Shown: positions 1 through 64,000 of the stretch, one piece after another | How the letters are laid out: each line of letters begins with the position of its first letter | How positions within the stretch are numbered: the stretch's first letter is position 1 | Assembly: GCA_041743715.1 (NCBI GenBank) | Contig: JBGTMH010000004.1 | Span: 1,097 to 65,096, forward strand | Origin: Patescibacteria group bacterium | Lineage (GTDB): Bacteria; Patescibacteriota; Microgenomatia; Levybacterales; UBA12049 | Length of the DNA stretch: 64,000 nucleotides | Reading direction: 5' to 3' | Notes under the pieces: generated by a model | Told to the model about the DNA's origin: nothing | Seen by the model: only the letters and a program-made list of their open reading frames with translations | Database searches by the model: none | Made by a program: the position numbers and the translations under genes

Positions 1-207
1 GAAAGTGTCTTAGGAACGCTCTCAGACCGCGAGAGAAGGGTCCTCAAAGAACGTTTCGGTCTTGATGATGGACGACCAAAGACACTTGAAGAAGTAGGAC
101 GAATGTTCCAAGTCACAAGAGAGCGTATCCGACAAATAGAAGCCAAAGCTTTGAGAAAACTCCGCCACCCGTCCAGGGGAAACAAGCTTAGAGATTATTT
201 GGTATAA
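1..207 (+). CDS. rpoD: RNA polymerase sigma-70 family factor, C-terminal fragment (region 4); 5' end lies outside the window
   Basis: Frame 1 reads ...[59 protein letters not shown], the region 4.2 helix-turn-helix of primary sigma factors. Stop TAA at 205-207. Absent from the ORF track because there is no start in the window. Confidence 0.8.
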
Positions 208-208
208 T
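200..208 (+). promoter_or_regulatory. Extended -10 box TGgTATAAT, 6 nt upstream of ATG 215 (candidate leaderless promoter)
   Basis: tggtataat at 200-208, spacer accgca, ATG at 215. No SD in between. The box overlaps the sigma gene stop codon. Confidence 0.4.
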
Positions 209-214
209 ACCGCA

Positions 215-682
215 ATGACTCATGAAGAGGAACGGTCTGTGCCTTCTTGGAATGAACTCATTGGGCCGTTTTATACAGCTTCAACAGTTGCCGAAAAATT
301 TGGAGAACAAGCTGATAGATTCATTGCACTTAAAACTTCAGATGGTCAAACAGTGTATCCTCAACGGCAGTTTATTACTAATACAGAAGATGGATCAATT
401 GCTCCTATAGATCCTCTTATAAGTCTATGGAATAGTCATATTGAGCCAGCTATTAAAAAGCGTTTTGTGGATGGATGGACCGCAGCTGGCTATCTCTTTG
501 CTCCTAGGACAAAATTGCTCCAGGGTAGATCTATAGCGGCAGTACTTTCGGCGAGAAATGTTACAGATGAAGCTGCAGCTGATATAACTGAGTATACGAG
601 ATGGATAGTAGAAAGATGGTCATTCCAACATCCAAGATGGACTCCCAAGCTGCTTCAACAAGGTTCAGCACCCACAAACTAA
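215..682 (+). CDS. hypothetical protein (155 aa)
   Basis: Clean ORF beginning 8 nt after the sigma gene stop. No motif recognised. Confidence 0.5.
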   Translation: MTHEEERSVPSWNELIGPFYTASTVAEKFGEQADRFIALKTSDGQTVYPQRQFITNTEDGSIAPIDPLISLWNSHIEPAIKKRFVDGWTAAGYLFAPRTKLLQGRSIAAVLSARNVTDEAAADITEYTRWIVERWSFQHPRWTPKLLQQGSAPTN

Positions 683-689
683 CTTCATA

Positions 690-2267
690 TTGAAATTATT
701 AATTACGTATGGTTATATAAATCGTAGAATGCCAAACCGAATTAATAACTTTTTCAAAAACTACTTATTGCTCATTATTGTCTTTATCACAGGCGCGGCT
801 GTCTTGGTGATAGAAGTAGCCGCGACACGTATCCTTTCAGTCTATTTCGGCAATACCATTTTTACTGTTTCCAGTGTCATCAGTGTCATACTCTTGGCAT
901 TAAGTCTTGGGTATTTTGTCGGGGGTCGGCTGGCTGATAAAAGGGCATCGGAGTATTTGTTTTTCCAGCTTATTGCGCTGAGTGGGTTAAGTGTTTTTTT
1001 ATTGCAACTTCTCAATAGCATCCTTATTCCATCAATAAGTGGTATGTTTTCGTTGCAGTACGGACCAATGGTTACCTCGCTCTTTTTGTTTCTCTTTCCC
1101 GGTTTTCTTCTCGGTATGCTTTCGCCTCTTGTCGCAACGCTACAAAAGGTGCGTTTGAAGACGCAGGGTATCGGACAGATAACCGGGGATGTGTTTTTTT
1201 GGTCGACGTTGGGAAGTATTGTGGGGAGTGTGGCAACTGGATTTTATCTTATTCCTACATTTGGAGTTAGTCAAATTATCCTTGGGGTTGGTATGACGCT
1301 TGTGGCAATTGGTCTTTGGGGTATGATTACTTCTGGGAAATTGATCGGCTCAAGGAAAAAAATTCTTATTTTTTTTATAGGGGTTTCTCTTATACAGATA
1401 CTTTTTGTCGTAATACTTGATACCTTGAAACAGAAAGACGTGGTGTATGCATCAGACGGTGTCTATGACAATATCCTCATTTTTGATCATGCGTATGAAG
1501 GAAAGCCAACCAGGTTTTTGCAGCAGGCGACTGATGCATCAAGCGCCATGTATTTGGATTCACCTGAGCTGGTCTACGACTATACAAAGTATTACAGCGT
1601 ATATAAACTTGTAAGTCTTGATATCAAAAATGCGTTGGTAATCGGTGGAGGCGCGTATTCTGTTCCGAAAGCACTTTTGACTGCGGACCCTGATGTTGTC
1701 GTTGATGTTGCTGAGATTGAACCTGATTTATTTACCGTCGGAAAGAAATACTTTCGGGTTCCAGATGATCAGCGTTTGGTGAATCACGTTGAAGATGGTC
1801 GTCGTTTTCTGCAGGATACAGATAAGAAGTATGACGTGCTTTTCATAGATGCATTCCATTTCTCAATTCCCGCGCATCTAACCACAAAGGAATTTTTTGC
1901 GCTGAGTCGGGAGAAATTATCGACTGAGGGAATGTGCATTGTGAATATTATTGGTAGCTTGTCTAACGAAAAACCCTCATTTTTGCTCTCAGAAATAAAG
2001 ACGTTCAAGTCTGTGTATCCAAACAGCTACTTTTTTGCCCTTTCTTCTCCTACCAAAACGTATCCACAGAACATCATAATGGTAGGATATAACTCAGAAA
2101 AGAAATTAGATCTGTCATCGCTTCAAACAGATGATATGTTTCTGGCATCAATTCCGGAGCACCTTATTCGTGTTGAAGATTATCTTTTGGAAGAGCATCC
2201 GGTATTTACTGATGACTACGCACCTGCTGAATACTTCATTATCCACGATCGGTTACTGAAGAAGTGA
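690..2267 (+). CDS. Polytopic membrane protein fused to a spermidine-synthase-like (class I methyltransferase fold) domain
   Basis: The N-terminal ~230 aa are hydrophobic with several TM helices. The C-terminal part has VIGGGAYSVP...DVAEIEPDL...RFLQDTDKKYDVLFIDAF, typical of spermine/spermidine synthase family proteins. The first ATG is at 729, so the true start may be there. Confidence 0.65.
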   Translation: MKLLITYGYINRRMPNRINNFFKNYLLLIIVFITGAAVLVIEVAATRILSVYFGNTIFTVSSVISVILLALSLGYFVGGRLADKRASEYLFFQLIALSGLSVFLLQLLNSILIPSISGMFSLQYGPMVTSLFLFLFPGFLLGMLSPLVATLQKVRLKTQGIGQITGDVFFWSTLGSIVGSVATGFYLIPTFGVSQIILGVGMTLVAIGLWGMITSGKLIGSRKKILIFFIGVSLIQILFVVILDTLKQKDVVYASDGVYDNILIFDHAYEGKPTRFLQQATDASSAMYLDSPELVYDYTKYYSVYKLVSLDIKNALVIGGGAYSVPKALLTADPDVVVDVAEIEPDLFTVGKKYFRVPDDQRLVNHVEDGRRFLQDTDKKYDVLFIDAFHFSIPAHLTTKEFFALSREKLSTEGMCIVNIIGSLSNEKPSFLLSEIKTFKSVYPNSYFFALSSPTKTYPQNIIMVGYNSEKKLDLSSLQTDDMFLASIPEHLIRVEDYLLEEHPVFTDDYAPAEYFIIHDRLLKK

Positions 2268-2292
2268 GAAGGAGTACACGAACTCTCTAAAG

Positions 2293-2730
2293 TTAATCTT
2301 TATATTCCATCTTCACATGAGGAATGCCGAGACTATACAGATCATATTCTTCAGAAACTGTTTGGAATCCTAGCTTTTTGTAAAAATCTTGCGCATAGCT
2401 TTGTGCTTCCATCCAAATCTTTTTCGGATTTTTCTTTTTTGCTTGAGTAAGTATATGCTTTGTTAATCCTTCACCAATACCTTTTCTTCTATATGCTTTC
2501 TCAACGACCATGTTTTCGATTTTGATGGCATCCTTGGGTTCTTCCCGCAGTCTTGCATAGGCGACAATTTTGCCATCTACTACCGCAATAAAGTGATCTG
2601 AGGTTTTATCCAGTTCTTCAGGGTCCCAGCCAGGCGGGCATTTTTGTTCAAGAATAAATACATCTACCCGGATCCGTATCGCATCAATAAATTCGTTAAT
2701 TGTTTCAACCCTTTTATAAGTGACTTTCAT
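2293..2730 (-). CDS. GNAT family N-acetyltransferase
   Basis: 145 aa with the acetyl-CoA motif VVEKAYRRKGIGEGL and a GNAT-type C-terminus (FYKKLGF). Confidence 0.8.
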   Translation of the reverse strand: MKVTYKRVETINEFIDAIRIRVDVFILEQKCPPGWDPEELDKTSDHFIAVVDGKIVAYARLREEPKDAIKIENMVVEKAYRRKGIGEGLTKHILTQAKKKNPKKIWMEAQSYAQDFYKKLGFQTVSEEYDLYSLGIPHVKMEYKD

Positions 2731-2752
2731 TTAGAGTATATTTTAACAGAAA

Positions 2753-3250
2753 TTATTGAGACGTAAGTGGTTTTTTAAGATTTCGTTTTATAAATTCCCG
2801 CCCAATAAGTACAGGAATGGCTATAAATGCGATTGTGAACCATATGATGTTTGCTTGGTAGAAGTCTTTGAAGTATGTGAGCGCCAAAAAAAAGAGGGAG
2901 GCACTTACAGTCGCAATCAAGCTCCCACCTAAGCCATTTATGTACCAAAAGAGATTTGATTTTCCCCGGAATCCTTTCAATATACCCCGTTCAGCAAGCG
3001 TGCCGATTATTGCAAAGATAAGTCCAACGAAGGTAACCATTTGAAAGACAGATGGGTAGGTCGGATGACGATAGATGCCTATGACAATACCTGATATCCC
3101 GACAAATAATAAGGTCGAAAAAAAAGTTCTCACAATCACACTCTGCCAAAACGATCTTTTTTCTTTAGGAAATACAGCAGCCATGATGCCAAAGAGAAGC
3201 AGTACAAAACCTATGGCAGTATGAAGGGAAATGAATGATTCCATAAACAT
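2753..3250 (-). CDS. integral membrane protein, unknown function
   Basis: 165 aa with about 5 hydrophobic helices. Confidence 0.5.
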   Translation of the reverse strand: MFMESFISLHTAIGFVLLLFGIMAAVFPKEKRSFWQSVIVRTFFSTLLFVGISGIVIGIYRHPTYPSVFQMVTFVGLIFAIIGTLAERGILKGFRGKSNLFWYINGLGGSLIATVSASLFFLALTYFKDFYQANIIWFTIAFIAIPVLIGREFIKRNLKKPLTSQ

Positions 3251-3396
3251 AGTATACAGGAATCAAATTCACGGGTAGATTTGAATTATGGTTCATGGTA
3301 AAATACCTGATACAGATATTCCGCATGGTTTTCCAATTGGTTAATCAATTTTATCTGTAGATTCCGCGATAGCTCAGCGGTAGAGCAGGAAGCTGT

Positions 3397-3949
3397 AGCA
3401 CTTTTTATATAATTTGGTTATACTTTATGGTATGCCAGATAAGAGAACGTATACCGATCGCCGTGAGTATTTAATAATGGCTGTAGCTCGAAGAAGGAAA
3501 CGACTAAGAGCACGAGCAGTTGAATACAAAGGTGGTAAGTGTATTGTGTGTGGATACTGTCGTTGCCAAGCAGCGCTAGATTTCCACCATTTGGATCCAA
3601 CTCAGAAAGAGTTTGGTATCTCAATGGATGGGATAACGCGATCTTGGGAGCGAGTCCAGAACGAGTTAGACAAATGTGTTCTTGTCTGCTCCAATTGCCA
3701 CAGAGAAATACACGCAGGTATATTGCAGCCCTCTGGAGTAATCCAGGGAGGAAAAAATGGGGTGAACTCAGGGAAGCCGTATAAGGTAATCCTGAGCCAA
3801 GCTTAGCGAAAGACATAAGAGTAGCTAGGAAGGTGCAGAGACTAAGAGTGAGGAGTCAAACCAATAAGCTCTAAATAGCGCCCCACATCCTATTCATTTA
3901 TGAAGGATGATGAGATAGTCCACACTTCTGGAAACAGAAGATAAAAGTG
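3397..3949 (+). mobile_element. Group I intron (IC3-like) in the tRNA anticodon loop, carrying a homing-endonuclease ORF
   Basis: U (3396) precedes the 5' splice site and G (3949) ends the intron. gagccaagctt (3794-3804) and gaaggtgcagagacta (3829-3844) closely match the P5/P6 and J6/7-P7 core strings I recall from the Azoarcus tRNA-Ile and Anabaena tRNA-Leu introns. There is a GAAA-capped hairpin cttctg-gaaa-cagaag at 3925-3940. Exact junctions are inferred from the tRNA reconstruction. Confidence 0.75.
3432..3806 (+). CDS. HNH homing endonuclease (intron-encoded)
   Basis: MPDKRTYTDRREYLIMAVARRRKRL...GGKCIVCGY...LDFHHLDP...VLVCSNCHREIH: an HNH nuclease motif with two Cys pairs. The track ORF starts at TTG 3414; the first ATG is at 3432. 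The 3' end of the ORF runs into the conserved intron core. Confidence 0.8.
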   Translation: MPDKRTYTDRREYLIMAVARRRKRLRARAVEYKGGKCIVCGYCRCQAALDFHHLDPTQKEFGISMDGITRSWERVQNELDKCVLVCSNCHREIHAGILQPSGVIQGGKNGVNSGKPYKVILSQA

Positions 3950-4106
3950 TAACTTCAAGGTCCGAGGTTCGAATCCTCGTCGCGGAGCTGCAAAAAGAAG
4001 TCGGGATCTTATTCCGCTATTCTTTCAAAGAAATGTGTATTGCGATTGATTTTGGTAAGTGGCATAATATAGTGAAATAGTTATTAGGAAAGGTGGTGAA
4101 TAAATT

Positions 4107-4487
4107 ATGGCAAAATATGTAGATGGGTTTGTGCTTGTAGTTCCAAAAGACAAAGCTGAGGAATATAAAAAAATGGCAGAAGATGGTCGCGATGTATGGA
4201 TGAAGCATGGCGCGCTTGAATACTATGAATGCCGTGGTGACGACCTTGTTCCACAGGAAATGGGCGGTGAAAAAGCTCGCGCATTTACTGAAATGGCTGG
4301 AGCAAAAAGTGATGAGACGGTTTGGTTTTCTTATATAGTCTTTAAATCCAAAGAACATCGAGATGAGGTCAATGCTAAAGTGATTGAAGAAATGAACAAG
4401 CAGATGGAAGGAAACAAAGATATGTCCATGCCTTTTGACATGAAGCGAATGGCTTACGGTGGTTTTAAAGTTGAAGTAGAAGGGTAG
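4107..4487 (+). CDS. DUF1428 family protein
   Basis: MAKYVDGFVLVVPKDKAEEYKKMAEDGRDVWMKHGALEYYECRGDD is the characteristic DUF1428 N-terminus. SD aaggtggtg lies upstream. Confidence 0.75.
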   Translation: MAKYVDGFVLVVPKDKAEEYKKMAEDGRDVWMKHGALEYYECRGDDLVPQEMGGEKARAFTEMAGAKSDETVWFSYIVFKSKEHRDEVNAKVIEEMNKQMEGNKDMSMPFDMKRMAYGGFKVEVEG

Positions 4488-4614
4488 AAAGCCTAATTGA
4501 AAACAAAAATCTAAAATATAGATTTAATCGTTCCAGCCAGCGAACATTTCTACGGTTTTCTATGGATTTCTTCGGGATTTCAAATCTCTGTTTTTCCGTT
4601 ATACTTATAAGTAC

Positions 4615-5415
4615 ATGCAAAAAGTAATTTCAAAAGACGGCACGAAAATAGCATATGATAAGCAGGGACAAGGTCTGGTTGTTATTTTAGTTGGGGGAGG
4701 GCTTGTTGACCATACGGAAAATTCGCCCCTTTTTTCAGAATTGGTAGAACATTTCACTGTATTTAATTACGATCGTCGCGGCCGAGGGCAGAGCGGTGAT
4801 ACGCTACCATACGCTGTGAAGCGTGAAATTGAGGATATTGATGCGCTCATAAAGGAAGCTGGTGGATCGGCGTATCTTTACGGAGTTTCCTCCGGCGGCG
4901 CGCTGGTGCTGGAAGCTGCCGCTGCAGGCCTTGCCGTTGAAAAACTGGCAGTTTACGAAACGCCGTATAACATTGGCCCTGAAGCGTCCAAGCGCTGGCA
5001 AGAATATGTTACGAAGGTTAATACAGCTATTGCCGAGAACCGGCGGAGTGACGCTCTTGAGCTTTTTATGCGTCTTGTCGGATCTACCGATGAGCAAATT
5101 AAGGGCGCAAAGCAATCGCCATTCTGGCCGATCGGGGAAAAATTGGCGCATACACTTACCTACGACGCCTCGATTCTGGGAGACGACCGCCCTCCAGCCC
5201 ACTTATCAAAAATCAAACAGCCCACTTTAGTTGCCACAGGAGATGCAGTGGATCCTAATATGACAGGGATACAATCAAACTTTTTTGATCTATCAGCCCA
5301 GGCGATCATTAAAATTATTCCGCACGCCCAGCGCAAAACTCTTAAAGGCCAGACGCACGTTGCTGATCATAAGGTCATAGCTTCAATGCTATCAGAGTTT
5401 TTTAAAGCCAAATAG
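4615..5415 (+). CDS. alpha/beta hydrolase
   Basis: 266 aa with nucleophile elbow GVSSGG and a C-terminal His (GQTHV). Confidence 0.75.
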   Translation: MQKVISKDGTKIAYDKQGQGLVVILVGGGLVDHTENSPLFSELVEHFTVFNYDRRGRGQSGDTLPYAVKREIEDIDALIKEAGGSAYLYGVSSGGALVLEAAAAGLAVEKLAVYETPYNIGPEASKRWQEYVTKVNTAIAENRRSDALELFMRLVGSTDEQIKGAKQSPFWPIGEKLAHTLTYDASILGDDRPPAHLSKIKQPTLVATGDAVDPNMTGIQSNFFDLSAQAIIKIIPHAQRKTLKGQTHVADHKVIASMLSEFFKAK

Positions 5416-5577
5416 GAGTTTTAGGCCTTGGAAGGCATAGGATTAAACTGCAACTTCTTTATCTCCAACCATCTTTGTTTTAGTTCACCGATATATCTAA
5501 TATCCTGAAAAGCGTATATTATAGCCTCAAAGTCTAGGGTTATATTAGTCCAAGGCTCAGGGAGCAAGGCACAAAAA

Positions 5578-5599
5578 AGATCCGAAAGGGTCTTTTTTT
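5578..5599 (+). terminator. Rho-independent terminator (A-tract, hairpin, T-tract; possibly bidirectional)
   Basis: aaaaaAGATCCgaaaGGGTCTttttttt: a GAAA-loop hairpin followed by a T run. Confidence 0.6.
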
Positions 5600-5603
5600 A
5601 TAG

Positions 5604-5640
5604 AAAAGAAAGGGTGCAAAGCTGAACCACCTGGTAGGAA
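5604..5640 (+). repeat. 37-bp direct repeat, copy 1 (partner at 9713-9750)
   Basis: aaaagaaagGGTGCAAAGCTGAACcACCtGGtaGG versus aaaagaaaaGGTGCAAAGCTGAACtACCcGGagGG at 9713-9750; about 33 of 38 positions are identical. Confidence 0.6.
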
Positions 5641-5662
5641 ATGTTATAATTTAAGATAAGGT

Positions 5663-6403
5663 ATGTACAATCCAATCCAAGATGGCATAGAAAAAACGGT
5701 ACAATCAGTGCGATATACAGAGGCGAAGCCGTCGAGTAATTTGTCCGAATTGGTACATTGTTTTTGGGAACTCAAAACAGATACCGCGCTACCAGTGGAT
5801 TTTCGTCTTCATGTTTTGCCCGATGCCTGCGTGAATATTTTATTCAACCAAGCAGACACGAATATAGCGGGGATTACGGCACTGCGCACCACTTTCGAGG
5901 TGCTTAATCTGGGCAAGACATTTCACTATGTCGGTATTCAGTTTTTGCCCGGTGTGTGGCAAGGTAATCGAGATGAGATTGTCGATAGCTTTGTCGGTAC
6001 ACCATACCTAGGTAATTTGCCGCTGATTGAAACAAGCAACGAACTTGCCAAATTGGACTTCTTCGCCAAACAGTCAGTCATGTCAGAGCTGGTACAACGG
6101 CTTATCGACGAGAAGTTGGTAGTGGCTAACGCTGTAACAGCAAAAATACTGTCACATATTGATGATGTTCATACCGTGGCTGACATGGCTGCCATTACCG
6201 GTATGTCGCCTCGCCAACTACAACGAACACTCAAGCGAACGACGGGATTTTCTCCACACAACCTTCTCAAAGTAGTACGTCTGCAACAGTCATTCAGACA
6301 GCATTATCTGGCATCTTACGCCGACCAGTCGCACTTTATCCATTCGTTTCGCAAAATCACAGGCTACACGCCCGCAAGATACGCCAACAAGTTTGATGTC
6401 TGA
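5663..6403 (+). CDS. AraC family transcriptional regulator
   Basis: C-terminal double HTH: VADMAAITGMSPRQLQRTLKRTTGFSP...YADQSHFIHSFRKITGYTPARY. Confidence 0.8.
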   Translation: MYNPIQDGIEKTVQSVRYTEAKPSSNLSELVHCFWELKTDTALPVDFRLHVLPDACVNILFNQADTNIAGITALRTTFEVLNLGKTFHYVGIQFLPGVWQGNRDEIVDSFVGTPYLGNLPLIETSNELAKLDFFAKQSVMSELVQRLIDEKLVVANAVTAKILSHIDDVHTVADMAAITGMSPRQLQRTLKRTTGFSPHNLLKVVRLQQSFRQHYLASYADQSHFIHSFRKITGYTPARYANKFDV

Positions 6404-6476
6404 TTTATACAATACAAACTGTATACGACTGGCTATACTAAATGAGGATTTACAAAGTAAAAGGAGGTGATTATTT

Positions 6477-6866
6477 ATGGCAAAAACTAATGCAATTGGA
6501 TGGTTTGACATCTATGTAAACGATATGGAACGGGCTGTTGCGTTTTATCAAGCTGTACTTAAGCAAAAACTTGAAAAAATGGGCGACCCGACGGGTGCTT
6601 CGCAGATGATGAGCTTTCCGATGGACGACAAATCTATGTCGAAGTACGGTGCTTTAGGCGCATTAGTAAAGATGAAAGGTTCTAGTCCGGGCGTAGGTGG
6701 TACATTAGTGTACTTCAATTCAGAAGACTGCTCTGTCGAAGAATCACGAGTTGTTGCAGCTGGAGGTAAGATAATTAGGCCAAAGTTCTCAATTGGAGAA
6801 TTCGGCTGGGTGACTCTGTGTGAAGACACTGAGGGCAATATGTTTGGCCTCAACTCAATGAAATAG
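6477..6866 (+). CDS. VOC (glyoxalase/bleomycin-resistance) family protein
   Basis: IGWFDIYVNDMERAVAFYQAVL...GWVTLCEDTEGNMFGL. SD aaggaggtg lies 6 nt upstream. Confidence 0.8.
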   Translation: MAKTNAIGWFDIYVNDMERAVAFYQAVLKQKLEKMGDPTGASQMMSFPMDDKSMSKYGALGALVKMKGSSPGVGGTLVYFNSEDCSVEESRVVAAGGKIIRPKFSIGEFGWVTLCEDTEGNMFGLNSMK

Positions 6867-6893
6867 CCATTACTTTATAGTAAGTTAGTTAAC

Positions 6894-6925
6894 GCTATAT
6901 CTGGTGTATACACGCCAGATATAGC
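6894..6925 (+). terminator. Hairpin downstream of the VOC gene (probable terminator)
   Basis: gctatatctgg-tgtatacacg-ccagatatagc: an 11-bp perfect stem followed by atagttttta. Confidence 0.45.
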
Positions 6926-7062
6926 ATAGTTTTTATAAATAGTCATGACGAAGTTTGAGGATACATCACTGTTTAATATGCAGTCCTTGCTAGCCCTTAG
7001 CACTAAGCTTATCTAGTAGAGGAAGATACGCTTTTTCAGTCTCTAGAAAATGCGTTCGAAGT

Positions 7063-7731
7063 GTGCTAACCTGGGGGAGCAAAATTTCTTATTTAAATTA
7101 TAACGTGGAAAATGTTCTCCTCATTGGTTCAATCTTAGCCATCCATATCCTTGCTTGGTTTACTCCTGGTCCTCAACTTGTCCTCATAATCCGTAACGCT
7201 GTCATTTATTCTCGAAGAATAGGATTTTTTACTGCAATTGGTTTTGCCTTGGGAAATTTTATTCACATTGTGCTTTCAGTTGTTGGTATAGGACTTATCA
7301 TCGCTGCGACACCTCTTGCCGCAACGCTCGTCAAACTACTTGGGGTTGGCTATCTCACGTATCTAGGAATTAAAACGTTTTTGATGAAGATCAACACGAA
7401 CACCCTCAATCCCCATGGAAAACATACGCATATTGCATCACTATCTGCAATGAAGATGGGACTGGTAACAAACCTCCTCAGTCCGCAAGCACCACTCTTT
7501 TTTGCAAGTATTTTTGGTTCGTTGCTTGCTTCTGGCGCACCTATGTGGGTAGTCATATTTTTAATGATTGCTATGCCCTTAAATACACTACTTATGACAT
7601 CTCTTTGGTCGCTCTTTTTTACACAACAAACTGTTCGAAGGTGGTACGTAAAATTTGAACCTGTAATTAATAAAGCTCTCGGTGTAGCATTACTTATACT
7701 GGCAATAACCATTGCATTGTCAAAGAGGTAA
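7063..7731 (+). CDS. LysE family amino-acid/metabolite exporter
   Basis: TPGPQ motif near the N-terminus and about 6 TM helices. The start is uncertain (track start is non-ATG). Confidence 0.7.
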   Translation: MLTWGSKISYLNYNVENVLLIGSILAIHILAWFTPGPQLVLIIRNAVIYSRRIGFFTAIGFALGNFIHIVLSVVGIGLIIAATPLAATLVKLLGVGYLTYLGIKTFLMKINTNTLNPHGKHTHIASLSAMKMGLVTNLLSPQAPLFFASIFGSLLASGAPMWVVIFLMIAMPLNTLLMTSLWSLFFTQQTVRRWYVKFEPVINKALGVALLILAITIALSKR

Positions 7732-7749
7732 CGTGGAGATTATTACATA

Positions 7750-8523
7750 ATGATACAAAATAATTTTACTTTGCTTCAAAAGTATTTGGCCCTTCAGACC
7801 AATGTCACGTTGGATCAAGTGATTGAAATGGGTTATGCAAAAATTGGTTATAGCAGCATAGAAACATCAACGTATGAAAATTTTGCATTAACCAACAAAC
7901 TACTTTCAGAAGAGGAACTGTTGCAAATGGAACAAACCTTCCGAAAGCGTAACCGTAAGTCTGCAGTTTATTTTGAAAATAAGCAAGCGTTACAACAATT
8001 AGCGGAACTATTCATAAAAAATGGCTATAAGAGAGATCGTGAAGACTCTTGGATGTTTCATGATGGAAACAATATCCATGTTGATTCTGTCAAAAAGGTA
8101 GTAACAGAAGATGAGCTTGCTGTTTTTTTAAAGACTTTTGATGAGAGCTTTCAAAAAGACGATCCTCAAAATGCCATTGGAGTGTTAGGAGACTATTTAA
8201 AAATTACTCAGTTAGCCTGGCAGAAGCATCATGCAACAAATAGGCTTGAGTATTTTATTGCCTTCAAGGGAGGTAAACCTGTCGCAACATCGACATTGAA
8301 TAACTTCGATGGTATCGGCTTTATCTCCAATGTTGGTTCGTTAAGACAGGTAAGAGGAGAAGGGTATGGGAAGAGAGTTACGCTTCACGCAGTAAATACT
8401 TCTGTAAAGAATGGAAATGTTTTCCATTGTTTAACGACAGTGGAACGAACGTATCCGAATGAGTTTTATAAAAGAATAGGTTTCCAAACTAAATTTACTG
8501 CAGTCTGTTATGCATCTCAATAG
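7750..8523 (+). CDS. GNAT-like acetyltransferase domain protein
   Basis: The C-terminal half has VRGEGYGKRVTLHAV...FYKRIGF (acetyl-CoA binding motif). Confidence 0.55.
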   Translation: MIQNNFTLLQKYLALQTNVTLDQVIEMGYAKIGYSSIETSTYENFALTNKLLSEEELLQMEQTFRKRNRKSAVYFENKQALQQLAELFIKNGYKRDREDSWMFHDGNNIHVDSVKKVVTEDELAVFLKTFDESFQKDDPQNAIGVLGDYLKITQLAWQKHHATNRLEYFIAFKGGKPVATSTLNNFDGIGFISNVGSLRQVRGEGYGKRVTLHAVNTSVKNGNVFHCLTTVERTYPNEFYKRIGFQTKFTAVCYASQ

Positions 8524-8781
8524 AGATTGCTAGGGGTTTATTCATTTTGCTACATTTTTTAATTTCCTCCCACCTTTGCCGCATTTCGCCAATATAGCTT
8601 AAATTTTGGAAACCTTGGATAATCGTGTCAAATTGAGCTTGATTTGCCAGTATAGTAATGTTAGGATAGGGGAGCATGAAAAATGTTAATTTTTCAGAAG
8701 TGTTACAAAGACTAGCCCAGCAAACCCCTGAGCAAAAATTACGGATTGCATTTAACCTTTGGCAGTTTGTAAACGATCTTC

Positions 8782-9153
8782 ATGCCCAGAACAAGAGCCA
8801 TGGCAAGAGAAAAGCAAACCCTACAAGAGCAACTGCTTAAGGATATTACCGCATTTCTGGTAAAAGCGAAAATTCCTTATATGGTTACTGGGTCTCTCAG
8901 TGTTATCCTGTATGGCAGACCGCGTGCATCACACGATATTGATTTTCTTATTGAGGCAAAGCAGGAGGATATCATTAAGTTAGTTTGGTATAAAGAATCC
9001 AAGAGCGAAAAGCATTTCATCGATGCAGCCTTTGTATATCAAATACAAAAAGACAATCTTGATGAAAAATATTTACGCGAGTGGTCGAAGCAGCAGGGAA
9101 CGACAAAACTATTAAAAGAAATTGGGATAATTGATCTTGAAGAATATTATTAA
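8782..9153 (+). CDS. Nucleotidyltransferase-fold protein, possibly frameshifted or truncated
   Basis: YMVTGSLSVILYGRPRASHDIDFLIE carries the GS...DxD minimal NTase motif. A 54-codon ORF (8676-8840, another frame) abuts it, suggesting a disrupted longer gene. Confidence 0.5.
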   Translation: MPRTRAMAREKQTLQEQLLKDITAFLVKAKIPYMVTGSLSVILYGRPRASHDIDFLIEAKQEDIIKLVWYKESKSEKHFIDAAFVYQIQKDNLDEKYLREWSKQQGTTKLLKEIGIIDLEEYY

Positions 9154-9735
9154 ATGAGCACCATTTATCAAATAAAAGCTACTATAAAAGGAAGTAAGCC
9201 GCCAATTTGGCGAAGATTTCTCGTTTCAGATAATGTTTCTTTACATACATTACATGAAATCTTACAAGTTTTATTCCAGTGGGAAGATTATCATTTGCAC
9301 AGATTTGAACATAATAAAAAAGAATATGGTATTCCTGATCCGGAAGATATTGATTTTGGGATAGTAGTTATCGATGAAAGAAAAATATTGTTGTCAGAAG
9401 TCCTGAAGAAAGAAGGAGAAAGACTTGATTATTGGTACGACTTTGGGGACAATTGGCATCAAGATGTTGTTATTGAAAAAATCACACCAAACCATGCTTC
9501 CTTGAATCATCCTATCTGTATTGCTGGCAAACGAGCAGCTCCTCCCGAAGATGTTGGGGGCGTTTTTGGATACGAATATTTTCTCGAAACGATCAATGAT
9601 CCGGAGCATATGGAGCATGAAGAGAAATTAGAATGGATTGGAGGAGAATTCGATCCTGAGGCGTTTGATATTGATGCCGTAAATGAAGAGCTTGAACAAA
9701 TTAAATTTGAAGCAAAAGAAAAGGTGCAAAGCTGA
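9154..9735 (+). CDS. pRiA4b ORF-3-like (PF07929-type) protein
   Basis: YQIKATIKGSKPPIWRRFLVSDNVSLHTLHEILQVLFQWEDYHLHRF is the family N-terminal signature. The start abuts the stop of the previous gene (TAAATG). Confidence 0.75.
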   Translation: MSTIYQIKATIKGSKPPIWRRFLVSDNVSLHTLHEILQVLFQWEDYHLHRFEHNKKEYGIPDPEDIDFGIVVIDERKILLSEVLKKEGERLDYWYDFGDNWHQDVVIEKITPNHASLNHPICIAGKRAAPPEDVGGVFGYEYFLETINDPEHMEHEEKLEWIGGEFDPEAFDIDAVNEELEQIKFEAKEKVQS

Positions 9736-9750
9736 ACTACCCGGAGGGTG
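9713..9750 (+). repeat. 37-bp direct repeat, copy 2 (partner at 5604-5640); includes the last codons of the pRiA4b-ORF3-like gene
   Basis: See copy 1. Copy 1 also reads ...RVQS* in one frame versus ...KVQS* here. Confidence 0.6.
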
Positions 9751-9886
9751 ACGATCAGTAGCGGGTAAGAAGGGTGGCAATCATTGTATTAAAACGCTTA
9801 AAATAACGCTATATATTCGCTAGAGAAGCAATATAATAGGTTCTGATATTTTTTTAAGGCGAAGCTCAGAAATTGCCTCAATTTTC

Positions 9887-9895
9887 TGATACAAT
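9887..9895 (+). promoter_or_regulatory. Extended -10 box TGaTACAAT, 6 nt upstream of ATG 9902
   Basis: tgatacaat, spacer acttat, then ATG; no SD. Confidence 0.4.
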
Positions 9896-9901
9896 ACTTA
9901 T

Positions 9902-10384
9902 ATGCAAATAAGGAAAGCTATTCCCTCTGATGAAAAAGAGCTCATGAGACTAATAAAGGCTTTTGAAACTGCCGATGAGTTTCTTTCAGAAGAACAACAT
10001 AAGATTAGAGTATATAAGGATTTAGATTCCATGACTCAAGAAACCGCAGGAAAGTATCTATCAGATCCAGCATATATTATATTTGTTGCAGAAGAAAATG
10101 GCGTACTCATAGGGTGTGTTTGTGTAGAAATAAGAGAAAAGAAGTACAGACTGTATAGCAAAGAAGGGTATATAACAGGTTGGTATGTGGAAGATGCGTA
10201 TAAGGGTAAAGGGATTGGAAAAGAATTATTTACTAATCTTGTCGAAGCTCTTAAAAAAGCAGGTTGCACTCATCTTGCACTGGATACGCATGTGGAAAAT
10301 GAGAAAGCAGTAGCAATTTACGAACATATGGGATTTACGAAAAGACTGTATAATTTTTATAAACCGTTGCAAGATCTATCATAG
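9902..10384 (+). CDS. GNAT family N-acetyltransferase
   Basis: YVEDAYKGKGIGKELF...AIYEHMGF. Confidence 0.8.
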   Translation: MQIRKAIPSDEKELMRLIKAFETADEFLSEEQHKIRVYKDLDSMTQETAGKYLSDPAYIIFVAEENGVLIGCVCVEIREKKYRLYSKEGYITGWYVEDAYKGKGIGKELFTNLVEALKKAGCTHLALDTHVENEKAVAIYEHMGFTKRLYNFYKPLQDLS

Positions 10385-10480
10385 GTTAGTTCTAACCTCC
10401 ATCCCTTCTTCGGAGCCAGTTGTCTTACGCATGAATTTTGTATTAATCTACCATAACCCTCAACGGGACATCGAGCGTAG

Positions 10481-10489
10481 TGTTATAAT
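10481..10489 (+). promoter_or_regulatory. Extended -10 box TGtTATAAT, 6 nt upstream of ATG 10496
   Basis: tgttataat, spacer ttcccc, then ATG; no SD. Confidence 0.45.
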
Positions 10490-10495
10490 TTCCCC

Positions 10496-10894
10496 ATGAA
10501 GAAAATTTTATTCTCAAACAAAATATACACCGCGCAATCAAAAATACCGAAGGCAGGTAGAGGGGTTTTTGCAGATGCTGATATAAAAATAGGGGAGGTT
10601 ATTGAAAGGTGTCCTATTATTGAAATCCCACAAGATGATTTAGCGAGCTTGGGTGAAAGTATTCTTGTGACGTATTTTTATTTTTTTGGCAAAAAGAAAG
10701 AACGATTATTGGTTGCTTTAGGTTTTGGATCACTCTACAACCACCAGTATGTTCCTAACGCCACGTATAAAATAAAACCGAAAAAAAAGATAATTGAATT
10801 TATTTCTCTCAAGAACATTAAAAAAGATGAGGAAATTACCGTAAATTACAACCAGGGAGATCGTAAGAACGCGCCATTATGGTTTGAAGAGTAA
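10496..10894 (+). CDS. SET domain protein (putative protein-lysine methyltransferase)
   Basis: GRGVFA...GSLYNHQYVPNA...EEITVNY: the core SET motifs in a 132-aa protein. Confidence 0.75.
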   Translation: MKKILFSNKIYTAQSKIPKAGRGVFADADIKIGEVIERCPIIEIPQDDLASLGESILVTYFYFFGKKKERLLVALGFGSLYNHQYVPNATYKIKPKKKIIEFISLKNIKKDEEITVNYNQGDRKNAPLWFEE

Positions 10895-10896
10895 TA

Positions 10897-10905
10897 TGGT
10901 AAAAT
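10897..10905 (+). promoter_or_regulatory. Extended -10 box TGgTAAAAT, 6 nt upstream of ATG 10912
   Basis: tggtaaaat, spacer gctctc, then ATG. Confidence 0.4.
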
Positions 10906-10911
10906 GCTCTC

Positions 10912-11334
10912 ATGGCAGAATTAAAAACGAAAGCAACGAGTCAAAGTGTTACGGAATTTCTGAATACAATCACACCTGTGGAAAAACGTGAAGACGGTTT
11001 TGCACTTCTTGAAATGTTTCAGAAGATTACAGGAGAAAAAGCTGTGCTGTGGGGATCAAGCATTGTCGGGTTTGGAATGTACCATTACAAATCAGAAAGA
11101 AGTAAACAGGAAGGAGATTGGCTATTAACAGGATTTTCTCCACGGAAACAAAACCTAACTCTGTATATTATGGCAGGTAATAAAGATAATCATGAACTGC
11201 TGGAAAAATTGGGTAAACACAAGACAAGCGGTGGGTGTCTATATATCAACAAGCTTGCTGATGTAGACCAAACGGTACTTGCGGCACTCATCGAAAAATC
11301 GTTTCACTATATGAAGGAGACGAACAATAATTAG
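10912..11334 (+). CDS. DUF1801 (YdhG-like) domain protein
   Basis: 140 aa; SVTEFLNTI...ALLEMF...WGSSIVGFG pattern typical of DUF1801. Confidence 0.65.
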   Translation: MAELKTKATSQSVTEFLNTITPVEKREDGFALLEMFQKITGEKAVLWGSSIVGFGMYHYKSERSKQEGDWLLTGFSPRKQNLTLYIMAGNKDNHELLEKLGKHKTSGGCLYINKLADVDQTVLAALIEKSFHYMKETNNN

Positions 11335-11380
11335 TCATCTAGCATTGGCATTCTGCTGAATGTATACTTCTGGGTTCTTT

Positions 11381-11389
11381 TGTTATAAT
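11381..11389 (+). promoter_or_regulatory. Extended -10 box TGtTATAAT, 7 nt upstream of GTG 11397
   Basis: tgttataat, spacer ctctaca, then GTG. Confidence 0.4.
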
Positions 11390-11396
11390 CTCTACA

Positions 11397-11951
11397 GTGG
11401 ATACACAAAAAATTACTTATATTGCCCTACTGCGTGGTATTAATGTTGGGGGAAATAATATTATCAAGATGATTGATTTGAAAGCCTGTTTTGAGAATAT
11501 GGGCTTTACTGACGTTATGACGTATATTCAAAGTGGCAATGTGATATTTACGGTTGCTGATCGTGACCAGGAAAAACTGACGAATATAATTGAAAAAGCC
11601 CTCTCAAAAAAATTCAACAATAAAATCCGTGTCGTGGTCGTGTCATATACGCAGCTTAAAGAAGCGGTTGAGCATGCTCCCCGCGGATTTGGGCACGATC
11701 CAGCGACGTATCGATATGATGTTATCTTTCTAAAAAAACCACTTACTGCAAGCGAGGCAATAGAAAGCGTCAGTATTAAGCAAGGGGTCGATCAAGTATA
11801 TGCTGGACGCGAGGTTCTTTATTTTTCCAGACTTATTGAAAAAGCTACTCAGAGCAGATTGTCCAAAGTTATTACATTGCCGATCTATCAAAATATGACC
11901 ATACGCAATTGGAACACGACAACGAAGTTGCTTGCAAGAACTACAGAGTAA
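11397..11951 (+). CDS. DUF1697 family protein
   Basis: YIALLRGINVGGNNIIKMIDLKACFENMGFTDVMTYIQSGNVIF is the DUF1697 signature. Confidence 0.8.
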   Translation: MDTQKITYIALLRGINVGGNNIIKMIDLKACFENMGFTDVMTYIQSGNVIFTVADRDQEKLTNIIEKALSKKFNNKIRVVVVSYTQLKEAVEHAPRGFGHDPATYRYDVIFLKKPLTASEAIESVSIKQGVDQVYAGREVLYFSRLIEKATQSRLSKVITLPIYQNMTIRNWNTTTKLLARTTE

Positions 11952-12030
11952 CCATATATTTTATTACACAATTATATTAATTATTTTTTTATACTAGTAC
12001 ATTATGCATTAAGAGAGGAGGTGAGAAACT

Positions 12031-12411
12031 ATGAAAAAATTAACCGTAGGAGTGATAAGTACGTTACTGTTGTTGACAGCAAGCACAACTGCATTGGCCG
12101 CACCAAATAATGCAAATAAAGCGGAGAATAATCCTAATGTTGTAGCCTATTATGAAGTAGGACTTCATGCTATTCCCACTAATCCAGTTACGTATGTAAC
12201 TGGTACGAATTTAGTGACGAAACGAGGCAACAGTGGTCAGATTCAAGCTTGGTACACAGGAGCTGATGGTCATGGGTATCACAGTGTCTGGAATGTTTCC
12301 AAGAAAGGATCTTGTAATAACGACCAGGTGTTCATTGAAGATGCTTCTCTCTCATGGGGAGATTATTTAACCCCTGGCGCAGATTATTGCGTTAAGGTTA
12401 ACGCATTCTAA
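12031..12411 (+). CDS. secreted protein, unknown function
   Basis: Signal peptide MKKLTVGVISTLLLLTASTTALA with a strong SD gaggaggtg. Confidence 0.6.
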   Translation: MKKLTVGVISTLLLLTASTTALAAPNNANKAENNPNVVAYYEVGLHAIPTNPVTYVTGTNLVTKRGNSGQIQAWYTGADGHGYHSVWNVSKKGSCNNDQVFIEDASLSWGDYLTPGADYCVKVNAF

Positions 12412-12491
12412 TAGTACAAGTCTTATTATTGACATAGGGGCCATGACACAATAGTCATGGCTCCTAACACATTCATTAATTCTCGAATTTT

Positions 12492-12500
12492 TGCTATACT
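12492..12500 (+). promoter_or_regulatory. Extended -10 box TGcTATACT, 6 nt upstream of ATG 12507
   Basis: tgctatact, spacer ttcctt, then ATG. Confidence 0.45.
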
Positions 12501-12506
12501 TTCCTT

Positions 12507-12908
12507 ATGAAATCTTTCATCGACAAGCTCGCATTCATCTGTCTCAAAGACCGACAGATTCTTATGACTTTGAGTAAAGGGAAAGATACTTATTATATTC
12601 CTGGAGGGAAGAGAGAAGGGGAGGAAACGGACGAGGAAGCATTGAGTCGGGAAGTTTTTGAAGAGCTAACGGTTAAAATTATTCCAGAAACAATCAAACA
12701 CTACGGTACATTTGAAGCGCAAGCTCATGGGAAGCCAGCCGGTACGATCGTTCGTATGACGTGTTATGAAGCTGAGTTTACTGGTACGTTGCAGCCGAGT
12801 AGTGAGATTCAAGATATTGCATATTATACTTTTGCTCAGCGAGACATTGTGGGGCCTGTTGATCAAATTATTTTCGATGACCTCAAACAAAAAGACTTCA
12901 TTGACTAA
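12507..12908 (+). CDS. NUDIX hydrolase
   Basis: Nudix box GGKREGEETDEEALSREVFEEL. Confidence 0.8.
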   Translation: MKSFIDKLAFICLKDRQILMTLSKGKDTYYIPGGKREGEETDEEALSREVFEELTVKIIPETIKHYGTFEAQAHGKPAGTIVRMTCYEAEFTGTLQPSSEIQDIAYYTFAQRDIVGPVDQIIFDDLKQKDFID

Positions 12909-12959
12909 AGAAAAACCACAGCAATTGACAATGCAACGAGCTCCCGATACGATACACTT

Positions 12960-13250
12960 ATGCTCGCGAAAATAATCGCCATTGTAGGAGTAGTCATCTA
13001 TATACGATTATTATTTCTCTCAATTACCTACTTATCTCCCACAAACCTTATGCCTCAAATAGACATAGCAATCTTCCGTTTGTCATTTCTCGCGGGTATT
13101 ATAGGCAATTTTTTTTATTGGTTCTATTTACGAAAACACAAGGTTGGCAGAAATACGTGGAGAGATAGTGGTCTTGGTTTCGTATTCATATTTGCGTCTG
13201 TTCTTCTTCAGTTTCTGCTTCTTTTTTTTGTTGCGGTCTTAAGCAACTAG
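12960..13250 (+). CDS. small membrane protein
   Basis: 96 aa with 3 hydrophobic helices. Confidence 0.4.
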   Translation: MLAKIIAIVGVVIYIRLLFLSITYLSPTNLMPQIDIAIFRLSFLAGIIGNFFYWFYLRKHKVGRNTWRDSGLGFVFIFASVLLQFLLLFFVAVLSN

Positions 13251-13295
13251 CTTTCTGACATTGACATTAATCTTAATATTTAGTAAGTTACTAGT

Positions 13296-13682
13296 ATGCA
13301 AATGAAGTTGGAATTGGTTCCCGTTCCTGTAACAGATGTTGACCGCGCAAAAGCATTTTACGTCGAAAAACTTGGTTTCAATGCAGACCATGATCAACGG
13401 GTGAATGAAAAGCTCCGTTTTGTTCAACTCACTCCTCCAGGCTCTGCGTGTTCAATTTGTATTGGAGAAGGACTTACCGAAATGGAACCCGGTTCAATGA
13501 AAGGCCTGCAAATGGTTATCGACAGTGCACAAAAAGCCCACGATACACTTAAAGCAAAAGGTGTTGCTGTCAGTGACGTTGATGTGCAGGTATGGGGATC
13601 CTTTGTCTACTTCAGCGATCCGGATGGAAATACCTGGGCTCTCCAAGAACTTCCTGACTACAGCAAAAAGAAAAAGAAATGA
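13296..13682 (+). CDS. VOC (glyoxalase) family protein
   Basis: LVPVPVTDVDRAKAFYVEKLGF...VYFSDPDGNTWALQE. Confidence 0.8.
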   Translation: MQMKLELVPVPVTDVDRAKAFYVEKLGFNADHDQRVNEKLRFVQLTPPGSACSICIGEGLTEMEPGSMKGLQMVIDSAQKAHDTLKAKGVAVSDVDVQVWGSFVYFSDPDGNTWALQELPDYSKKKKK

Positions 13683-14041
13683 ACCCCTCTGAACATATTG
13701 ACAAACAAATCGCAGATCTCGGTGACTGGCGCGGACAAATAATTGCACAGATTCGCACAATTGTCCATGAAGCGGATCCTGATATTGTAGAGGAGTGGAA
13801 ATGGGATACTGCGGTTTGGTCTCATAATGGACTTGTTTGTGCTGCTGGTACATTCAAAGACCACGTGAAGGTTAATTTTTTTCAAGGTGCTCTTCTGAAA
13901 GATCCACATAAGCTTTTCAATGCCGGCCTTGATGCTAAAAAAACGCGGGCGATAGATTTCCAAGAGGGAGATGTAATTAATGAATCTGCCTTGAAAGATC
14001 TCATTCGTGCTGCAGTGGCTCACAATGTTACCGTTCGCTAA
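13679..14041 (+). CDS. DUF1801 (YdhG-like) domain protein
   Basis: 4-bp overlap with the upstream VOC gene; WKWDTAVWSHNGLVCAAGTFKDHVKVNFFQGA pattern. Confidence 0.65.
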   Translation: MNPSEHIDKQIADLGDWRGQIIAQIRTIVHEADPDIVEEWKWDTAVWSHNGLVCAAGTFKDHVKVNFFQGALLKDPHKLFNAGLDAKKTRAIDFQEGDVINESALKDLIRAAVAHNVTVR

Positions 14042-14209
14042 TCCAGTAGGCAGCGGCATGAGCTTTACATTTACCACTTTCCATGTGACTTGGATTACAT
14101 TCTCATTGAGTATAGATACGTGTTAAAGCTTTTGTACATTATACATATTACGTTTAAATTGCCACTTGCAACCAGTTAATAATGGTGGTATAGTTAACTA
14201 AATTAATTA

Positions 14210-14229
14210 TTAACTCATTGAAGAGTTAA
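14210..14229 (+). promoter_or_regulatory. Palindromic candidate operator upstream of the DUF4331 operon
   Basis: TTAACTC-attgaa-GAGTTAA. Further AGTTAA half-sites occur at ~14174 and ~14192. Confidence 0.25.
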
Positions 14230-14250
14230 TAGAAAAATAATTCATATTCT

Positions 14251-15669
14251 ATGGTAAAAAAACTTTTAATCCTATCTGTTCTCTTTCTCCCTCTGCTTAC
14301 CATTATTGCGATTCCTGCTTTTTCCTCTAGTCATAGAGAAGCGCCAAATATTTCTGCTGATCCAAAAGCAGACGCGACTGATGTCTATGCATTCGTAAGT
14401 CCTGATAGCCCTAATACGGTAACACTCATTGCTAATTATTTCCCATTTCAGGAACCTGCTGGGGGACCAAATTTTTATTCATTTGATGACAATGCGCTTT
14501 ATGAGATAAAAATAGACAATGACGGCGACGCAAAGGAAGACATCTCGTATCAATTCAGATTTAAAACCAAAATTCAAAATAAAAATACATTCCTCTATAA
14601 TACCGGTGCAATTACTTCCCTAGCGGACACAGACTGGAATATCCGCCAAACATATTCGCTCACCAGAGTTGATGAAGATCGTCGCGGAAGAGATACAAAA
14701 CTCGGTCAAGATTTACTCACCCCACCATCTAATATCGGACCAAAGTCAACACCAGATTATGCAAATTTACAAGCAGCCGCTGTCAAAGAATTGCCAAATG
14801 GTATTAAAGTTTTTGCCGGTCAAAGCGATGATCCGTTCTTTGTAGACTTAGGGGGTATCTTTGATCTGTTGACTATACGCACTCTCCCTGGTAACGCAGG
14901 CGGAGGAGTTGATGGGTTGCGTGGATATAATGTCCAAACTCTGGCACTACAGATCCCTATTGACCAACTGACAAAGAATAAAACCAAGCCAACTGATCCT
15001 AAAGATGCAGCGGCAGTCATTGGAACTTGGACAACATCTTCAAGAGAATCTATCAGGATTTTACGAGATAATGGGGAAATCAAAAATACAGGTAACTGGG
15101 TTCAGGTATCGAGGCTTGGCGCACCGCTTGTCAACGAAGTAGTTATTCCTCTTGAGAAAAAAGATGTTTGGAATTCCTCAAAGCCTCAAAATGATGGACA
15201 GTTTGCCAATTACGTCACTGATCCTGAACTTGCAAAACTCCTGAATCTTCTCTATGGTATAACCGTTCCGCCACAGGGACCCTTTGGATCCGCAAATCAA
15301 CGTGATGATTTAATTGCTATCTTTTTAACTGGTATACCAAATCTGACAAATTCAGGTGTTACAAAACCGTCTGAGCAGTTGCGACTTAATACTGCCATTG
15401 CATCAAATGCTACACCTCTTAGATTGGGAGTATTAGCAGGGGATAACCAAGGGTATCCAAATGGGAGAAGGCTTGCTGATGATGTCGTAGATATCTCGTT
15501 ACAAGCAGTTGCGGGTGCAGCATATCCATTATTTCACCCAGGATTTACCCCTCATCCATTAGCAACACAGTTGGGAGATGGCGTCGATACGAATGAAAAG
15601 CCTTTTAGAACGAGTTTTCCATACCTTGCTTTGCCGACAAGTGGTTTTGATAGTGTCCCTCATCCGTAA
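14251..15669 (+). CDS. DUF4331 family secreted protein
   Basis: Signal peptide followed by SSHREAPNISADPKADATDVYAFVSPD, the DUF4331 N-terminal signature. Confidence 0.75.
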   Translation: MVKKLLILSVLFLPLLTIIAIPAFSSSHREAPNISADPKADATDVYAFVSPDSPNTVTLIANYFPFQEPAGGPNFYSFDDNALYEIKIDNDGDAKEDISYQFRFKTKIQNKNTFLYNTGAITSLADTDWNIRQTYSLTRVDEDRRGRDTKLGQDLLTPPSNIGPKSTPDYANLQAAAVKELPNGIKVFAGQSDDPFFVDLGGIFDLLTIRTLPGNAGGGVDGLRGYNVQTLALQIPIDQLTKNKTKPTDPKDAAAVIGTWTTSSRESIRILRDNGEIKNTGNWVQVSRLGAPLVNEVVIPLEKKDVWNSSKPQNDGQFANYVTDPELAKLLNLLYGITVPPQGPFGSANQRDDLIAIFLTGIPNLTNSGVTKPSEQLRLNTAIASNATPLRLGVLAGDNQGYPNGRRLADDVVDISLQAVAGAAYPLFHPGFTPHPLATQLGDGVDTNEKPFRTSFPYLALPTSGFDSVPHP

Positions 15670-15677
15670 ATAGTTTC

Positions 15678-16949
15678 GTGAATAAGAAAGTATTGCTCAT
15701 CGTTTTTTTACTCCTCAGTATCGTCGCAGTTTTTGGTTATGAGTTCTGGCAAGAGACGATCAATAGACAAAAACAGGACATCACAACTGTACAAAGCAGC
15801 ACCGATACGCTTATTGCAAATCTCGAACGTAAATTAGCAAACAAAAAAGATGATATAAATCTTTCTCTGTCTTTAGCAAATGCATATTTACAAAAGGTAC
15901 GGGAGACTGCGGATAGTGACTTGTATAAGAAAGTTGATGATCTTTTGGATAGTACAGAGAAAAAAAATCCAGACAATCCCGATATTTTGGCGACCCGCGC
16001 ACAAGTCGCTCTTGGACGGCATGATTTTGTTAAAGCATTAGAACTTGGTCAGCAAGCACAGCTTCAGAATCCTGAAAACGCCGTATATCTTGGAATCATC
16101 ACTGATGCCCATATTGAGTTGGGTAATTATGAGGAGGCTTTAAAATCGCTTCAAAAGATGATGGACATCAAACCTAACTACAGTTCCTTTACCCGCACAG
16201 CATATCTTCGTGAGCTGTATGGGGATAGAGAAGGTGCGCAGGAGGCATTAGAAAAAGCACAAAGCGCAGGTGCACCGTATCCAGAAAATAGTGCTGCCAA
16301 TTTGGTGGAATTGGGCAAACTCTACCTAAGAACTGATGTGAAAAAAGCAGACCAAACATTTAAGCAGGCACTGTCCGTTTACAAAGATTACCCACCTGCT
16401 TTGGAAGGATTGGGAAGCGTTGCTTTTGCGCGAAAAGAATATAAAAAAGCAATTAGCTATTTTGAAAAAGCTTTTCGTATTTTACCAATTGCCAACTATG
16501 CGACACATCTCGGTGATGTTTATACAAAAATTGGAGAAGGGGAGACTGCTAATAAATATTACATCTTAGCCAAAGTAGCTTATGAAAAGGCTGAACAAAG
16601 TGGCGTGAATACAGATTTGGAAGCGGCACTTTTTTTAGCTGACCATGATATAGAACTTGATCAAGCCCTCAAAAAAACACAGGCAGAGTACTTGGTGAGG
16701 CCCGATAATATTTATGTAGCGGACGCGTTAGCATGGACTTTACATAAAAACGGCAGATCAGAAGAGGCGCAAAAATATGTAGCCCTCGCAATGCGTTTGG
16801 GTGAGCATCATCCACTGATTCTTTTTCATGCTGGGGTGATTGCAGGGAAAAACAACAATCCCGAGGAGGCAAAACGGTTGTTTCAGAAAGCACTTAGTTT
16901 GCATCCGCATTTTTCACTACAATATGCGCAGGTTTTATCAGTACTCTAA
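15678..16949 (+). CDS. tetratricopeptide-repeat protein with N-terminal membrane anchor
   Basis: One N-terminal TM helix and multiple TPR-like A..Y......A repeats. Lies 8 nt after the DUF4331 gene. Confidence 0.7.
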   Translation: MNKKVLLIVFLLLSIVAVFGYEFWQETINRQKQDITTVQSSTDTLIANLERKLANKKDDINLSLSLANAYLQKVRETADSDLYKKVDDLLDSTEKKNPDNPDILATRAQVALGRHDFVKALELGQQAQLQNPENAVYLGIITDAHIELGNYEEALKSLQKMMDIKPNYSSFTRTAYLRELYGDREGAQEALEKAQSAGAPYPENSAANLVELGKLYLRTDVKKADQTFKQALSVYKDYPPALEGLGSVAFARKEYKKAISYFEKAFRILPIANYATHLGDVYTKIGEGETANKYYILAKVAYEKAEQSGVNTDLEAALFLADHDIELDQALKKTQAEYLVRPDNIYVADALAWTLHKNGRSEEAQKYVALAMRLGEHHPLILFHAGVIAGKNNNPEEAKRLFQKALSLHPHFSLQYAQVLSVL

Positions 16950-17749
16950 TGAGAAAGAAAATTTCACTTATCTTCCTATTTATCGTCACGACTAGTGTGA
17001 TGACTCCTCTTGTCTCGGCGCATGAACTTATCCCAAAAGAGGCAATCGAATATATCAAAGAACATCCAAATGCAACGGTTGAAGAGATACAGCAGTTTAT
17101 GGAAGAGAAAGCTCCTGGTTATAGCAAGAAATTTAAAGATAAACAGGATGCTGTTGCAGTCATTACCAATCAAGAGTCAAGCTTTTTTGATACAATTAAA
17201 GATTTTTTTGTACTAGGAATAAAACATATCCTTGAGGGGATAGATCATGTTTTATTCCTAGTGGCTTTACTCCTATCGTTTGTTTCTTTAAGAGAAATAA
17301 TCAAACTGACTGGTGCTTTTACTATAGCTCACACCATTACGCTTCTTTTAGCGGGAGCAAGTGTTCTCACAGTAAGCACAAAAATTGTGGAGCCGTTGAT
17401 TGCGTTTTCTATTGCCTATGTCGCGATTACCACAGTATTCTTAAAAAATACACTAGCTTTGGGAAAATCGAAATATAAATTGGCAACTGTTTTTTTCTTT
17501 GGACTGTTTCATGGGTTGGGTTTTGCGGGAATACTCCAGGAGATACAGATTCCAAAAGACAGATTTTTTTCCTCACTCATTTCGTTTAACCTCGGCATCG
17601 AGGTAGGACAAATTGTAATTATCGCTGCTGCTTTTCCAGTTATTTATTTTCTGAGAAAGAAAATATGGTATGGTACTTTTATCAAGGTAGTTGCAGCGAT
17701 TATAAGTATGATAGCTATTTTTTGGGGTTTTGAAAGAATTCTATCGTGA
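16949..17749 (+). CDS. HupE/UreJ-family membrane protein (putative Ni/Co or other metal transporter)
   Basis: GIKHILEGIDHVLFLVALLL motif with multiple TM helices. The start overlaps the TPR gene stop (TAATG). Confidence 0.7.
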   Translation: MRKKISLIFLFIVTTSVMTPLVSAHELIPKEAIEYIKEHPNATVEEIQQFMEEKAPGYSKKFKDKQDAVAVITNQESSFFDTIKDFFVLGIKHILEGIDHVLFLVALLLSFVSLREIIKLTGAFTIAHTITLLLAGASVLTVSTKIVEPLIAFSIAYVAITTVFLKNTLALGKSKYKLATVFFFGLFHGLGFAGILQEIQIPKDRFFSSLISFNLGIEVGQIVIIAAAFPVIYFLRKKIWYGTFIKVVAAIISMIAIFWGFERILS

Positions 17750-17764
17750 CTGAGCTAGTGCGTA

Positions 17765-18274
17765 TTAATTTTTTGATCCTGCCGGCAAGCTTTCGCAAGC
17801 TTCACCGTCTTTGTCACCGTCGAGGCGGTTAACATCGTTTCCTTTACCGCCGACTTTCTGAAAGAAAGATTGGGACTCTGATTTGGTCGAGAAGTCATCA
17901 CAATTATAGTCATCAGCTTTTTTCCCTGCGGCTTTATCAGTAGTGATATTTCCCATCTTGTCAAAAAGAATATTTCCTTCTGAATCTCGGCTGACCTTTG
18001 ATTGCTCAAATGATTTGGTTTCCCAAAGCTTCCCTAAGTCAAAATCATTTTGTGATACTTCGAGTCCAAATGCTGCCAGGAGTGTAATAAATATAATAGC
18101 CAGAAAAATTCGTGCTTTTTCCCAGAGAACAAAAAGTACCCCGACAATTACCATGAGGGCAAGGATGAGACCCAATCGGAATTTCCTGTTTGCGCGAAGT
18201 TTGGAGAACTTTGAAGGTTCTTTCTGTTTTGTTTTCTCTTTTTCCTGATCAGTATCCTTTTCTTTCTCAGCCAT
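17765..18274 (-). CDS. Membrane-anchored protein with C-terminal Excalibur calcium-binding domain
   Basis: CDDFSTKSESQSFFQKVGGKGNDVNRLDGDKDGEACESL (Excalibur DxDxDGxxCE motif). ATG 18274 is preferred over the longer track ORF. Confidence 0.65.
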   Translation of the reverse strand: MAEKEKDTDQEKEKTKQKEPSKFSKLRANRKFRLGLILALMVIVGVLFVLWEKARIFLAIIFITLLAAFGLEVSQNDFDLGKLWETKSFEQSKVSRDSEGNILFDKMGNITTDKAAGKKADDYNCDDFSTKSESQSFFQKVGGKGNDVNRLDGDKDGEACESLPAGSKN

Positions 18275-18384
18275 GATGCAATGATAGACTACGTTCGTGC
18301 GTTTTGCAAGAGAGAATATATAATTCCAGCAACCACAGTTGATCATTAATTGACATACTAGTTGAATTCTTTTACTGTTAAGGT

Positions 18385-20943
18385 ATGCCTCATATTCAGC
18401 AGGTAGCGTTTATCAAAAATCATAAGAAACTCTTTGGCGTCATCAGCATCCTTGTGATTGCTTTTATTTTATCCTTAACCGTCTTCACTGCCCAACAGCA
18501 ACAAAATACCAATAGCAAAGCAATAAATGTAAAACGTGTGGCTTCAATTAGTGAGAAAAAGTTATTTGCCGCCCCTTCTTTACTGGCGATGAATAACCGA
18601 GTGGTCACGATTAGAAGAGCACCTGTATTTTCAACCACGTCAGTGAAAGGAAAATATGCCGGAAAACAAAATAATGGCGTTGCCGGTGTCATTATTAATG
18701 GGCCGATTCGGGTTTTTGATTCCTGGTGGTGGCATGTCGATTTTGATTCAGGTCCTGATGGCTGGACAAGTGAAGATTTCTTGAGAAAAATAAGCGGAGA
18801 TAATCCATCCCCTGAGCCTATACCTACTGGTGTGCCATATAGCCTGCAGGCTCCACTTATTGTTAATCTGGATCCTGCAAACAATTCCAAAGTAAACAGG
18901 TCATCGGTCGTAGTAAAAGGAGGAGTCGTCGACAGTGTCTCGCCTGCGTCGCAAATAAAAATGACTATTAATAATGAACCTGTGAATCTTACTGCTGATG
19001 GGGCCTTCCAAAAAGTGCTGCAATTACCTAATCGACAAAACGCGTTCAATTTCCGCACGTACGGTGCCGACAAAAATCCTCGTCAACAGACAAATGTTCT
19101 CACGGCATATCTTGACGGTTCCGTGATCTATGGCTCTGATGCCCAGCGCGCAGCAGCACTTCGTACATTCAGCGCAGGTAAGCTCAAAACTACTGCCGGC
19201 AATCTTCCTCCCTTAAACACCGAAGGCTTACCAAATACAAATGATGCGCATATTTTCCCAAATGACCAAATGTTCCTTGCAGGCGACACGAGATCCAATG
19301 AAAATATAGAACTTACCGCAACCCATACGCTCTTTATCCGCGAACATAATTTACTCGCTGATGCAATTGCAAGGCAATATCCAGCTTTAACTGATGAGGA
19401 AATTTATCAGAGTGCCCGGCAAATTGTTGCGGCAGAATTACAGGTAATTACCTATAAAGAATTTATCCCTGCGCTCTTAGGTTCCAATGTCTTACCTCCT
19501 TATAATGGATACAAACCAAACGTCAATGCTGGTATTGCCAATGAATTCTCAACAGCGGCATTTCGTATCGGGCATACACTCGTCAACGATGATGTGGAAT
19601 TTTTTGATAATGAAGGCGAAGAAGTTCGTGAGGAGTTAGAGCTTGCTGAAGCTTTTTTCAATCCCCACGTATTAAGAGAAACAGGTCCTGATCCGATTTT
19701 GAAATATTTAGCTACAGATAACGCACAGGAAGTTGATACAAAAATAGTGAGAGGCCTACGAGACTTTCTCTTCGGACCTGCAGGTGCCGGAGGATTAGAT
19801 CTGGCTTCACTAAATATCCAACGCGGCCGTGATCATGGGCTTTCGGATTATAATACAACTCGGAAAGCATACGGCCTGCCGCCTATCACAAATTTTAATC
19901 AGATTACAAGTAATATAGAACTGCAGCAAAAACTCAGGGACGTTTACGGGAATGTCAATAATATTGATCTTTGGGTGGGAGGTCTGGCTGAAGATCATGT
20001 AAGTGGTACCAGTGTCGGTCAGACGTTTCAGAAAATTATGGCAGATCAGTTTATACGACTGCGGGATGGAGATCGCTTTTGGTATCAGCGAAATTTTTCA
20101 GGCAAACAGCTTGCAGCTCTGGAATCCACCCGGCTTTCGGATGTTATACGACGGAATACCACAATTACCAAATTACAAGATAATGTCTTTTTCTTTGACG
20201 AAGATACAACGCTTCCAAGTCTGGTTGCAAAAGCTGGATCAATCCCAGATGGATTAATCGGTAATGGAAACCGTCCAAATAAAAATGCCTTCGTGCCGTT
20301 TGATGCGTATGGGAATAATAAAACATATCCATATTGGGGACAAGCCGGAGTTGCGTTGGTCAGGATGGCACCGGCATCGTATGCAGATGGTATTGCAACT
20401 CCAGCAGGACCCAGCAGACCAAGCCCACGGCTTATTAGTAACATGGTTGCCTCTCAAAGTGCTGAAGAAATGGGTGAAGATGCTCCAAGAAATAACCGTC
20501 AGATATCTGACTGGATTTATGCGTGGGGACAATTCATTGATCATGATTTTGGTCTCACAAGCGGTTCATCGGAAGCTTTCCCTATTCAAGTACCCAAAGG
20601 TGATCCGTTATTTGATCCTGAAAAGACCGGAGGACAGATTATCCCACTGAGACGCTCAATGTATGACGTCGGAACAGGGACAGGGACGACGAAATATCGT
20701 GATATGAACTATATGCTGCGTGTTTCACACCTGTCAATTGGTAAAATAATCAAATTGAAAGGATTACATAAACTCTATGCAAATCCTTCCATTCAAGGTC
20801 AGGAACTCTATAGGCATAACGTCAGCGCTGAAGGAACAATACTCGCTGGACCTATCGCAGCAGAAGGTCAAAACTGGTGGCGTATTTACAGCCAAGGAAA
20901 AAGCGGCTGGATCCCCGAATCTGCACTGGATGATAATCCGTAG
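18385..20943 (+). CDS. Animal-haem-peroxidase family protein with non-canonical (circularly permuted) segment order, flanked by SH3b-like domains
   Basis: TNVLTAYLDGSVIYGS, FLAGDTRSNE, LFIREHN, FRIGHTLV, LNIQRGRDHGLSDYN and DGDRFWY come first (aa ~223-600). DAYGNN...WGQAG...YADG...WGQFIDHDFG...PKGDPLFDP...IPLRRS follow at aa ~635-758. N-terminal TM anchor. SH3-like W-rich domains lie at aa ~70-135 and ~775-850. Confidence 0.8.
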   Translation: MPHIQQVAFIKNHKKLFGVISILVIAFILSLTVFTAQQQQNTNSKAINVKRVASISEKKLFAAPSLLAMNNRVVTIRRAPVFSTTSVKGKYAGKQNNGVAGVIINGPIRVFDSWWWHVDFDSGPDGWTSEDFLRKISGDNPSPEPIPTGVPYSLQAPLIVNLDPANNSKVNRSSVVVKGGVVDSVSPASQIKMTINNEPVNLTADGAFQKVLQLPNRQNAFNFRTYGADKNPRQQTNVLTAYLDGSVIYGSDAQRAAALRTFSAGKLKTTAGNLPPLNTEGLPNTNDAHIFPNDQMFLAGDTRSNENIELTATHTLFIREHNLLADAIARQYPALTDEEIYQSARQIVAAELQVITYKEFIPALLGSNVLPPYNGYKPNVNAGIANEFSTAAFRIGHTLVNDDVEFFDNEGEEVREELELAEAFFNPHVLRETGPDPILKYLATDNAQEVDTKIVRGLRDFLFGPAGAGGLDLASLNIQRGRDHGLSDYNTTRKAYGLPPITNFNQITSNIELQQKLRDVYGNVNNIDLWVGGLAEDHVSGTSVGQTFQKIMADQFIRLRDGDRFWYQRNFSGKQLAALESTRLSDVIRRNTTITKLQDNVFFFDEDTTLPSLVAKAGSIPDGLIGNGNRPNKNAFVPFDAYGNNKTYPYWGQAGVALVRMAPASYADGIATPAGPSRPSPRLISNMVASQSAEEMGEDAPRNNRQISDWIYAWGQFIDHDFGLTSGSSEAFPIQVPKGDPLFDPEKTGGQIIPLRRSMYDVGTGTGTTKYRDMNYMLRVSHLSIGKIIKLKGLHKLYANPSIQGQELYRHNVSAEGTILAGPIAAEGQNWWRIYSQGKSGWIPESALDDNP

Positions 20944-20991
20944 TTTTAGAGCTTGAGAGAGTGATAATAGAATTGATAAGATTGATAGACG

Positions 20992-21471
20992 ATGAATGAT
21001 ATTTATAAAATACTTCAGCATCTCGAGATTGAATATGAAAAATATGAACACCCAGCGGTTTTTACTGTTGAGGAAGCTGCGCAGTATGATAGGGGAATTG
21101 ATGCTGGGAAAAGTAAGAATCTTTTTCTTCGAAATAAAAAGGGGAATAAACATTTTTTGATTGTCGTCGAGAGTACAAAAAAGGTTGATCTCAAGCAACT
21201 GTCTACTCTTTTAAACGAAAGCAAATTAAGTTTTGCTTCTCCGGAAAGACTGAAAGAACATCTTGGGCTTACTCCTGGTTCTGTATCGCCGTTTGGAATC
21301 ATCAATGATGCCGATAAACTCGTGAATGTTATTATCGACACTGGACTGTTGCAATATGAAAGAGTAGGGTTTCACCCTAATATAAATACTGCAACGCTCG
21401 CGATAAAGACAGATGACTTCAAAAAATTTCTAGACTCGACTGGGAATAAAATAACGTATTTAGATTTGTAA
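20992..21471 (+). CDS. YbaK/prolyl-tRNA-synthetase-associated (ProX-like) deacylase domain protein
   Basis: EYEKYEHPAVFTVEEA...KNLFLRNKKGNKHFLIVV...LGLTPGSVSPFG. Confidence 0.7.
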   Translation: MNDIYKILQHLEIEYEKYEHPAVFTVEEAAQYDRGIDAGKSKNLFLRNKKGNKHFLIVVESTKKVDLKQLSTLLNESKLSFASPERLKEHLGLTPGSVSPFGIINDADKLVNVIIDTGLLQYERVGFHPNINTATLAIKTDDFKKFLDSTGNKITYLDL

Positions 21472-21498
21472 GTAATAAATCTCTTACATATTTAAGTC

Positions 21499-21543
21499 TT
21501 GACTTAATTAAGCGAATGATTTATTATATGTCCATATGGACAT
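21499..21543 (+). promoter_or_regulatory. Sigma70-type promoter (TTGACT-17-TATTAT) plus a perfect 16-bp palindrome over the ArsR start codon
   Basis: -35 ttgact at 21499-21504, 17-nt spacer, -10 tattat at 21522-21527. The palindrome ATGTCCATATGGACAT spans 21528-21543, and ATG 21536 lies inside it. Confidence 0.5.
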
Positions 21544-21856
21544 GTTTTCTGCATTAGGTGAGCCGACTCGACGTAATATTATTGAGCTGCTTGCGGCTTC
21601 TGGGCAATTGTCTTCGACCGATATCTCCAACAAATTTCATATCAGTTCTCCTGCAATCTCACAACATCTGAAAGTCCTTCGTGAAGCAAATTTAGTTCGT
21701 GTGGAGAAGCGGGCGCAGCAACGGATTTATAGTATCAATCCTGCATCTGTGCATGAGCTGGAGGATTGGATAAAAAAATTAACAAAGCTGTGGGAAGAGC
21801 GGTATGATGCTTTGGATAGAGTGTTGGAGGAAGAGAAGAAGAAACTAAAAAAGTAA
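21536..21856 (+). CDS. ArsR/SmtB family transcriptional regulator
   Basis: FSALGEPTRRNIIELLA...ISSPAISQHLKVLREANLV. Confidence 0.85.
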   Translation: MDMFSALGEPTRRNIIELLAASGQLSSTDISNKFHISSPAISQHLKVLREANLVRVEKRAQQRIYSINPASVHELEDWIKKLTKLWEERYDALDRVLEEEKKKLKK

Positions 21857-21874
21857 GGAAGGGGGTGAATAATT

Positions 21875-22381
21875 ATGACAGAGATGAAAGAAATAGTAAT
21901 AGAGCGCGTGTTTGACGCACCACGGGAATTAGTCTGGAAAGCCTGGACTGATCCCGAGATAGTGAAGAAATGGTGGGGACCTGAAGGTTTTAGCGCCCCA
22001 AGTATCAAGATTGATTTCAAAGTCGGCGGGAAATATATATTTGCGATGCGAGGACCGAAAGGTTCTGAATGGGATAAAGTTATGTACAGCTCAGGCGTGT
22101 ACAAAGAAATTGTGCCGAATGAAAAAATAGCTACAACCGATTACTTCAGTGACGAGCATGGAAACAAAATGAATCCAGTGGATTTTGGGCAAGATCCTAA
22201 CTCCCCAAGCGAAATGAAGGCGGTTATAACGTTTGAAGATGTGGAAAACGGCAAAACAAAGCTTACTATTACCTACCCACGACCTGAGAATGAAGAGCAA
22301 TTCCAGGCAATGCTGAAGAGTGGTATGCGGGAAGGTTGGATGTCAAGTCTTAATAAACTCGAGGCGAGTTTAAAAAGTTAA
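21875..22381 (+). CDS. SRPBCC (Aha1/START-like) domain protein
   Basis: [31 protein letters not shown]. Confidence 0.8.
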   Translation: MTEMKEIVIERVFDAPRELVWKAWTDPEIVKKWWGPEGFSAPSIKIDFKVGGKYIFAMRGPKGSEWDKVMYSSGVYKEIVPNEKIATTDYFSDEHGNKMNPVDFGQDPNSPSEMKAVITFEDVENGKTKLTITYPRPENEEQFQAMLKSGMREGWMSSLNKLEASLKS

Positions 22382-22441
22382 ACGAGAGATCCTGAATCAA
22401 GTTCAGGATGACAATAACAAGGGAAGGAGGTGAAAAATAGT

Positions 22442-22966
22442 ATGGCAAAGATAAAACAAAAAATTACACCATGTTTGTGGTTTGATATGGAATGTGAAGA
22501 GGCGATAAATCTGTATATTTCTGTCTTTAACAATCGTCCTGGAGCTTCAAAGAAAAACTCAAAGATTGTGAGTATCATGCGTTATCCTGAAGGGGTTGAT
22601 GTCGGACCGATGAAAGGAATGGGCGGAAAAGTGTTAACAGCAATTTTTGAACTTGAAGGACAGGCATTTCAAGCACTCGATGGTGGACCGATGTTTAAGT
22701 TCAACGAAGCGATTTCTTTTTCTGTCGAATGTGAAGATCAGAAAGAAGTTGATTACTTCTGGGGAAAGCTTTCAGCTGTCCCAGAATCAGAACAATGTGG
22801 TTGGTTGAAAGATAAATTTGGTCTGTCTTGGCAGATTATTCCTAAGCAATTGGGTGAGCTTTTGTCTTCAACCGACAAAGAAAAAGCAGGAAGAGCAATG
22901 CAAGCGATGCTTCAAATGAAGAAGATTGATGTCAAAAAACTTCAAGAAGCATATGATGGAAAATAA
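22442..22966 (+). CDS. VOC superfamily, PhnB/3-demethylubiquinone-9 3-methyltransferase-domain-like protein
   Basis: ITPCLWFDMECEEAINLYISVF...CGWLKDKFGLSWQI. ATG 22442 with SD aaggagg is preferred to GTG 22430. Confidence 0.75.
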   Translation: MAKIKQKITPCLWFDMECEEAINLYISVFNNRPGASKKNSKIVSIMRYPEGVDVGPMKGMGGKVLTAIFELEGQAFQALDGGPMFKFNEAISFSVECEDQKEVDYFWGKLSAVPESEQCGWLKDKFGLSWQIIPKQLGELLSSTDKEKAGRAMQAMLQMKKIDVKKLQEAYDGK

Positions 22967-23042
22967 TTCCAAAACAAATCCGTTCGGTCATCCCGGACTG
23001 ACAAATGTTCGGGATGGCAGCGGGGAAAGGGGGTGAATATAT

Positions 23043-23534
23043 ATGGCAAACAATAAAACAAAAATTACAGCAGAAGAGGGAAAACAGGAACTTTTTATTG
23101 AACGCGAATTCGATGCTCCAAGAGAGCTTGTTTTCAAAGCGTACACTGATGCGCAACTTTACGCACAGTGGGTGGGCCCAAGAGATCTTACTATGAAGCT
23201 TGAGAAGTTTGAGGCAAATAAGGGTGGCTCTTGGCGCTATACGCATGCTGATAAAGACGGGAACGAATATGCGTTTCATGGTGTTTTTCATGAAGTCTTG
23301 TCTCCTGAACGGATTATTGATACATTCGAATTCGAAGGGCTTGCAGAAACAGGGCACGTCATTCTCGAAACAGTAAAATTTGAAACATTACCAAATGGAA
23401 GAACCAAGGTGATATCTCAATCTGTATTCCAGTCAGTTGCTGACCGAGACGGTATGATGCAGTCAGGTATGGAACATGGAGTTAATGACTCGTATGAACG
23501 TCTCGATGAACTCCTTGCGAAAGGTGAAAAGTAA
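23043..23534 (+). CDS. SRPBCC (Aha1/START-like) domain protein
   Basis: [28 protein letters not shown]. Confidence 0.8.
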
Positions 23535-23607
23535 TAGTACACTACACATACAAAACCTTTGGTCGCCTCAGGCGGCCATTGGTGTGCAAAGAACGGGATG
23601 AATACTT

Positions 23608-24648
23608 ATGACAAAAAATAAACACACAAAAATAACCGCAGAATCGGACACCCCCCCCAAATTCATAGTAGTAATTGGCGCATCAGCCGGAGGATTGGAT
23701 GCATTGAAGGAAATGGTGCAGTCCTTACAAAAAGGACTCGATGTTGCTTATTGCATTGTACTTCACTTATCACGTAAAGGGATTGGTGATTTTGTTGTCC
23801 ATCGCTTGGAGCAAGTTACGTCTATGCATTGCAGTCTTGTCGTTGATGGTGCTCCCTTAAAAAAGGATAACATTTATATCGCCCGTCCCAACCAGCATAT
23901 GCTAGTCAAAGATAATACATTTATTTTGGGTGCTGGTCCTGAAGAAAACCGTTTCCGGCCGTCTATTGATGTGTTGTTCCGTTCCGCAGCTGTAGCTTAC
24001 AGCTCACGTGCCATAGGTATTATTTTAAGCGGTATGTTGGATGATGGTACATCAGGCATATGGGCTATTAAAAGAAGTGGGGGCACCTGTATCGTGCAAG
24101 ATCCTAACCAGGCTGAGTATCCTGATATGCCCCTTTCCGTCATAAACAATATGGAGGTTGATCATGTAGCAACTCTTGAAGAAATGGGTCCACTCGTCGC
24201 TGAAATAATACAACATAACACAGGAGGCAAAAAGCCAGTGCCTCAAGATGTTATAGCTGAATCAAAAATTGCTGAGACAACAGCAGTAGGTATAGATGTT
24301 ATTGAGAAATTAGCCGAAACAAGTGTCTTTGCCTGTCCTGATTGCGGAGGTAACTTATGGGCTATGAAAGACGATACAATTAAACGTTACCGGTGTCACA
24401 TAGGTCACGCCTATACGCAGCGTGATTTAGTAATAAAACAAGCAGAGACAGCAAGCACCACTTTGTGGGTGGCGCTTCGAATGATGGAAGAGCGTAAACA
24501 TCTTTTAAGAAAATTGGAAGTTGATAGCGTAAAAAAAGGACATAAAAGCATAGCCACAAACCATGGAGAAAAACAAGATGTCATGCAACGTCATATCGAT
24601 AGGTTAAAAGATATCCTATTCGATTTGCAAAATTATGATACAACATAA
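23608..24648 (+). CDS. cheB: Stand-alone CheB-type methylesterase domain protein with C-terminal zinc ribbon and coiled coil
   Basis: VVIGASAGGLDAL..., GMLDDGTSG, then CPDCGGNLW...YRCHIGHAYT. There is no receiver domain and no other che genes in the window. Confidence 0.7.
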   Translation: MTKNKHTKITAESDTPPKFIVVIGASAGGLDALKEMVQSLQKGLDVAYCIVLHLSRKGIGDFVVHRLEQVTSMHCSLVVDGAPLKKDNIYIARPNQHMLVKDNTFILGAGPEENRFRPSIDVLFRSAAVAYSSRAIGIILSGMLDDGTSGIWAIKRSGGTCIVQDPNQAEYPDMPLSVINNMEVDHVATLEEMGPLVAEIIQHNTGGKKPVPQDVIAESKIAETTAVGIDVIEKLAETSVFACPDCGGNLWAMKDDTIKRYRCHIGHAYTQRDLVIKQAETASTTLWVALRMMEERKHLLRKLEVDSVKKGHKSIATNHGEKQDVMQRHIDRLKDILFDLQNYDTT

Positions 24649-24671
24649 ACCTGTTTGAAAAAATAGAAATT

Positions 24672-26921
24672 ATGGCACAAGAATATATCCAGATTCGCGG
24701 CGCTCGCGAAAACAATCTGAAGAATGTCTCGCTTACTATACCGAAGCGTAAAATAACGATATTTACTGGAGTTTCAGGCTCTGGTAAATCATCGATAGTA
24801 TTTGATACCATTGCCACAGAAGCCCAGCGTCAGCTCAATGAAAACTTCAGCGCTTTTATCCGTGGCTTTCTACCGAGGTATTCGCAGCCTGATGCTGATG
24901 CAATTGAAAATTTAAGTATGGCAATTGTTGTCGATCAGAAACGTATGGGTGGCGGATCGCATTCGACTATGGGGACAATTACCGATATTTATACTGTGTT
25001 GCGGCTTTTGTTCTCTCGCGTCGGCAAACCGTTTGTCGGGTATTCCAATGTGTTTTCTTTTAATGATCCCCAAGGCATGTGTCCTGACTGTAATGGATTA
25101 GGACGAAAGATAGGTATTAACTCCGATGGTTTTTTGGATATGACCAAGTCGCTCAATGAAGGCGCTGTTCAGGTTCCTCTGTTCGTTGTTTGGGAGAAGG
25201 AAAGTTATAAAAGTTCAGGATTTTTTGATAACGATAAAAAACTCTCAGATTTTACCCCCGAGGAAATGGATTTACTCTTGCATGGCAAAGACCGCAAGTT
25301 TAAATTTAAAATTGGTGAAGGTACGATGAACGCAACCTACCTTGGGATTATTGAAAAGCTTACCCGTTCATATATCAAACGCGATATCAAAACGTTATCA
25401 GAACGCACACAAAAAATGGTTGCACCGTATCTAACGTTTGGTCCATGTGATCTGTGCCGCGGAACCCGCCTCAGCCAAGCGACGCTCAGTTGCAAAATAA
25501 ACGGCCGCAATATCGCTGAACTTTCCTCAATGGAAGTAACCGAGTTGCTCCAGGTAATCAAAGCAATAAAAGATCCGGTTGCGACGACAATGGTCAAGAC
25601 ATTAACAGAACGTTTGCAGCACGTGAGTGATATCGGTCTTGAATATCTCAGTCTTAACCGTGAAACTGACACATTATCTGGTGGAGAATCACAGCGAATC
25701 AAAATGGTCAAACATCTCTCAAGTAGTCTGGTCGATGTGATGTATATTTTTGATGAACCAAGTGTGGGCCTGCATCCACGGGATGTACATCGTTTGAATG
25801 AATTGTTACAAAAATTACGTGATAAAGGGAATACCGTTATTGTGGTCGAGCATGATCCTGATGTCATAAAAGTTGCTGATTACATCGTTGATGTCGGACC
25901 ACACGCAGGAAGCAGGGGAGGTACGATTGTTTACGAAGGAAGCTTTGCTGATCTGCTCAAAGCAGATACATTGACCGGCAAACACATGAGTCAATCTTTG
26001 CCGATCAAAGAAACGTTTCGTCCTGCCAAAGGCAAGCTTCCGATTGTGAACGCCAACAAAAATAATCTGCAAAACGTCAGTGTCGATATCCCGACTGGTG
26101 TGCTGACGGTCATAACTGGTGTTGCCGGTTCGGGTAAAAGTTCACTCATCCATCAGGTTTTTCTCAAACAGCATCTCGATGCCATCGTCATCGACCAATC
26201 AGCAGTCGGAGCTAACTCCCGTTCCAATCCTGCCACGTATACAGGCATTATGGATGACGTGCGCAAAGCGTTTGCTGATGCAAATAAAGTAAATGCAGGA
26301 TTATTTAGCTTCAATTCCACAGGTGCCTGCGAAAATTGTCAGGGACAAGGGGTGGTATATACAGACTTAGCATTCCTGGATGCTGTCAAAAGTCCATGCG
26401 AAGTCTGTGGTGGAAAGCGTTTCAAAGATGAAGTGCTGAAATACACATTGAACGGTAAATCTATCGCGGATGTACTAGAGATGACTGTCGAGCAAGCGCT
26501 TAATTACTTTAGTATCCGTGATATCGTCCGCAAGTTACAATCGATGAGTGATGTGGGTTTGAATTATCTAAAGCTCGGACAGCCACTGAACACACTCTCA
26601 GGTGGCGAATGTCAAAGAATCAAATTAGCAAGTGAATTGCACAAAAAAGGAAGTATTTATGTGATGGATGAGCCGACAACTGGTCTGCATATGTCTGATT
26701 TAAGCCATTTATTAACAATCATGAACAGTCTTGTCGATAAGGGCAACACAGTCATTGTCATAGAACACAACCTCGACGTAATCAGAAATGCTGATTGGAT
26801 TATCGACATGGGTCCCGAAGGTGGCTCGAAGGGTGGGAAAGTTATGTTCGAGGGTACTCCAAAACAGCTGCTTTTAGCAAAACATTCACTAACAAGTGAG
26901 TATTTGCAGAAATCATTATGA
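24672..26921 (+). CDS. UvrA-family ABC ATPase, short (UvrA2-like) form
   Basis: IRGARENNLKN, two Walker A motifs (GVSGSGKSS and GVAGSGKSS), two LSGGE signatures and Zn-finger Cys pairs. It is 749 aa versus ~940 aa for canonical UvrA. Confidence 0.85.
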   Translation: MAQEYIQIRGARENNLKNVSLTIPKRKITIFTGVSGSGKSSIVFDTIATEAQRQLNENFSAFIRGFLPRYSQPDADAIENLSMAIVVDQKRMGGGSHSTMGTITDIYTVLRLLFSRVGKPFVGYSNVFSFNDPQGMCPDCNGLGRKIGINSDGFLDMTKSLNEGAVQVPLFVVWEKESYKSSGFFDNDKKLSDFTPEEMDLLLHGKDRKFKFKIGEGTMNATYLGIIEKLTRSYIKRDIKTLSERTQKMVAPYLTFGPCDLCRGTRLSQATLSCKINGRNIAELSSMEVTELLQVIKAIKDPVATTMVKTLTERLQHVSDIGLEYLSLNRETDTLSGGESQRIKMVKHLSSSLVDVMYIFDEPSVGLHPRDVHRLNELLQKLRDKGNTVIVVEHDPDVIKVADYIVDVGPHAGSRGGTIVYEGSFADLLKADTLTGKHMSQSLPIKETFRPAKGKLPIVNANKNNLQNVSVDIPTGVLTVITGVAGSGKSSLIHQVFLKQHLDAIVIDQSAVGANSRSNPATYTGIMDDVRKAFADANKVNAGLFSFNSTGACENCQGQGVVYTDLAFLDAVKSPCEVCGGKRFKDEVLKYTLNGKSIADVLEMTVEQALNYFSIRDIVRKLQSMSDVGLNYLKLGQPLNTLSGGECQRIKLASELHKKGSIYVMDEPTTGLHMSDLSHLLTIMNSLVDKGNTVIVIEHNLDVIRNADWIIDMGPEGGSKGGKVMFEGTPKQLLLAKHSLTSEYLQKSL

Positions 26922-27685
26922 CAAAACCGGACCAAACAAAAAGTACTGCTGATGTGAGTGCAAAGCTGTTTGTTGAAAAATTAAATACGTACCGTTCGAG
27001 CGCCGAACGTAAGAAGTATCATAAGTTATTTCCCATCGATGAAGATCAGTCTCATGGCGGGGATACGTTTATTGGTGTGCGGATGGGGCTGGTCTTTGCA
27101 CTTGCCAAAGAGTTTATAGACATGCCTCTTCGCGAAATCGAAAAACTACTCGAAAGCCCGATACATGAGGTACGGGTTGGGGCGGTGAGTATTATGGACT
27201 TCCAAGCACGGAGCAAAAAAACAACGGACGAGCGAAGACACGAACTATTCGATCTCTATATAAGACGTCATGATCGAATTAACACCTGGGATCTCGTTGA
27301 CCGAAGCGCAATATATGTCGTCGGCAGCTACTTGTTTGATAAGCCACGTGATATTTTGTACAAGCTGGCACGCTCTAAAAATATATGGGAACGCCGCACT
27401 GCCATGGTGAGCACAGCATATTTTATTAAAAAAGATGAGACAGACGATGCTTTTAAGATCGCTGAACTGTTGCTTACCGACGATCAGGATTTGATTCATA
27501 AAGCTACTGGATGGATGCTGCGTTATGCCGGTGATAAGGATCGCTCCAAACTCGTAAGCTTTTTAGATAAACATGCAGCCACAATGCCACGTACTGCTTT
27601 GCGTTATGCAATTGAACATTTTGATAAAGAACAGCGTGGGCACTATTTGGGTATAAAGGAAAATGAACTTCATATAAAATCCTAA
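26918..27685 (+). CDS. DNA alkylation repair (AlkD-like HEAT-repeat) protein
   Basis: ATGA overlap with the UvrA-like gene. FIGVRMG...HEVRVGAV...WDLVD...NIWERRTAMV...HKATGWMLR pattern of the AlkD/PF08713-type family. Confidence 0.7.
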   Translation: MTKPDQTKSTADVSAKLFVEKLNTYRSSAERKKYHKLFPIDEDQSHGGDTFIGVRMGLVFALAKEFIDMPLREIEKLLESPIHEVRVGAVSIMDFQARSKKTTDERRHELFDLYIRRHDRINTWDLVDRSAIYVVGSYLFDKPRDILYKLARSKNIWERRTAMVSTAYFIKKDETDDAFKIAELLLTDDQDLIHKATGWMLRYAGDKDRSKLVSFLDKHAATMPRTALRYAIEHFDKEQRGHYLGIKENELHIKS

Positions 27686-27742
27686 CACAGTTCCTCAGTA
27701 TGCGATGGTATAATTTTGGAAGAAAGGGGGTGAAAAATAATT

Positions 27743-28171
27743 ATGACAAATAACAATAAAACAACAGATGAAGTCCAAGTCCGAAATCTCATTGAGAATT
27801 GGGCGCATGCGATAAGTTCAGGGGACAGGGCGGCGATTCTCGCTCACCATTCTCCAGAAATGTTCATGTTCGACTTCCCCTCTCCGTTGGTTCGGGGGAT
27901 CGACGCCTACGATAATCAGTGGGACTTCTTTTACAAGGCACCGAAGGGGCCAATCAGTTTCGTTCCAAGCGAGTTGGAGGTGACGGCTGGTGACGATGTC
28001 GCATTCGCATATTGCCAGATCCGTTGTGAGGGTACATCAGCCGGCCCGCTCGATCTTCGATTGACCGTCGGGCTTCGCAAGATCGATGGCGAGTGGATGG
28101 TAATACATGAACACCACTCCGTTCCTACTCGTGAGGAGAGATTCTTGAATCCGAACGCTGCTGTTGACTGA
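27743..28171 (+). CDS. SnoaL-like/NTF2-fold (DUF4440-type) protein
   Basis: 142 aa; VRNLIENWAHAISSGD...GEWMVIHEHHS. Visibly GC-richer than its neighbours. Confidence 0.65.
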   Translation: MTNNNKTTDEVQVRNLIENWAHAISSGDRAAILAHHSPEMFMFDFPSPLVRGIDAYDNQWDFFYKAPKGPISFVPSELEVTAGDDVAFAYCQIRCEGTSAGPLDLRLTVGLRKIDGEWMVIHEHHSVPTREERFLNPNAAVD

Positions 28172-28184
28172 ACATCTAGAGATG

Positions 28185-28215
28185 CGCTTTCCCTTTCAAC
28201 AAGAAAGGGAAAGCG
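28185..28215 (+). terminator. 13-bp perfect hairpin after the SnoaL-like gene
   Basis: cgctttccctttc-aacaa-gaaagggaaagcg. There is no clear T tract, so its function as a terminator is uncertain. Confidence 0.4.
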
Positions 28216-28519
28216 AGCAAACAGGTTCAGGTCAAATAGCGTGTAATACAATGACATTTAAAAATGGGGTAGTTTTACCTAAGTATTAATCTGTGGGGAA
28301 GTGGATCATGGCAAAAAACGCAAAAGTGAAATTGACACAAAATAGCAACAACCCCAAAAGATTGGCCAAAGCTGGTTGCTAAATTAAAACAACTGAACCT
28401 TCAGCCTCACGACTGGTCTCCCGAAGACATCGCTACCCTGAAAGAGTGTTGTGGGCGTACGAGTTTTTGGCAAAAAGTTGAATCTTTCCTAAACTGCCAT
28501 AGTGATGTATCATACATTT

Positions 28520-29314
28520 ATGAACATAGCGACAGTCGTTTCAGATACCGTATGGAAAGATGCACGGAAGAATATTGAACAAACTGAACGTCATGTCGTT
28601 GAGGTTTTACGTTTATACCCGAAGACACAGATTATCCTATTCCCTGAAATTAGTTTGGCAGGCTTTGTTGTTGATGCAAGTAATCAAGAAGTTGCAGAAC
28701 CCATGGATGGGTATTGTGTAACTGAGGTGAAACGTATCGCAAAGAATTATAGTGTCACACTTATTTGCGGCATGATAGAGAAGAATATGGATGGCAAGCC
28801 CTACAATACACAATTTGTCGTATCGAATAAGGGAGCACTCATAACGAAATATCGCAAAAATCACCTGTATACTCAGTCAACGGAACCCGATGTTTTTTCT
28901 GCTGGGGAAGACTTAGCGGTGTTTAATCTGGAAGGATGGAAGTGCGGTCTTGCTACGTGTTTTGATATCCGTTTCCCACGACTATTCGAAGCGTACAAGA
29001 AAGCAGGGGTGGAATGTATGTTTGCTGGTTTTAATTGGGTACATGGACGCAACAAGCCTGCTATTATGGAGCATCTTGTCAAAACCAGAGCACATGAAAA
29101 TCAATATTTCTTTGCAGCAGTTGACCGAACAGGTTCAGACCCTAATACGACATACTACGGCACAAGCATGATTGTTAATCCTTATTCTGAGGATGTGGCG
29201 CAGCGACAAGATATATATTCTTACGCAGAAATCAGCAAAGACGATATAACGAATTTGGGTAAGACTTTACCTTTGAGTGGAAGTTTTAAAGCAGCATATC
29301 ATATTCTTGAATAG
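28520..29314 (+). CDS. Carbon-nitrogen hydrolase (nitrilase superfamily)
   Basis: Glu-Lys-Cys triad contexts FPEISLAGF, YRKNHLY and GLATCFDIRFP. ATG 28520 is preferred over GTG 28502. Confidence 0.8.
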   Translation: MNIATVVSDTVWKDARKNIEQTERHVVEVLRLYPKTQIILFPEISLAGFVVDASNQEVAEPMDGYCVTEVKRIAKNYSVTLICGMIEKNMDGKPYNTQFVVSNKGALITKYRKNHLYTQSTEPDVFSAGEDLAVFNLEGWKCGLATCFDIRFPRLFEAYKKAGVECMFAGFNWVHGRNKPAIMEHLVKTRAHENQYFFAAVDRTGSDPNTTYYGTSMIVNPYSEDVAQRQDIYSYAEISKDDITNLGKTLPLSGSFKAAYHILE

Positions 29315-29432
29315 GCTTACTTCCAGCTCAGGTGTCATTCTGCTTGTCTATCAACCAGCATTTCTCGCAAAAGCGTCGTCGAAGAAGGCGTGAAAGAAGG
29401 CGAAGTAATTAATAGGAAAAAAGGTTAGTAAT

Positions 29433-30983
29433 ATGACAATGAGAAAGAAAAATATATCTTCTGTGAATCCTACTATTTCTCCTCGAGCCGGACTTCGAGA
29501 GTGGATAGGACTCGCCGTGATCGCTCTTCCTAGTATGCTCTACTCCATGGACCTAACGGTTTTGAACCTCGCCGTGCCGTCCCTTAGTGCTGATCTCAAA
29601 CCAACCAGCTCCCAACTTTTGTGGATTGTCGATATATACGGATTCATGCTGGCCGGGTTTCTGATCACGATGGGAACTTTGGGTGATCGGATCGGTCGTC
29701 GCCGGCTGCTGCTGATCGGCGCCGCTGCGTTTGGCGTAGCCTCTGTCCTCGCTGCGTTTTCAACGAGTGCAGAGATGCTTATCGTGACTCGCGCGTTGCT
29801 CGGTATTGCTGGTGCGACTCTCGCGCCGTCTACCTTGTCCTTGATTCGCAACATGTTTCACGACCCAAGGCAGAGGACGGTCGCAATGGGTGTGTGGATT
29901 TCCAGCTACTCGCTTGGTGCTGCGATTGGTCCGTTGATCGGAGGGTTGCTGCTGGAGTACTTTTGGTGGGGTTCGGTGTTCCTAGTGGGTGTGCCAGTGA
30001 TGGTGCTACTTTTGATAGTTGGTCCGGTGTTGCTTCCTGAGTTCCGTGATCCCAAGGCGGGCAGGCTGGATCTGACAAGCGCAGCGCTGTCGTTGGCTGC
30101 TGTGCTAGCAGTGATCTACGGCCTCAAGCAGTTCGTTCAAGATGGCTTTGGGTGGCTGCCTGCGATGTTCATCGTGGCAGGATTGACGGCTGGAGTCGTG
30201 TTCGCCCGTAGGCAACGAATGCTGGCTGATCCGCTGATTGACTTCAAACTCTTCCGGTCGAAAGTGTTCACCGCATCCCTGGTTGTGTATACGCTCGTCA
30301 GTTTCATTGAGTTTGGATTCTTAATTTTCTTCGCACAGTACTTGCAGTTGGTACTCGGTATGGGGCCTTTGGAATCAGGTTTGTGGATGATACCTTCGGC
30401 CTGCGCGTTTATTATCGGCTCAATGGTGACGCCTATTATCGTACGGAGGGTTCGACCAGAGTTTGTGATGAGCGCAGGACTCACACTTTCGGCCGTCGGC
30501 TTTGGGGTGATTGCTACAGTGGACGGGACATCCGGGGTCTTGGTCCTCGTGGCTGGGTCGGTTATCTATTCTCTGGGTCTCGCTCCAGCGTTCACTTTGG
30601 CAACAGACTTAATCGTCGGAAATTCTTCTCCCGAACGTGCAGGCGCCGCGGCAGCGATTTCCGAGACAGGCTCCGAATTCGGTGGTGCGCTCGGTATCGC
30701 GATGCTTGGCAGCATCGGGGTTGCCATCTATCGAACAAATCTGAACGATGCTCTTCCTGCAGGTATTCCACCAGAAAGCGCAGCGATGGCGCGTGACAGC
30801 TTCGGCGCCGCTGTAAGTATTGCAATGCAATTGCAAGATGAACTTGGTACCACACTTCTGGAGGTCTCTCGTAACGCCTTTGTCCAAGGGATGCAGGTAA
30901 CCTCTGTCGTCAGTTCAGCCATCTCGATAACAGCTGCAGTCTTTATAGTGGTCATGCTGCGGAAAGCACGCAAAGGCACTTGA
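29433..30983 (+). CDS. MFS transporter, 14-TM DHA2 (EmrB/QacA)-like drug:H+ antiporter
   Basis: 516 aa with MGTLGDRIGRRRLLLIG (motif A) and about 14 hydrophobic segments. Strongly GC-rich relative to its flanks. Confidence 0.8.
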   Translation: MTMRKKNISSVNPTISPRAGLREWIGLAVIALPSMLYSMDLTVLNLAVPSLSADLKPTSSQLLWIVDIYGFMLAGFLITMGTLGDRIGRRRLLLIGAAAFGVASVLAAFSTSAEMLIVTRALLGIAGATLAPSTLSLIRNMFHDPRQRTVAMGVWISSYSLGAAIGPLIGGLLLEYFWWGSVFLVGVPVMVLLLIVGPVLLPEFRDPKAGRLDLTSAALSLAAVLAVIYGLKQFVQDGFGWLPAMFIVAGLTAGVVFARRQRMLADPLIDFKLFRSKVFTASLVVYTLVSFIEFGFLIFFAQYLQLVLGMGPLESGLWMIPSACAFIIGSMVTPIIVRRVRPEFVMSAGLTLSAVGFGVIATVDGTSGVLVLVAGSVIYSLGLAPAFTLATDLIVGNSSPERAGAAAAISETGSEFGGALGIAMLGSIGVAIYRTNLNDALPAGIPPESAAMARDSFGAAVSIAMQLQDELGTTLLEVSRNAFVQGMQVTSVVSSAISITAAVFIVVMLRKARKGT

Positions 30984-31024
30984 GTAGAGAAAAAGTAATG
31001 TAAGGTACAAAGGAAAAAAAGAGC

Positions 31025-31687
31025 ATGAAAAAAATACAGTTTCCATCAAAAGACGGTTTACCAATTACAGCAGATCTGTATTTGGCGCAGAAACCTAAAG
31101 GATGTATATTACTGTGTCATCGGTCGCATTTTAATAGAGGCGAATATAAAGACACTGCTTTAAAACTTCAGGAATTAGGATTTACTTGCATGGCTATTGA
31201 TCAACGTTCTGGCATGAATGTGTATGGAGTGATCAATGAAACTTCGACGCTTGCCAAAAAGAAGGGTCTCCCAACAGGTTACTTAGATGCAAGGCAAGAT
31301 ATTGAAGCTTCTATAGAGTACCTCTACGAATTTAACCATAAGGAACCAATTATTTTGATCGGAAGTTCATATGCAGCATCACTTGCTTTGCTTATCTCAT
31401 GCCATACTGACAAAGTGAAAGCTGTAGCTGCATTTAGCCCGGGGGAATATTTAAAAGGTATAAATTTAGCTGAGTCAATCAAAGCTTTGACAAAACCAAC
31501 ATACATTACTTCAGCAAAAAAAGAGGTTCGTGAAGTAGCACAGGTCCTAAGATATATAGATCCAAAATATATTACATATTTCAAACCTGGTGTAGAAGGC
31601 TTTCATGGTTCAAAAGTTCTTTGGCAGACGAGCCGTGGTAATGAAATCTATTGGAAATCGTTTCAGCAGTTTTTGTTGAATCTATAA
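31025..31687 (+). CDS. alpha/beta hydrolase (dienelactone-hydrolase-like)
   Basis: 220 aa with nucleophile elbow GSSYAA. Confidence 0.6.
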   Translation: MKKIQFPSKDGLPITADLYLAQKPKGCILLCHRSHFNRGEYKDTALKLQELGFTCMAIDQRSGMNVYGVINETSTLAKKKGLPTGYLDARQDIEASIEYLYEFNHKEPIILIGSSYAASLALLISCHTDKVKAVAAFSPGEYLKGINLAESIKALTKPTYITSAKKEVREVAQVLRYIDPKYITYFKPGVEGFHGSKVLWQTSRGNEIYWKSFQQFLLNL

Positions 31688-31725
31688 GTTTTCCTTACTT
31701 TTACCCTCCAAACGTACTATTGTAT

Positions 31726-32673
31726 TTAAAAAGCTCTCAATAGTGAGGCAAAGAAACCAATTATTAAAGCGATGATGGTGAGTAAGAAACCAATAAAACC
31801 TGTTCCACTTCCTGATCCTGGATTGCTTGTAGGAGGAGAAGTGATAACCGGTGCTGTGGTAGGTACTACTACTGAAGTGGGTGCAGGAGGAGATGTCGGG
31901 TCAGTACCAGCAGGCGAAGTAGGAGCAGCAGTCGGGTCTGTTCCTGGAGGTTCAGTGGGCACGCAATTATTTGAACCACCACAAACATATGTTGGTGTTA
32001 TTTCGGTTGGTGCAGGAAGACTTGTTGGACTGGCCGTACCGGCTGAAGGAGAACAGCAGAGCTGCGCTGCTGGACAATCTTGTTGTCCATTGTTTGTTTC
32101 GTTGGCTGGATCACACCCTTCACTTGAAGGATAACAGAGACCTTGTAATTGTTCACATTGGGGAGGAGTATTGATCTGACAACATGATGCGTACCCATTT
32201 GAGCTGCAATCTGATTCTCCTAAATCTTGTTCACCCGTTTGACAGGTTCCTTTTTGGGTGCAATAACCCTTTTGGGCGTTACAGTTCTCTCCGGTACCTA
32301 TTCCAGGTTTTAGTGTACAGCAGACTTCTCCTGTATTACAATCGTTTTGTCCTCCATCTACTTCTAAATCAGGATTACACCCTTCTGTCGTAGGATAACA
32401 TGCCCCTTTCGCTGCGTGGCAAGCATCTCCCACGGCGGAAGTTGAAACATTAAATTTTCTATTTTGGAGCTTATGTAAAGAAAAATCAGAAGCTTTTGTG
32501 TAGGTAGTTTGGGGTGAGTCTTTTTGACCTTGTACAATCAAAAGTGTAATAACAATAGAAAACAGAAGCAGACACACGAGTAAAATTTTCTTGTTTATTT
32601 TCACAATTGGTTTTGTTATTTTTTGAGAAACTGCGCTTGATTTTTTAAGTGGCTTTTTTATAAGCTTTGGCAT
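31726..32673 (-). CDS. Secreted cysteine-rich triple-repeat protein with Pro/Thr-rich stalk and C-terminal membrane anchor
   Basis: N-terminal TM/signal segment. Three ~40-aa Cys-rich repeats (C..AKGACYPTTEGCNP...DCNTGEVCC; C..QKGYC...DCSSNGYASCC; C..LQGLCYPSSEGCDP...DCPAAQLCC). Then a PT-rich region with repeated GTDPT..PTSP, and a hydrophobic tail GFIGFLLTIIALIIGFF. Confidence 0.65.
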   Translation of the reverse strand: MPKLIKKPLKKSSAVSQKITKPIVKINKKILLVCLLLFSIVITLLIVQGQKDSPQTTYTKASDFSLHKLQNRKFNVSTSAVGDACHAAKGACYPTTEGCNPDLEVDGGQNDCNTGEVCCTLKPGIGTGENCNAQKGYCTQKGTCQTGEQDLGESDCSSNGYASCCQINTPPQCEQLQGLCYPSSEGCDPANETNNGQQDCPAAQLCCSPSAGTASPTSLPAPTEITPTYVCGGSNNCVPTEPPGTDPTAAPTSPAGTDPTSPPAPTSVVVPTTAPVITSPPTSNPGSGSGTGFIGFLLTIIALIIGFFASLLRAF

Positions 32674-32782
32674 AGCTCACTTAATCGTAAAGTATAGAGT
32701 ATTGTGTGTCAAGCCGAGGGGATTGCCCTAAGACTTTGAAACTCTCTTGACGGAGACTTGATAATTCGGTAAGATCTTTTTT

Positions 32783-32935
32783 ATGAGCAAGGTCTTTGGA
32801 GGAATGGCGGCAAGTCTTGATGGATATATTCAATCCAAAAGCGGTGATTTATCATGGTTGAATAATGCAATGGCAAAGGGTGAGGATTATGGGTTTGAGA
32901 AAACTATGAAGAGAACGGGAGCTTATATCATGTAA
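32783..32935 (+). pseudogene. N-terminal fragment of a RibD_C/dihydrofolate-reductase-like gene
   Basis: The 50-aa ORF MSKVFGGMAASLDGYIQSKSGDLSWL... parallels the N-terminus of the full-length paralogue at 33631 (NLVSLDGFFAGEDGNIDW) but stops after 50 codons. Confidence 0.5.
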
Positions 32936-32979
32936 ACCATATAAATCAGGTATTGTAATTTTAAACTACAGACTCAAAA

Positions 32980-33588
32980 ATGACTAATCCTAAAGAAAAA
33001 AACACTATTCCTCCCCGACTAGAGCTTTTCAGTGACGCTGTTTTTGCTATCATCATTACCATCATGGTTTTAGAATTGCACCCACCGGAAGGAAATCAAT
33101 TACAGGATTTATATCCGCTGCTACCGGTGTTTTTAAGTTATGCGTTAAGCTTTATCTATCTGATAATATACTGGAATAACCATCATCATTTGCTAAAGAC
33201 GATGGATACGCCCAACGGTAAAATTATGTGGGCGAATGCTTTGCTTCTTTTTTGTCTGTCACTGATCCCTTTTACTACTGCTTGGATAGGAATATTCCCC
33301 GGTGAATCAGTTCCTACTATTGTGTATGGGTCTGTGTTTTTGGCTTCAACAATTGCTTATACGATTCTTGAACAGGCAATTATAGAAACCGAAGGAAAAG
33401 ATTCAGTACTTGCCAAAGCGCTTGGAAGAGATAGTAAAGGCATTATTTCTCTTATTACCAATGTCGCTGCTATTGGAGTGGCATTTTTAAATCCTTGGAT
33501 TTCGTATGTCTTATTTGCTGGGGCGGCGTTTATGTGGATGCTGCCTGATCCCAGAATTGAGACACAGTTAAAGAAAAAGAAAGAGTAA
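32980..33588 (+). CDS. TMEM175/DUF1211 family potassium channel homologue
   Basis: RLELFSDAVFAIIITIMVLEL signature and 6 TM helices. Confidence 0.8.
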   Translation: MTNPKEKNTIPPRLELFSDAVFAIIITIMVLELHPPEGNQLQDLYPLLPVFLSYALSFIYLIIYWNNHHHLLKTMDTPNGKIMWANALLLFCLSLIPFTTAWIGIFPGESVPTIVYGSVFLASTIAYTILEQAIIETEGKDSVLAKALGRDSKGIISLITNVAAIGVAFLNPWISYVLFAGAAFMWMLPDPRIETQLKKKKE

Positions 33589-33630
33589 TCTTACAAAATT
33601 CTGTTTGTTTTTTTGCAAAAGTGACAGACA

Positions 33631-34206
33631 ATGAATAGTATGAGAAAAATAGTTATGTTCAATTTGGTATCACTTGACGGCTTCTTTGCAGGAGAGGACG
33701 GGAATATCGATTGGCATGTCGTGGATGATGAGTTCAATAAGGCTGCTGTTGCAATGATTAAGCCTTTTGATACGATTCTCTTCGGACGAGTGACGTATCA
33801 ACTTTTTGAAAGTTACTGGCCAGGTGCTGCGAAAGATCCTGCGATTTCAAAGGAAGATCGTATCATTGCCAACAAAATAAACAAGATGACCAAAGTAGTT
33901 TTTTCAAAAACACTGAAAAAGATTACGTGGGAGCACTCGAAACTCGTTACGGGTGATCTTCGGAAAGAAGTCGCAAAGTTAAAAGAACAGGATGGTCGGG
34001 ACATAATCATATACGGTAGCGGTACGATTGTGCAGCAACTAACTAACTTAGGTCTCATTGATGAATATCAGCTCATGGTCAATCCGGTTATCTTGGGCAA
34101 AGGAAAACCATTATTTAAAGTTATGAAAGATAAGCTTAATTTGAAACTTTTCAAAACAAAGACGTTTGTTTCAGGAAACGTTTTACTTTCTTATAAGTTA
34201 TCGTAG
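33631..34206 (+). CDS. Dihydrofolate-reductase-like (RibD C-terminal domain) family protein
   Basis: VSLDGFFAG...ILFGRVTYQLFESYWP...IIYGSGTIVQQL. Confidence 0.75.
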   Translation: MNSMRKIVMFNLVSLDGFFAGEDGNIDWHVVDDEFNKAAVAMIKPFDTILFGRVTYQLFESYWPGAAKDPAISKEDRIIANKINKMTKVVFSKTLKKITWEHSKLVTGDLRKEVAKLKEQDGRDIIIYGSGTIVQQLTNLGLIDEYQLMVNPVILGKGKPLFKVMKDKLNLKLFKTKTFVSGNVLLSYKLS

Positions 34207-34225
34207 TTTTTCTATTGTTTTGGTT

Positions 34226-34561
34226 ATGCAATTTCTTGTAATTGGAAAAGATGGTACAGATGAAAAGGCAATGGAGCGCAGGAAGGTCGCGAGGCAAGCT
34301 CACTTAGATTTGGGTGAAGAGATGCGGCAAGCTGGGAGCAGATGGTATGGATCTGTATTGGTGGATGATAACAATACAATGATTGGTTCAATGGCGGTGA
34401 TGGATTTTCCATCAGAGAAAGAACTGCAAGAATGGCTTGATCGAGAACCATATGTAACTGGAGAGGTATGGAAATCGGTTGAAGTTATTAAGTGCAATGT
34501 CAAAAAACCATGGCAGTTTAATCGACCGCAGTCCTTCTTTGAATCAAAAACAAATATGTAA
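34226..34561 (+). CDS. YciI family protein
   Basis: MQFLVIGKDGTDEKAMERRKVARQAHLDL...EPYVTGEVW. ATG 34226 is preferred over the longer track ORF, which overlaps the upstream gene. Confidence 0.7.
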   Translation: MQFLVIGKDGTDEKAMERRKVARQAHLDLGEEMRQAGSRWYGSVLVDDNNTMIGSMAVMDFPSEKELQEWLDREPYVTGEVWKSVEVIKCNVKKPWQFNRPQSFFESKTNM

Positions 34562-34637
34562 GATCATAACCTCTTACACAAATATTACTGAATTATGGTT
34601 TTCAGACGTGTTCTTCCCCCTATAATAACTGAACTGT

Positions 34638-35480
34638 ATGGCTAATTGGGGTAAAATATTGAGTCGAGGAAATGTTGAAGATAGGCGGTCGATGGCACCG
34701 GCTGCTATTGGTGGTATTAGTCTGACTGGGTTGGCTTTGGTACTATTATATAATGTGCTCGCGGGTGGAGACGTGACGGATGTGTTGAATCAACTGGAAA
34801 ATATTCCAGTTGAACAGCAAGAGAATGTGCAGAAAGAAGAATTTACGGGTCAGGATAGTTATGAGGTATTTGCATCAACGGTATTGGGTTCAAATAATGA
34901 GATGTGGTCTAAGTTATTCGGTAAAACAAACCATACATATACGCCACCGAAATTAGTATTGTTCCGTACAGCTACCCAGTCAGCCTGTGGCAGCGCAGTT
35001 TCGGAAGTGGGACCACATTATTGTCCGGTCGACAAAACGATATATTTGGATGAAACTTTTTTTGACGAATTACAGAAGCGGTTTGGTGCCAAAGGGGGAG
35101 ATGTGGCAGAAGCATATGTCATCGCCCACGAAGTTGGTCACCATGCGCAAAATGAATTTCAGATTATGGAGGAAGTGCAACGGACACAACAATCAGATCC
35201 GGATCGTGCCAATAATTTGTCCATAAAACTCGAGTTGCAAGCGGATTGTTTTGCGGGTTTATGGGCACATTCAATCCGTGATTTAGATGTATTTATGCCC
35301 GGTGAGATCAGTGAAGCGATGGATGCTGCAGCAGCGGTGGGAGATGACAGGATTCAGAAAAAAGTAACAGGATACCAAAATCCTGAGACATGGACGCACG
35401 GTTCAAGCGAGCAAAGGGCCATGTGGTTTAATCGAGGATTTGAGTCAGGGACACTTTCTGTGTGTAATACGTTTCAATAA
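34638..35480 (+). CDS. ypfJ: Neutral zinc metallopeptidase (YpfJ-like)
   Basis: N-terminal GNVEDRRS, one TM helix, and HExxH in AHEVGHHAQN...LELQADCFAG. Confidence 0.8.
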   Translation: MANWGKILSRGNVEDRRSMAPAAIGGISLTGLALVLLYNVLAGGDVTDVLNQLENIPVEQQENVQKEEFTGQDSYEVFASTVLGSNNEMWSKLFGKTNHTYTPPKLVLFRTATQSACGSAVSEVGPHYCPVDKTIYLDETFFDELQKRFGAKGGDVAEAYVIAHEVGHHAQNEFQIMEEVQRTQQSDPDRANNLSIKLELQADCFAGLWAHSIRDLDVFMPGEISEAMDAAAAVGDDRIQKKVTGYQNPETWTHGSSEQRAMWFNRGFESGTLSVCNTFQ

Positions 35481-35492
35481 AGGATAGTCTCG

Positions 35493-36287
35493 TTATTTCG
35501 AATCCACCCACTCTTCAGGAGGTACCGACATTTCCATTATTATAAAGGCTGCTCCGGCCGGATCAGTGATCATGGCTATTTTCCCAACACCGATATCTTT
35601 GGGTTCCATATGTACTTTTCCTCCGAGTTCTTTTACTTTCGCGGCTGACTCTTGGATATTCTTAACAGTAAAATACACTGTCCAATTTGGCGGCATGCCT
35701 ACCATTTCCGGTGTGATAGCCATCATGCCACCATTATTGCGGCCGTTGTTTTTAATTGAAACGTATCCGGTTCCCTCATCTATTTCATACGTCCAACCCA
35801 AAAGGTCTGCATAAAATTGTTTTGCCTGGTCTAAGTCATTCGTGTACAGTTCATTCCAGCACATTGCTCCAACAACATTAATAATCTGTGCGCCGTGGTG
35901 TTTATTTGCCTGCCAAAGCGAAACATTTGCTCCTGTGGGATCTTGAATGGTAGACATCCTTCCTGAATCAAGCACATCCATGGGAGGCATCGTTACTTTT
36001 GCACCAAGTTTTGTGGCTTTGGCAGTCATTTCGTCAACATTATCGACGGTGATGTAATTGCTCCAGAATGATGGTATGTCTGGCATGAACGCCGGGCTTC
36101 CGCCGGCTACGTATTTCCCATCAAGCGAAAACATCGTATAATCCGGTTTTCCAGGTTCTGTCGGCATGTCTTCACTTGTCCATCCAAAAAGATCTGTCAG
36201 GAATTTTTTTGTGGCTTGGATATCTGTTGAGAAGAAGTCGGTCCAGGAAAATGTTCCTTGGGGGTATTTGGTAACTGTGTAGGACAT
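35493..36287 (-). CDS. Two-domain VOC (glyoxalase) family protein
   Basis: 264 aa with duplicated F..DLFGW...DP.GA motifs. Confidence 0.8.
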   Translation of the reverse strand: MSYTVTKYPQGTFSWTDFFSTDIQATKKFLTDLFGWTSEDMPTEPGKPDYTMFSLDGKYVAGGSPAFMPDIPSFWSNYITVDNVDEMTAKATKLGAKVTMPPMDVLDSGRMSTIQDPTGANVSLWQANKHHGAQIINVVGAMCWNELYTNDLDQAKQFYADLLGWTYEIDEGTGYVSIKNNGRNNGGMMAITPEMVGMPPNWTVYFTVKNIQESAAKVKELGGKVHMEPKDIGVGKIAMITDPAGAAFIIMEMSVPPEEWVDSK

Positions 36288-36347
36288 TGTATAATTATAA
36301 ATAATTATGAAACAAAATCAAGAGCCATTTGAGTCAATTATAAAAAG

Positions 36348-36356
36348 TGATATAAT
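36348..36356 (+). promoter_or_regulatory. Extended -10 box TGaTATAAT, 8 nt upstream of ATG 36365
   Basis: tgatataat, spacer agttgaga, then ATG. Confidence 0.4.
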
Positions 36357-36364
36357 AGTTGAGA

Positions 36365-36958
36365 ATGAAAAAGGGTTTGGTAATTATTTCCACGATTTTA
36401 TTTTTTGTCCTTTTCCCTACTACCTCTTTTGCCGCACAGAATGACGATAATAATGGAATCATAAAAAGAGTTTCTCTAATGATTGCCCAGGTGATAGAAC
36501 CTATCAAAATAAATATTGGGCTTCTTACTGGAAGAGTAGAAAAGATAGAAAACACAGTTCAGAATAATCCCAACCAAGAGGAAATTGTTACTGAAGCAGT
36601 TAAGACTGTGAATGAGGACGTAGCGATTGATTCAATACTTGGGATTTGGCGGGCGCAGAATATTTATTCTAAGGAAGATAAGGACAACAACGGTCAATTT
36701 GACTATGCCGAACGACTCGACCAACTTTTCCGAAGCGGCAATCTTATCGATAATGTTCTGGTAGGAGGTGTAAAGCAAGGCTATACATATACAATACAGA
36801 TCAATCCCAATGCCAATATCCCCGGATGGAATGCAGTTGCCAAACCGAAAAAAATAAACAAAACTGGCAATAGATCCTTTTATATCGATGAAACAGGTGT
36901 CATACGGGCAAGTTCGAGTGGAGAAATAGGTCCCCAGAGCCCTCCTCTTAAAAATTAG
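36365..36958 (+). CDS. secreted protein, unknown function
   Basis: Signal peptide MKKGLVIISTILFFVLFPTTSFA. The C-terminal GYTYTIQ...WNAVAKP...GNRSFYIDETGVIR vaguely resembles pilin-like globular domains, but there is no prepilin signal. Confidence 0.5.
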   Translation: MKKGLVIISTILFFVLFPTTSFAAQNDDNNGIIKRVSLMIAQVIEPIKINIGLLTGRVEKIENTVQNNPNQEEIVTEAVKTVNEDVAIDSILGIWRAQNIYSKEDKDNNGQFDYAERLDQLFRSGNLIDNVLVGGVKQGYTYTIQINPNANIPGWNAVAKPKKINKTGNRSFYIDETGVIRASSSGEIGPQSPPLKN

Positions 36959-37243
36959 CAAATGAAGATATACTACATCACCCCAAGATCAACTGTCATC
37001 AATATGATCTGATTTCATACGTTATTATTACAATAATTAGGCATATCAGCGGTTTGACAAACACACATTGTTATTATATATTTATTTTTTATTACTGGAA
37101 ATTTTAAGAGTTAATATATGTCTATTGATTACTCATTTTTTCAATTAGCAATACGATTTGTTGCATATAGGTATACCTTTTAACGCATCCCGACTCCGGT
37201 CCAAACAAACTGAGTTGGAGTCATTCGAAAGGAGGTGAAATGA

Positions 37244-37780
37244 ATGAAATTAACAAAAAAAATTGGTGGCATTCTCGCTACAGGAGCGTTGCTCGCAGGT
37301 ATTGCAGCACCGACTGCTTTTGCAGCACCTGGAGCACAGGGGTTTGATGTGTACGATAACACGAATGATGGTCTCCAAGTAGGGACAGACTCCGATACAG
37401 GAAATGTTGTGGTGAATGCAAACCCTGGTGGTCAATCACGATTGATCGTTCAAGCACATTTGCAAAAGGCTGCTCCAAATTGTACCTACAATGTGGAGTT
37501 GGTGAGAGCAAGCTCTGCTTCAAACGGAGGGTTGGATGGCACTGGGCACACCGGATCTCCAACAGTGATTGGTACTTTGACTACAAATGGTGGAGGTAAT
37601 GGCAATGCGCATTTTGATGTCGACTTAGGAACAGATCCTTTAGACACTGATGTCTATGCTCACCTTGACTTTGAAGCCGTTGGAACCTGTACTGAAGCAG
37701 ACGGGACCAATGTCGTTGCCAATGAGTACGGTGCAGCACCAGATCCTGCGCTTGGTACACCTTTAACCTTTAAAGATTAA
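37244..37780 (+). CDS. secreted protein, unknown function
   Basis: SD ggaggtg and signal peptide MKLTKKIGGILATGALLAGIAAPTAFA; Gly/Thr/Asn-rich. Confidence 0.6.
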   Translation: MKLTKKIGGILATGALLAGIAAPTAFAAPGAQGFDVYDNTNDGLQVGTDSDTGNVVVNANPGGQSRLIVQAHLQKAAPNCTYNVELVRASSASNGGLDGTGHTGSPTVIGTLTTNGGGNGNAHFDVDLGTDPLDTDVYAHLDFEAVGTCTEADGTNVVANEYGAAPDPALGTPLTFKD

Positions 37781-38031
37781 GGAAGGTTTTTAACGTACGT
37801 TTTTTTTAAAACCCTCGACGTTTGTTGCCGGGGGTTTTTGTATAATTTGTAGGAGGAGCTCATGCATATCGTTTTTGCGCTCTTGGAGAAAGACACAACT
37901 CGCGTTATTTTTATACCTCTCGCTAAGTGCACATAAGTAGAAGAATAAAGACAGAATGCCTCACTTGTGGTAGAAGTACTGTGTTTTCGGATAAATGCCA
38001 AAAATGATCGAATTCTGATATACTTTCTGTT

Positions 38032-39363
38032 GTGAAAACCTTTTACCATCTTCTCGGCACAGCACTTATTGTCTCTACTACAAATAATTTTGTGTGGTTT
38101 GCCCTGACATACTGGGTGTATCTGGAAACCAAATCTGTTATTTCAACTTCCACCGTAGCGGGTATTTTTCTTGTGGCGACGGCTGTCTGCGGATTTTGGT
38201 TTGGCTCAATTGTTGATCATAACAAGAAAAAACACGCGATGCTTGGGTCAAGTGCGGTGACGCTGATTCTTTTTGCCCTCGGTTTTCTCCTGTATACCAT
38301 AACGCCAGCCAGTGCATTTACAACAGTAACAAGTCCAATACTGTGGGTGTTAGTGCTCATACTTCTTTGTGGTGCTATAGCTGGAAATATTTATAATATA
38401 GCCATACCTACTCTTGTAACTGTTTTGGTGCCCGAGAACAGACGCGATCGGGCAAATGGACTTTTCGGTACAGTCATGGGTGTTGCTTTCGCGATTACCT
38501 CAGTTGCGAGTGGGTTGGTCCTGGCATATGGAGGAATGTTTTGGGTCCTTATTACTGCAATCGCATTTACCATGCTTGCGATTCTCTACCTCAACTTTAT
38601 TCCCGTCCATGAAAAAGAGGTAGTCCATAGAGGAGTCCTGCCCGCAGATGCTTCGCATACAGCGATGCAGGCGGGGGAGCAATCAAAGAACATTGATATT
38701 AAGGGAACAATCAAAGCTATCAAATCTATACCTGGACTTTTTGCGCTCATATTTTTTACCACTTTTAATAATTTTCTCGGTGGCGTGTTTTTTGCCTTAA
38801 TGGATGCATATGGTCTTACGCTTGTTTCTGTTGAGGTGTGGGGTTTTTTATGGGGATTTTTGAGTCTTGGTTTTATTTTTGGTGGGCTTTATATTGCGAA
38901 AAAAGGTTTGGGGAAAAATCCGCTGCGTACATTGTTTCAGGTAAATATTATTATGTGGACCGTCTGCATTTTCTTTACCATACAGCAGTCAATCGTCCTT
39001 TTGGCAATCGGTATGTTTATCTATATGTGTCTGATTCCTTTTGTCGAGGCAACTGAGCAAACAATTATTCAAAAAGTCGTACCCCCCGAGCGTCAGGGAA
39101 GAGTCTTCGGTTTTGCGCAGAGCGTTGAACAAGGAGCTTCACCAATGACCGCATTTCTCATCGGGCCAATCGCGCACTTTATTTTTATCCCGTTTATGAC
39201 AACAGGAGCAGGCGTTCAGTTGATAGGAGATTGGTTTGGTGTAGGAACAGGTCGTGGTATTGCGGTGGTTTTTATTCTCGCCGGAATTATCGGACTGATC
39301 GTGACACTCATTGCAATGCGATCGCATGCATACAAATTACTATCAAAGCGATATCTCGAGTAA
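38032..39363 (+). CDS. MFS transporter
   Basis: 443 aa with about 12 TM helices. GTG start without an obvious SD. Confidence 0.75.
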   Translation: MKTFYHLLGTALIVSTTNNFVWFALTYWVYLETKSVISTSTVAGIFLVATAVCGFWFGSIVDHNKKKHAMLGSSAVTLILFALGFLLYTITPASAFTTVTSPILWVLVLILLCGAIAGNIYNIAIPTLVTVLVPENRRDRANGLFGTVMGVAFAITSVASGLVLAYGGMFWVLITAIAFTMLAILYLNFIPVHEKEVVHRGVLPADASHTAMQAGEQSKNIDIKGTIKAIKSIPGLFALIFFTTFNNFLGGVFFALMDAYGLTLVSVEVWGFLWGFLSLGFIFGGLYIAKKGLGKNPLRTLFQVNIIMWTVCIFFTIQQSIVLLAIGMFIYMCLIPFVEATEQTIIQKVVPPERQGRVFGFAQSVEQGASPMTAFLIGPIAHFIFIPFMTTGAGVQLIGDWFGVGTGRGIAVVFILAGIIGLIVTLIAMRSHAYKLLSKRYLE

Positions 39364-39371
39364 TCTGACGT

Positions 39372-39779
39372 TTATAGTGTAGCATCGGAGCCATCTAAAG
39401 CCACAGAATTGCCATTATTTCCCTCGGGACGATTATCGTACTTCACACGTGCTTTTTTCACTTCTGGGTAGTGGTCTCTTGCCCAATTGCAAAGGTTTGC
39501 TAATATTTTTACCAATGACATCCCAAGTGGCGTTAAGGAATATTCTACTTGAGGAGGAACAACAGGATAGACTTTTCGCGTAACGACCCCATCACGTTCA
39601 AGGCTTCGGAGTGTTTGCGTCAATACTTTTTGTGTAATTCCTTGGGCCATTCGTTGCAATTCACTCGTGCGCATGGGTTTTTCGGATATGAGATACACGA
39701 TCAATGCAGTCCATTTCCCAGACACAGCATCAATTACCTGGAGTGTTGGATTATCAGATGGAGGAGGCGGGGGTACCAT
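39372..39779 (-). CDS. HxlR family winged-helix transcriptional regulator
   Basis: VSGKWTALIVYLISEKPMRTSELQRMAQGITQKVLTQTLRSLERDGVVTRKVYPVVPPQVEYSLTPLG. The start is either ATG 39779 or ATG 39830. Confidence 0.8.
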   Translation of the reverse strand: MVPPPPPSDNPTLQVIDAVSGKWTALIVYLISEKPMRTSELQRMAQGITQKVLTQTLRSLERDGVVTRKVYPVVPPQVEYSLTPLGMSLVKILANLCNWARDHYPEVKKARVKYDNRPEGNNGNSVALDGSDATL

Positions 39780-39871
39780 GTGGTCACTATAACACGAATT
39801 AGTACCTAATTGCAAAATGAGCGGGTTCAAGTATACTTTCCTTTAGTTAAAAAGAGAGAGGAGGTGATACT

Positions 39872-40351
39872 ATGCGTAAAAAAATAATCATATTCACGGG
39901 AACACTAAGTGCCTTGGCATTGTTGATCGGCTTGGCAGTTTTTCCGACCGTTCAAGCAACTGCGGTTGACGACGACCGTAGTGGCAAAAATTTGCAGCTT
40001 GTGATACGTACAACAGGGAGGACTCCCGTTGACCTGCCGCCAACAGGTGCAAGTGCCGGTGACAAAGTAGTGTTTGACAATCCACTTTATGACCGCATGA
40101 ACACAAATCAAGTCGGTGCGTCAAAAGGGGTATGTGAACAGATCGGCGGATCTGAAAGCGTCTATCATTGCGTTGTCACTTTTGTACTCGCTGATGGTCA
40201 AATCACAGGTCAAGGTGTAGCGGACTTTGCTCAGACGCCTCAAACTGTCGCAGTTACTGGCGGGACAGGTAAATATAAACGAGCTCAAGGGCAGGTCACA
40301 TTTACTGAAACTTCTCCTACGACGGATGAAATTAGAGTTGAGCTGAAATAA
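39872..40351 (+). CDS. secreted small beta-rich protein, unknown function
   Basis: SD gaggaggtg with a signal peptide. VTGGTGKYKRAQGQVTF is reminiscent of dirigent/allene-oxide-cyclase-like barrels (weak). Confidence 0.5.
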   Translation: MRKKIIIFTGTLSALALLIGLAVFPTVQATAVDDDRSGKNLQLVIRTTGRTPVDLPPTGASAGDKVVFDNPLYDRMNTNQVGASKGVCEQIGGSESVYHCVVTFVLADGQITGQGVADFAQTPQTVAVTGGTGKYKRAQGQVTFTETSPTTDEIRVELK

Positions 40352-40518
40352 CACATTTTCGTATTCAAAGTTAGCGAAGGAAGGCTTAGCATATGGGGTG
40401 AGACGGCGTGTTGAGATATACGCCGTCGAACCTCATTGTGAAGTTCAGGCTATCGTTTAACGCTAAAAGCCTGAAGCATTTTATTGATCAGAGAGTCTAT
40501 GCATGGTACACTAATGCT

Positions 40519-40812
40519 ATGTTCAGTTTATATGGAAAGTTTACCGCGCACGAGGGTAAGCGGGATGAATTGATAGGCTATATACTTGAATCCGCTGATC
40601 AATTAGATGGTTGCAAACTTTATATTGTCAACAAATCACCTGATGATGAAAATGCTGTCTATGTCTATGAGGTTTGGGAGAGCAAAGAAGCACATCATGC
40701 GTCCCTTGATAACGAAAAAGTGAAAACAGCTATTCAAAAAGCAATGCCACTCATCGCTGGGATGTCCGACCAAACGACACTTACTCCAGTTGAAGGTAGT
40801 AAAGGTTTATAA
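40519..40812 (+). CDS. Antibiotic biosynthesis monooxygenase (ABM) domain protein
   Basis: MFSLYGKFTAHEGKRDEL...VYVYEVWESKEAHHASL. An internal ATG is preferred over the longer track ORF. Confidence 0.65.
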   Translation: MFSLYGKFTAHEGKRDELIGYILESADQLDGCKLYIVNKSPDDENAVYVYEVWESKEAHHASLDNEKVKTAIQKAMPLIAGMSDQTTLTPVEGSKGL

Positions 40813-40830
40813 GTATTACTCCATTACTTT

Positions 40831-40839
40831 TGGTATAAT
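40831..40839 (+). promoter_or_regulatory. Extended -10 box TGgTATAAT, 6 nt upstream of ATG 40846
   Basis: tggtataat, spacer ttatat, then ATG. Confidence 0.45.
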
Positions 40840-40845
40840 TTATAT

Positions 40846-42093
40846 ATGCTAAGAAAACCTCAAAGTATTCAGAACATTTATCTTTACCTCGTACTTGGAA
40901 ACACATTGGCTGCATCATTTATTTGGGGGATCAATACAATTTTTCTTCTTGATGCGGGGCTCAGTAACTTTGAAGCGTTTTTGGCGAATGCCTTTTTTTC
41001 TGTGGGAATGGTACTTTTTGAGGTTCCGACAGGAATCATTGCTGACACCTATGGGAGAAGGACCTCCTATCTTCTCGGAACAATTACCCTTTCAGTTTCA
41101 ACTGCACTGTATCTCGTAATGTGGCAAATACATGGTCCTTTTTGGGGTTGGGCTGTGTCTTCATTGCTTCTAGGACTTGGGTTTACATTCTTCTCAGGTG
41201 CGCTTGAAGCATGGCTTGTTGATGCTTTAAAAGCCACGAATTTTAAAGGAAATCTTGAAAGTGTTTTTTCCAAAGGACAAATTGTCGGGGGAGTGGCGAT
41301 GCTAACGGGCTCTGTAGCGGGGGGAGTAATCGCGCAATTCACAAATCTCGGTGTTCCTTATATCTTACGAGCTGCAATCTTAATCATAAATTTTGCAACA
41401 GCGTATTTCTTAATGCGCGATTTAGGATTTACGCCGAAGAAACCAAAGCATCCAATTGGTGAGATGAAAAATATTTTTGATAAATCTGTCCAGCATGGTT
41501 TGAAAAACCCACCTGTCCGGTGGATTATGATTGCGGCACCATTTACGACAGGAGTCAGTTTTTATGTTTTTTATGCGCTGCAGCCATATTTACTCCAGCT
41601 ATATGGTGATGAAAAAGCGTATAGTATAGCGGGTTTAATTGCGGCACTGGTCGCATCCGCTCAAATAGTAGGAGGAATCGCGGCACCTCATGTGCGAAAA
41701 AGATTCAATAAAAGAACAGACATACTTCTTCAAGGGACGTTGGTTACCGGACTTATTTTACTCTTGGTACCCCTAGTTAATAATTTCTGGATCGCAATCA
41801 TTCTTATTTTCACTTGGGGACTCCTTTTTGCAGCACTGTCACCAATCAGACAAGCATATCTCAACGGACTTATTCCTTCTGAACAGCGAGCCACGGTACT
41901 TTCATTTGATTCAATGATCGGATCAAGCGGGGGGATAATCACACAACCAGCCCTAGGAAAAGCAGCTGATGTCTGGGGTTACGCAACTTCATATATGATT
42001 TCCGCTTTTATCCAAATGGCGGCACTACCATTTATCTATCTTGCCAAAAAAGAGAAAGCAAAGTCAGATGATATAAAAGCGGAAGAAAAATAA
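40846..42093 (+). CDS. MFS transporter
   Basis: 415 aa; GIIADTYGRRTSYLLG (motif A) and 12 TM helices. Confidence 0.8.
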   Translation: MLRKPQSIQNIYLYLVLGNTLAASFIWGINTIFLLDAGLSNFEAFLANAFFSVGMVLFEVPTGIIADTYGRRTSYLLGTITLSVSTALYLVMWQIHGPFWGWAVSSLLLGLGFTFFSGALEAWLVDALKATNFKGNLESVFSKGQIVGGVAMLTGSVAGGVIAQFTNLGVPYILRAAILIINFATAYFLMRDLGFTPKKPKHPIGEMKNIFDKSVQHGLKNPPVRWIMIAAPFTTGVSFYVFYALQPYLLQLYGDEKAYSIAGLIAALVASAQIVGGIAAPHVRKRFNKRTDILLQGTLVTGLILLLVPLVNNFWIAIILIFTWGLLFAALSPIRQAYLNGLIPSEQRATVLSFDSMIGSSGGIITQPALGKAADVWGYATSYMISAFIQMAALPFIYLAKKEKAKSDDIKAEEK

Positions 42094-42138
42094 TCTCCTC
42101 ACGTAGTCTACTTTCAGAAGTTGTACTAAAGAATACTT

Positions 42139-42147
42139 TGTTATAAT
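42139..42147 (+). promoter_or_regulatory. Extended -10 box TGtTATAAT, 6 nt upstream of GTG 42154
   Basis: tgttataat, spacer gatcta, then GTG. Confidence 0.4.
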
Positions 42148-42153
42148 GATCTA

Positions 42154-42900
42154 GTGTCTGAGTTTTTGATACCACTCGGGGTAATGCTTCTTGGTGTTAT
42201 TGTCGGATTTGCAGATTCCATAGTTGGGAGCGGGGGGTTACTTTCTATCCCAATGCTTATTTTCTTCGGGTTGCCACCACAAGTTGCCATAGCTACCGAT
42301 AGGCTTGGATCAGTTGGCCAGATCATAGGTGCACTCGCAAAGTATTGGAAAGCTCAAGAAATAGTCTGGAAATATGTTCCGATTTTTTCCATTTTGTCAC
42401 TACTTGGCGCAGTTATTGGTGCGAACATTTTACTTTCTATTGATCCAACAATCATGCAGCGGGTCATTGGTGCTTTTCTTCTCCTCACGTTGCCTATTCT
42501 CTTTGTAAGAAATCATAAAGAAGTCAAACGAGTTGCAGATGGAATTGTGAGAAAAGTAGTGGGGTATAGTGTCTACTTTTTGATTATGGTTTATAACGGG
42601 TTTCTTGGGACAGGGGCAGATCCGCTTGTCATCTATTGCTCACGCCTTTTTTTCCGGCTTTCAATTATAAAGTCCAATGCAACCACGATGATTCCATGGT
42701 TTATCTTATCAGTGGTTTCACTAGTGATTTTTACTCAAAAGGGAATAGTAGATTATTCAGTTGGTATTATGTTACTCGTTGGTATGACTATCGGAGGTTA
42801 TATTGGTGCGCATACGTTACTTAAAATTAGTGATACATGGGTAAAACGTTTATTTATCTCTGTGGTACTTATTTCAGGAGTAAAGCTTCTTTTCTTTTAA
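42154..42900 (+). CDS. TauE/SafE family sulfite/anion exporter
   Basis: 248 aa with about 8 TM helices. GFADSIVGSGGLLSIPMLIF is typical of the family. Confidence 0.75.
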   Translation: MSEFLIPLGVMLLGVIVGFADSIVGSGGLLSIPMLIFFGLPPQVAIATDRLGSVGQIIGALAKYWKAQEIVWKYVPIFSILSLLGAVIGANILLSIDPTIMQRVIGAFLLLTLPILFVRNHKEVKRVADGIVRKVVGYSVYFLIMVYNGFLGTGADPLVIYCSRLFFRLSIIKSNATTMIPWFILSVVSLVIFTQKGIVDYSVGIMLLVGMTIGGYIGAHTLLKISDTWVKRLFISVVLISGVKLLFF

Positions 42901-42941
42901 TTATGCTGATTGCTATGAAGGCATCATGTTTCAGAAAGTGT

Positions 42942-43292
42942 TCAAATTTTCTGTAAATGAGTATCCTTAAATCCGCTTGGGTACTTCAGTCCATACCCTA
43001 ACAATCTATCGAGTGCAACGTGGGCAAAGAGGATGATGCCTATTTGTGTTATGAGACTGTTTTGCAATGGTAGAAAACCAAGTCCAATAACAATGAGAGC
43101 AAGAACATAGTTATGGCCGATATTATAAGTAATTGCTCCGAGTCTTTTATCTTTCAAATAACCAATCATCGAAATATCTGGAGTAAAAAGTAGTGCGAAA
43201 AATAAAATCCAATTTCCCTCTAAGAGATGATAGAAGTAGAGTGCGGTAAGTAAAAAAATAAGGCCTTCCAAATGGAGTAGTTTTTTTACCAT
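42942..43292 (-). CDS. DUF4260-like membrane protein
   Basis: 116 aa; PDISMIGYL...GAITYNIGHNY pattern. Confidence 0.55.
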   Translation of the reverse strand: MVKKLLHLEGLIFLLTALYFYHLLEGNWILFFALLFTPDISMIGYLKDKRLGAITYNIGHNYVLALIVIGLGFLPLQNSLITQIGIILFAHVALDRLLGYGLKYPSGFKDTHLQKI

Positions 43293-43309
43293 AGGTTAAG
43301 TATAGCATT

Positions 43310-43318
43310 TGTTATAAT
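43310..43318 (+). promoter_or_regulatory. Extended -10 box TGtTATAAT, 7 nt upstream of ATG 43326
   Basis: tgttataat, spacer atgtcat, then ATG. Confidence 0.4.
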
Positions 43319-43325
43319 ATGTCAT

Positions 43326-43622
43326 ATGTTCTCCAAAAACTTTTTTCCAGTAGGGACACCGAAAGAAAAGATCATCAAAGCGATGAAGCAGGACGGGTTC
43401 GATCCCAAACTCGTTAACGATCCTCAGGGATTGGTTTATGAACAACATCAACATGATGATACAAAACTTCTTGTTTGCTTGCAGGGTTCACAGAAGATAA
43501 AGGTATTGGATAAAGAATACAACTTTGAACCTGGAGACAAACTTTATATACCTAGTAATACACTTCACAGCGGAGTAGTTGGACCCAAAGGCTGCTTATA
43601 TTACTGGTCTGAGAAGGATTGA
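43326..43622 (+). CDS. cupin domain protein
   Basis: 98 aa; HQHDDTKLLVCLQGS...GDKLYIPSNTLHSG. Confidence 0.65.
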   Translation: MFSKNFFPVGTPKEKIIKAMKQDGFDPKLVNDPQGLVYEQHQHDDTKLLVCLQGSQKIKVLDKEYNFEPGDKLYIPSNTLHSGVVGPKGCLYYWSEKD

Positions 43623-43658
43623 GCTTTCGAGTAATTTGGAATTGATTTTTCTAGTTAA

Positions 43659-44333
43659 TTAAGAAACAGTGGGGCTTTCTTTTAATTTTTTCTTAGGAGT
43701 TGCTGCTTTTGTTTTCTTCTTAGCCGCAGCTTTTTCTTTTTTAGGTTTTTCTTCAGTTACTTCTTCAACAATTTCTTCAATGATATCTTCATCAAGTTCG
43801 GAATCCAGAGGAAGGGGTTCTACAGTAACAGAAGGGGTAAGCAAGGTGAGTATCTTATCCATTTTTGCGTTCAGAGTTTCAAATTGTATTTTATAGTTAG
43901 GTTGGTCGTTTGTTCTGTTGCGGTTATCGTTTCTGTCTCCGCCTTTGGCGGAAAAACGCGAATTGTCAGAGTTTCTTGTGTCAGTCCCTTCATTTTTTTC
44001 AAAACATCTGCTGCAAAAAACCTGTCTTCCTTCTCTTGGTTGAAAGGGGATTTTACAGTTGTCTCCGCAATTCGCGCATACGGCATCATACATTGGCCTA
44101 TCCTCAGAGCCTGACCTTTCGAATCTTCTTCCTTCAAATCTATTTGTGTCTGGACCTGTGTTTTGGAAGCAATCCCTGCAATAAACGGGCTTGCTGCCTG
44201 TCGGTCGAAAAGGAACTTCACATGCTTTTCCGCAGTTGCTGCATGTTGCTTGATGCATAGAAGGTCTGTCGGAACCGCGACTGTTAAAGTCTCGTCTTCC
44301 TCCTGATCTATTGTCTCTTTTATAATCTCCCAC
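43659..44333 (-). CDS. Arg/Gly/Asp-rich protein with two tandem CxxC-x17-CxxC zinc-ribbon modules and a Lys-rich tail
   Basis: CSNCGKACEVPFRPTGSKPVYCRDCF and CANCGDNCKIPFQPREGRQVFCSRCF. Low-complexity R/G/N/D linkers and a C-terminal KKEKAAAKKKTKAATPKKK. Confidence 0.6.
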   Translation of the reverse strand: MGDYKRDNRSGGRRDFNSRGSDRPSMHQATCSNCGKACEVPFRPTGSKPVYCRDCFQNTGPDTNRFEGRRFERSGSEDRPMYDAVCANCGDNCKIPFQPREGRQVFCSRCFEKNEGTDTRNSDNSRFSAKGGDRNDNRNRTNDQPNYKIQFETLNAKMDKILTLLTPSVTVEPLPLDSELDEDIIEEIVEEVTEEKPKKEKAAAKKKTKAATPKKKLKESPTVS

Positions 44334-44468
44334 AAAAGGGATTGTATCACAAGTTCATGAAATATGTCAGAGTATTTTTATTTTAGCTCATCCTTACGTA
44401 CCCCATACACTTTTTAAATGCAGAGATTGGTATCATAGAAAGAGAAAGAAGGGGGGTGAATTAAAAAT

Positions 44469-44732
44469 ATGAATTTTTTAGTATTTATTGTTTTTGGGGC
44501 AATCGCGGGATGGGTCGCATCTCTTGTTATGAAAACGAATGCCAAGCAAGGACTGCTGATGGATATCGTGTTGGGTATAATCGGTGCATTTCTCGGCGGA
44601 TTTATTATGAATGCACTTGGTCAGCCTGGAGTCACAGGATTTGATTTATATAGTTTTGTCGTTGCCGTTATTGGAGCGAGCATTATTATTTATGCGGGAC
44701 GGCGATTTCATCACAAGAGAGGGGCACATTAA
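44469..44732 (+). CDS. GlsB/YeaQ/YmgE (transglycosylase-associated) stress membrane protein
   Basis: GAIAGWVASLVM...DIVLGIIGAFLGGFI. Confidence 0.8.
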   Translation: MNFLVFIVFGAIAGWVASLVMKTNAKQGLLMDIVLGIIGAFLGGFIMNALGQPGVTGFDLYSFVVAVIGASIIIYAGRRFHHKRGAH

Positions 44733-45265
44733 CGAAATAAATTACGAAGTTTTTTTCGTACATTAGACCACGTGCCCAACTGTATGTTGGGAGCGCTTTC
44801 TGTTTTTGCTTGCGTATGTTGTAGGGCGGATTCAATGAGCAACAGTTGGTTTCTGGATACGAGAGGAAGATTTTCAAAAGAGAAAAATTGAGCTTCTTTT
44901 ACTTCAGAACTTGCGACAAATGCACCTCCAATATATTTCCCGACTAGTGGAATATCCAATCGGGCGCTTTCCCTGTCGGTTTTTATGTTAAGTTGGTAAT
45001 CCATACTGACCGTTAATCCTGATTCTTCTTCTATTTCCCGCTCCAGTCCTTCAGCTGGATGCTCTTTTGCCTTGATATAACCTCCAGGTAGGCTCCATTC
45101 AGTCTGTCTATAGGTGTGTTTAAAAAGTAATACTTCTTTTTTTTCGTTAAAAACGACACCAGTTACGCCAATGAGAAATTGGTCTTGGAACAAACGCATG
45201 ATAAAAAGCTGGACGCTTTTGGGGAGGGCGAGAAAACGCCATAGTTTGGCAAGCAAATTCTTCAC
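44729..45265 (-). CDS. NUDIX hydrolase
   Basis: Nudix box LPGGYIKAKEHPAEGLEREIEEESGL. Confidence 0.8.
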   Translation of the reverse strand: MKNLLAKLWRFLALPKSVQLFIMRLFQDQFLIGVTGVVFNEKKEVLLFKHTYRQTEWSLPGGYIKAKEHPAEGLEREIEEESGLTVSMDYQLNIKTDRESARLDIPLVGKYIGGAFVASSEVKEAQFFSFENLPLVSRNQLLLIESALQHTQAKTESAPNIQLGTWSNVRKKLRNLFR

Positions 45266-45597
45266 ATTGATCGAGTGTCTCCAGTATCAGGTTTTTTTAA
45301 ATGCTCGTTCTCGAGTTCGAGTTGATGAACTCGTTTTACTAGTTCAATATTCTCTTTCTCTGTGTCTTTAATTTTACTGTCTTTACGACGGAGCGTAAGC
45401 GAGGTAAAAAGAGAATCAAACATGCTAATAACCCAACTGATAAAAATACCAAAAAGCAAAGCCCCTAAGACCACAGCATAGAGGGGGATATGCTCAAAAC
45501 GATAGTGTGCAGCGTAAAGGACTACTGTTTGAGGATTTTGCATCGCTAGTAAGGCAACACCAATTCCTAATATTATAATGATAAGTAATGCAAGCAT
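45262..45597 (-). CDS. LapA/DUF1049 domain membrane protein
   Basis: Two TM helices followed by a coiled-coil tail. 4-bp overlap with the NUDIX gene. Confidence 0.6.
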   Translation of the reverse strand: MLALLIIIILGIGVALLAMQNPQTVVLYAAHYRFEHIPLYAVVLGALLFGIFISWVISMFDSLFTSLTLRRKDSKIKDTEKENIELVKRVHQLELENEHLKKPDTGDTRSM

Positions 45598-45686
45598 CTA
45601 CTCACATCATAATTTATTGAGAGGTTAATAGCAAAGAGTCAATTTGGTGTGCTTTTGATTTGTGAAAGATATATAATACATTTGTT

Positions 45687-46202
45687 ATGAAGAATAAGAA
45701 ACTGCTTTTACTTGTAGAGGATTTGTTTGAAGATTTAGAATTTTGGTATCCGAAGATGAGACTTGCGGAAGAAGGGATTGCTATTATAGTTGCAGGGAAG
45801 GAGAAGAAAGTATATCATGGCAAAAAAGGATTGCCGGCAGAACCGGATATAACGTTTGTTGAAATAAAGCCAGAGAATTATGACGGCATAATCATTCCTG
45901 GAGGATTTGCTCCGGACTGGCTACGTCGGTACAAAGAAGTTTTGGATTTAGTGAGAATATATGACAAAGAGGGCAAGTTGGTCGCGTTTATTTGTCACGC
46001 AGGATGGGTACCCATCTCTGCCAAAATTTTGAAGGGAAGAACAGCAACAAGTTTTTTTGCAATTCAAGATGATATGGAAAATGCAGGGGTTGTTTGGAAG
46101 GATGAATCTGTAGTCGTTGATAAAAATCTTATCTCGTCGCGTACTCCAGCAGATCTCGGGGATTTCTGTAAAGCTATAATTACGTTCCTCAGTAAATCTT
46201 AA
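45687..46202 (+). CDS. DJ-1/PfpI family protein
   Basis: IIIPGGFAP...VAFICHAGWV (nucleophile elbow Cys). Confidence 0.8.
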   Translation: MKNKKLLLLVEDLFEDLEFWYPKMRLAEEGIAIIVAGKEKKVYHGKKGLPAEPDITFVEIKPENYDGIIIPGGFAPDWLRRYKEVLDLVRIYDKEGKLVAFICHAGWVPISAKILKGRTATSFFAIQDDMENAGVVWKDESVVVDKNLISSRTPADLGDFCKAIITFLSKS

Positions 46203-46215
46203 TTATGTAATGCAA

Positions 46216-47754
46216 TTATTGCGTGATTTCGGCTTCTCCTGTCGTAGACTGTGCGGCATCTTGATCTACCGCGTTCGGTTTAAAGCCCGGTTCAATTTGT
46301 ACTGGTGGAGCACCACCATCAACTGCGAAACGGCCTTCCATAATGCCCATCATCGGATATGGTTTGGGATATCCATCGTTTCTTGGAGAAAGGAATAAGA
46401 GGAGAGCAAAGAGCACAAGAAGAAACAGTATAGCCCAGACGACAGTTGCCGAAAATGTCACGAGCGCCCATCCCAAACCTTTTTTAACTCCCATACCTAT
46501 AGACGGCGCAAAGAAAAAGAACATATAGACCAAACAAGAAATAGCAAAAACGAACAACATCAGAACCATACTATTATTGGAGTAATACATACTTGGATTG
46601 AGAAGTTGTGTAATAGCAAACACACCAAAGGTATAAAGACATAAAAGAAGCATAGAGAGAAAACTGATACTAATAGCCGTAAGAAATGTTTTGTTTTGAT
46701 TTTTTAGTTGCACTACTGCCTCTTCAGGCTTGTCTGCTTTTTTCTTGGCAAGTTTGTTGAGCGCGACTTTGACGAGGACGATTATCAGAAGGATAAGAAG
46801 CAGAATCACAATAACGGTAATTGTTATTTCTTTTCCGTACAATTTCGATTGAGAATCCGCATAAAGCCCTTTTACGTCATAGCTTTCAAGTGATGCCAAA
46901 TCTGATACGTGTTTGGTAATTGTACCATTTCCGATTTGATTGTAGAATTGATCAAATTGTGGATTGCTCATACTTCTTTCTGAGCCTCCTGCAGAAGAGG
47001 GAACAGCCATTGCGACATCAGTGGACGCATAGTTCACATTCGCTTTCGCGCCGCGAAGATAATGATCCGCATCCGTTGAGATACCGACTTGCAGTGAATG
47101 GATCTTGTCCGTTGTCTTCAGTGTCTGGAACTGATATTTATATGCGCCAAAAAGATCTTTTTTTGTGAGATCATTACTACGGAAGTAGATAAAGTAACTG
47201 CCATGTTTATTTGGTTCTATCGGTGTCGGAAAATAAAGCTCAAGAGTGGTATTTGTTACCTCTGTTTTTATGTTTTGGTACTTGGTATTGCCATAAAGAT
47301 ACTGGTACGTAGGTTGCTGGTATTCGGCGCATTGTTCTGTATAACCTGCAGGATCAATCATTATTCTATCCTGCATCTTGAGGTCCATGACTGGGCGGGG
47401 GAGATACCGAATACATTGTGGCTCCTGAATTACCTGAAACGCAGCAAATTCTTTCGGGTCAAAATTAGAAGGATAATCCAGACTGACTTTCGTCAGTGGG
47501 GTTGTCGTGGTATTTGAAAGAATTGCTTTAAATGTAACGACGGCTTCACCATTACCGCGAAACGTGATTGTATAAAAGTGATTTTGTCCAAAGAGGTTCG
47601 CTGGTTTCTCATCGGGAGGAAGAGGAGGCATAATCTCCGCTGCCTCACGTTGTATCCCTTCAGCCGGAGCTGACGCAGCATTACCTGCTTGTGCATTCGC
47701 ATCAAGTGGAAAAAGAAGAAAGGCAACAAGCAATGTCAAAAATATTTTCTTCAC
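46216..47754 (-). CDS. membrane protein with large extracytoplasmic N-terminal domain, unknown function
   Basis: Signal peptide, a ~300-aa soluble region, then about 5 TM helices. No motif recognised. Confidence 0.55.
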   Translation of the reverse strand: MKKIFLTLLVAFLLFPLDANAQAGNAASAPAEGIQREAAEIMPPLPPDEKPANLFGQNHFYTITFRGNGEAVVTFKAILSNTTTTPLTKVSLDYPSNFDPKEFAAFQVIQEPQCIRYLPRPVMDLKMQDRIMIDPAGYTEQCAEYQQPTYQYLYGNTKYQNIKTEVTNTTLELYFPTPIEPNKHGSYFIYFRSNDLTKKDLFGAYKYQFQTLKTTDKIHSLQVGISTDADHYLRGAKANVNYASTDVAMAVPSSAGGSERSMSNPQFDQFYNQIGNGTITKHVSDLASLESYDVKGLYADSQSKLYGKEITITVIVILLLILLIIVLVKVALNKLAKKKADKPEEAVVQLKNQNKTFLTAISISFLSMLLLCLYTFGVFAITQLLNPSMYYSNNSMVLMLFVFAISCLVYMFFFFAPSIGMGVKKGLGWALVTFSATVVWAILFLLVLFALLLFLSPRNDGYPKPYPMMGIMEGRFAVDGGAPPVQIEPGFKPNAVDQDAAQSTTGEAEITQ

Positions 47755-47849
47755 TATTCCAGTGAACCATGCTTTTACTTTTCTGTCAATGAAGAGGTCT
47801 CGTGTAACTGTGGGAACTTACAATTTTCTTTCTTGACATACATTTCTAT

Positions 47850-48257
47850 TTGTCATATTCTATGAGTGAAATGTTAACAAATGCGTCAGTCGCTCCAACA
47901 ATTCCGGTCACAGATCTTGCAAGGGCTCGTGAATTTTATGAAAAAACACTCGGCCTTGCTATTGAGAAAGAATCTCCTCTGGGCATTACATTTAAAGCTG
48001 GAAATAATACTAGGCTTTATATTTATCAGCGTGGTCCCTCAAAAGCAGATCATACCCTGGCAGGATTTGAGGTAGATGATTTGGAAGCTATGGTTGACGA
48101 GATGACGCAGAAGGGAATTACTTTTGAGCAATATGACTTTCCTGGTTTGAAAACAAATGAAAAAGGTATTGCTATTTCAGAAGGAGAAGAAGAAAAAGGT
48201 GCGTGGTTCAAAGATCCTGATGGCAATATCTTAGCAATCAGCCAACCAACAAAATAA
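47850..48257 (+). CDS. VOC (glyoxalase) family protein
   Basis: IPVTDLARAREFYEKTLGL...AWFKDPDGNILAI. The true start is probably ATG 47862 or 47871. Confidence 0.75.
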   Translation: MSYSMSEMLTNASVAPTIPVTDLARAREFYEKTLGLAIEKESPLGITFKAGNNTRLYIYQRGPSKADHTLAGFEVDDLEAMVDEMTQKGITFEQYDFPGLKTNEKGIAISEGEEEKGAWFKDPDGNILAISQPTK

Positions 48258-48346
48258 TTCTTCATTGCTTTTCGTTCTACCACATAAGAAAATAGCTCAC
48301 AATTTTAGTTCTCGCTTTAAAACCTAAAACAACAAGTACGATCTTA

Positions 48347-48355
48347 TGCTATACT
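48347..48355 (+). promoter_or_regulatory. Extended -10 box TGcTATACT, 6 nt upstream of ATG 48362
   Basis: tgctatact, spacer catttt, then ATG. Confidence 0.45.
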
Positions 48356-48361
48356 CATTTT

Positions 48362-48811
48362 ATGCCCAACACACCAATTAAAGCACATATTGAAGATACT
48401 ATCCCCAAGCCTGTTGCCGAGGTTTTTAATGCGGTCATAGATGCGCGCAAGCTGTATCAATTTTTTGTATCAGGCGCTAGTGGGAACTTGGTTGAAGGAA
48501 GTACTGTATCTTGGGATTTTGGTAAATATGGGAAAGTTGATGTTGTTGTGAAACAAATAGTCGCAAATACAATAGTAGTATTTGAATGGGCCGCAAGTGG
48601 CACGAATTGTACGGTTGAAATGATATTTGAATCGATGGGTCCTCATGAAACGGCGATTAAGATAATCGAATCTGGTTGGCCGATGGATGAAGAAGGAGTT
48701 AAAAAAGCATTGGGGCAGACCCAGGGATGGACAGGATTTATTGATGGACTGAAAGCTTATTTACTCTTCAACATCAATCTTCGAGAAGGTAGACTCGTGG
48801 GACCACAGTAA
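48362..48811 (+). CDS. SRPBCC (Aha1-like) domain protein
   Basis: 149 aa; PVAEVFNAVIDARKLYQFF...GWTGFIDGLKAYL. Confidence 0.65.
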   Translation: MPNTPIKAHIEDTIPKPVAEVFNAVIDARKLYQFFVSGASGNLVEGSTVSWDFGKYGKVDVVVKQIVANTIVVFEWAASGTNCTVEMIFESMGPHETAIKIIESGWPMDEEGVKKALGQTQGWTGFIDGLKAYLLFNINLREGRLVGPQ

Positions 48812-48812
48812 G

Positions 48813-49358
48813 TTATTTAAATTTAACAGGTATAATAAGAGGGCCGGATTCGCCCGATTGGTAACTTGTATTTGTCTTTTCGATAAGGAGTCTCCCTTTT
48901 GGTGTTTCTGCTTCCGCTACGTTAAAACCAATTGCTGCAACAAATGGCACAAAATCATCAGTTTGTGTGTCTCCCAAAGCATTCAGTTGCTTCGTTACGA
49001 GAACTTTTCCATTATCATCTTGGAGTCTCGCTGTTAATTGGTTATTTAAATACCAATTGCCTATGGCTTTGCCTTCAACTTTCAGAGGAGTAGAAATTAC
49101 TTCGTTAGCAGTTGGCGAAGTAATCACAATCGAATTTTGTAAAAGTACACCATTATATTCTTCAACAAAAACCTGTTGCGCTTTGGTATGGCATTCACGT
49201 GGTTTGGTATCTACGACCAGAAATCCAGCATTCTCACAGTCTTCAAAGGATTTTATTTCAGCTGGAGTTTTTGATTTGAAAAGAGAAGGATAGAAGAAAA
49301 AAACTCCTATTCCTATAACAACTACCAATACCCCTAATGCTATGAGTGCGTATTTCAT
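48813..49358 (-). CDS. Gmad2 immunoglobulin-like domain protein (membrane-anchored or secreted)
   Basis: N-terminal TM helix; ITSPTANEVISTPLKVEGKAIGNWY...GRLLIEK pattern. Confidence 0.6.
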   Translation of the reverse strand: MKYALIALGVLVVVIGIGVFFFYPSLFKSKTPAEIKSFEDCENAGFLVVDTKPRECHTKAQQVFVEEYNGVLLQNSIVITSPTANEVISTPLKVEGKAIGNWYLNNQLTARLQDDNGKVLVTKQLNALGDTQTDDFVPFVAAIGFNVAEAETPKGRLLIEKTNTSYQSGESGPLIIPVKFK

Positions 49359-49411
49359 TACCTCTATTTAATAGTATAATAAAGATTTAGAAAAAGCAAA
49401 ACAGGAAAGTG

Positions 49412-49533
49412 TATTCGTTCAGAATTTGACAAAACAATTCGTTGCTGAGCGTAGTCCAAGCGCAGGAGAACCTTTCGACTCCACACGGTTTCGTTCAGAG
49501 AGAAAACTCTTTGACAACTCCTGAACGGCTACT
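49412..49533 (+). repeat. ~122-bp MITE-like palindromic element, copy A
   Basis: About 88% identical to the reverse complement of 57545-57667. Imperfect ~18-bp terminal inverted repeats (cgttcagaatttgacaaa / tttgacaactcctgaacg) and nested internal stems (ctgagcg...cgttcag). Confidence 0.8.
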
Positions 49534-49714
49534 GAAGATTCTTATTTTTTCTTTTTTCTGAGGTGTTTGTTAATTCGTGCTGGTCCTTTTTTGCCGAACA
49601 TATCTCCTCTTGGTTTGCGTTTTGATTTTGACATAATTTCTTTCTTTTATACGATGATGAGTGTATTATACGCTTTTTTTTGAATAAAAGAATGACTAAA
49701 ATAAAATATACAAT

Positions 49715-50308
49715 TTACCTTTTCCAGTGTTTTTCATGTGTACTCACGATTCCTAATGCCAGTCCCATGCCTGCTCCCCAGAAAAGAAACAATGTAGCAT
49801 GATCAATATAATTATCCCGGAGTTCAATGCCTGTTTGTAAAGAGGAAATTCCTGGAAGGATATAACCACTTAATCCAAGTATGCTTCCGGCAAAGAGAAG
49901 GGCGAGTATCTGGGGGGTAGTTAACTGGTAAATGAACCAGTGGAATGCATAGATAAAAATAAATGTATAGATAAAACTGTAAATGACTGATGCAGAAAAA
50001 TGAGTGAGCGGGAATTCGCTCATAAACATATAGCCAATTACGGCAATAATGTATCCTATTTGTAAAACGAATATGTAGCTAGATAAGGAATTGAGAGACG
50101 TAACATGTTTGGTTATAATAAAATAGAGAGCAGTAATGCAGCTAAATACAAACCCGTTTAGAAAAAGTATTCCCATATAGTCCCCAATACTCAGTACAAC
50201 TATAAAGTAGGAAAGAATTCCGGCAACAAGTCCTGTTATAAAAAAACCAAAGGTATGTGTAATGCTTCTTATGGTTTTAGCATAAAGGATGAGGAATACT
50301 CTATGCAA
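49715..50308 (-). CDS. integral membrane protein, unknown function
   Basis: 197 aa with about 6 TM helices. Confidence 0.5.
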   Translation of the reverse strand: MHRVFLILYAKTIRSITHTFGFFITGLVAGILSYFIVVLSIGDYMGILFLNGFVFSCITALYFIITKHVTSLNSLSSYIFVLQIGYIIAVIGYMFMSEFPLTHFSASVIYSFIYTFIFIYAFHWFIYQLTTPQILALLFAGSILGLSGYILPGISSLQTGIELRDNYIDHATLFLFWGAGMGLALGIVSTHEKHWKR

Positions 50309-50322
50309 GTGGAGATTGAGGG

Positions 50323-51105
50323 TTATTTCGGCTGGAAGTTGGTAAATTCTTGGGCGCAGCTATTGCCTGAACAGGCGACACAGCTGTATGTATAGTTTCC
50401 GACGATTGCGTCATGATGAATTTGGTCATTAATCCACCAATTAAATGCTGCTTCTTCTGAGTTCATGGATATGATATTTTCCGTATTCCAATAAGGAAGG
50501 GCTCGTGCTTGAAGACCGCTGTGTAACGTCCCTGATGCCACTTCTCCTGCAATTTCCGGTGCGCGAGTAGCGGCAAGTGAGCAAGAACGCTCGTCTTTTA
50601 TGAAAGCTGCGAGTCCTTTTGACTGCCGGTATGCATTGCTCATAGAGAATAGCTTTTCGCTACTGAGTCCACCGACAACTGATTGGGTGATGGCTGCTGT
50701 TGGCGTGGTGGTCGTTGGTGTAAGAAGTTGTTGTGGTGAAGGTGTGAGAGTAGGGGATGGATCTTCTGATTGTTGAATATAGAGTGTTGGAGTTGGCATG
50801 ACTGTTATCGTCGTTGTTGTGAGATTTTCAAATGTGGGAGAAATGATAATTTTCTCAAACTCATTATTCTCTTCCTCATGTTGTATCTCTATAGTACCTT
50901 GTACGATAAATTGTATTGTTGTTTTCTGCTGAGGGAGGTCTTCGGATTGAGAAAAGGTAAGGGGATCCAAGAAAGTAAGGCCAATATGATGAAATTGTTG
51001 AGGTAATGTAAAAGTTTCAGCGTGGGTATGAAAAGGGGCGTGGAGAAAGATGTATAAAACAACAAAAAAAGCCGCGCTACGTTGTAGTAGTGTATATATC
51101 ATCAC
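50323..51105 (-). CDS. CAP (SCP/PR-1-like) domain secreted protein
   Basis: Signal peptide, Pro/Thr linker, and C-terminal YRQSKGL...HSGL...WWINDQIHHDAIVGNYTYSCVAC. Confidence 0.6.
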   Translation of the reverse strand: MMIYTLLQRSAAFFVVLYIFLHAPFHTHAETFTLPQQFHHIGLTFLDPLTFSQSEDLPQQKTTIQFIVQGTIEIQHEEENNEFEKIIISPTFENLTTTTITVMPTPTLYIQQSEDPSPTLTPSPQQLLTPTTTTPTAAITQSVVGGLSSEKLFSMSNAYRQSKGLAAFIKDERSCSLAATRAPEIAGEVASGTLHSGLQARALPYWNTENIISMNSEEAAFNWWINDQIHHDAIVGNYTYSCVACSGNSCAQEFTNFQPK

Positions 51106-51329
51106 AACAGAACTATATGTAGTATATCATGCGATTTTTAAATAGCAAACTCATCTTTATGTATCATTGTACTATATATAATGAATCATAGAGGTTGTTG
51201 TATACTGTTCTTATGGCAAGGAAACGGATAACAATTAAAGATAAAAAGGTAAAAGAGATAATACAAAAAGGGGAACGAAAAGGCGCAAAGAAGGATTTTC
51301 TTGAATTGGTGAAACGCGCGGTAAGACGT

Positions 51330-51821
51330 TCAGTCTGATGAATCTTGCTTTTCAACCACTGAGATTTCGAATCGTTTGAAGAACACCCATTTATGTACTT
51401 GTTTTATTCCTGTCTCATCTTCTTCTGTCGTGGCGAGTAAGTCGCCATTGTTCAGGGCCATAAGTTTGTGGATCCTTTTTTGCATTCGCCAAGCAGTTTT
51501 GTAGGTCACTCCCAACTCTCGTTGTAGTTGTTTAATAGTAATACGTCCTCTGGTATGTGTCATAAGAAACAATGCATAGAACCATAATCTCAGAGGCGTT
51601 GATGATTTTTCAAAAATAGTACCTGCTAGCGGATACACCTGGTTCCTGCACTCTTTGCATGAATAAGCAGATCTTTTAGATAACCTGTAATGTGTAGTAA
51701 TTTGTCTGCAACGGAGACAGCGCACACCCCTTGGAAAACGAATATCCATTATTTCTTCAAGGCAAGAGTCATCGTCGGAGTACTGTTTGATGAACTGGGA
51801 AAAGGTTAGTTCCTGTATCAT
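51330..51821 (-). CDS. IS1595-family transposase N-terminal (zinc-ribbon + HTH) domain protein, no DDE domain
   Basis: FPRGVRCLRCRQITTHYRLSKRSAYSCKECRNQVYPLAGTIFEKSSTPLRLWFYALFLM...LGVTYKTAWRMQKRI. Only 163 aa, so the catalytic domain is absent. Confidence 0.7.
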   Translation of the reverse strand: MIQELTFSQFIKQYSDDDSCLEEIMDIRFPRGVRCLRCRQITTHYRLSKRSAYSCKECRNQVYPLAGTIFEKSSTPLRLWFYALFLMTHTRGRITIKQLQRELGVTYKTAWRMQKRIHKLMALNNGDLLATTEEDETGIKQVHKWVFFKRFEISVVEKQDSSD

Positions 51822-51985
51822 AAAAATATTATAATGAACCTATTTACGTGTTGTCAAGGGATAAGGATAAAAATTGCCTATTGACGAGTGAGCTGGTAAT
51901 TGTTTATATTGGTATTAATCTAACAAATGGCTACAGCAGATTGTTGAGGACTCGTCTCCAATGTTGCTATAGTGATTTACTTGAT

Positions 51986-54307
51986 ATGAGAAGACACGTT
52001 ACTGCCTATTTAGATAATATAATCACCATGCTACTTTTAGTAGTAGCTGGTCTTACCCCCCTCCTGTTTTTTAATCAAACTACTGAATTTTATGAAATGC
52101 CAAAACTCGCTTTCTTGGTAGTTGCTACTATACTATTGTTCGGATTGTGGATTTTTTCTTGTATCCTTAAAGGGAAGGTAGCTATAACCAGAACACCTTT
52201 GGATATCCCATTGTTACTCTTGCTTATTGTCATTCTTTTATCGACGTATTTTAGCGACTCTCGATACTCTGCTATCTATGGTAACTTTCCGAAAGTTCAC
52301 GGCTCTGCAGTCTCATGGGTAACCTACATCTTATTGTATTTTGTCACGGTTTCACATTTGAAAAATATGGCACAGGTGAAGACGCTTTTATATATTATGT
52401 ATGGAAGCGCGGTAGTAGTCGCTTTGATATCTCTCTTCTCTTTCTTCAGTCTCTTCCTACCATTTGATTTTGCGAAAGCAGTTAACTTTACGCCTACTGG
52501 ATCTTCATTCTCGACTGTTGCGTTCTTACTATTGCTTTTACCATTCCCTTTACTCTCAATAGTTAATCCAAATAAATATTTTCCACTTCCTTTCGCACTT
52601 GTCATATCGGTATTATTTGGGGTCACGATTGTTTTAATTGGCTCTGTCGCAAGTTATGTCGCTCTGATTCTTGCATTTGCGCTTACTCTATTCGTATCCA
52701 AACCGCAACAAATCAGGAAATCACTTGGTATGGCGATCATTCCAGTCGTTGCAATTTTATTAACCTTAACACTTGCGTATGTCCCACAATTGCCTGGCGG
52801 CATCCAGCAATTGGAAGCTAACTTCCCGAAAGAGATCCAGTTGCCGTTTGATATCTCATGGAAAGTTTCAGCATCAGCGTTTCGAGATGCGCCATTTATC
52901 GGAACAGGTCCCGGAACATATCTTTTCAACTTCACAACGTACAAACCACTTGAATTTAATTCCTTAACCTTCTGGAACTTCTCTTTTGACACAGCATACA
53001 ACGAATTCCTGCAGGTCTTAGGTACATTAGGTATCGTTGGACTGCTTCTCCTCATCGTTATATGTATCGTTATTATAAATAACACTCGGAAGAATTTATC
53101 CTTGGACGCTCATGAAGCACATCAACCAGATAGTCAGTCTGACTCTGCAGATTCTCACGCTGATAACACACGTGTACTGCTCCCAGCACTGGCAATTAGC
53201 GGATTACTCAGTATCGTCTTGTGGGCAATCCACGCGACGACACTAGTATCTATGGTCATGACCTTCTTTATCCTGGCAGCCTTGATGATTTCTCAGAAAT
53301 CTATCCGAAGCCGGGTCATGATGTTATCCATGGGTATAAAGGCTTCAACGTCTGACAATAAACAATTTGATCTTTTCCCGGTCCTTATCTTTATCGTCTT
53401 CCTCGTCGGTGCGGTTCCCGCATTAATCCAGACATACAATGTCGTTGCAGCAGACTACTGGCACCGTCAAGCACTCTCACAAGCGAGCAAAAACGGTACG
53501 TTGACCTATCAATATTTACAAAAAGCAGAAACGTTAAATCCATATTCTGATCTCTATAGAGTAGATATGGCGCAAACGAACTTTGCCTTGGCGAACGCGC
53601 TTGCAGCCCAAAAAGGCCCAACAAAAGAGAACCCGAAAGGATCTCTCACAGATGAGGACAAAAAAACTATTCAAACACTCCTCTCACAGGCTATCAACGA
53701 AAGCAGGGCAAGTGTGGCGCTCAGTCCACGGTCTAGTCGGAATTGGGAAGTATTGGCTTCAATATACCGAAACATCTCAGGTGTCGCACAAAGAGCATTA
53801 GTTTTCTCACTCGATAGTTATGGCCGAGCAATTCAACGAGATCCATTGAACCCTGCACTCAGAGTTAATGTCGGGGGAATATATTACTCAATAAAGAACT
53901 ATGACTTGGCAATTCGGTTCTTTTCCGACGCAGCAAACTTAAAACCTGACTATGCCAATGCCTACTTTAACTTAGCTATTGCACTCAGAGAAAAAGGAGA
54001 CTTCCAAAACGCAAAAGCTGTTGCTGACCAAACAGTCAAACTCTTAAACAAAAATACAAACAGCCCTGATTACAAAGTCGCAAAGAAACTCCAAGATGAT
54101 TTAGCGAAAAAAGTGAAATCCAATGAGGGAGCACCAGCTGCCGCATCCAGTAGCGCACTACAAAACCCAGATCTTGGAGAAGTTAATCTCAATAATCTTG
54201 ACAATGCGCCTTCAGTAACTCCAGCACCAACAGTTCAACCTAACCCTGAAGCGAATTTACCTCAAGGTATTAACGCAACACCAACAACAGCTCCTGCCCG
54301 AAGATAA
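51986..54307 (+). CDS. O-antigen ligase (Wzy_C)-like polytopic membrane protein with C-terminal TPR repeats
   Basis: About 12 TM helices, a large loop with AHNEF-like YNEFLQVLGTLG, then TPR units (YANAYFNLAIALREKGDFQNA). ATG 51986 is preferred to the longer track ORF. Confidence 0.7.
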   Translation: MRRHVTAYLDNIITMLLLVVAGLTPLLFFNQTTEFYEMPKLAFLVVATILLFGLWIFSCILKGKVAITRTPLDIPLLLLLIVILLSTYFSDSRYSAIYGNFPKVHGSAVSWVTYILLYFVTVSHLKNMAQVKTLLYIMYGSAVVVALISLFSFFSLFLPFDFAKAVNFTPTGSSFSTVAFLLLLLPFPLLSIVNPNKYFPLPFALVISVLFGVTIVLIGSVASYVALILAFALTLFVSKPQQIRKSLGMAIIPVVAILLTLTLAYVPQLPGGIQQLEANFPKEIQLPFDISWKVSASAFRDAPFIGTGPGTYLFNFTTYKPLEFNSLTFWNFSFDTAYNEFLQVLGTLGIVGLLLLIVICIVIINNTRKNLSLDAHEAHQPDSQSDSADSHADNTRVLLPALAISGLLSIVLWAIHATTLVSMVMTFFILAALMISQKSIRSRVMMLSMGIKASTSDNKQFDLFPVLIFIVFLVGAVPALIQTYNVVAADYWHRQALSQASKNGTLTYQYLQKAETLNPYSDLYRVDMAQTNFALANALAAQKGPTKENPKGSLTDEDKKTIQTLLSQAINESRASVALSPRSSRNWEVLASIYRNISGVAQRALVFSLDSYGRAIQRDPLNPALRVNVGGIYYSIKNYDLAIRFFSDAANLKPDYANAYFNLAIALREKGDFQNAKAVADQTVKLLNKNTNSPDYKVAKKLQDDLAKKVKSNEGAPAAASSSALQNPDLGEVNLNNLDNAPSVTPAPTVQPNPEANLPQGINATPTTAPARR

Positions 54308-54452
54308 ATACTATGGCTATCTTGCGCTGATAAAAAATAGCAATACTTCACCTCATTTATTGATTTCTCAACTTGCCAAGTGTAGTATTAAAGAAAAGCC
54401 CAAGAAATAGAGAACGAAGCGCTTCTTTGAACAAATTTTGGGGACCATCTCT

Positions 54453-56060
54453 ATGGCACTTGTACTATTCATCATTACGCTGGTTTTTATCTGTATTGCT
54501 TTTTTCCCAATTCAACCTCTTGGAACATTTCAAAATCCGTTTGTTCTCTATCTTATTCATGAGGGAGAGTTTTTTTACACGTACTGGAAAGCTTCTGTGT
54601 TTCTTTTTCTGGTATTTGTCGTATTACTCAGTCGTGCGCCACATCACCGAAAGCACCCTGTCAAAAGAAGATTTATTTTCTCATTCATCCATAGTCTGCA
54701 GGTTACTGTCATGTGCTTCATGTTTGCGTTTGTTACTTTATTTTTTATTGCCTTTTTGCATCTCAATAGCGTTGCTCTTGTAATGAATAGCAATCCTCAA
54801 ATTCTTGGTATCACAAGGGATACCAATGAAATAATAAGAAAACTCAAAACAGCTAATCGTACACCAGAAATTATAATAACCGAAACAGATAAAGAAGTAT
54901 TTGCGATTGCGGCTGCTGCAGCTGGAAAAGAAACTTTCTATGGTCGGTATATCTTGTCCGCAATTCCAAAGTTTTTTGTATGGCCAGTTCAACATCAAAA
55001 AGAGAGTATATTCCTCGTTAATAACACAGTCGTCATTACAGCAGTTCTGCCAGTTGATGTGCATAGAATAAACCCGATCATAGCGAATTTGTTAATCAAA
55101 CACTATTTTTGGGGGAGACATATTAAATCGTTTCCTCAGGTATCACTTATGGATAAAGATGAATATTCCGTGTACCGAGCGGATGATGCAAAGAAAAAAG
55201 TAGCAAAAATTGATGAAACGATACAGCAGGTTTTGGGTGCAGTCAGTAATTCCAATACAGCAATAGAAAATAACAAAAATACAATAACCCAGATACAGAA
55301 CTTTTTAAATAACGCGACAGAACTCAGAGACAGTGAGTATAAGCAATGTCTCGCCGCGCGCTCTGCGCAGAGAGACTGTAACGATATTTTGAATCAATCG
55401 AATAAAGCGGTAAAGCAGGGGAAGCTAGATATAAGCGAGTCGAATCTGCAGATACAATCTCTCCAAAAGCAACGTGCAATATATCAAGATTCCGAAAACT
55501 TTTTCAAAACACAAAAAGAACGGCTGCAAACGGTTGGTGAAAATATACCTCTTGAGTCCGGCAACTTTGAACCACCAGATACTATTAAGATTGCATATGA
55601 TACGAAGAACCCAAATCCAGTCGCTGATTATTTTGCGATAGTAATCCATGAATATCTTCATTACGCAAGTTACATATCAGAAGAACAAAAACTCACTGAT
55701 TTGTTTTTTGAAGAAGGGCTCACTGAATATTTTACCCGTCGTGTCACAAATAAGTCTTTCGATACCGAGATAAATATCAGCTATCCAGCACATGCAAAAA
55801 TCATCAGCGAAATGACAAAAATGATCACTGAAAGCGAGCTTGCAGAAATCTATTTTACGAAAGATCAAGAAGCGCTGGAAAAAGCACTCGATCGTGTGTA
55901 TGGTGATGGGTTCTACAAAAAAAATCAGATAGTGTTTGAATCCTTACAGTATACAACAGACCGAAAAGAAGTCATAAAACATGCAAACAGTATAATGTCT
56001 CAAATAGGAGGTACGCCTTTGATGGAAGGAGAGTTGGTAAGTCCGAGGAATAGTTTATAG
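54453..56060 (+). CDS. Membrane-anchored coiled-coil protein with a C-terminal HExxH-containing domain, unknown function
   Basis: N-terminal TM helices, a Q/N-rich coiled-coil centre, and VIHEYLHYAS...EEGLTEYF near the C-terminus. Confidence 0.5.
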   Translation: MALVLFIITLVFICIAFFPIQPLGTFQNPFVLYLIHEGEFFYTYWKASVFLFLVFVVLLSRAPHHRKHPVKRRFIFSFIHSLQVTVMCFMFAFVTLFFIAFLHLNSVALVMNSNPQILGITRDTNEIIRKLKTANRTPEIIITETDKEVFAIAAAAAGKETFYGRYILSAIPKFFVWPVQHQKESIFLVNNTVVITAVLPVDVHRINPIIANLLIKHYFWGRHIKSFPQVSLMDKDEYSVYRADDAKKKVAKIDETIQQVLGAVSNSNTAIENNKNTITQIQNFLNNATELRDSEYKQCLAARSAQRDCNDILNQSNKAVKQGKLDISESNLQIQSLQKQRAIYQDSENFFKTQKERLQTVGENIPLESGNFEPPDTIKIAYDTKNPNPVADYFAIVIHEYLHYASYISEEQKLTDLFFEEGLTEYFTRRVTNKSFDTEINISYPAHAKIISEMTKMITESELAEIYFTKDQEALEKALDRVYGDGFYKKNQIVFESLQYTTDRKEVIKHANSIMSQIGGTPLMEGELVSPRNSL

Positions 56061-56096
56061 GAATGGTTTCATTGCTCAATTGTTGTATTGTTAATG

Positions 56097-56366
56097 CTAA
56101 CTATACAATTGATCGTGTGTTCCGAGAAGTATAAAATACGCAATTGTATCATCGTCTACTTTTATTTCCTCGTAGATTGCCCGGTAATCGTTGGTGATAT
56201 TTATACTTCGATATCCCCGGTATTCTCGCTTTAGGGTATGGTTATTGAGGACTGCGTCTTGGTGATTTTTTTCAAAGATCTTGATTTTCTCAAAAAAACT
56301 ATTGCGGATTTTTACATCGAGGTTTTTTACCTTTTTTAACAAGGCAGGATCGTATTGTACAATCAT
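56097..56366 (-). CDS. relE: Type II toxin, RelE/ParE superfamily
   Basis: 89 aa; HTLKREYRGYRSINITNDYRAIY. 4-bp overlap with the upstream antitoxin gene. Confidence 0.75.
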   Translation of the reverse strand: MIVQYDPALLKKVKNLDVKIRNSFFEKIKIFEKNHQDAVLNNHTLKREYRGYRSINITNDYRAIYEEIKVDDDTIAYFILLGTHDQLYS

Positions 56367-56695
56367 ATTCCCTGTTCGTTAAGCCATTGTTGCATAGTGT
56401 CAATATGCCGGTACTTTATTGGGTCTTTTTTAATTAATTCCTTATCAGAGGTAAAAAGGGGTGACCCTTTTCCTGCTTTTCTATTTTTTTCTGCTTGTTT
56501 GAAGACAGCACGAGTGCGGGCATTGGGGACTTCGTCTAACTCTTTTGCGCTGAAGTTAATTGTTTTCGTTTTAATAAATTGTTTTAAATACGCATTGAGG
56601 ATAGAACTCAGACTAAGACCTAATTCATCAGCCACTTTCTTCGCCCGCGCTTTTGTCTCTGGGTTTGTTTTTATATTGATAACCGCTGTGTTCAT
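56363..56695 (-). CDS. relB: Type II antitoxin, RelB/DinJ family
   Basis: MNTAVINIKTNPETKARAKKVADELGLSLSSILNAYLKQFI (ribbon-helix-helix DinJ-type N-terminus). Confidence 0.8.
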   Translation of the reverse strand: MNTAVINIKTNPETKARAKKVADELGLSLSSILNAYLKQFIKTKTINFSAKELDEVPNARTRAVFKQAEKNRKAGKGSPLFTSDKELIKKDPIKYRHIDTMQQWLNEQGI

Positions 56696-56703
56696 ATAAC
56701 GAA

Positions 56704-56732
56704 AGTATATACATTGTATGTATCTCTGTCAA
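56704..56732 (-). promoter_or_regulatory. TTGACA-17-TATACT promoter for relBE, with ATACAtTGTAT palindrome in the spacer
   Basis: The minus strand reads ttgaca-gagatacatacaatgta-tatact, then 8 nt, then ATG (56695). Confidence 0.5.
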
Positions 56733-56779
56733 TGATTGATGTTGCGAGCTATAAGGAGTAAGAGTTTTCGTTCGCTTTT

Positions 56780-57496
56780 TTAAGGAGTAAGATGCCCTTC
56801 ACAGGTGTCTCCGTTGTTATCGCTGTTGGTGCCATCGGGGCAGGTAGTGTTTGACCAAATGATTCCGGTTCTTGTTGCAGTATCCATGTTTGTTGCACCT
56901 ATTAAACCGGAATCAGTAAAATTAACATCTGTTAAATTGGCATCAGTAAAGTTTGCATTAGAGAGATCCGCGCCGGTGGAAAGATCAGCATTTGTGAGTT
57001 TTGCGCGAGTATAATTAGTACTATGAGCGTTAACACCTCTCAAATTAGCATTAGTTAAATCTGCATCAGTGAAATTTGATTCTCCTACCCCAATACCTCC
57101 ACTAAGTACGGCATTTACGAAAGAGCTACCACTAAAATTTTCGTTAGGCAAGAAGGAACCACTTAAGATTGCACGATCGAGATTGACGTTAATTAAGTTT
57201 TGTTGATTGATGCGAATGAGTATATCTCTGCGGATACATTCTACACAGACAAAGTCAGAATTTCCGCCAGAGCTTGCAGTTTTTGGCCAATCAAGTGCTG
57301 TCTCATTTGCATTACAATTCACATTTTCGCCGACAATGCGGAGATTTGCTGCGTTGGGGAGGAGAGTGTTTTTGACGCATCCGTGGATGAGGTTTGTGTC
57401 TCCGCTTTGGGCGAGGGCTAGGGTGGTGCCGAGGGAGATGGCTGATCCGGCTAGGAAGGCGAGGACTATGAGCAGGAAGTTTTTATAGTTCTTCAT
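56780..57496 (-). CDS. Secreted pentapeptide-repeat protein
   Basis: Signal peptide, then A(D/N)L(S/T)x runs: ANLRGVNAHSTNYTRAKLTNADLSTGADLSNANFTDANLTDVNFTD. Confidence 0.8.
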   Translation of the reverse strand: MKNYKNFLLIVLAFLAGSAISLGTTLALAQSGDTNLIHGCVKNTLLPNAANLRIVGENVNCNANETALDWPKTASSGGNSDFVCVECIRRDILIRINQQNLINVNLDRAILSGSFLPNENFSGSSFVNAVLSGGIGVGESNFTDADLTNANLRGVNAHSTNYTRAKLTNADLSTGADLSNANFTDANLTDVNFTDSGLIGATNMDTATRTGIIWSNTTCPDGTNSDNNGDTCEGHLTP

Positions 57497-57544
57497 TCTT
57501 AGAAGAATATAGAGTTTTTATTGCTGGATGTCAATGAGAAAATT

Positions 57545-57667
57545 AGTAGCCGTTCAGGAGTTGTCAAAGAGTTTTTTCCCTGAGCGAAGCGGTGTGGAGT
57601 CGAAGGGTTCTATTATTGCTTCGACTACGCTCAGCAAAGAATTATTTTGTCAAATCCTGAACGAATA
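57545..57667 (-). repeat. ~122-bp MITE-like palindromic element, copy B (inverted relative to copy A)
   Basis: The reverse complement aligns end to end with 49412-49533, with about 15 differences by hand alignment. Confidence 0.8.
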
Positions 57668-57685
57668 GGAAAATTCGAAATGGTA

Positions 57686-57793
57686 TTAACGTTTTGATTT
57701 TTTGGAAGCAAAATATAAGAAGGAGAAAGCGACAGCGATTAGAGCGCCAAAAATATAGAATAACATTAATACAACATTTGGATCATTACTCAT
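57686..57793 (-). CDS. 35-aa single-TM peptide
   Basis: MSNDPNVVLMLFYIFGALIAVAFSFLYFASKKSKR*. ATGA overlap with the upstream 73-aa gene. Below the ORF-track size cutoff. Confidence 0.35.
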   Translation of the reverse strand: MSNDPNVVLMLFYIFGALIAVAFSFLYFASKKSKR

Positions 57794-58011
57794 GTTTTTT
57801 CTTTCCTAGCAAACAAAATACTCATTATCCAAAAAGTACCGGTTGCTAACCCACCTGATAGTACAACAACCCAATCAATATTGTCAACCGCAAGGAAAGG
57901 GGAAACAACGATACTTGCAAAAAATACCTGCGCTATATCTCGGGATATTTCAGATATGACAGTGAATTGTGAAACAGTCAATAGAAATGGATTGTTTTTC
58001 TTTTTTCTCAT
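57790..58011 (-). CDS. 73-aa two-TM membrane protein
   Basis: Starts 9 nt after the stop of the giant surface-protein gene; two hydrophobic helices. Confidence 0.5.
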   Translation of the reverse strand: MRKKKNNPFLLTVSQFTVISEISRDIAQVFFASIVVSPFLAVDNIDWVVVLSGGLATGTFWIMSILFARKEKT

Positions 58012-58020
58012 GGCCTCTTA

Positions 58021-61000
58021 TTAATTTGTATTGAGGGCTGTTTCTTTTGGTTCTTCGGGTGTCGTTTGACTGATTTGGATGATCATTTCAGTTTCTGAAA
58101 AGGCTATACCGATCGGGATGGTCTTCAGCGCGTTTGGTGGGACGATTGCTGTTATCGATGCGTTCGTTCCTAAGTAATACTTTTTACCGGCTTGTAAATC
58201 TTTAAAGCCTTTTGCTTTGCCGCCGATAATGATAAGAATTTCTTCACCTTCTTTTGCGTCATGCGCTGCTATGCCGATTACATCTGAGCGGTCGATACTG
58301 ACTGCATCGGCTTTCTTCACAATTCCGGATTCTGAAATATAGAGTGCATCTCTTGCTTTGAGATCTGCGCCGGCTGTTGCGGTGATAGTGATTCCTCCCT
58401 CAATTTGTATATTGCCGCCGACTTTGACTTTGCCTTTGACATCTAAGTTCTTGGCAATCTTCACATCACCCTTTGTCTGGAGTGTACCGTTTCGGTCGAT
58501 GGTTACAGCACCGTCAAAGAGATCAATCAGATTGGCAAGGGCAGATTTCTGTAAGTAGAGGATACCATCAGTTGGTTCCTGGCCGTTTTCGACTGGTGTA
58601 CCGGAGACACTGATTGCGTCTTCTGTAATAGAAAGCTTACCTGCGACATTGATTCTTTCATCAACTGTCAGGACACCAGAGATTGCTGTTTCTTCAAGCG
58701 TTGTTTTACCAGTTACCATGACATCACCGGCAATTGTTGTTTCTCCGAGATATGATTTGCCAAATGATTGGAACGTGTCTTCGACGGTTAATTTATACGC
58801 AGTGAATTCTCCTGGAAGCGTTGCGGTGGAGGCAATGCTTGTCGTGTTCGGTGTTGCGGAATCACTGGCGATTAGCGTATCAGGTGATGTGAGATTTTCA
58901 GATGATGGTGTCACTGTCTCTGCTACAGGTGTTCCTGACGGTGTCGCGGTCGGTGTCACACTGCCACTGATTCGGGCCAGGAGATCATCAATTTTCTTAT
59001 TTAATACCTCGACATCCGCGGAAGCTGATGAGTTCTTGAGTTCATTAATCGTCTTGTTTAAGTTCGCGATTTCAGCAGATACTGAAGCTTGTTGGGTTTC
59101 AAGACCGGCAACTCTTGTGTCGATTGCATCGGCTCTGGCTGTTACATTGTAGATGTCTGTTTGGAGACTACTGATAGCGTTTCTGTCAGTTGTCAAACTG
59201 TCACTAATCGCAATCAATGCATCATTCAGCGTACCGTTGATTTCTTTCGTGCCGATTTGTAGGGTCGAAGGCAAGGTGATTTTGTCGGTACTGACGTTCT
59301 GAACAATTGACGCGTCTGACAGACCGTTTACTAAATTCGCTAAGACATTGGTTGGATCAGCGTAGGTGATATTAACAAATACGGTGATCTTACCAGTACA
59401 ATTGTCCGCACAAGTGAAGTCTTCAAGCGCTTTACCCAAAACCTGTCCTGGCTTCGTGGCTTTCATCGCGACTCCAATTGTTGAGGAAGAGGTCAGATAA
59501 TCACCTTTGTGGATAGATCCACCCTCCATTGAGACTTTCACTGGTACCCGTCCAGCGAGTGCGACTGGAATTGCTTTGCCACCATTGATGGTATCACTTA
59601 TCTGAGAAAGTCTAAATCCTGGCTTTTCTGAATAAATACCCAGAATAGTATTGTCATAGGCAGTTGTGGATTTCTGGACATGACCATCTGTTGTTGCGTC
59701 AACCGAGACAACATCGCCACTTTCTATACTTTCGTCGCGGGTCGCGTAATCTTCAGCCAAGTCATAATTCCCGCCAGATGTCGTAAGCGTTCCAGCGAGA
59801 GATGCGTTACCAGTGCTGTCGATAGAGAAGAGATCGGTGTTGGCCGCATTCTTAAAGATAAATTTATTTGCATTTGTTCCAGTCGTGTCGGTTGCGAGTT
59901 GTTCAATGATATTGCCATTCTCAGCCCGTATCGTTCCCGCATCTGTCTCAAAGGTATTTGCTTTGACTGTACTTGAGGTAGTGAGCTTACCAGATGCATC
60001 GACATTGAGTTGTCCACTTATGCCAAAGCTAGCTGTCTCAGCTGAGAGGGAAGCGGTAGTCTCTGCTTCAACAGTGGCAACTCGATCGGTGAGTGCGAGT
60101 AATTGTGTTTGGATATCATCGAATTGAGCGGAACTACTGCTCGAGTTTTCAAGATTGTTAAGTCTATCGCCGAGATTTTGCCCATCAAGTATGAGGTCTT
60201 TGACATCAATACCACCGGCTCGCAGATTGCCAATAACTGCATCTTCGAAGATTCCTTTTCGGGTGATATTGTTGCCGTCCTGATCTTGAAGTGTATACGC
60301 TGGAGATTGACCAAGAATAGTTATATCACCAGTATTTGTTATTTGGATGGGCGATTCAACAAGTGAGGAGTCATAAAAGACTGATATTTTCTTATGTTTA
60401 ATACCATTAATTGTTTCAGTTTCAGTAGACCAATCAACGATTTCACCGGCACGTCCGAAGACATAACTGATGGGATAAATGCCAGGGTCTTTCATAGCAT
60501 GACCTTGAATGTCTGATGATATGAGAGGATCACCAGGTTGAATATTTTTACCGTTATCAATGACCCAAACATCACCGTTTCCAACGGCCATTACTTGATG
60601 AGGGTTTGTAGGTCCGAAGGGTTGAGTCGGTTCAAGCAAACTAAGATATGAACCAAGAATACTGGGATCGTTGGCTTGGGTTGTTTTCTTAATACCATAG
60701 ATTAGCTCACCGCCTGGTCTGTCATAAAGCGTTCTATTATCGCCTGTCATGGTAACAAGCATGCCACGTTCTATATTTTCATCTGTCCTAGCATAATGAG
60801 AGCCGGTAAAGGCATTATAAGAGACAGTAGTGCCTGAGACAGAAATTGTTCCTTCGACAGTACCAGCTTGTGTTAAGTTGACTATCGCACCATCACTAGT
60901 TGTACGATTAAATTCAGCAACGACAGCACCTGATGCTTCAGCATCAAATGCAAAGCCAGGTGTAGCCGTGCCAACTCCTACTCTCGCATTTGTTGTATCT

Positions 61001-64000
61001 ATATTTAGTACAGGTGTGCTAGAGCCTGACTGTTCCCATTGGAAGGCGTCGGTGGCGTTGGTTACACTCTTGAACAGGGCGCTGCCATCGACGTAGAAGG
61101 TTTCGGTAACGGCGGTTTGGGTACCACTAATGATGACGCTTCCATCATTATCAACTGTCAGTCGACGGGTAAGCCCAGCACCGGATACGGCTGATCCATA
61201 GTCGCCGATAAAGAAGTCGCCGGTATTTGTGGCCGTGGCATCGACACCGAAGAAGAAGGTCTTCCAGGGGTTAGCTCCGTCGAAACGATGGAGCATGAAA
61301 GCGGCCGAGTTTGCGCCGCGGTCAATTCTGGCAACACCTTCAATATGAAGTTCACGCGCTGGGGCCTCCACGTTAATACCTACGCGTGAGTTCGTCGTGT
61401 TAACGACAAGCGTATCGTTCGTAGCGCCGGCATTCTGGACTCTGAAGGCTGCGGTAGAATCAGCCCCTGGCTTAACGAGTACACCTGTGTTAGTTGTTCC
61501 ACCCGGAGTAATGTTGATATTGTTAGCCCCTGTGCTCGTAAGATTGAGGGTGGTACCGGAAGTGAGACCGACAGTGCTGCCGCTTTGGAGAGAAATAGCA
61601 CCTGCTGAACCGTTGCCAATTGTGGTGGTGGCAGTTCCTGAATTGTTAATCAAGGTTGTTCCCGTTGCTGTCAATCCAGCTGATGCAGTCAACAGTCCTG
61701 CAAATGTTCCTGTTCCACTGCCTGTTGTTGAGATATTGCCTGATGTTGTGAGAGCATCCCCAGCAGTTGAAGGAGAAAGGGTAGTGCCACTTCTTCCCCA
61801 ATACCCAACCGTTCCACTCGTCGCACACACCTGACCGCTGATACAGATAGTGCCGGTAGCATTTGGCAGAGTCCAGGTCTGTGCAGCTGTCGCGAGTGAG
61901 TCCACGGTACTGAGGACGCTATTTGTTCCGGCAAATTTAATATTACCGTTATTGGCGATAGCAAACTTGGTCGCTCCACTCTTGGAAGCGGCGAAAATGT
62001 CTCCCACGCCGTCGTTATTAACAACCATTGATGCAAAAGAGGTTCGACCTGATATTGAGGCAACTGGGATAGTGCCTGAATCACCACGGACATCGATTTC
62101 AGCTTGAGGAGAGAAGTTATTTAAACCAAAGCCCCATCTGCCGTCGGTTGTTAGGACTGATTGGATACCGCCTGCAGGGCTATTATAGAACGTTAATTCA
62201 CCCGAAGCGCTGTAAAGCATATAGGAATTGCTGCTGCCATCCCGGGGGTTCAGTCTCAGTCCACTTGCGTTTCCGCTTACACCGATTATCCCTACTACAT
62301 CAAGTTTTTCTCCGGGGGTAGTTGTCCCAATCCCGACACTGCCGCTATTATCAATCACAAATGGGCTAGCATCCGCGTCTCCTGTCTCATCGTTGACTCT
62401 AAAGGAAATACCTGTTCCTAAATTGGTAACCATGCTGACGGTTCCAGTATTATTTGCGCCTGTTGAAGATACTTTGAAGAGGGTCCCGGTATTTGCAGCA
62501 TTGTTGCCTGTTAGGGAGATGTTGACGAGTCCATCGGTATCGGTAAATCCTGTTGCGCTTGAGGTAAGAGAAAGAGCAGAGCCTGTTGTTAAGGAATTTG
62601 CAGTGATCGTTGTTGCGTTGGTCGTGTTGCCGGTAAAGAGCTGAGAAAATTGTCCTGTTCCTGATTCAAGGCTAAGATTTTTATTTGCTGCAACACTGAG
62701 GTTATTATTAATGGTGGTTGTTCCTGTACTAGCGCCGATTGATAACGTGGTAGCACTTGTACCAAAATTAATGCCAGTGGTAGAGGCAGTTGATAGGAGA
62801 TTAAATGTGCCTGCTGTCGCGGATGAGAGATCATTGCCGTTGACAATCAAATCATCAGCAATCGTAACATCTCCTGATCCTAAGAAGTTGAAGGCAGGGT
62901 TGGTTGTCGCATTACCAAACTCGATTTTTTCTGTTGTGTTGGATGTCGAGATAGTAATGTAGTTATTTAATCCTTCTTGAATGTCCAAAGCATCAGCATT
63001 GTTGTCGACTAAATTGGCTGTAATATCATTGTTTGCGCCACTGGCAGATAATGTGACTGTTGTTCCTGACAAAGTGATCGCGTCGCCGCCGTCACCGATA
63101 GTTGCTATGCCATTGGCATCAAAAGTCTTGCCGTCGGCAACGGTGAGTGCATTATTTACTGTGGTTGTTCCCGTTGTTGCACCCAAGGATACTGTGGTAG
63201 CAGAGCCACCGATATTCAGTGTTGTAACCGATGCATTATTAAAGACAGAAGCTGTGCTGGTCGTTGAGGTAATATCAGCAGAAGTTGCGCCGTTGATTGC
63301 CAAGTCTCCAGATGTTGTGACATCTCCTGTTAAGAGGGAAGTTCCATCAACAGTTAATGTCCCGTTGGTCTGGATATTTCCCGTTGTAGCGATAGTTGCA
63401 CCTGTTGATCCATAACCGCCGCCGACATTGAGGATATTAAAGGCTGCGGTTGCGGATGTTGCATTGAATGCATCTGCTTGGGAGAAACTGACCGTGTCAT
63501 TTCTTATATCTAACGTCCCGGCATTATTGGCTCCTATTGCTAAGGTGGTGGCAGCGCCGGCAAAGTTCACTGTTGTCGCAGTCGCGTTGAAGAGATTTGC
63601 TGTTAGTTCATCGGTCGCGATAGTGCCGCCATTGGCATTTATGGTTCCATTGGTTGAGAAGTCACCGTTCGATCCAGTAATTGACCAATTTGTGCCTGAT
63701 AAATCATTGGCTCCCGTGAGAAGTGCGTTATCGATTTCAGCATCTGAGACATCAATTGCCGTTGTGATAGTACCGGCTGCGGATTGAATCTTCAAACCAA
63801 TCGGCTGTGCCAAATTGGTGTCAAGATTATCAATCAAGACCAACTGAGAGGGGGAGTTGGTACCAGCACCATCAGCTCTTTGGAAGATTGATCCTCCGGT
63901 TGAATTGGTTGCTGTGGTGACCGAGAAGTTGGAATCTGTTGCATCATCAGCCAGTGTGAAGGCGATATTTCTATTCGAGCTTGTTGTGATTGTGTTGCCT
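58021..64000 (-). CDS. Giant repetitive surface/fibre-like protein (more than 1990 aa; N-terminus outside the window)
   Basis: The frame stays open to the window edge (the track M at 63843 is a TTG inside the ORF). Long Thr/Gly/Ala/Asn-rich beta-repeat region, recurring ARVGIGT..P...L.V modules, coiled-coil stretches, and repeated I..GD.L..S...G.AMK motifs in the C-terminal third. Confidence 0.8.
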   Translation of the reverse strand, partial: GNTITTSSNRNIAFTLADDATDSNFSVTTATNSTGGSIFQRADGAGTNSPSQLVLIDNLDTNLAQPIGLKIQSAAGTITTAIDVSDAEIDNALLTGANDLSGTNWSITGSNGDFSTNGTINANGGTIATDELTANLFNATATTVNFAGAATTLAIGANNAGTLDIRNDTVSFSQADAFNATSATAAFNILNVGGGYGSTGATIATTGNIQTNGTLTVDGTSLLTGDVTTSGDLAINGATSADITSTTSTASVFNNASVTTLNIGGSATTVSLGATTGTTTVNNALTVADGKTFDANGIATIGDGGDAITLSGTTVTLSASGANNDITANLVDNNADALDIQEGLNNYITISTSNTTEKIEFGNATTNPAFNFLGSGDVTIADDLIVNGNDLSSATAGTFNLLSTASTTGINFGTSATTLSIGASTGTTTINNNLSVAANKNLSLESGTGQFSQLFTGNTTNATTITANSLTTGSALSLTSSATGFTDTDGLVNISLTGNNAANTGTLFKVSSTGANNTGTVSMVTNLGTGISFRVNDETGDADASPFVIDNSGSVGIGTTTPGEKLDVVGIIGVSGNASGLRLNPRDGSSNSYMLYSASGELTFYNSPAGGIQSVLTTDGRWGFGLNNFSPQAEIDVRGDSGTIPVASISGRTSFASMVVNNDGVGDIFAASKSGATKFAIANNGNIKFAGTNSVLSTVDSLATAAQTWTLPNATGTICISGQVCATSGTVGYWGRSGTTLSPSTAGDALTTSGNISTTGSGTGTFAGLLTASAGLTATGTTLINNSGTATTTIGNGSAGAISLQSGSTVGLTSGTTLNLTSTGANNINITPGGTTNTGVLVKPGADSTAAFRVQNAGATNDTLVVNTTNSRVGINVEAPARELHIEGVARIDRGANSAAFMLHRFDGANPWKTFFFGVDATATNTGDFFIGDYGSAVSGAGLTRRLTVDNDGSVIISGTQTAVTETFYVDGSALFKSVTNATDAFQWEQSGSSTPVLNIDTTNARVGVGTATPGFAFDAEASGAVVAEFNRTTSDGAIVNLTQAGTVEGTISVSGTTVSYNAFTGSHYARTDENIERGMLVTMTGDNRTLYDRPGGELIYGIKKTTQANDPSILGSYLSLLEPTQPFGPTNPHQVMAVGNGDVWVIDNGKNIQPGDPLISSDIQGHAMKDPGIYPISYVFGRAGEIVDWSTETETINGIKHKKISVFYDSSLVESPIQITNTGDITILGQSPAYTLQDQDGNNITRKGIFEDAVIGNLRAGGIDVKDLILDGQNLGDRLNNLENSSSSSAQFDDIQTQLLALTDRVATVEAETTASLSAETASFGISGQLNVDASGKLTTSSTVKANTFETDAGTIRAENGNIIEQLATDTTGTNANKFIFKNAANTDLFSIDSTGNASLAGTLTTSGGNYDLAEDYATRDESIESGDVVSVDATTDGHVQKSTTAYDNTILGIYSEKPGFRLSQISDTINGGKAIPVALAGRVPVKVSMEGGSIHKGDYLTSSSTIGVAMKATKPGQVLGKALEDFTCADNCTGKITVFVNITYADPTNVLANLVNGLSDASIVQNVSTDKITLPSTLQIGTKEINGTLNDALIAISDSLTTDRNAISSLQTDIYNVTARADAIDTRVAGLETQQASVSAEIANLNKTINELKNSSASADVEVLNKKIDDLLARISGSVTPTATPSGTPVAETVTPSSENLTSPDTLIASDSATPNTTSIASTATLPGEFTAYKLTVEDTFQSFGKSYLGETTIAGDVMVTGKTTLEETAISGVLTVDERINVAGKLSITEDAISVSGTPVENGQEPTDGILYLQKSALANLIDLFDGAVTIDRNGTLQTKGDVKIAKNLDVKGKVKVGGNIQIEGGITITATAGADLKARDALYISESGIVKKADAVSIDRSDVIGIAAHDAKEGEEILIIIGGKAKGFKDLQAGKKYYLGTNASITAIVPPNALKTIPIGIAFSETEMIIQISQTTPEEPKETALNTN

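Follow-up and report, generated by a model that had tools for sequence, protein, structure and literature searches.

The stretch from 3363 to 3987 of the window (the whole 64,000 nt of DNA analysed here) is very likely a tRNA-Asn(GUU) gene into which, between positions 35 and 36, a mobile and self-splicing group I intron has inserted; the intron belongs to a family already described from Patescibacteria and has an HNH gene in the loop of its P1 helix. We infer the splicing of the window RNA from its anatomy and from homology: in vitro self-splicing, with the 35/36 junction sequenced, has been reported for the tRNA-Asn intron of GCA_016700035.1 (Nakagawa et al., mSystems 2026, PMC13011429). The first-pass annotation had taken the host, the insertion site and the type of endonuclease to be unusual and unreported, a view that is out of date: the tRNA-Asn site was first listed, as Asn.4Ug, by Williams (bioRxiv 2020, 10.1101/2020.01.27.920355), and the available text of Nakagawa et al. 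describes group I introns at tRNA-Asn(GUU) 35/36 in Patescibacteria, including four tRNA-Asn introns with an HNH gene. One of these four, in GCA_001029735.1, corresponds to our homologue L075, whose HNH protein is 62% identical to that of the window. The window intron shares with the published set the host tRNA, the insertion site, the GCAGC guide and the type of P7.1, and differs in its origin from a MAG contig outside their complete genomes. Since the kind has been published and shown to splice, the window intron is a further example and not a discovery.

The two tRNA halves (34 and 38 nt), which had been proposed to lie 553 nt apart and to join into a tRNA-Asn cloverleaf, are recovered by ARAGORN: the joined halves give tRNA-Asn(gtt), and the unspliced DNA, with introns allowed, gives tRNA-Asn (gtt) i(35,553). 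The best BLAST matches of the spliced sequence are annotated tRNA-Asn genes, and the cloverleaf is standard except for one G27.A43 mismatch in the anticodon stem. CCA is not encoded in the gene (3988-3990 read CTG). The 5' exon architecture ending in CTGT is common to 58 homologous loci, and a U1-A72 pair together with a discriminator G, both of them features of tRNA-Asn, is present in every homologous locus.

The group I call is borne out by Rfam: Intron_gpI (RF00028), the sole Rfam match in the window, covers 3710-3941 over the full model (1-253) with 89.2 bits (E=1.8e-21), the gathering score being 50 bits. Both core strings on which the call had been based are found where they were reported, gagccaagctt (3794-3804) in P4'/P6 and gaaggtgcagagacta (3829-3844) in J6/7-P7; both are conserved elements of the catalytic core of group I introns. 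The GAAA-capped hairpin noted near the 3' end is present as well and represents P9, and the intron indeed begins after U3396 and has G3949 as its last base. Relatives of the nuclease provide a broad comparison: 75 of the 80 genome loci that encode an HNH homologue do so within a tRNA split in its anticodon, either Asn(gtt) at 35/36 or, with a shift of 2 nt, Thr(ngt). In 57 of the anticodon-split loci the junction (exon CTGT, an intron ending in G, exon TAA) was rebuilt, and these together with the window form the 58-locus set used below. The Rfam gathering score was reached by 18 of 20 homologous loci checked, and in its core (3725-3949) the window intron agrees with the tRNA-Asn intron of GCA_016700035.1 at 164 of 205 positions (80%).

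Table 1. Features of the interrupted tRNA-Asn gene, its intron and the intron-borne ORF (positions of the window)
Feature	Position	Strand	Evidence and remarks
5' exon of tRNA-Asn(GUU)	3363-3396	+	Acceptor 5' strand, D arm, anticodon stem 5' strand, loop C32 U33 G34 U35; ARAGORN, joined and unspliced
P1, 5' strand (exon G31-U35 plus intron +1, +2)	3392-3398	+	Pairs with 3723-3729; U3396 in a U.G wobble marking the predicted 5' splice site
Group I intron, 553 nt, between tRNA positions 35 and 36	3397-3949	+	Rfam RF00028; ARAGORN i(35,553); core 80% identical to self-splicing tRNA-Asn intron
-10-like boxes in P1 loop	3408-3424	+	TATAAT 3408-3413, TATACT 3419-3424; TATACT 7 nt upstream of HNH start codon
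HNH endonuclease ORF, 124 codons, ATG to TAG	3432-3806	+	ORF list; 1854 homologues
P1, 3' strand (internal guide sequence UU-GCAGC)	3723-3729	+	Inside ORF codons Leu-Gln-Pro
P2 hairpin, GUAA tetraloop	3731-3748	+	3731-3737 / 3742-3748; four loop-proximal pairs canonical in 57/57 loci, 5-6 pair types each
P3, 5' strand	3758-3764	+	Pairs with 3879-3885
P4, enclosing J4/5 and P5	3767-3796	+	P4 3767-3772 / 3791-3796; P5 3776-3778 / 3785-3787; covariation
P6 and P6a	3797-3833	+	P6 3797-3798 / 3832-3833; P6a 3802-3807 / 3824-3829, 4-6 canonical pair types per pair
P7, 5' strand GACUA (predicted guanosine-binding helix)	3840-3844	+	Pairs with 3916-3920 (UAGUC)
P7.1 hairpin	3845-3872	+	Stem AGAG/CUCU, interior UGAG...AAUAAG conserved; between P7 and P3'
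P3, 3' strand	3879-3885	+	Pairs with 3758-3764
P8 hairpin	3886-3909	+	3886-3891 / 3904-3909; proximal pairs canonical in 53-56/56 loci, up to 6 pair types
P7, 3' strand UAGUC	3916-3920	+	Pairs with 3840-3844
P9.0, 5' strand AC	3922-3923	+	Pairs with G3947-U3948, immediately before terminal G
P9 hairpin CUUCUG-GAAA-CAGAAG	3925-3940	+	Loop-proximal pairs covary
P9.0, 3' strand GU, and terminal guanosine G3949 (omega G)	3947-3949	+	Predicted 3' splice site; P9.0 covariation
3' exon of tRNA-Asn	3950-3987	+	U36, A37, A38, anticodon stem 3' strand, variable loop, T arm, acceptor 3' strand, discriminator G

Covariation over the 58 loci supports P2, P3, P4, P6a, P8 and P9. In P3, P4, P6a and P8 each pair occurs as 3-6 canonical pair types: five positions of P3 are canonical in 56/56 loci (types include CG29/UA21/GC5 and GC25/CG12/UA11/AU8), and the P4 pairs are canonical in 54-58 of 58 loci, with compensatory types such as AU21/CG19/GC17. 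P7 is nearly invariant, four of its pairs forming in 58/58 loci and one in 57/58. In 57 loci the guide GCAGC directly precedes P2, L019 being the only one of the 58 in which it was not located; in the validated ORF-less intron the guide comes after a P1 loop of 5 nt. Rfam's own 5'-most hairpin on 3714-3735, taken as P2, conflicts with the covarying P1/P2 and was rejected.

The ORF is intact, as had been described, and its 3' end overlaps the ribozyme core. It sits in a P1 loop of ~330 nt, and its final 82 nt, from 3725 in the internal guide sequence through P2 to P6a at 3806, belong to both the reading frame and the ribozyme. The conserved HNH protein comprises approximately residues 1-105; its last conserved codons coincide with the guide sequence, and the tail that follows is a translation of the ribozyme. 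Because of this overlap, the translation of any one RNA molecule has to compete with its folding. The available text of Nakagawa et al. (PMC13011429) gives no location of the ORF within the intron. In 36 of 51 loci, versus 13 of 336 control windows, the ATG is preceded at a distance of 5-11 nt (mostly 6-9) by a TATAAT/TATACT box. An upstream TGn accompanies the box in 19 of those 36 loci, and the box is possibly an internal promoter that expresses the HNH ORF; no Shine-Dalgarno sequence was found upstream of the ATG.

With regard to the protein, we infer nuclease activity, and tRNA-Asn as its target, from sequence and distribution. The motif CxxC ... HH ... CxxCH is present, and the window protein keeps every residue that is invariant in the family (C37, C40, H53, C86, N88, C89, H90 and H94 in 36 sequences) as well as the nearly invariant H52 (at least 90% of the 36). 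A profile search recovers 6me0 and McrA 6ghc through their HNH domains, and PF01844 is matched by 25 of the 36 members at E<=0.01 (best 1.1e-6). The AlphaFold model (pLDDT 81.8 overall, <50 for residues 110-124) shows strands at 49-53 and 82-86 and a helix at 87-94 as a candidate beta-beta-alpha-metal fold; nearly all of the 50 Foldseek matches listed, including all top ones, are HNH domains (Cas9, Cap5, Gme HNH, T4 endonuclease VII), at weak scores with all E > 0.001. A different enzyme is found in the Synechocystis-type tRNA-fMet(CAU) intron, which is likewise a bacterial anticodon-loop group I intron with a homing endonuclease gene (PMC13011429), but is inserted at 33/34 in a cyanobacterial host and encodes a PD-(D/E)XK fold (PF11645) instead of an HNH domain (PF01844).

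It could be argued that the intron splices while its HNH protein is something other than a tRNA-Asn homing endonuclease, for example an inactive protein, one that assists splicing, or a nuclease that cuts elsewhere. With ~105 conserved residues the protein is very small, its own PF01844 score (17.0 bits) lies below the gathering score of 21.4, and neither the available text of Nakagawa et al. nor the literature searched reports activity for any member of the family. We nevertheless consider this unlikely. Neither the zinc ligands nor the catalytic residues vary among 36 diverse members, suggesting that activity is under selection, and introns that are otherwise homologous occur both with and without the ORF: a 234-nt ORF-less homologue (GCA_016700035.1) exists beside the ORF-bearing 553-nt form. 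Free-standing relatives in phage tRNA arrays adjoin tRNA-Asn in 37 of 66 loci, even though Asn accounts for only 14% of the tRNAs there, the pattern expected of a nuclease that targets this gene. The existence of versions with and without the ORF, the occurrence in many phyla and the phage relatives beside tRNA-Asn thus support a homing role.

The hosts of the HNH-bearing loci are labelled as belonging to at least six phyla and include a 5.5-Mb Pyrinomonadaceae chromosome. Outside Patescibacteria, HNH-bearing copies were observed in hosts labelled Acidobacteriota, Planctomycetota, Elusimicrobiota, Omnitrophota and Verrucomicrobiota; in the complete genomes covered by the available text of Nakagawa et al. 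(PMC13011429) spread beyond Patescibacteria was not seen. The host of the window itself probably belongs to Patescibacteria, to judge from named homologues of its genes and from the rpoD located nearby. A UvrA-like protein, ~80% identical across several phyla, is uninformative as a taxonomic marker.

Free-standing copies of the same HNH family occur in phage tRNA arrays, usually beside tRNA-Asn. Homologues were found in 450 GenBank phage records, with 53-72% identity over the HNH core, e.g. in Bacillus phage Bastille (YP_006907301.1), Vibrio phage F86 and Erwinia phage Kaldavass. They differ from the intron protein in lying outside introns; most of the top GenBank matches align only from residue 30, so that the basic helix at the N terminus of the intron protein is missing from them, and additional domains occur in some, as in the phage contig L081. 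On this contig the free-standing HNH gene lies ~255 nt upstream of a tRNA-Asn gene that contains an ORF-less homologous intron; the short tRNA introns of L081 are undetected by Rfam even at E<=0.01 and are detected by a family-specific nhmmer profile. T4 SegB, encoded in the T4 tRNA region, is also a homing endonuclease of a phage tRNA cluster, but it is a GIY-YIG enzyme unrelated in sequence to HNH. The link between phage HNH genes and tRNA-Asn, and the HNH copies outside Patescibacteria, appear to be new within the literature searched. We tentatively propose, at somewhat less than an even chance, that an HNH lineage specialised on tRNA-Asn genes, and mostly free-standing in phage tRNA arrays, was captured in the P1 loop of the intron and that the composite element spread beyond Patescibacteria. 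The ORF-less intron of GCA_016700035.1, the free-standing HNH gene near an intron in L081 and the HNH gene inside the intron of the window may represent a natural series.

The label 'IC3-like', which the first-pass annotation had given to the intron, is not supported. The IC3 introns of Azoarcus tRNA-Ile and Anabaena tRNA-Leu are situated in the anticodon loop, have a ribozyme of ~200-250 nt with GNRA-capped P2 and P9 and lack P5abc; to our knowledge, both are ORF-less. The window intron is similarly compact: it lacks P5abc, and GNRA loops cap its P2 (GUAA) and P9 (GAAA). It also resembles them in its P4'-P6 and J6/7-P7 strings, which we take to be near-identical to theirs and which had been counted in favour of IC3; in addition, some relatives are without any insertion between P7 and P3'. 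Against this assignment stands the P7.1 hairpin, which is backed by covariation: between GACUA (3840-3844) and P3' (3879) the window has a 28-nt hairpin and a 6-nt linker, whereas in IC3 introns P3' follows P7 directly. A motif-anchored test of the P7-P3' insert showed this type of P7.1 to be common to 22 loci, fully paired in 21 of them and with 11 different stem sequences, and the interval holds zero, one or two hairpins (P7.1, or P7.1 plus P7.2) in the relatives. IC3 introns, in contrast to that of the window, are without P7.1/P7.2 and belong to another subgroup, and their insertion sites differ (Azoarcus tRNA-Ile(CAU); 34/35 for Anabaena and other cyanobacterial tRNA-Leu(UAA); PMC13011429). 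With subgroup covariance models, 25 of the 28 introns at 35/36 were placed in IA, and the available text of the same study puts none of the Patescibacteria tRNA introns in IC. Membership in IC3 is improbable, and by the hallmark of P7.1 the intron would be of IA type.

The phage IA introns (T4 td, nrdB and sunY; Twort) have the IA architecture with P7.1/P7.2 and intron-borne endonuclease genes in common with the window intron, and differ in that their hosts are protein-coding genes. Their ORFs have promoters of their own and occupy the loop of P6a or P9.1 rather than that of P1. I-TevIII is described as a defunct HNH-family endonuclease of a phage intron (PMC2790892).

Another possibility is that the intron has decayed into a remnant that no longer splices, which would make the interrupted tRNA-Asn gene a pseudogene. 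The extension of the ORF by 82 nt into the ribozyme would agree with decay, and another tRNA-Asn gene may exist outside the window. However, the window matches all 45 core columns that are at least 95% conserved in the intron family, every core helix is intact, the ORF retains all family-invariant residues, and the exon halves form a standard cloverleaf but for the single mismatch. Moreover, it is rare for one genome to contain copies both with and without an intron for the same anticodon, according to the available text of Nakagawa et al. (PMC13011429). A remnant is very improbable, and a functional intron at 35/36 remains our preferred reading.

The exact position of the splice sites calls for comment, because in the window two candidate junctions follow a U and end in G. 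A junction two bases upstream, after U33 and with the intron ending at G3947, would yield tRNA-Thr(UGU); ARAGORN gives Thr(tgt) i(33 or 34) in ~20 homologous loci, and the same ambiguity of ARAGORN and tFind is mentioned by Nakagawa et al. (PMC13011429). At the 3' end, both pairs of P9.0 form in 58/58 loci with 7 different dinucleotide combinations, and since P9.0 comprises the two bases directly before G3949 and shows compensatory changes, G3949 is the terminal G, directly before TAA. The base two upstream of omega is not G in 18 of the 58 loci (e.g. L008, L009, L011 and L012), in which a Thr junction is therefore impossible. At the 5' end, U35 pairs with G3725 as a wobble within GCUGU/GCAGC, whereas U33 faces A3727 in a Watson-Crick pair. 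P1 is short (5 exon pairs and 2 intron pairs, one of them G.U), and its exon pairs CUGU/GCAG show no variation among loci because the anticodon loop is fixed and leaves them unable to covary. The intron pairs do vary: +1 and the base that precedes the guide form a pair in 53 of 57 loci (A-U 28, G-C 20), and +1 and +2 are both paired in 37 of 57 loci versus 17.5 +/- 2.6 when permuted, with 0 of 10000 permutations reaching 37. By the registers of the P1 wobble and P9.0, the insertion is placed between anticodon-loop positions 35 and 36; together with the spliced body closest to annotated tRNA-Asn genes, the tRNA-Asn-like U1-A72 and discriminator G in every locus and the 35/36 junction sequenced experimentally in the 80% identical homologue (PMC13011429), the pairing registers effectively refute the Thr(UGU) reading.

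Two further pairings were considered in this connection. A second guide inside the ORF (3480-3488, intron ~78-90, Ala-Val codons GCNGTN), which reaches up to 9 bp in some loci in a longest-helix scan, was rejected: in a protein-guided alignment U33 is paired in only 29 of 56 loci, and pairing of positions 27-30 amounts to 116 versus 108.7 +/- 4.8 permuted (p=0.08). This complement to the 5' exon is best read as a by-product of a conserved Ala-Val dipeptide. A P10 joining the 3' exon to the bases that precede the guide was not detectable, with only 6-21 of 57 loci pairing per position, and the exons are presumably aligned by the anticodon stem instead.

For the tRNA-Asn intron at 35/36, the following course can be envisaged. 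In the folded precursor, exon G31-U35 and intron positions +1/+2 would pair with the guide UU-GCAGC, placing U35 in the U.G wobble, and a free guanosine bound in P7 would attack after U3396. P9.0 would next bring G3949 into the same site, and ligation of the exons, held by the tRNA's own anticodon stem and not by P10, would produce the loop CUGUUAA. The HNH nuclease would most likely cut intron-less tRNA-Asn genes, and repair would then copy the intron in (homing).

ARAGORN without introns finds no tRNA in the whole 64-kb window; the gene is missed by standard tRNA finders, and a genome of this kind would consequently be scored as lacking tRNA-Asn, a problem of annotation and completeness already raised by Nakagawa et al. 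(PMC13011429). Our study adds independent proof of both splice sites, drawn from sequence alone by way of P9.0 and P1 covariation, and places the nuclease gene in the P1 loop, where it overlaps the guide sequence. If the link to the phages is true, the family would offer a testable case of a ribozyme and a nuclease gene joining into one mobile element, and would point to phages as vehicles between phyla. The forms described above would then line up as a natural series that illustrates how mobile group I introns have been proposed to originate.

The split tRNA gene is real and intact, and the first-pass annotation read it correctly apart from the subgroup label. Joined, the halves at 3363-3396 and 3950-3987 fold, as had been proposed, into a standard cloverleaf, identified by ARAGORN as tRNA-Asn(gtt); when introns are permitted, the program returns tRNA-Asn(gtt) i(35,553) from the genomic sequence, and without this option it finds no tRNA across the whole 64 kb. 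The group I assignment is borne out by the Rfam group I model, which matches 3710-3941 (89.2 bits, gathering score 50, E=1.8e-21) and is the sole Rfam family detected in the window. The core strings, the GAAA hairpin at 3925-3940, the U before the intron, the terminal G3949 and the 124-codon ORF at 3432-3806 are each present as described. Only the IC3-like label is not supported: the hairpin at 3845-3872 is P7.1, the mark of subgroup IA. The gene does not encode CCA, its discriminator G being followed by CTG (3988-3990); CCA is encoded in many homologous loci. Downstream of the gene, at 4002-4026, a hairpin and its T-rich tail resemble a terminator.

The intron adds one more member to a family that was published, with experimental validation, in 2025-2026. 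New tRNA intron types were mapped by Williams (bioRxiv 2020, 10.1101/2020.01.27.920355), whose work is cited for type Asn.4Ug by Nakagawa et al. (preprint July 2025, mSystems January 2026; PMC13011429). The latter authors analysed 95 complete Patescibacteria genomes, classed the tRNA-Asn 35/36 introns as IA and no Patescibacteria tRNA intron as IC, reported four tRNA-Asn introns encoding HNH (PF01844) endonucleases, and showed in vitro that self-splicing is precise, with a change of the terminal G to C as the control. The core of the window intron is 80% identical (164/205) to the GCA_016700035.1 intron that they spliced in vitro, and the HNH-bearing intron of GCA_001029735.1 in their supplementary table is one of our homologous loci (L075).

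Homologues of the HNH ORF product number 1854 in a metagenomic protein collection, and relatives are encoded in at least 193 stretches of species-representative genomes, 80 of which were retained as loci. In 75 of these 80, ARAGORN detects a tRNA that is split in its anticodon and flanks the ORF. The isotypes are mostly Asn(gtt) with the intron at 35/36, about 20 are Thr(tgt or cgt) at 33/34, and four split loci receive other calls (Ser, Glu, His, Thr-ggt). Rfam confirmed group I in 18 of 20 loci checked, L047 and L066 lying under the gathering score. A strict exon-half pattern recovered the junction CTGT / intron ... G / TAA in 57 loci and in the window (58 loci together). At 45 alignment columns the other 57 introns are conserved to at least 95%; the window agrees with every one of these, and thus gives no sign of intron decay.

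Positions and arrangement of intron helices, promoter-like boxes and homologous loci (window coordinates unless a record is named)
Feature	Position	Record or host	Remarks
P2	3731-3737 + 3742-3748	window	GUAA loop; covariation, 58 loci
P3	3758-3764 + 3879-3885	window	covariation, 58 loci
P4	3767-3772 + 3791-3796	window	covariation, 58 loci
P6a	3802-3807 + 3824-3829	window	covariation, 58 loci
P7	3840-3844 + 3916-3920	window	nearly invariant over 58 loci
P7.1 hairpin	3845-3872	window	between P7 and P3'
P8	3886-3891 + 3904-3909	window	covariation, 58 loci
P9	3925-3930 + 3935-3940	window	GAAA loop; covariation, 58 loci
-10-like box TATAAT	3408-3413	window	upstream of HNH ATG 3432
-10-like box TATACT	3419-3424	window	upstream of HNH ATG 3432
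L070 intron		OY970389.1, Pyrinomonadaceae, 5.5-Mb chromosome	HNH-bearing, tRNA-Asn 35/36
L078 intron		OY970063.1, outside Patescibacteria by label	HNH-bearing, tRNA-Asn 35/36
L039/L044/L052 introns		Planctomycetota	HNH-bearing, tRNA-Asn 35/36
L162	6037-6480	NC_018856.1, Bacillus phage Bastille	tRNA-Asn, HNH, tRNA-Asn
Phage HNH		Bacillus phage Goe5	tRNA-Asn, HNH
Phage HNH		Vibrio phage F86	HNH overlaps start of tRNA-Asn
Phage HNH		Erwinia phage Kaldavass	HNH, tRNA-Asn
Phage HNH		Bacteroides phage DAC15 (crAss-like)	HNH in tRNA array; no adjoining tRNA-Asn
HNH ORF	1403-1928	L081	free-standing homologue, 74% identity over core
tRNA-Asn	1990-2258	L081	ORF-less 194-nt intron at 35/36
tRNA-Ser	702-1015	L081	224-nt intron

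Of the 22 loci with a hairpin of this type, 21 pair along the whole P7.1 stem, whose sequence comes in 11 variants. The stretch from P7 to P3' (window 3845-3878, and the same region in the genome loci L001-L080) is highly variable inside this one intron family: it consists of 4 nt, of a 12-nt hairpin, of a P7.1 of about 28 nt with a conserved UGAG...AAUAAG interior, or of P7.1 plus P7.2. The hallmarks of a subgroup thus come and go between close relatives.

A splice junction two bases upstream, after U33, would yield tRNA-Thr(UGU) instead of tRNA-Asn. Judged from the aligned sequences, the junction is settled as Asn by three independent lines, namely P9.0 covariation, the P1 wobble and the tRNA body. 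The dinucleotide preceding the proposed terminal G is complementary to the one that follows AGUCC (the 3' strand of P7) in all 58 loci, forming helix P9.0 in seven combinations (AC/GU 35, AU/AU 15, GC/GC 2, GG/CC 2, AA/UU 2, GU/AC 1, AG/CU 1), which fixes the terminal G at 3949, immediately 5' of TAA. The base two positions upstream of this G is a non-G in 18/58 loci, so that the Thr junction is impossible there. The guide GCAGC (3725-3729), found immediately 5' of P2 in 57/58 loci and not located in L019, pairs with exon G31-U35, with U35 opposite G, the canonical wobble, and U33 opposite A. P1 runs across the splice site into the intron, where +1 is paired with the nucleotide flanking the guide on its 5' side in 53/57 loci (A-U 28, G-C 20), and +1 and +2 are both paired in 37/57 loci, against 17.5 +/- 2.6 in 10000 permutations. 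Finally, the best matches of the spliced tRNA are annotated tRNA-Asn genes, and on these three counts the Thr junction is rejected. No P10 helix was detectable in a pairing test across 57 loci. A guide-like sequence at 3480-3488 (ORF codons Ala-Val-Ala) can pair with the 5' exon, over as many as 9 bp in certain relatives; permutation revealed no covariation of the conserved GCNGTN Ala-Val codons with the 5' exon, and this mimicry is hence a coding by-product.

The HNH family is strongly conserved as far as ...CHREIHAGxLQP, its invariant residues including C37, C40, H53, C86, N88, C89, H90 and H94. Alone, the window protein reaches 17 bits against Pfam PF01844 (cut-off 21.4), which 25 of 36 family members match at E<=0.01. 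Among solved structures the family profile finds the HNH domain of a group II intron maturase (6me0) and McrA (6ghc). The AlphaFold model has a pLDDT of 81.8, with residues 110-124 below 50; nearly all Foldseek matches in the PDB, and every top one, are HNH domains, none of them significant. In an ORF-less homologue the P1 loop measures 5 nt (UAAAG) and leads into the same GCAGC guide; the ORF of the window is thus an insert in this loop. ORF and ribozyme overlap over 82 nt (3725-3806): the guide is read as the codons Leu-Gln-Pro, and the unstructured tail is translated P2, P3, P4, P5 and half of P6a.

At the sequence level the analysis establishes the fold, the registers of the two splice sites, the tRNA identity, the integrity of the ORF and the homology to a validated ribozyme. 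Splicing would proceed in two guanosine-initiated steps to the loop CUGUUAA, the exons presumably being aligned by the anticodon stem and P9.0 rather than by P10, and the HNH protein would serve as a homing nuclease that targets tRNA-Asn genes lacking the intron. On any single RNA, a ribosome reading through the guide would preclude folding of the ribozyme, and vice versa. In 36/51 loci, compared with 13/336 control windows, the ATG has a -10-like box (TATAAT or TATACT, often with a TGn in front of it) at a distance of 5-11 nt, mostly 6-9 nt, on its 5' side, and no Shine-Dalgarno sequence precedes the HNH start codon. This suggests, as a hypothesis, that an internal promoter may give rise to a separate, nearly leaderless HNH mRNA, by which the conflict between translation and folding would be avoided.

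Named homologues of the fused MFS/spermidine-synthase protein of the window belong to Levybacteria, Paceibacterota, Campbellbacteria and Parcubacteria. The host is best taken as a member of the Patescibacteria, which places the intron within the published scope. In the closest loci, L001 (721-1827) and L004 (1671-2753), dnaG is followed by a short rpoD (361-369 codons) and then by tRNA-Asn; window 1-207 is the C-terminal end of rpoD, and about 3 kb of other genes separate it from the tRNA-Asn that directly adjoins it in these relatives. The short RpoD of L001 and L004 is at odds with their record label 'uncultured Gammaproteobacteria'. Among the other products of the window are a protein of 852 aa that contains an animal haem peroxidase domain (18385-20943; Pfam E=3e-155) and a UvrA-like one of 749 aa (24672-26921) that keeps about 80% identity even between very different phyla; both are unexpected for a host with a reduced genome.

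According to Nakagawa et al. (PMC13011429), endonuclease-bearing 35/36 IA introns occur, among complete genomes, in Patescibacteria only. HNH-bearing tRNA-Asn 35/36 introns are also present in genomes labelled otherwise (L070, L078, L039/L044/L052, L063, L073, L022), the host labels, beside Pyrinomonadaceae, being 'delta proteobacterium' (2.9-Mb chromosome), Sedimentisphaerales, Phycisphaerales, Elusimicrobia, Omnitrophota and Limisphaerales. Two of these copies lie on megabase-scale chromosomes, which makes a binning error unlikely.

More than 555 relatives of the HNH protein were found in a scan of viral contigs. The gene is free-standing in 66 distinct viral loci from IMG/VR, 64 of them within tRNA arrays, and tRNA-Asn(GTT) is its immediate same-strand neighbour in 37/66, sometimes on both sides, while Asn accounts for only 60 of the 437 tRNAs at these loci. 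Annotated phages contribute 450 records, and HNH stands beside tRNA-Asn in four of five sampled. In the viral locus L081 the HNH match ends about 255 nt upstream of a tRNA-Asn whose intron is homologous to the window family (family nhmmer profile, E=3.9e-7); Rfam missed both short introns of this locus, even at E<=0.01. The viral-classed contig L085 (IMGVR_UViG_3300033148_010428, 22-535) carries an intron-borne HNH that is 53% identical (Rfam group I 73.6 bits). Either this is a phage tRNA-Asn that holds the mobile intron in full, or a bacterial contig has been misclassified. Ten tRNA-Asn(gtt) calls beside phage HNH genes (L089, L092, L098, L099, L110, L112, L124, L126, L132, L145) run to 85-91 nt, an unusual length for tRNAs of class I, and may reflect miscalling or an insertion in the tRNA. 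Phage relatives of the HNH protein are not mentioned in the available portions of Nakagawa et al. (PMC13011429), and a literature search of limited coverage turned up nothing on a link between HNH genes and tRNA-Asn in phages. This phage link and the wider host range of HNH-bearing introns beyond Patescibacteria are worth pursuing.

Follow-up and report, generated by a model that had tools for sequence, protein, structure and literature searches.

Myeloperoxidase, lactoperoxidase, thyroid peroxidase, peroxidasin and the cyclooxygenases all belong to the peroxidase-cyclooxygenase superfamily, whose evolution and classification have been worked out in detail, apparently with no permuted topology on record. 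An open reading frame from a Patescibacteria group bacterium raises the question of whether such a topology exists in nature. The earlier note on this DNA, made from the letters alone, read in it a haem peroxidase whose N-terminal segment, carrying the distal histidine, had been moved behind the remainder of the catalytic domain. The frame lies in a stretch of 64,000 nucleotides (the window), is complete and uninterrupted from 18385..20943 on the forward strand, to which all coordinates below refer, and encodes 852 residues with a PF03098 score of 518 bits. A literature search that paired permutation with the superfamily, PF03098 or haem peroxidase found no paper linking the superfamily to circular permutation, and the permuted topology is apparently undescribed. 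Taking sequence and structure prediction together, we consider it quite likely that the protein is an exported, probably membrane-anchored haem peroxidase, a natural circular permutant of the catalytic domain with the putative role set out below.

Domain Order of the Peroxidase

The protein is organized as a signal anchor, an SH3-like module, an Ig-like domain, the permuted haem peroxidase and a second SH3-like module, and no NCBIfam model matches it. Scanned in full, it matches PF03098 in two stretches at 518.2 bits (cut-off 25; E = 3e-155). The first stretch, residues 231-602 (19075..20190; segment C hereafter), aligns on its own with positions 142-530 of the 530-position model (442.8 bits), and the second, residues 639-764 of a segment that extends to residue 772 (20299..20700; segment D), aligns with positions 4-140 (78.8 bits). 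Together the two pieces tile the model once, neither overlapping nor leaving a gap, and nothing is lost. About 36 residues (603-638; 20191..20298), partly conserved in the family, form a linker from the old C-terminus of the fold to its old N-terminus. Segment C is therefore the C-terminal three-quarters of the canonical domain and segment D its N-terminal quarter, and positions 142-530 precede positions 4-140, whereas in the canonical collinear order the distal-His segment is N-terminal to the core.

The same exchange is seen against CyanoPOX of Cyanobacterium sp. TDX16 (8s6c, 528 aa), the best match among solved structures (528.7 bits in total, 43% identity by Foldseek). CyanoPOX residues 132-518 align with residues 232-615 of the protein (423 bits) and residues 6-129 with 639-766 (110 bits), segment D as a whole corresponding to CyanoPOX residues 6-129/130. 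E-values for the peroxidase pieces range from 1e-22 to 1e-155, well past chance. The two enzymes, both bacterial and without disulfides, share the distal His/Asp/Gln, the Arg/Glu pair, the proximal His/Asn and the Ca ligands. Unlike the 852-residue protein, CyanoPOX has the canonical order, 6-129 before 132-518, where the permutant has the pieces swapped and joined by 36 residues; it also ends in a C-terminal PEP-CTERM sorting motif and lacks SH3-like or Ig-like modules. CyanoPOX is grouped with LspPOX from Lyngbya as a bacterial lactoperoxidase-like peroxidase-cyclooxygenase enzyme.

Two non-collinear alignments that jointly cover a reference domain once are the mark of a circular permutant, and both references give this result. 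The permuted motif order, the two non-collinear PF03098 matches that the earlier note predicted, and the position of the segment with the distal Gln/Asp/His on the C-terminal side of the core (roughly 130 residues by alignment) are all borne out. Because the order is non-canonical, the protein is a real topological variant of a known enzyme family rather than a standard member of it. Pipelines that rely on collinear HMMs or alignments would call such permutants two fragments or truncated domains.

Distribution and Phylogeny of the Permuted Family

Could the order be an artefact, with pieces of a canonical peroxidase gene, or of two such genes, joined wrongly by assembly or gene calling? All of the DNA is taken from one NCBI contig, and the identical database protein (P0001, 100% identity, in NCBI on a contig of 78,190 nt) has a single member, on a single contig. 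Against this stands the search for orthologues that the earlier note had called for. Among the 120 closest database proteins, drawn from NCBI, JGI, ENA and Logan assemblies, 118 have segment C followed by segment D with the same linker and termini, and the remaining two (P0027 and P0097) are tandem D-C-D-C proteins. The order also recurs at 29 genome loci from about 29 species, mostly metagenome-assembled genomes of Verrucomicrobiota; these loci are from GTDB representative genomes, and that of the 852-residue protein is not among them. Since 118 of the 120 nearest proteins share the order, misassembly can be set aside without read mapping. The family-wide order and the lack of junction repeats exclude it, the reading frame is unbroken across 18385..20943 and composition is uniform over the region; we give an artefact a negligible probability.

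At least 118 protein clusters make up the permuted clade, most of them from Verrucomicrobiota. Canonical order prevails around it, in 131 of the 150 nearest representatives at 50% identity. In simple neighbor-joining (NJ) trees with NJ bootstrap, the core of the clade (perm1) is recovered in 100/100 replicates, nested among canonical relatives, and its sister is a set of single-domain canonical proteins (P0127, P0138, P0161 and P0198). The nearest relative of the 852-residue protein is P0002, whose gene is not syntenic with the window. That a natural permutant is widespread and apparently functional indicates a fold whose backbone can be re-wired. It also points to an oxidative enzyme, so far unexplored and probably extracytoplasmic, that soil and freshwater Verrucomicrobiota commonly carry.

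Conservation of the Active Site

The catalytic motifs are divided between the two segments, at the positions that the earlier note had given. Segment C contains YLDGSVIYG at residue 242, GDTRSNE at 300 (Arg303), REHN at 319, FRIGH at 393 (His397), RGRDHG at 480 and GDRFW at 562, and thus carries the Ca-loop T240-S246, the distal Arg303, the ester Glu306, the proximal His397 and Asn477. Segment D runs through YGNNK, WGQFIDHD (residues 714-721, with Gln716, Asp719, His720 and Asp721), VPKGDPLFDP, IPLRRS and YDVGTGTGTT, in that order.

These residues agree with the superfamily signatures GQxxDHD, RxxE and His+Asn (PMC4420034). The distal signature -G-Q-x-x-D-H-D- is present in WGQFIDHD and -R-x-x-E- in GDTRSNE, where R303/E306 correspond to CyanoPOX R199/E202, while H397 (FRIGH) and N477 (LNIQRGRDHG), both invariant, align with CyanoPOX H294 and N376. 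The active site as a whole maps one to one onto CyanoPOX H81, D80, R199, E202, H294 and N376, residues that have been defined experimentally (PMC11776367).

In alignments of 49 and 105 sequences, R303, E306, H397, N477, Q716, D719, H720, D244 and S246 are invariant, so the claim that all catalytic residues are retained extends to the family. Within the distal helix W714, G715, Q716, F717, D719 and H720 are invariant and D721 is kept in at least 90% of family sequences; R757 and S758 are likewise invariant in the permuted family. This pattern of substitution points to purifying selection on the active site of the permuted family.

Predicted Structure of the Permuted Domain

An AlphaFold model of the domain alone has a pTM of 0.90 and a mean pLDDT of 87. 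The core segment (231-602) is mostly above 90, segment D lies at 79-93 through the distal helix (about 93 in the helix itself) and at 55-69 over its last ~45 residues (721-770), and the linker, which lacks regular secondary structure, lies at 73-92. The chain of the domain starts at NPRQQ and the Ca-loop, passes through the Arg/Glu, proximal-His and C-terminal helices, crosses the linker of ~36 residues, and enters the former N-terminal quarter with its distal Gln-x-x-Asp-His-Asp helix before ending at RS-YD-TGT. From the pTM and pLDDT values and the conservation of residues, the distal His is predicted to sit over the haem iron, and the two pieces would rebuild a normal haem pocket within one chain.

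Decay is one alternative to this reading, with segments C and D the remains of different copies in a tandem two-domain protein and the product an inactive binding or structural protein. Tandem D-C-D-C proteins do exist, the superfamily has inactive "dead-end" members according to PMC4420034, and model confidence is low over the last 45 residues of the domain. However, the catalytic, haem-ester, proximal and Ca-site residues are invariant in sequences that differ by 35-45% overall, a pattern that decay would not yield, and both the full tiling of PF03098 and the pTM of 0.90 also argue for an intact domain. We regard decay as very unlikely.

A second alternative keeps the enzyme active but builds its active site between chains, in a domain-swapped dimer or oligomer, or has the linker cut once the protein has folded, leaving an enzyme of two chains as in human myeloperoxidase (MPO). 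The C-linker-D layout permits complementation within or between chains, MPO and eosinophil peroxidase (EPO) each consist of a light and a heavy chain, and MPO in addition forms a dimer. The monomer model is nevertheless confident, including the linker (pLDDT 73-92), nearly invariant Leu/Pro residues suggest that the linker is packed and intact, and CyanoPOX, the closest solved bacterial homologue, is described as a single chain (PMC11776367). An inter-chain or cleaved arrangement is therefore improbable, if less so than decay, and a pocket closed within one intact chain is the reading that we follow here.

The comparison with MPO is informative in its own right. Superposition of the core on the MPO heavy chain gives a TM score of 0.72-0.75 and an rmsd of 3.1-3.6 Å (Foldseek, sequential alignment), and the light chains of MPO and EPO (residues 14-100) correspond to residues 643-729 of the 852-residue protein. 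In MPO, the break is introduced by proteolysis after synthesis in canonical order, whereas in the permutant the order is genetic and the old termini are fused. Because MPO and EPO are naturally two-chain, the fold evidently survives a chain break between the distal-His helix and the core.

Break Site and Origin of the Permutation

The break falls in a single loop, between RS-YD-TGT and NPRQQ. In canonical enzymes RS-YD-TGT runs directly into NPRQQ (...RS.YD..TGT...NPRQQ...), whereas the permuted protein ends its domain with ...RRSMYDVGTGTGTT and begins it with ...NPRQQTN. Short members of the family have a signal peptide and then NPRQQ at once.

The earlier note took FRTYGADKN as a stub left at the old position of the moved segment, a remnant of the RTxDGxCNN motif. 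This reading is rejected. The peptide lies within the PF09136 Ig-like match (residues 163-237), of which it forms the last strand; it is not conserved, the family consensus at this point being FTxxAxTPN, and it is absent from the short members. Comparison of junction sequences across the family found no duplicated remnant at the domain termini, and no DNA repeats were found at the junctions. Since repeats and remnants are no longer present, the permutation event would be ancient.

Classical circular permutants are usually ascribed to duplication followed by deletion, concanavalin A being a case of post-translational transposition. Pairs such as swaposin and saposin, or concanavalin A and favin, share a fold with shifted termini; their folds are unrelated to that of the peroxidases, and they serve as precedent only. 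The duplication-deletion route proposed in the earlier note loses the stub as its leftover, but tandem D-C-D-C proteins (P0121, P0122, P0123, P0145, P0027 and P0097) exist today, and the route is plausible for that reason. A canonical domain would have been duplicated in tandem (D-C-D-C), and the outer D and outer C then lost. The tandem proteins contain the internal C-then-D junction that the route requires and are 36-50% identical to the 852-residue query. Unlike the permutant, they retain complete canonical units on both sides, and other proteins stand closer to the permuted clade. Duplication of peroxidase domains has been described in the multi-domain bacterial "long peroxicins" (PMC4420034).

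A Second Permuted Class in Planctomycetes

A second class of permuted proteins is formed by P0200, P0231, P0251 and P0259, giant Planctomycetes proteins of 844-4928 aa. Like the verrucomicrobial proteins, they have the core, then a linker, then the distal-His segment, with a single WGQFxDHD after the core. They differ in that the new termini come right after the distal-His helix, and VPxGDPxFDP...RS still precedes the core. Their break lies within about 2 residues of the cut between MPO light and heavy chains, while that of the 852-residue protein lies about 43 residues downstream of it. No bootstrap replicate (0/100) grouped them with the verrucomicrobial permuted clade, and by these sequence comparisons the Planctomycetes class is independent of it.

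We tentatively propose, while giving this picture as a whole less than even chances, that the domain was permuted at least twice independently, yielding undescribed, catalytically active subfamilies whose new termini lie by the Ca-site and distal face, and that Ig-like and SH3b-like modules could thereby be grafted beside the substrate channel, from where oxidants would reach a target in the cell wall. Together the two classes mark surface loops that tolerate breaks, which is of direct use in engineering split or permuted peroxidases, for example as bacterially expressible lactoperoxidase-like biocatalysts or sensors.

Membrane Anchor and Flanking Modules

The earlier note described the peroxidase as membrane-anchored and bracketed by SH3b-like modules. 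A hydrophobic helix follows a basic stretch at the N-terminus (residues 14-39, KKLFGVISILVIAFILSLTVFTAQQQ; 18424..18501) and is helical in the AlphaFold model; the membrane topology is a prediction. The helix has no obvious AxA cleavage site and may act as a signal anchor or as a signal peptide that stays uncleaved. On either reading, the remainder of the protein would lie outside the cytoplasm.

The modules at the two ends are paralogues, with 28% identity over 53 aa by BLASTP (E = 1e-8), and each has 6-7 short strands in the AlphaFold model. The N-terminal one is an SH3b-like beta-barrel (residues 65-140, WWWHVDFDSGPDGW; 18577..18804; strands 72-135), and the C-terminal one spans residues 773-852 (20701..20940; strands 771-844). 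Bracketing is thus upheld, while the SH3 label falls below Pfam thresholds. The C-terminal module scores 22.6 bits against PF06347 SH3_4 (cut-off 24.1, E = 9e-5) and 16.8 bits against PF08239 SH3_3 (cut-off 27), and the N-terminal module of the protein has no match to Pfam SH3 models. Among N-terminal modules of the family, 10 of 19 match PF08239 SH3_3 at E < 1 (best 5e-5), and PDB profile matches of the SH3-like module are nearly all SH3 domains but weak (E >= 0.07). G-P...WW...GW is invariant in the SH3-like modules of the family. Most members keep the N-terminal module, with homologous modules in about 100 relatives; the C-terminal one occurs, among 120 relatives, in P0001 and P0002 only.

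Between the N-terminal module and the core lies the Ig-like domain (residues 163-230; 18871..19074; model strands 158-226), which resembles domain B of glucodextranase. Its PF09136 match at residues 163-237 is marginal (28.0 bits against a cut-off of 27, or 26.4 bits if cut at residue 224), and several relatives are annotated with PF09136 or PF17957.

Proposed Function

Read from its sequence, the protein would bind haem b, possibly ester-linked via Asp719 and Glu306; the linkage is uncertain because CyanoPOX, a demonstrated peroxidase with iodide as its best substrate, contains non-covalent haem as isolated (PMC11776367). H2O2 would be converted to compound I through His720 and Arg303, and halides or pseudohalides (Gln716) or small organic donors would then be oxidised outside the cytoplasm, with the SH3b-like modules tethering the enzyme to peptidoglycan or another envelope polymer. 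A cell-wall-associated generator of oxidants, as the earlier note suggested, is speculation.

The same architecture could instead serve protection, by removing H2O2 from the envelope, or the cross-linking or oxidation of organic polymers, with hypohalous or hypothiocyanous oxidants playing no part. CyanoPOX readily turns over aromatic compounds in addition to iodide (PMC11776367), and among the conserved gene neighbours of the permuted family we found only lineage-specific synteny, with no H2O2 source or pathway partner. Upstream of the peroxidase gene, one verrucomicrobial sublineage encodes an ECF sigma factor and an LTXXQ/Spy-like envelope-stress protein, in keeping with a protective role. 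We consider such a role somewhat unlikely, as the halide-associated Gln716 and the ester-forming Asp719 and Glu306 are invariant and halide oxidation is dominant in the members of the superfamily that have been studied (PMC4420034).

A Permuted Heme Peroxidase Domain

The peroxidase ORF (18385-20943, + strand) is uninterrupted, encodes 852 aa, and has a base composition close to that of the surrounding DNA in the window. A motif scan of the protein recovered every motif of the earlier note's list where that note had placed it. A scan with the animal heme peroxidase model PF03098, which the note had proposed, gave two stretches (518 bits) as predicted: scanned alone, the core (aa 231-602) matched model positions 142-530 of 530, and the distal-His segment (aa 639-764) matched positions 4-140. 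Alignment to the solved bacterial peroxidase CyanoPOX (8s6c, 528 aa) divided the protein in the same way, with aa 232-615 corresponding to CyanoPOX residues 132-518 and aa 639-766 to residues 6-129. The pieces are non-collinear in both comparisons, as expected if the canonical N-terminal segment has been relocated to the C-terminal side. The domain is therefore complete and present in a single copy, with its last three-quarters placed first, its first quarter placed last, and the linker between them; at the sequence level this is a circular permutation.

The position of the break follows from the domain ends. Canonical enzymes read continuously through WGQFxDHDxxLT...VPxGDPxFDP...RSxYDxxTGTxxxNPRQQxNxxTxxxDxSxxYGS. 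The domain of the window's class instead opens with ...NPRQQTNVLTAYLDGSVIYGS and closes with ...IPLRRSMYDVGTGTGTT. Compared with the canonical chain, these ends place the break inside the TGT...NPRQQ loop, without any duplication. The old termini are connected by a linker of ~36 residues (QDNVFFFD...LDGxGNN), in which several Leu and Pro positions are nearly invariant. The suggestion that a short FRTYGADKN stub remained at the original position did not hold up, because this stretch falls inside a match to the Ig-like domain PF09136 (aa 163-237). Alignments of permuted proteins give the consensus GxNxFTxxAxTPN at this position, which we take to be the final strand of the Ig-like domain. Minimal members of the family (homologs P0112, P0113, and P0115), in which a signal peptide is followed immediately by NPRQQ, also argue against a stub.

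Distribution of the Permuted Order

Relatives were gathered from a search of 5.8 billion proteins, and the two segments were located in each. The matches listed comprised an identical protein (NCBI, on a 78-kb contig) and 119 relatives from NCBI, JGI, ENA, and Logan assemblies. The core precedes the distal-His segment in 118 of these 120 closest proteins, the remaining two (P0027 and P0097) being tandem two-domain proteins. One genome was scanned for each species, which gave 29 loci with a permuted peroxidase, nearly all in Verrucomicrobiota MAGs (Chthoniobacter, Udaeobacter, Luteolibacter, Terrimicrobiaceae, and Opitutaceae) and a few binned as Pseudomonadota, Dormiibacterota, or Pirellulaceae. 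Misassembly can be excluded even without reads, because relatives from varied assembly sources and 29 loci share the order and no DNA repeats were found at the permutation junctions of the window's gene.

Among the best-scoring cluster representatives the canonical order prevails. HMMER, run exhaustively over 1.84 billion representatives clustered at 50% identity, returned 3,586 homologs at E ≤ 1e-30, and domain order was classified for the best 150. The distal-His segment (D) precedes the core (C) in 131 of these, and four have the window's C-then-D order; the others are tandem D-C-D-C (five), core only (five), "D-C-D" (four), and C-D-C (one). For neighbor-joining (NJ) trees the two pieces were excised and rejoined canonically, giving 162 aligned units and 485 columns. 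The window's class forms one clade (bootstrap 100/100), with canonical single-domain proteins as its sister group; a divergent C-then-D protein, P0124, groups with the clade in just 25/100 replicates. Within the clade, the nearest protein to that of the window is P0002 (67% identity), followed by P0028 and the short forms P0112 and P0114.

Database labels for these proteins are just "peroxidase family protein" or "hypothetical," and NCBIfam holds no model for the permuted peroxidases. In line with the earlier note, a literature search that covered subscription papers in part found no paper linking the superfamily with circular permutation, although an earlier mention is possible. The term is absent from both the main evolutionary review of the superfamily (PMC4420034) and the CyanoPOX structure paper (PMC11776367). 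The enzyme family is well known and its permuted topology apparently undescribed.

A Second Permuted Class and the Origin of Permutation

The permuted topology is widespread and appears to have arisen twice. Four proteins of 844-4928 aa from Pirellulales/Planctomycetaceae MAGs (P0200, P0231, P0251, and P0259) each contain one WGQFxDHD motif C-terminal to the core, with the VPxGDPxFDP...RS...NPRQ piece still ahead of it. Their break lies immediately past the distal-His helix, at approximately residue 728/729 of the window's protein. Because they join the window's clade in 0/100 NJ bootstraps and form their own group in 66/100, the sequences indicate an independent permutation event. One of the four, P0251, carries WGQFITHD, with Thr in place of the ester Asp.

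Both breaks can be compared with the proteolytic split of mammalian myeloperoxidase and eosinophil peroxidase (MPO/EPO). The deposited light chains (104 aa) align with the relocated segment through their residue 100, which pairs with its residue 87, so the light-chain C-termini map to approximately residues 729-730, and the MPO heavy chain starts ~42 residues ahead of the NPRQQ-equivalent position. The second-class break is therefore within ~2 residues of the mammalian split site, whereas that of the window's class lies ~43 residues further on. Together, these positions show that backbone continuity is dispensable in this surface region of the peroxidase fold.

The earlier note had proposed tandem duplication followed by complementary deletion, and existing proteins support this route. 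Tandem D-C-D-C proteins do exist (P0121, P0122, P0123, P0145, P0027, and P0097) and carry the C-then-D junction internally, and duplicated peroxidase domains are mentioned in the superfamily review (PMC4420034). The permuted clade does not have its closest relatives among today's tandem proteins, and no remnants of duplicated segments survive in the permuted domain. The event is therefore old, and duplication then deletion is a plausible route to the window's class. Two tandem peroxidase domains are likewise found in P0207 and P0211, and P0027 and P0097 additionally bear a type IX secretion C-terminal sorting domain (PF18962). The ~90% similarity between the two copies in P0145 suggests that they duplicated recently.

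Active Site and Predicted Fold

Two alignments of permuted proteins, with 49 and 105 sequences and an overall divergence of 35-45%, were used to assess conservation. R303, E306, H397, N477, Q716, D719, H720, D244, and S246 are invariant in both, and D721 is kept in at least 90% of sequences. Crystallography of CyanoPOX places the distal H81 beside D80 in an active site with R199, E202, the proximal H294, and N376 (PMC11776367), and the invariant residues align one-to-one with these, bearing out the proposal that all catalytic residues are retained. The window's protein also carries each defining signature of the superfamily: GQxxDHD, RxxE, and a proximal His paired with Asn (PMC4420034).

The full-length AlphaFold model (852 aa) has a mean pLDDT of 80 and a pTM of 0.76, with the core above 90, and a domain-only model (aa 231-772, 105-sequence alignment) reaches 87 and 0.90. 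In the latter, the relocated segment has pLDDT values of 79-93 through and including the distal-His helix; the last ~45 residues of the domain (20545-20700, aa 721-772) fall to 55-69 there and to 53-69 over both models. The second permuted class retains this low-scoring piece on the N-terminal side. Superposition of the core on the MPO heavy chain gives a TM score of 0.72-0.75 and an rmsd of 3.1-3.6 Å. From pTM, pLDDT, and conservation, we infer that the predicted fold would rebuild the heme pocket from the two pieces.

Ferric heme b may become ester-linked to Asp719 and Glu306 upon H2O2 exposure; such links are known in mammalian peroxidases and absent from CyanoPOX as isolated (PMC11776367). 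Reaction of the heme with H2O2, aided by His720 and Arg303, would yield compound I, which could oxidize a halide or pseudohalide (Gln716) or small organic donors. A Ca site may clamp the new N-terminal loop (T240-S246) onto the C-terminal distal helix (Asp721).

Accessory Modules and Gene Neighborhood

The protein is most likely an extracytoplasmic, envelope-tethered heme peroxidase. A hydrophobic helix follows a basic stretch at aa 14-39 (sequence and predicted structure); it may be a signal anchor or else a signal peptide that stays uncleaved, and either would place the enzyme outside the cytoplasm. The two flanking SH3b-like domains described earlier are present as paralogous β-modules (aa 65-140 and 773-852; 28% identity, E = 1e-8) with an invariant GP...WW...GW pattern, but their Pfam scores are below threshold. 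SH3_3 was matched by 10 of 19 such modules (best E = 5e-5), the C-terminal module scored 22.6 bits against SH3_4 (cut-off 24.1), and PDB profile matches were weak and nearly all to SH3 domains, making "SH3b-like" a reasonable label. Some SH3b domains bind peptidoglycan, and by analogy these modules could tether the enzyme to a polymer of the cell wall. The N-terminal module and Ig-like domain are common in the permuted family; among the 120 closest proteins listed, the C-terminal module is restricted to the window's protein and P0002. On the contig of P0002, the closest relative (locus L030), the gene immediately upstream of the peroxidase (7261-7761) encodes an NlpC/P60 peptidoglycan hydrolase, which has no counterpart in the window.

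No gene neighbors of the permuted peroxidase are conserved across the 29 loci, and none of the flanking genes in the window is obviously tied to it. Just upstream (14251-17749, + strand) are three consecutive genes for a DUF4331 protein (E = 1e-158), a TPR protein, and a HupE/UreJ_2 membrane protein, which look like a putative metal-related cluster and are not conserved beside peroxidase orthologs. A divergent gene (17765-18346, - strand) encodes a small membrane protein with a C-terminal Excalibur calcium-binding domain, next to a peroxidase that itself needs Ca. A YbaK-type editing domain and an ArsR regulator are also encoded nearby. In six loci of one verrucomicrobial sublineage (L002, L006, L012, L022, L024, and L026), genes for an ECF-type sigma factor, a small putative anti-sigma protein, and an LTXXQ (Spy/CpxP-like) periplasmic protein precede the peroxidase by ~0.1-2 kb, which hints at regulation by envelope stress in that sublineage.

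Other Features of the Window

A group I intron of ~560 nt (Rfam RF00028, 89 bits, core 3710-3941), containing an HNH homing-endonuclease-like ORF (3414-3806, 130 aa), splits a tRNA gene (3363-3990, + strand) for which ARAGORN makes no call. A very long ORF of 1940 aa (58021-63843, - strand) lies close to the window end. A short UvrA-family paralog of 749 aa (24672-26921, + strand) is 78-85% identical to proteins labeled Parcubacteria, Levybacteria, Patescibacteria, Dyadobacter, Roseiflexaceae, and Vitreimonas, an unusually high conservation across phyla that suggests frequent horizontal transfer.
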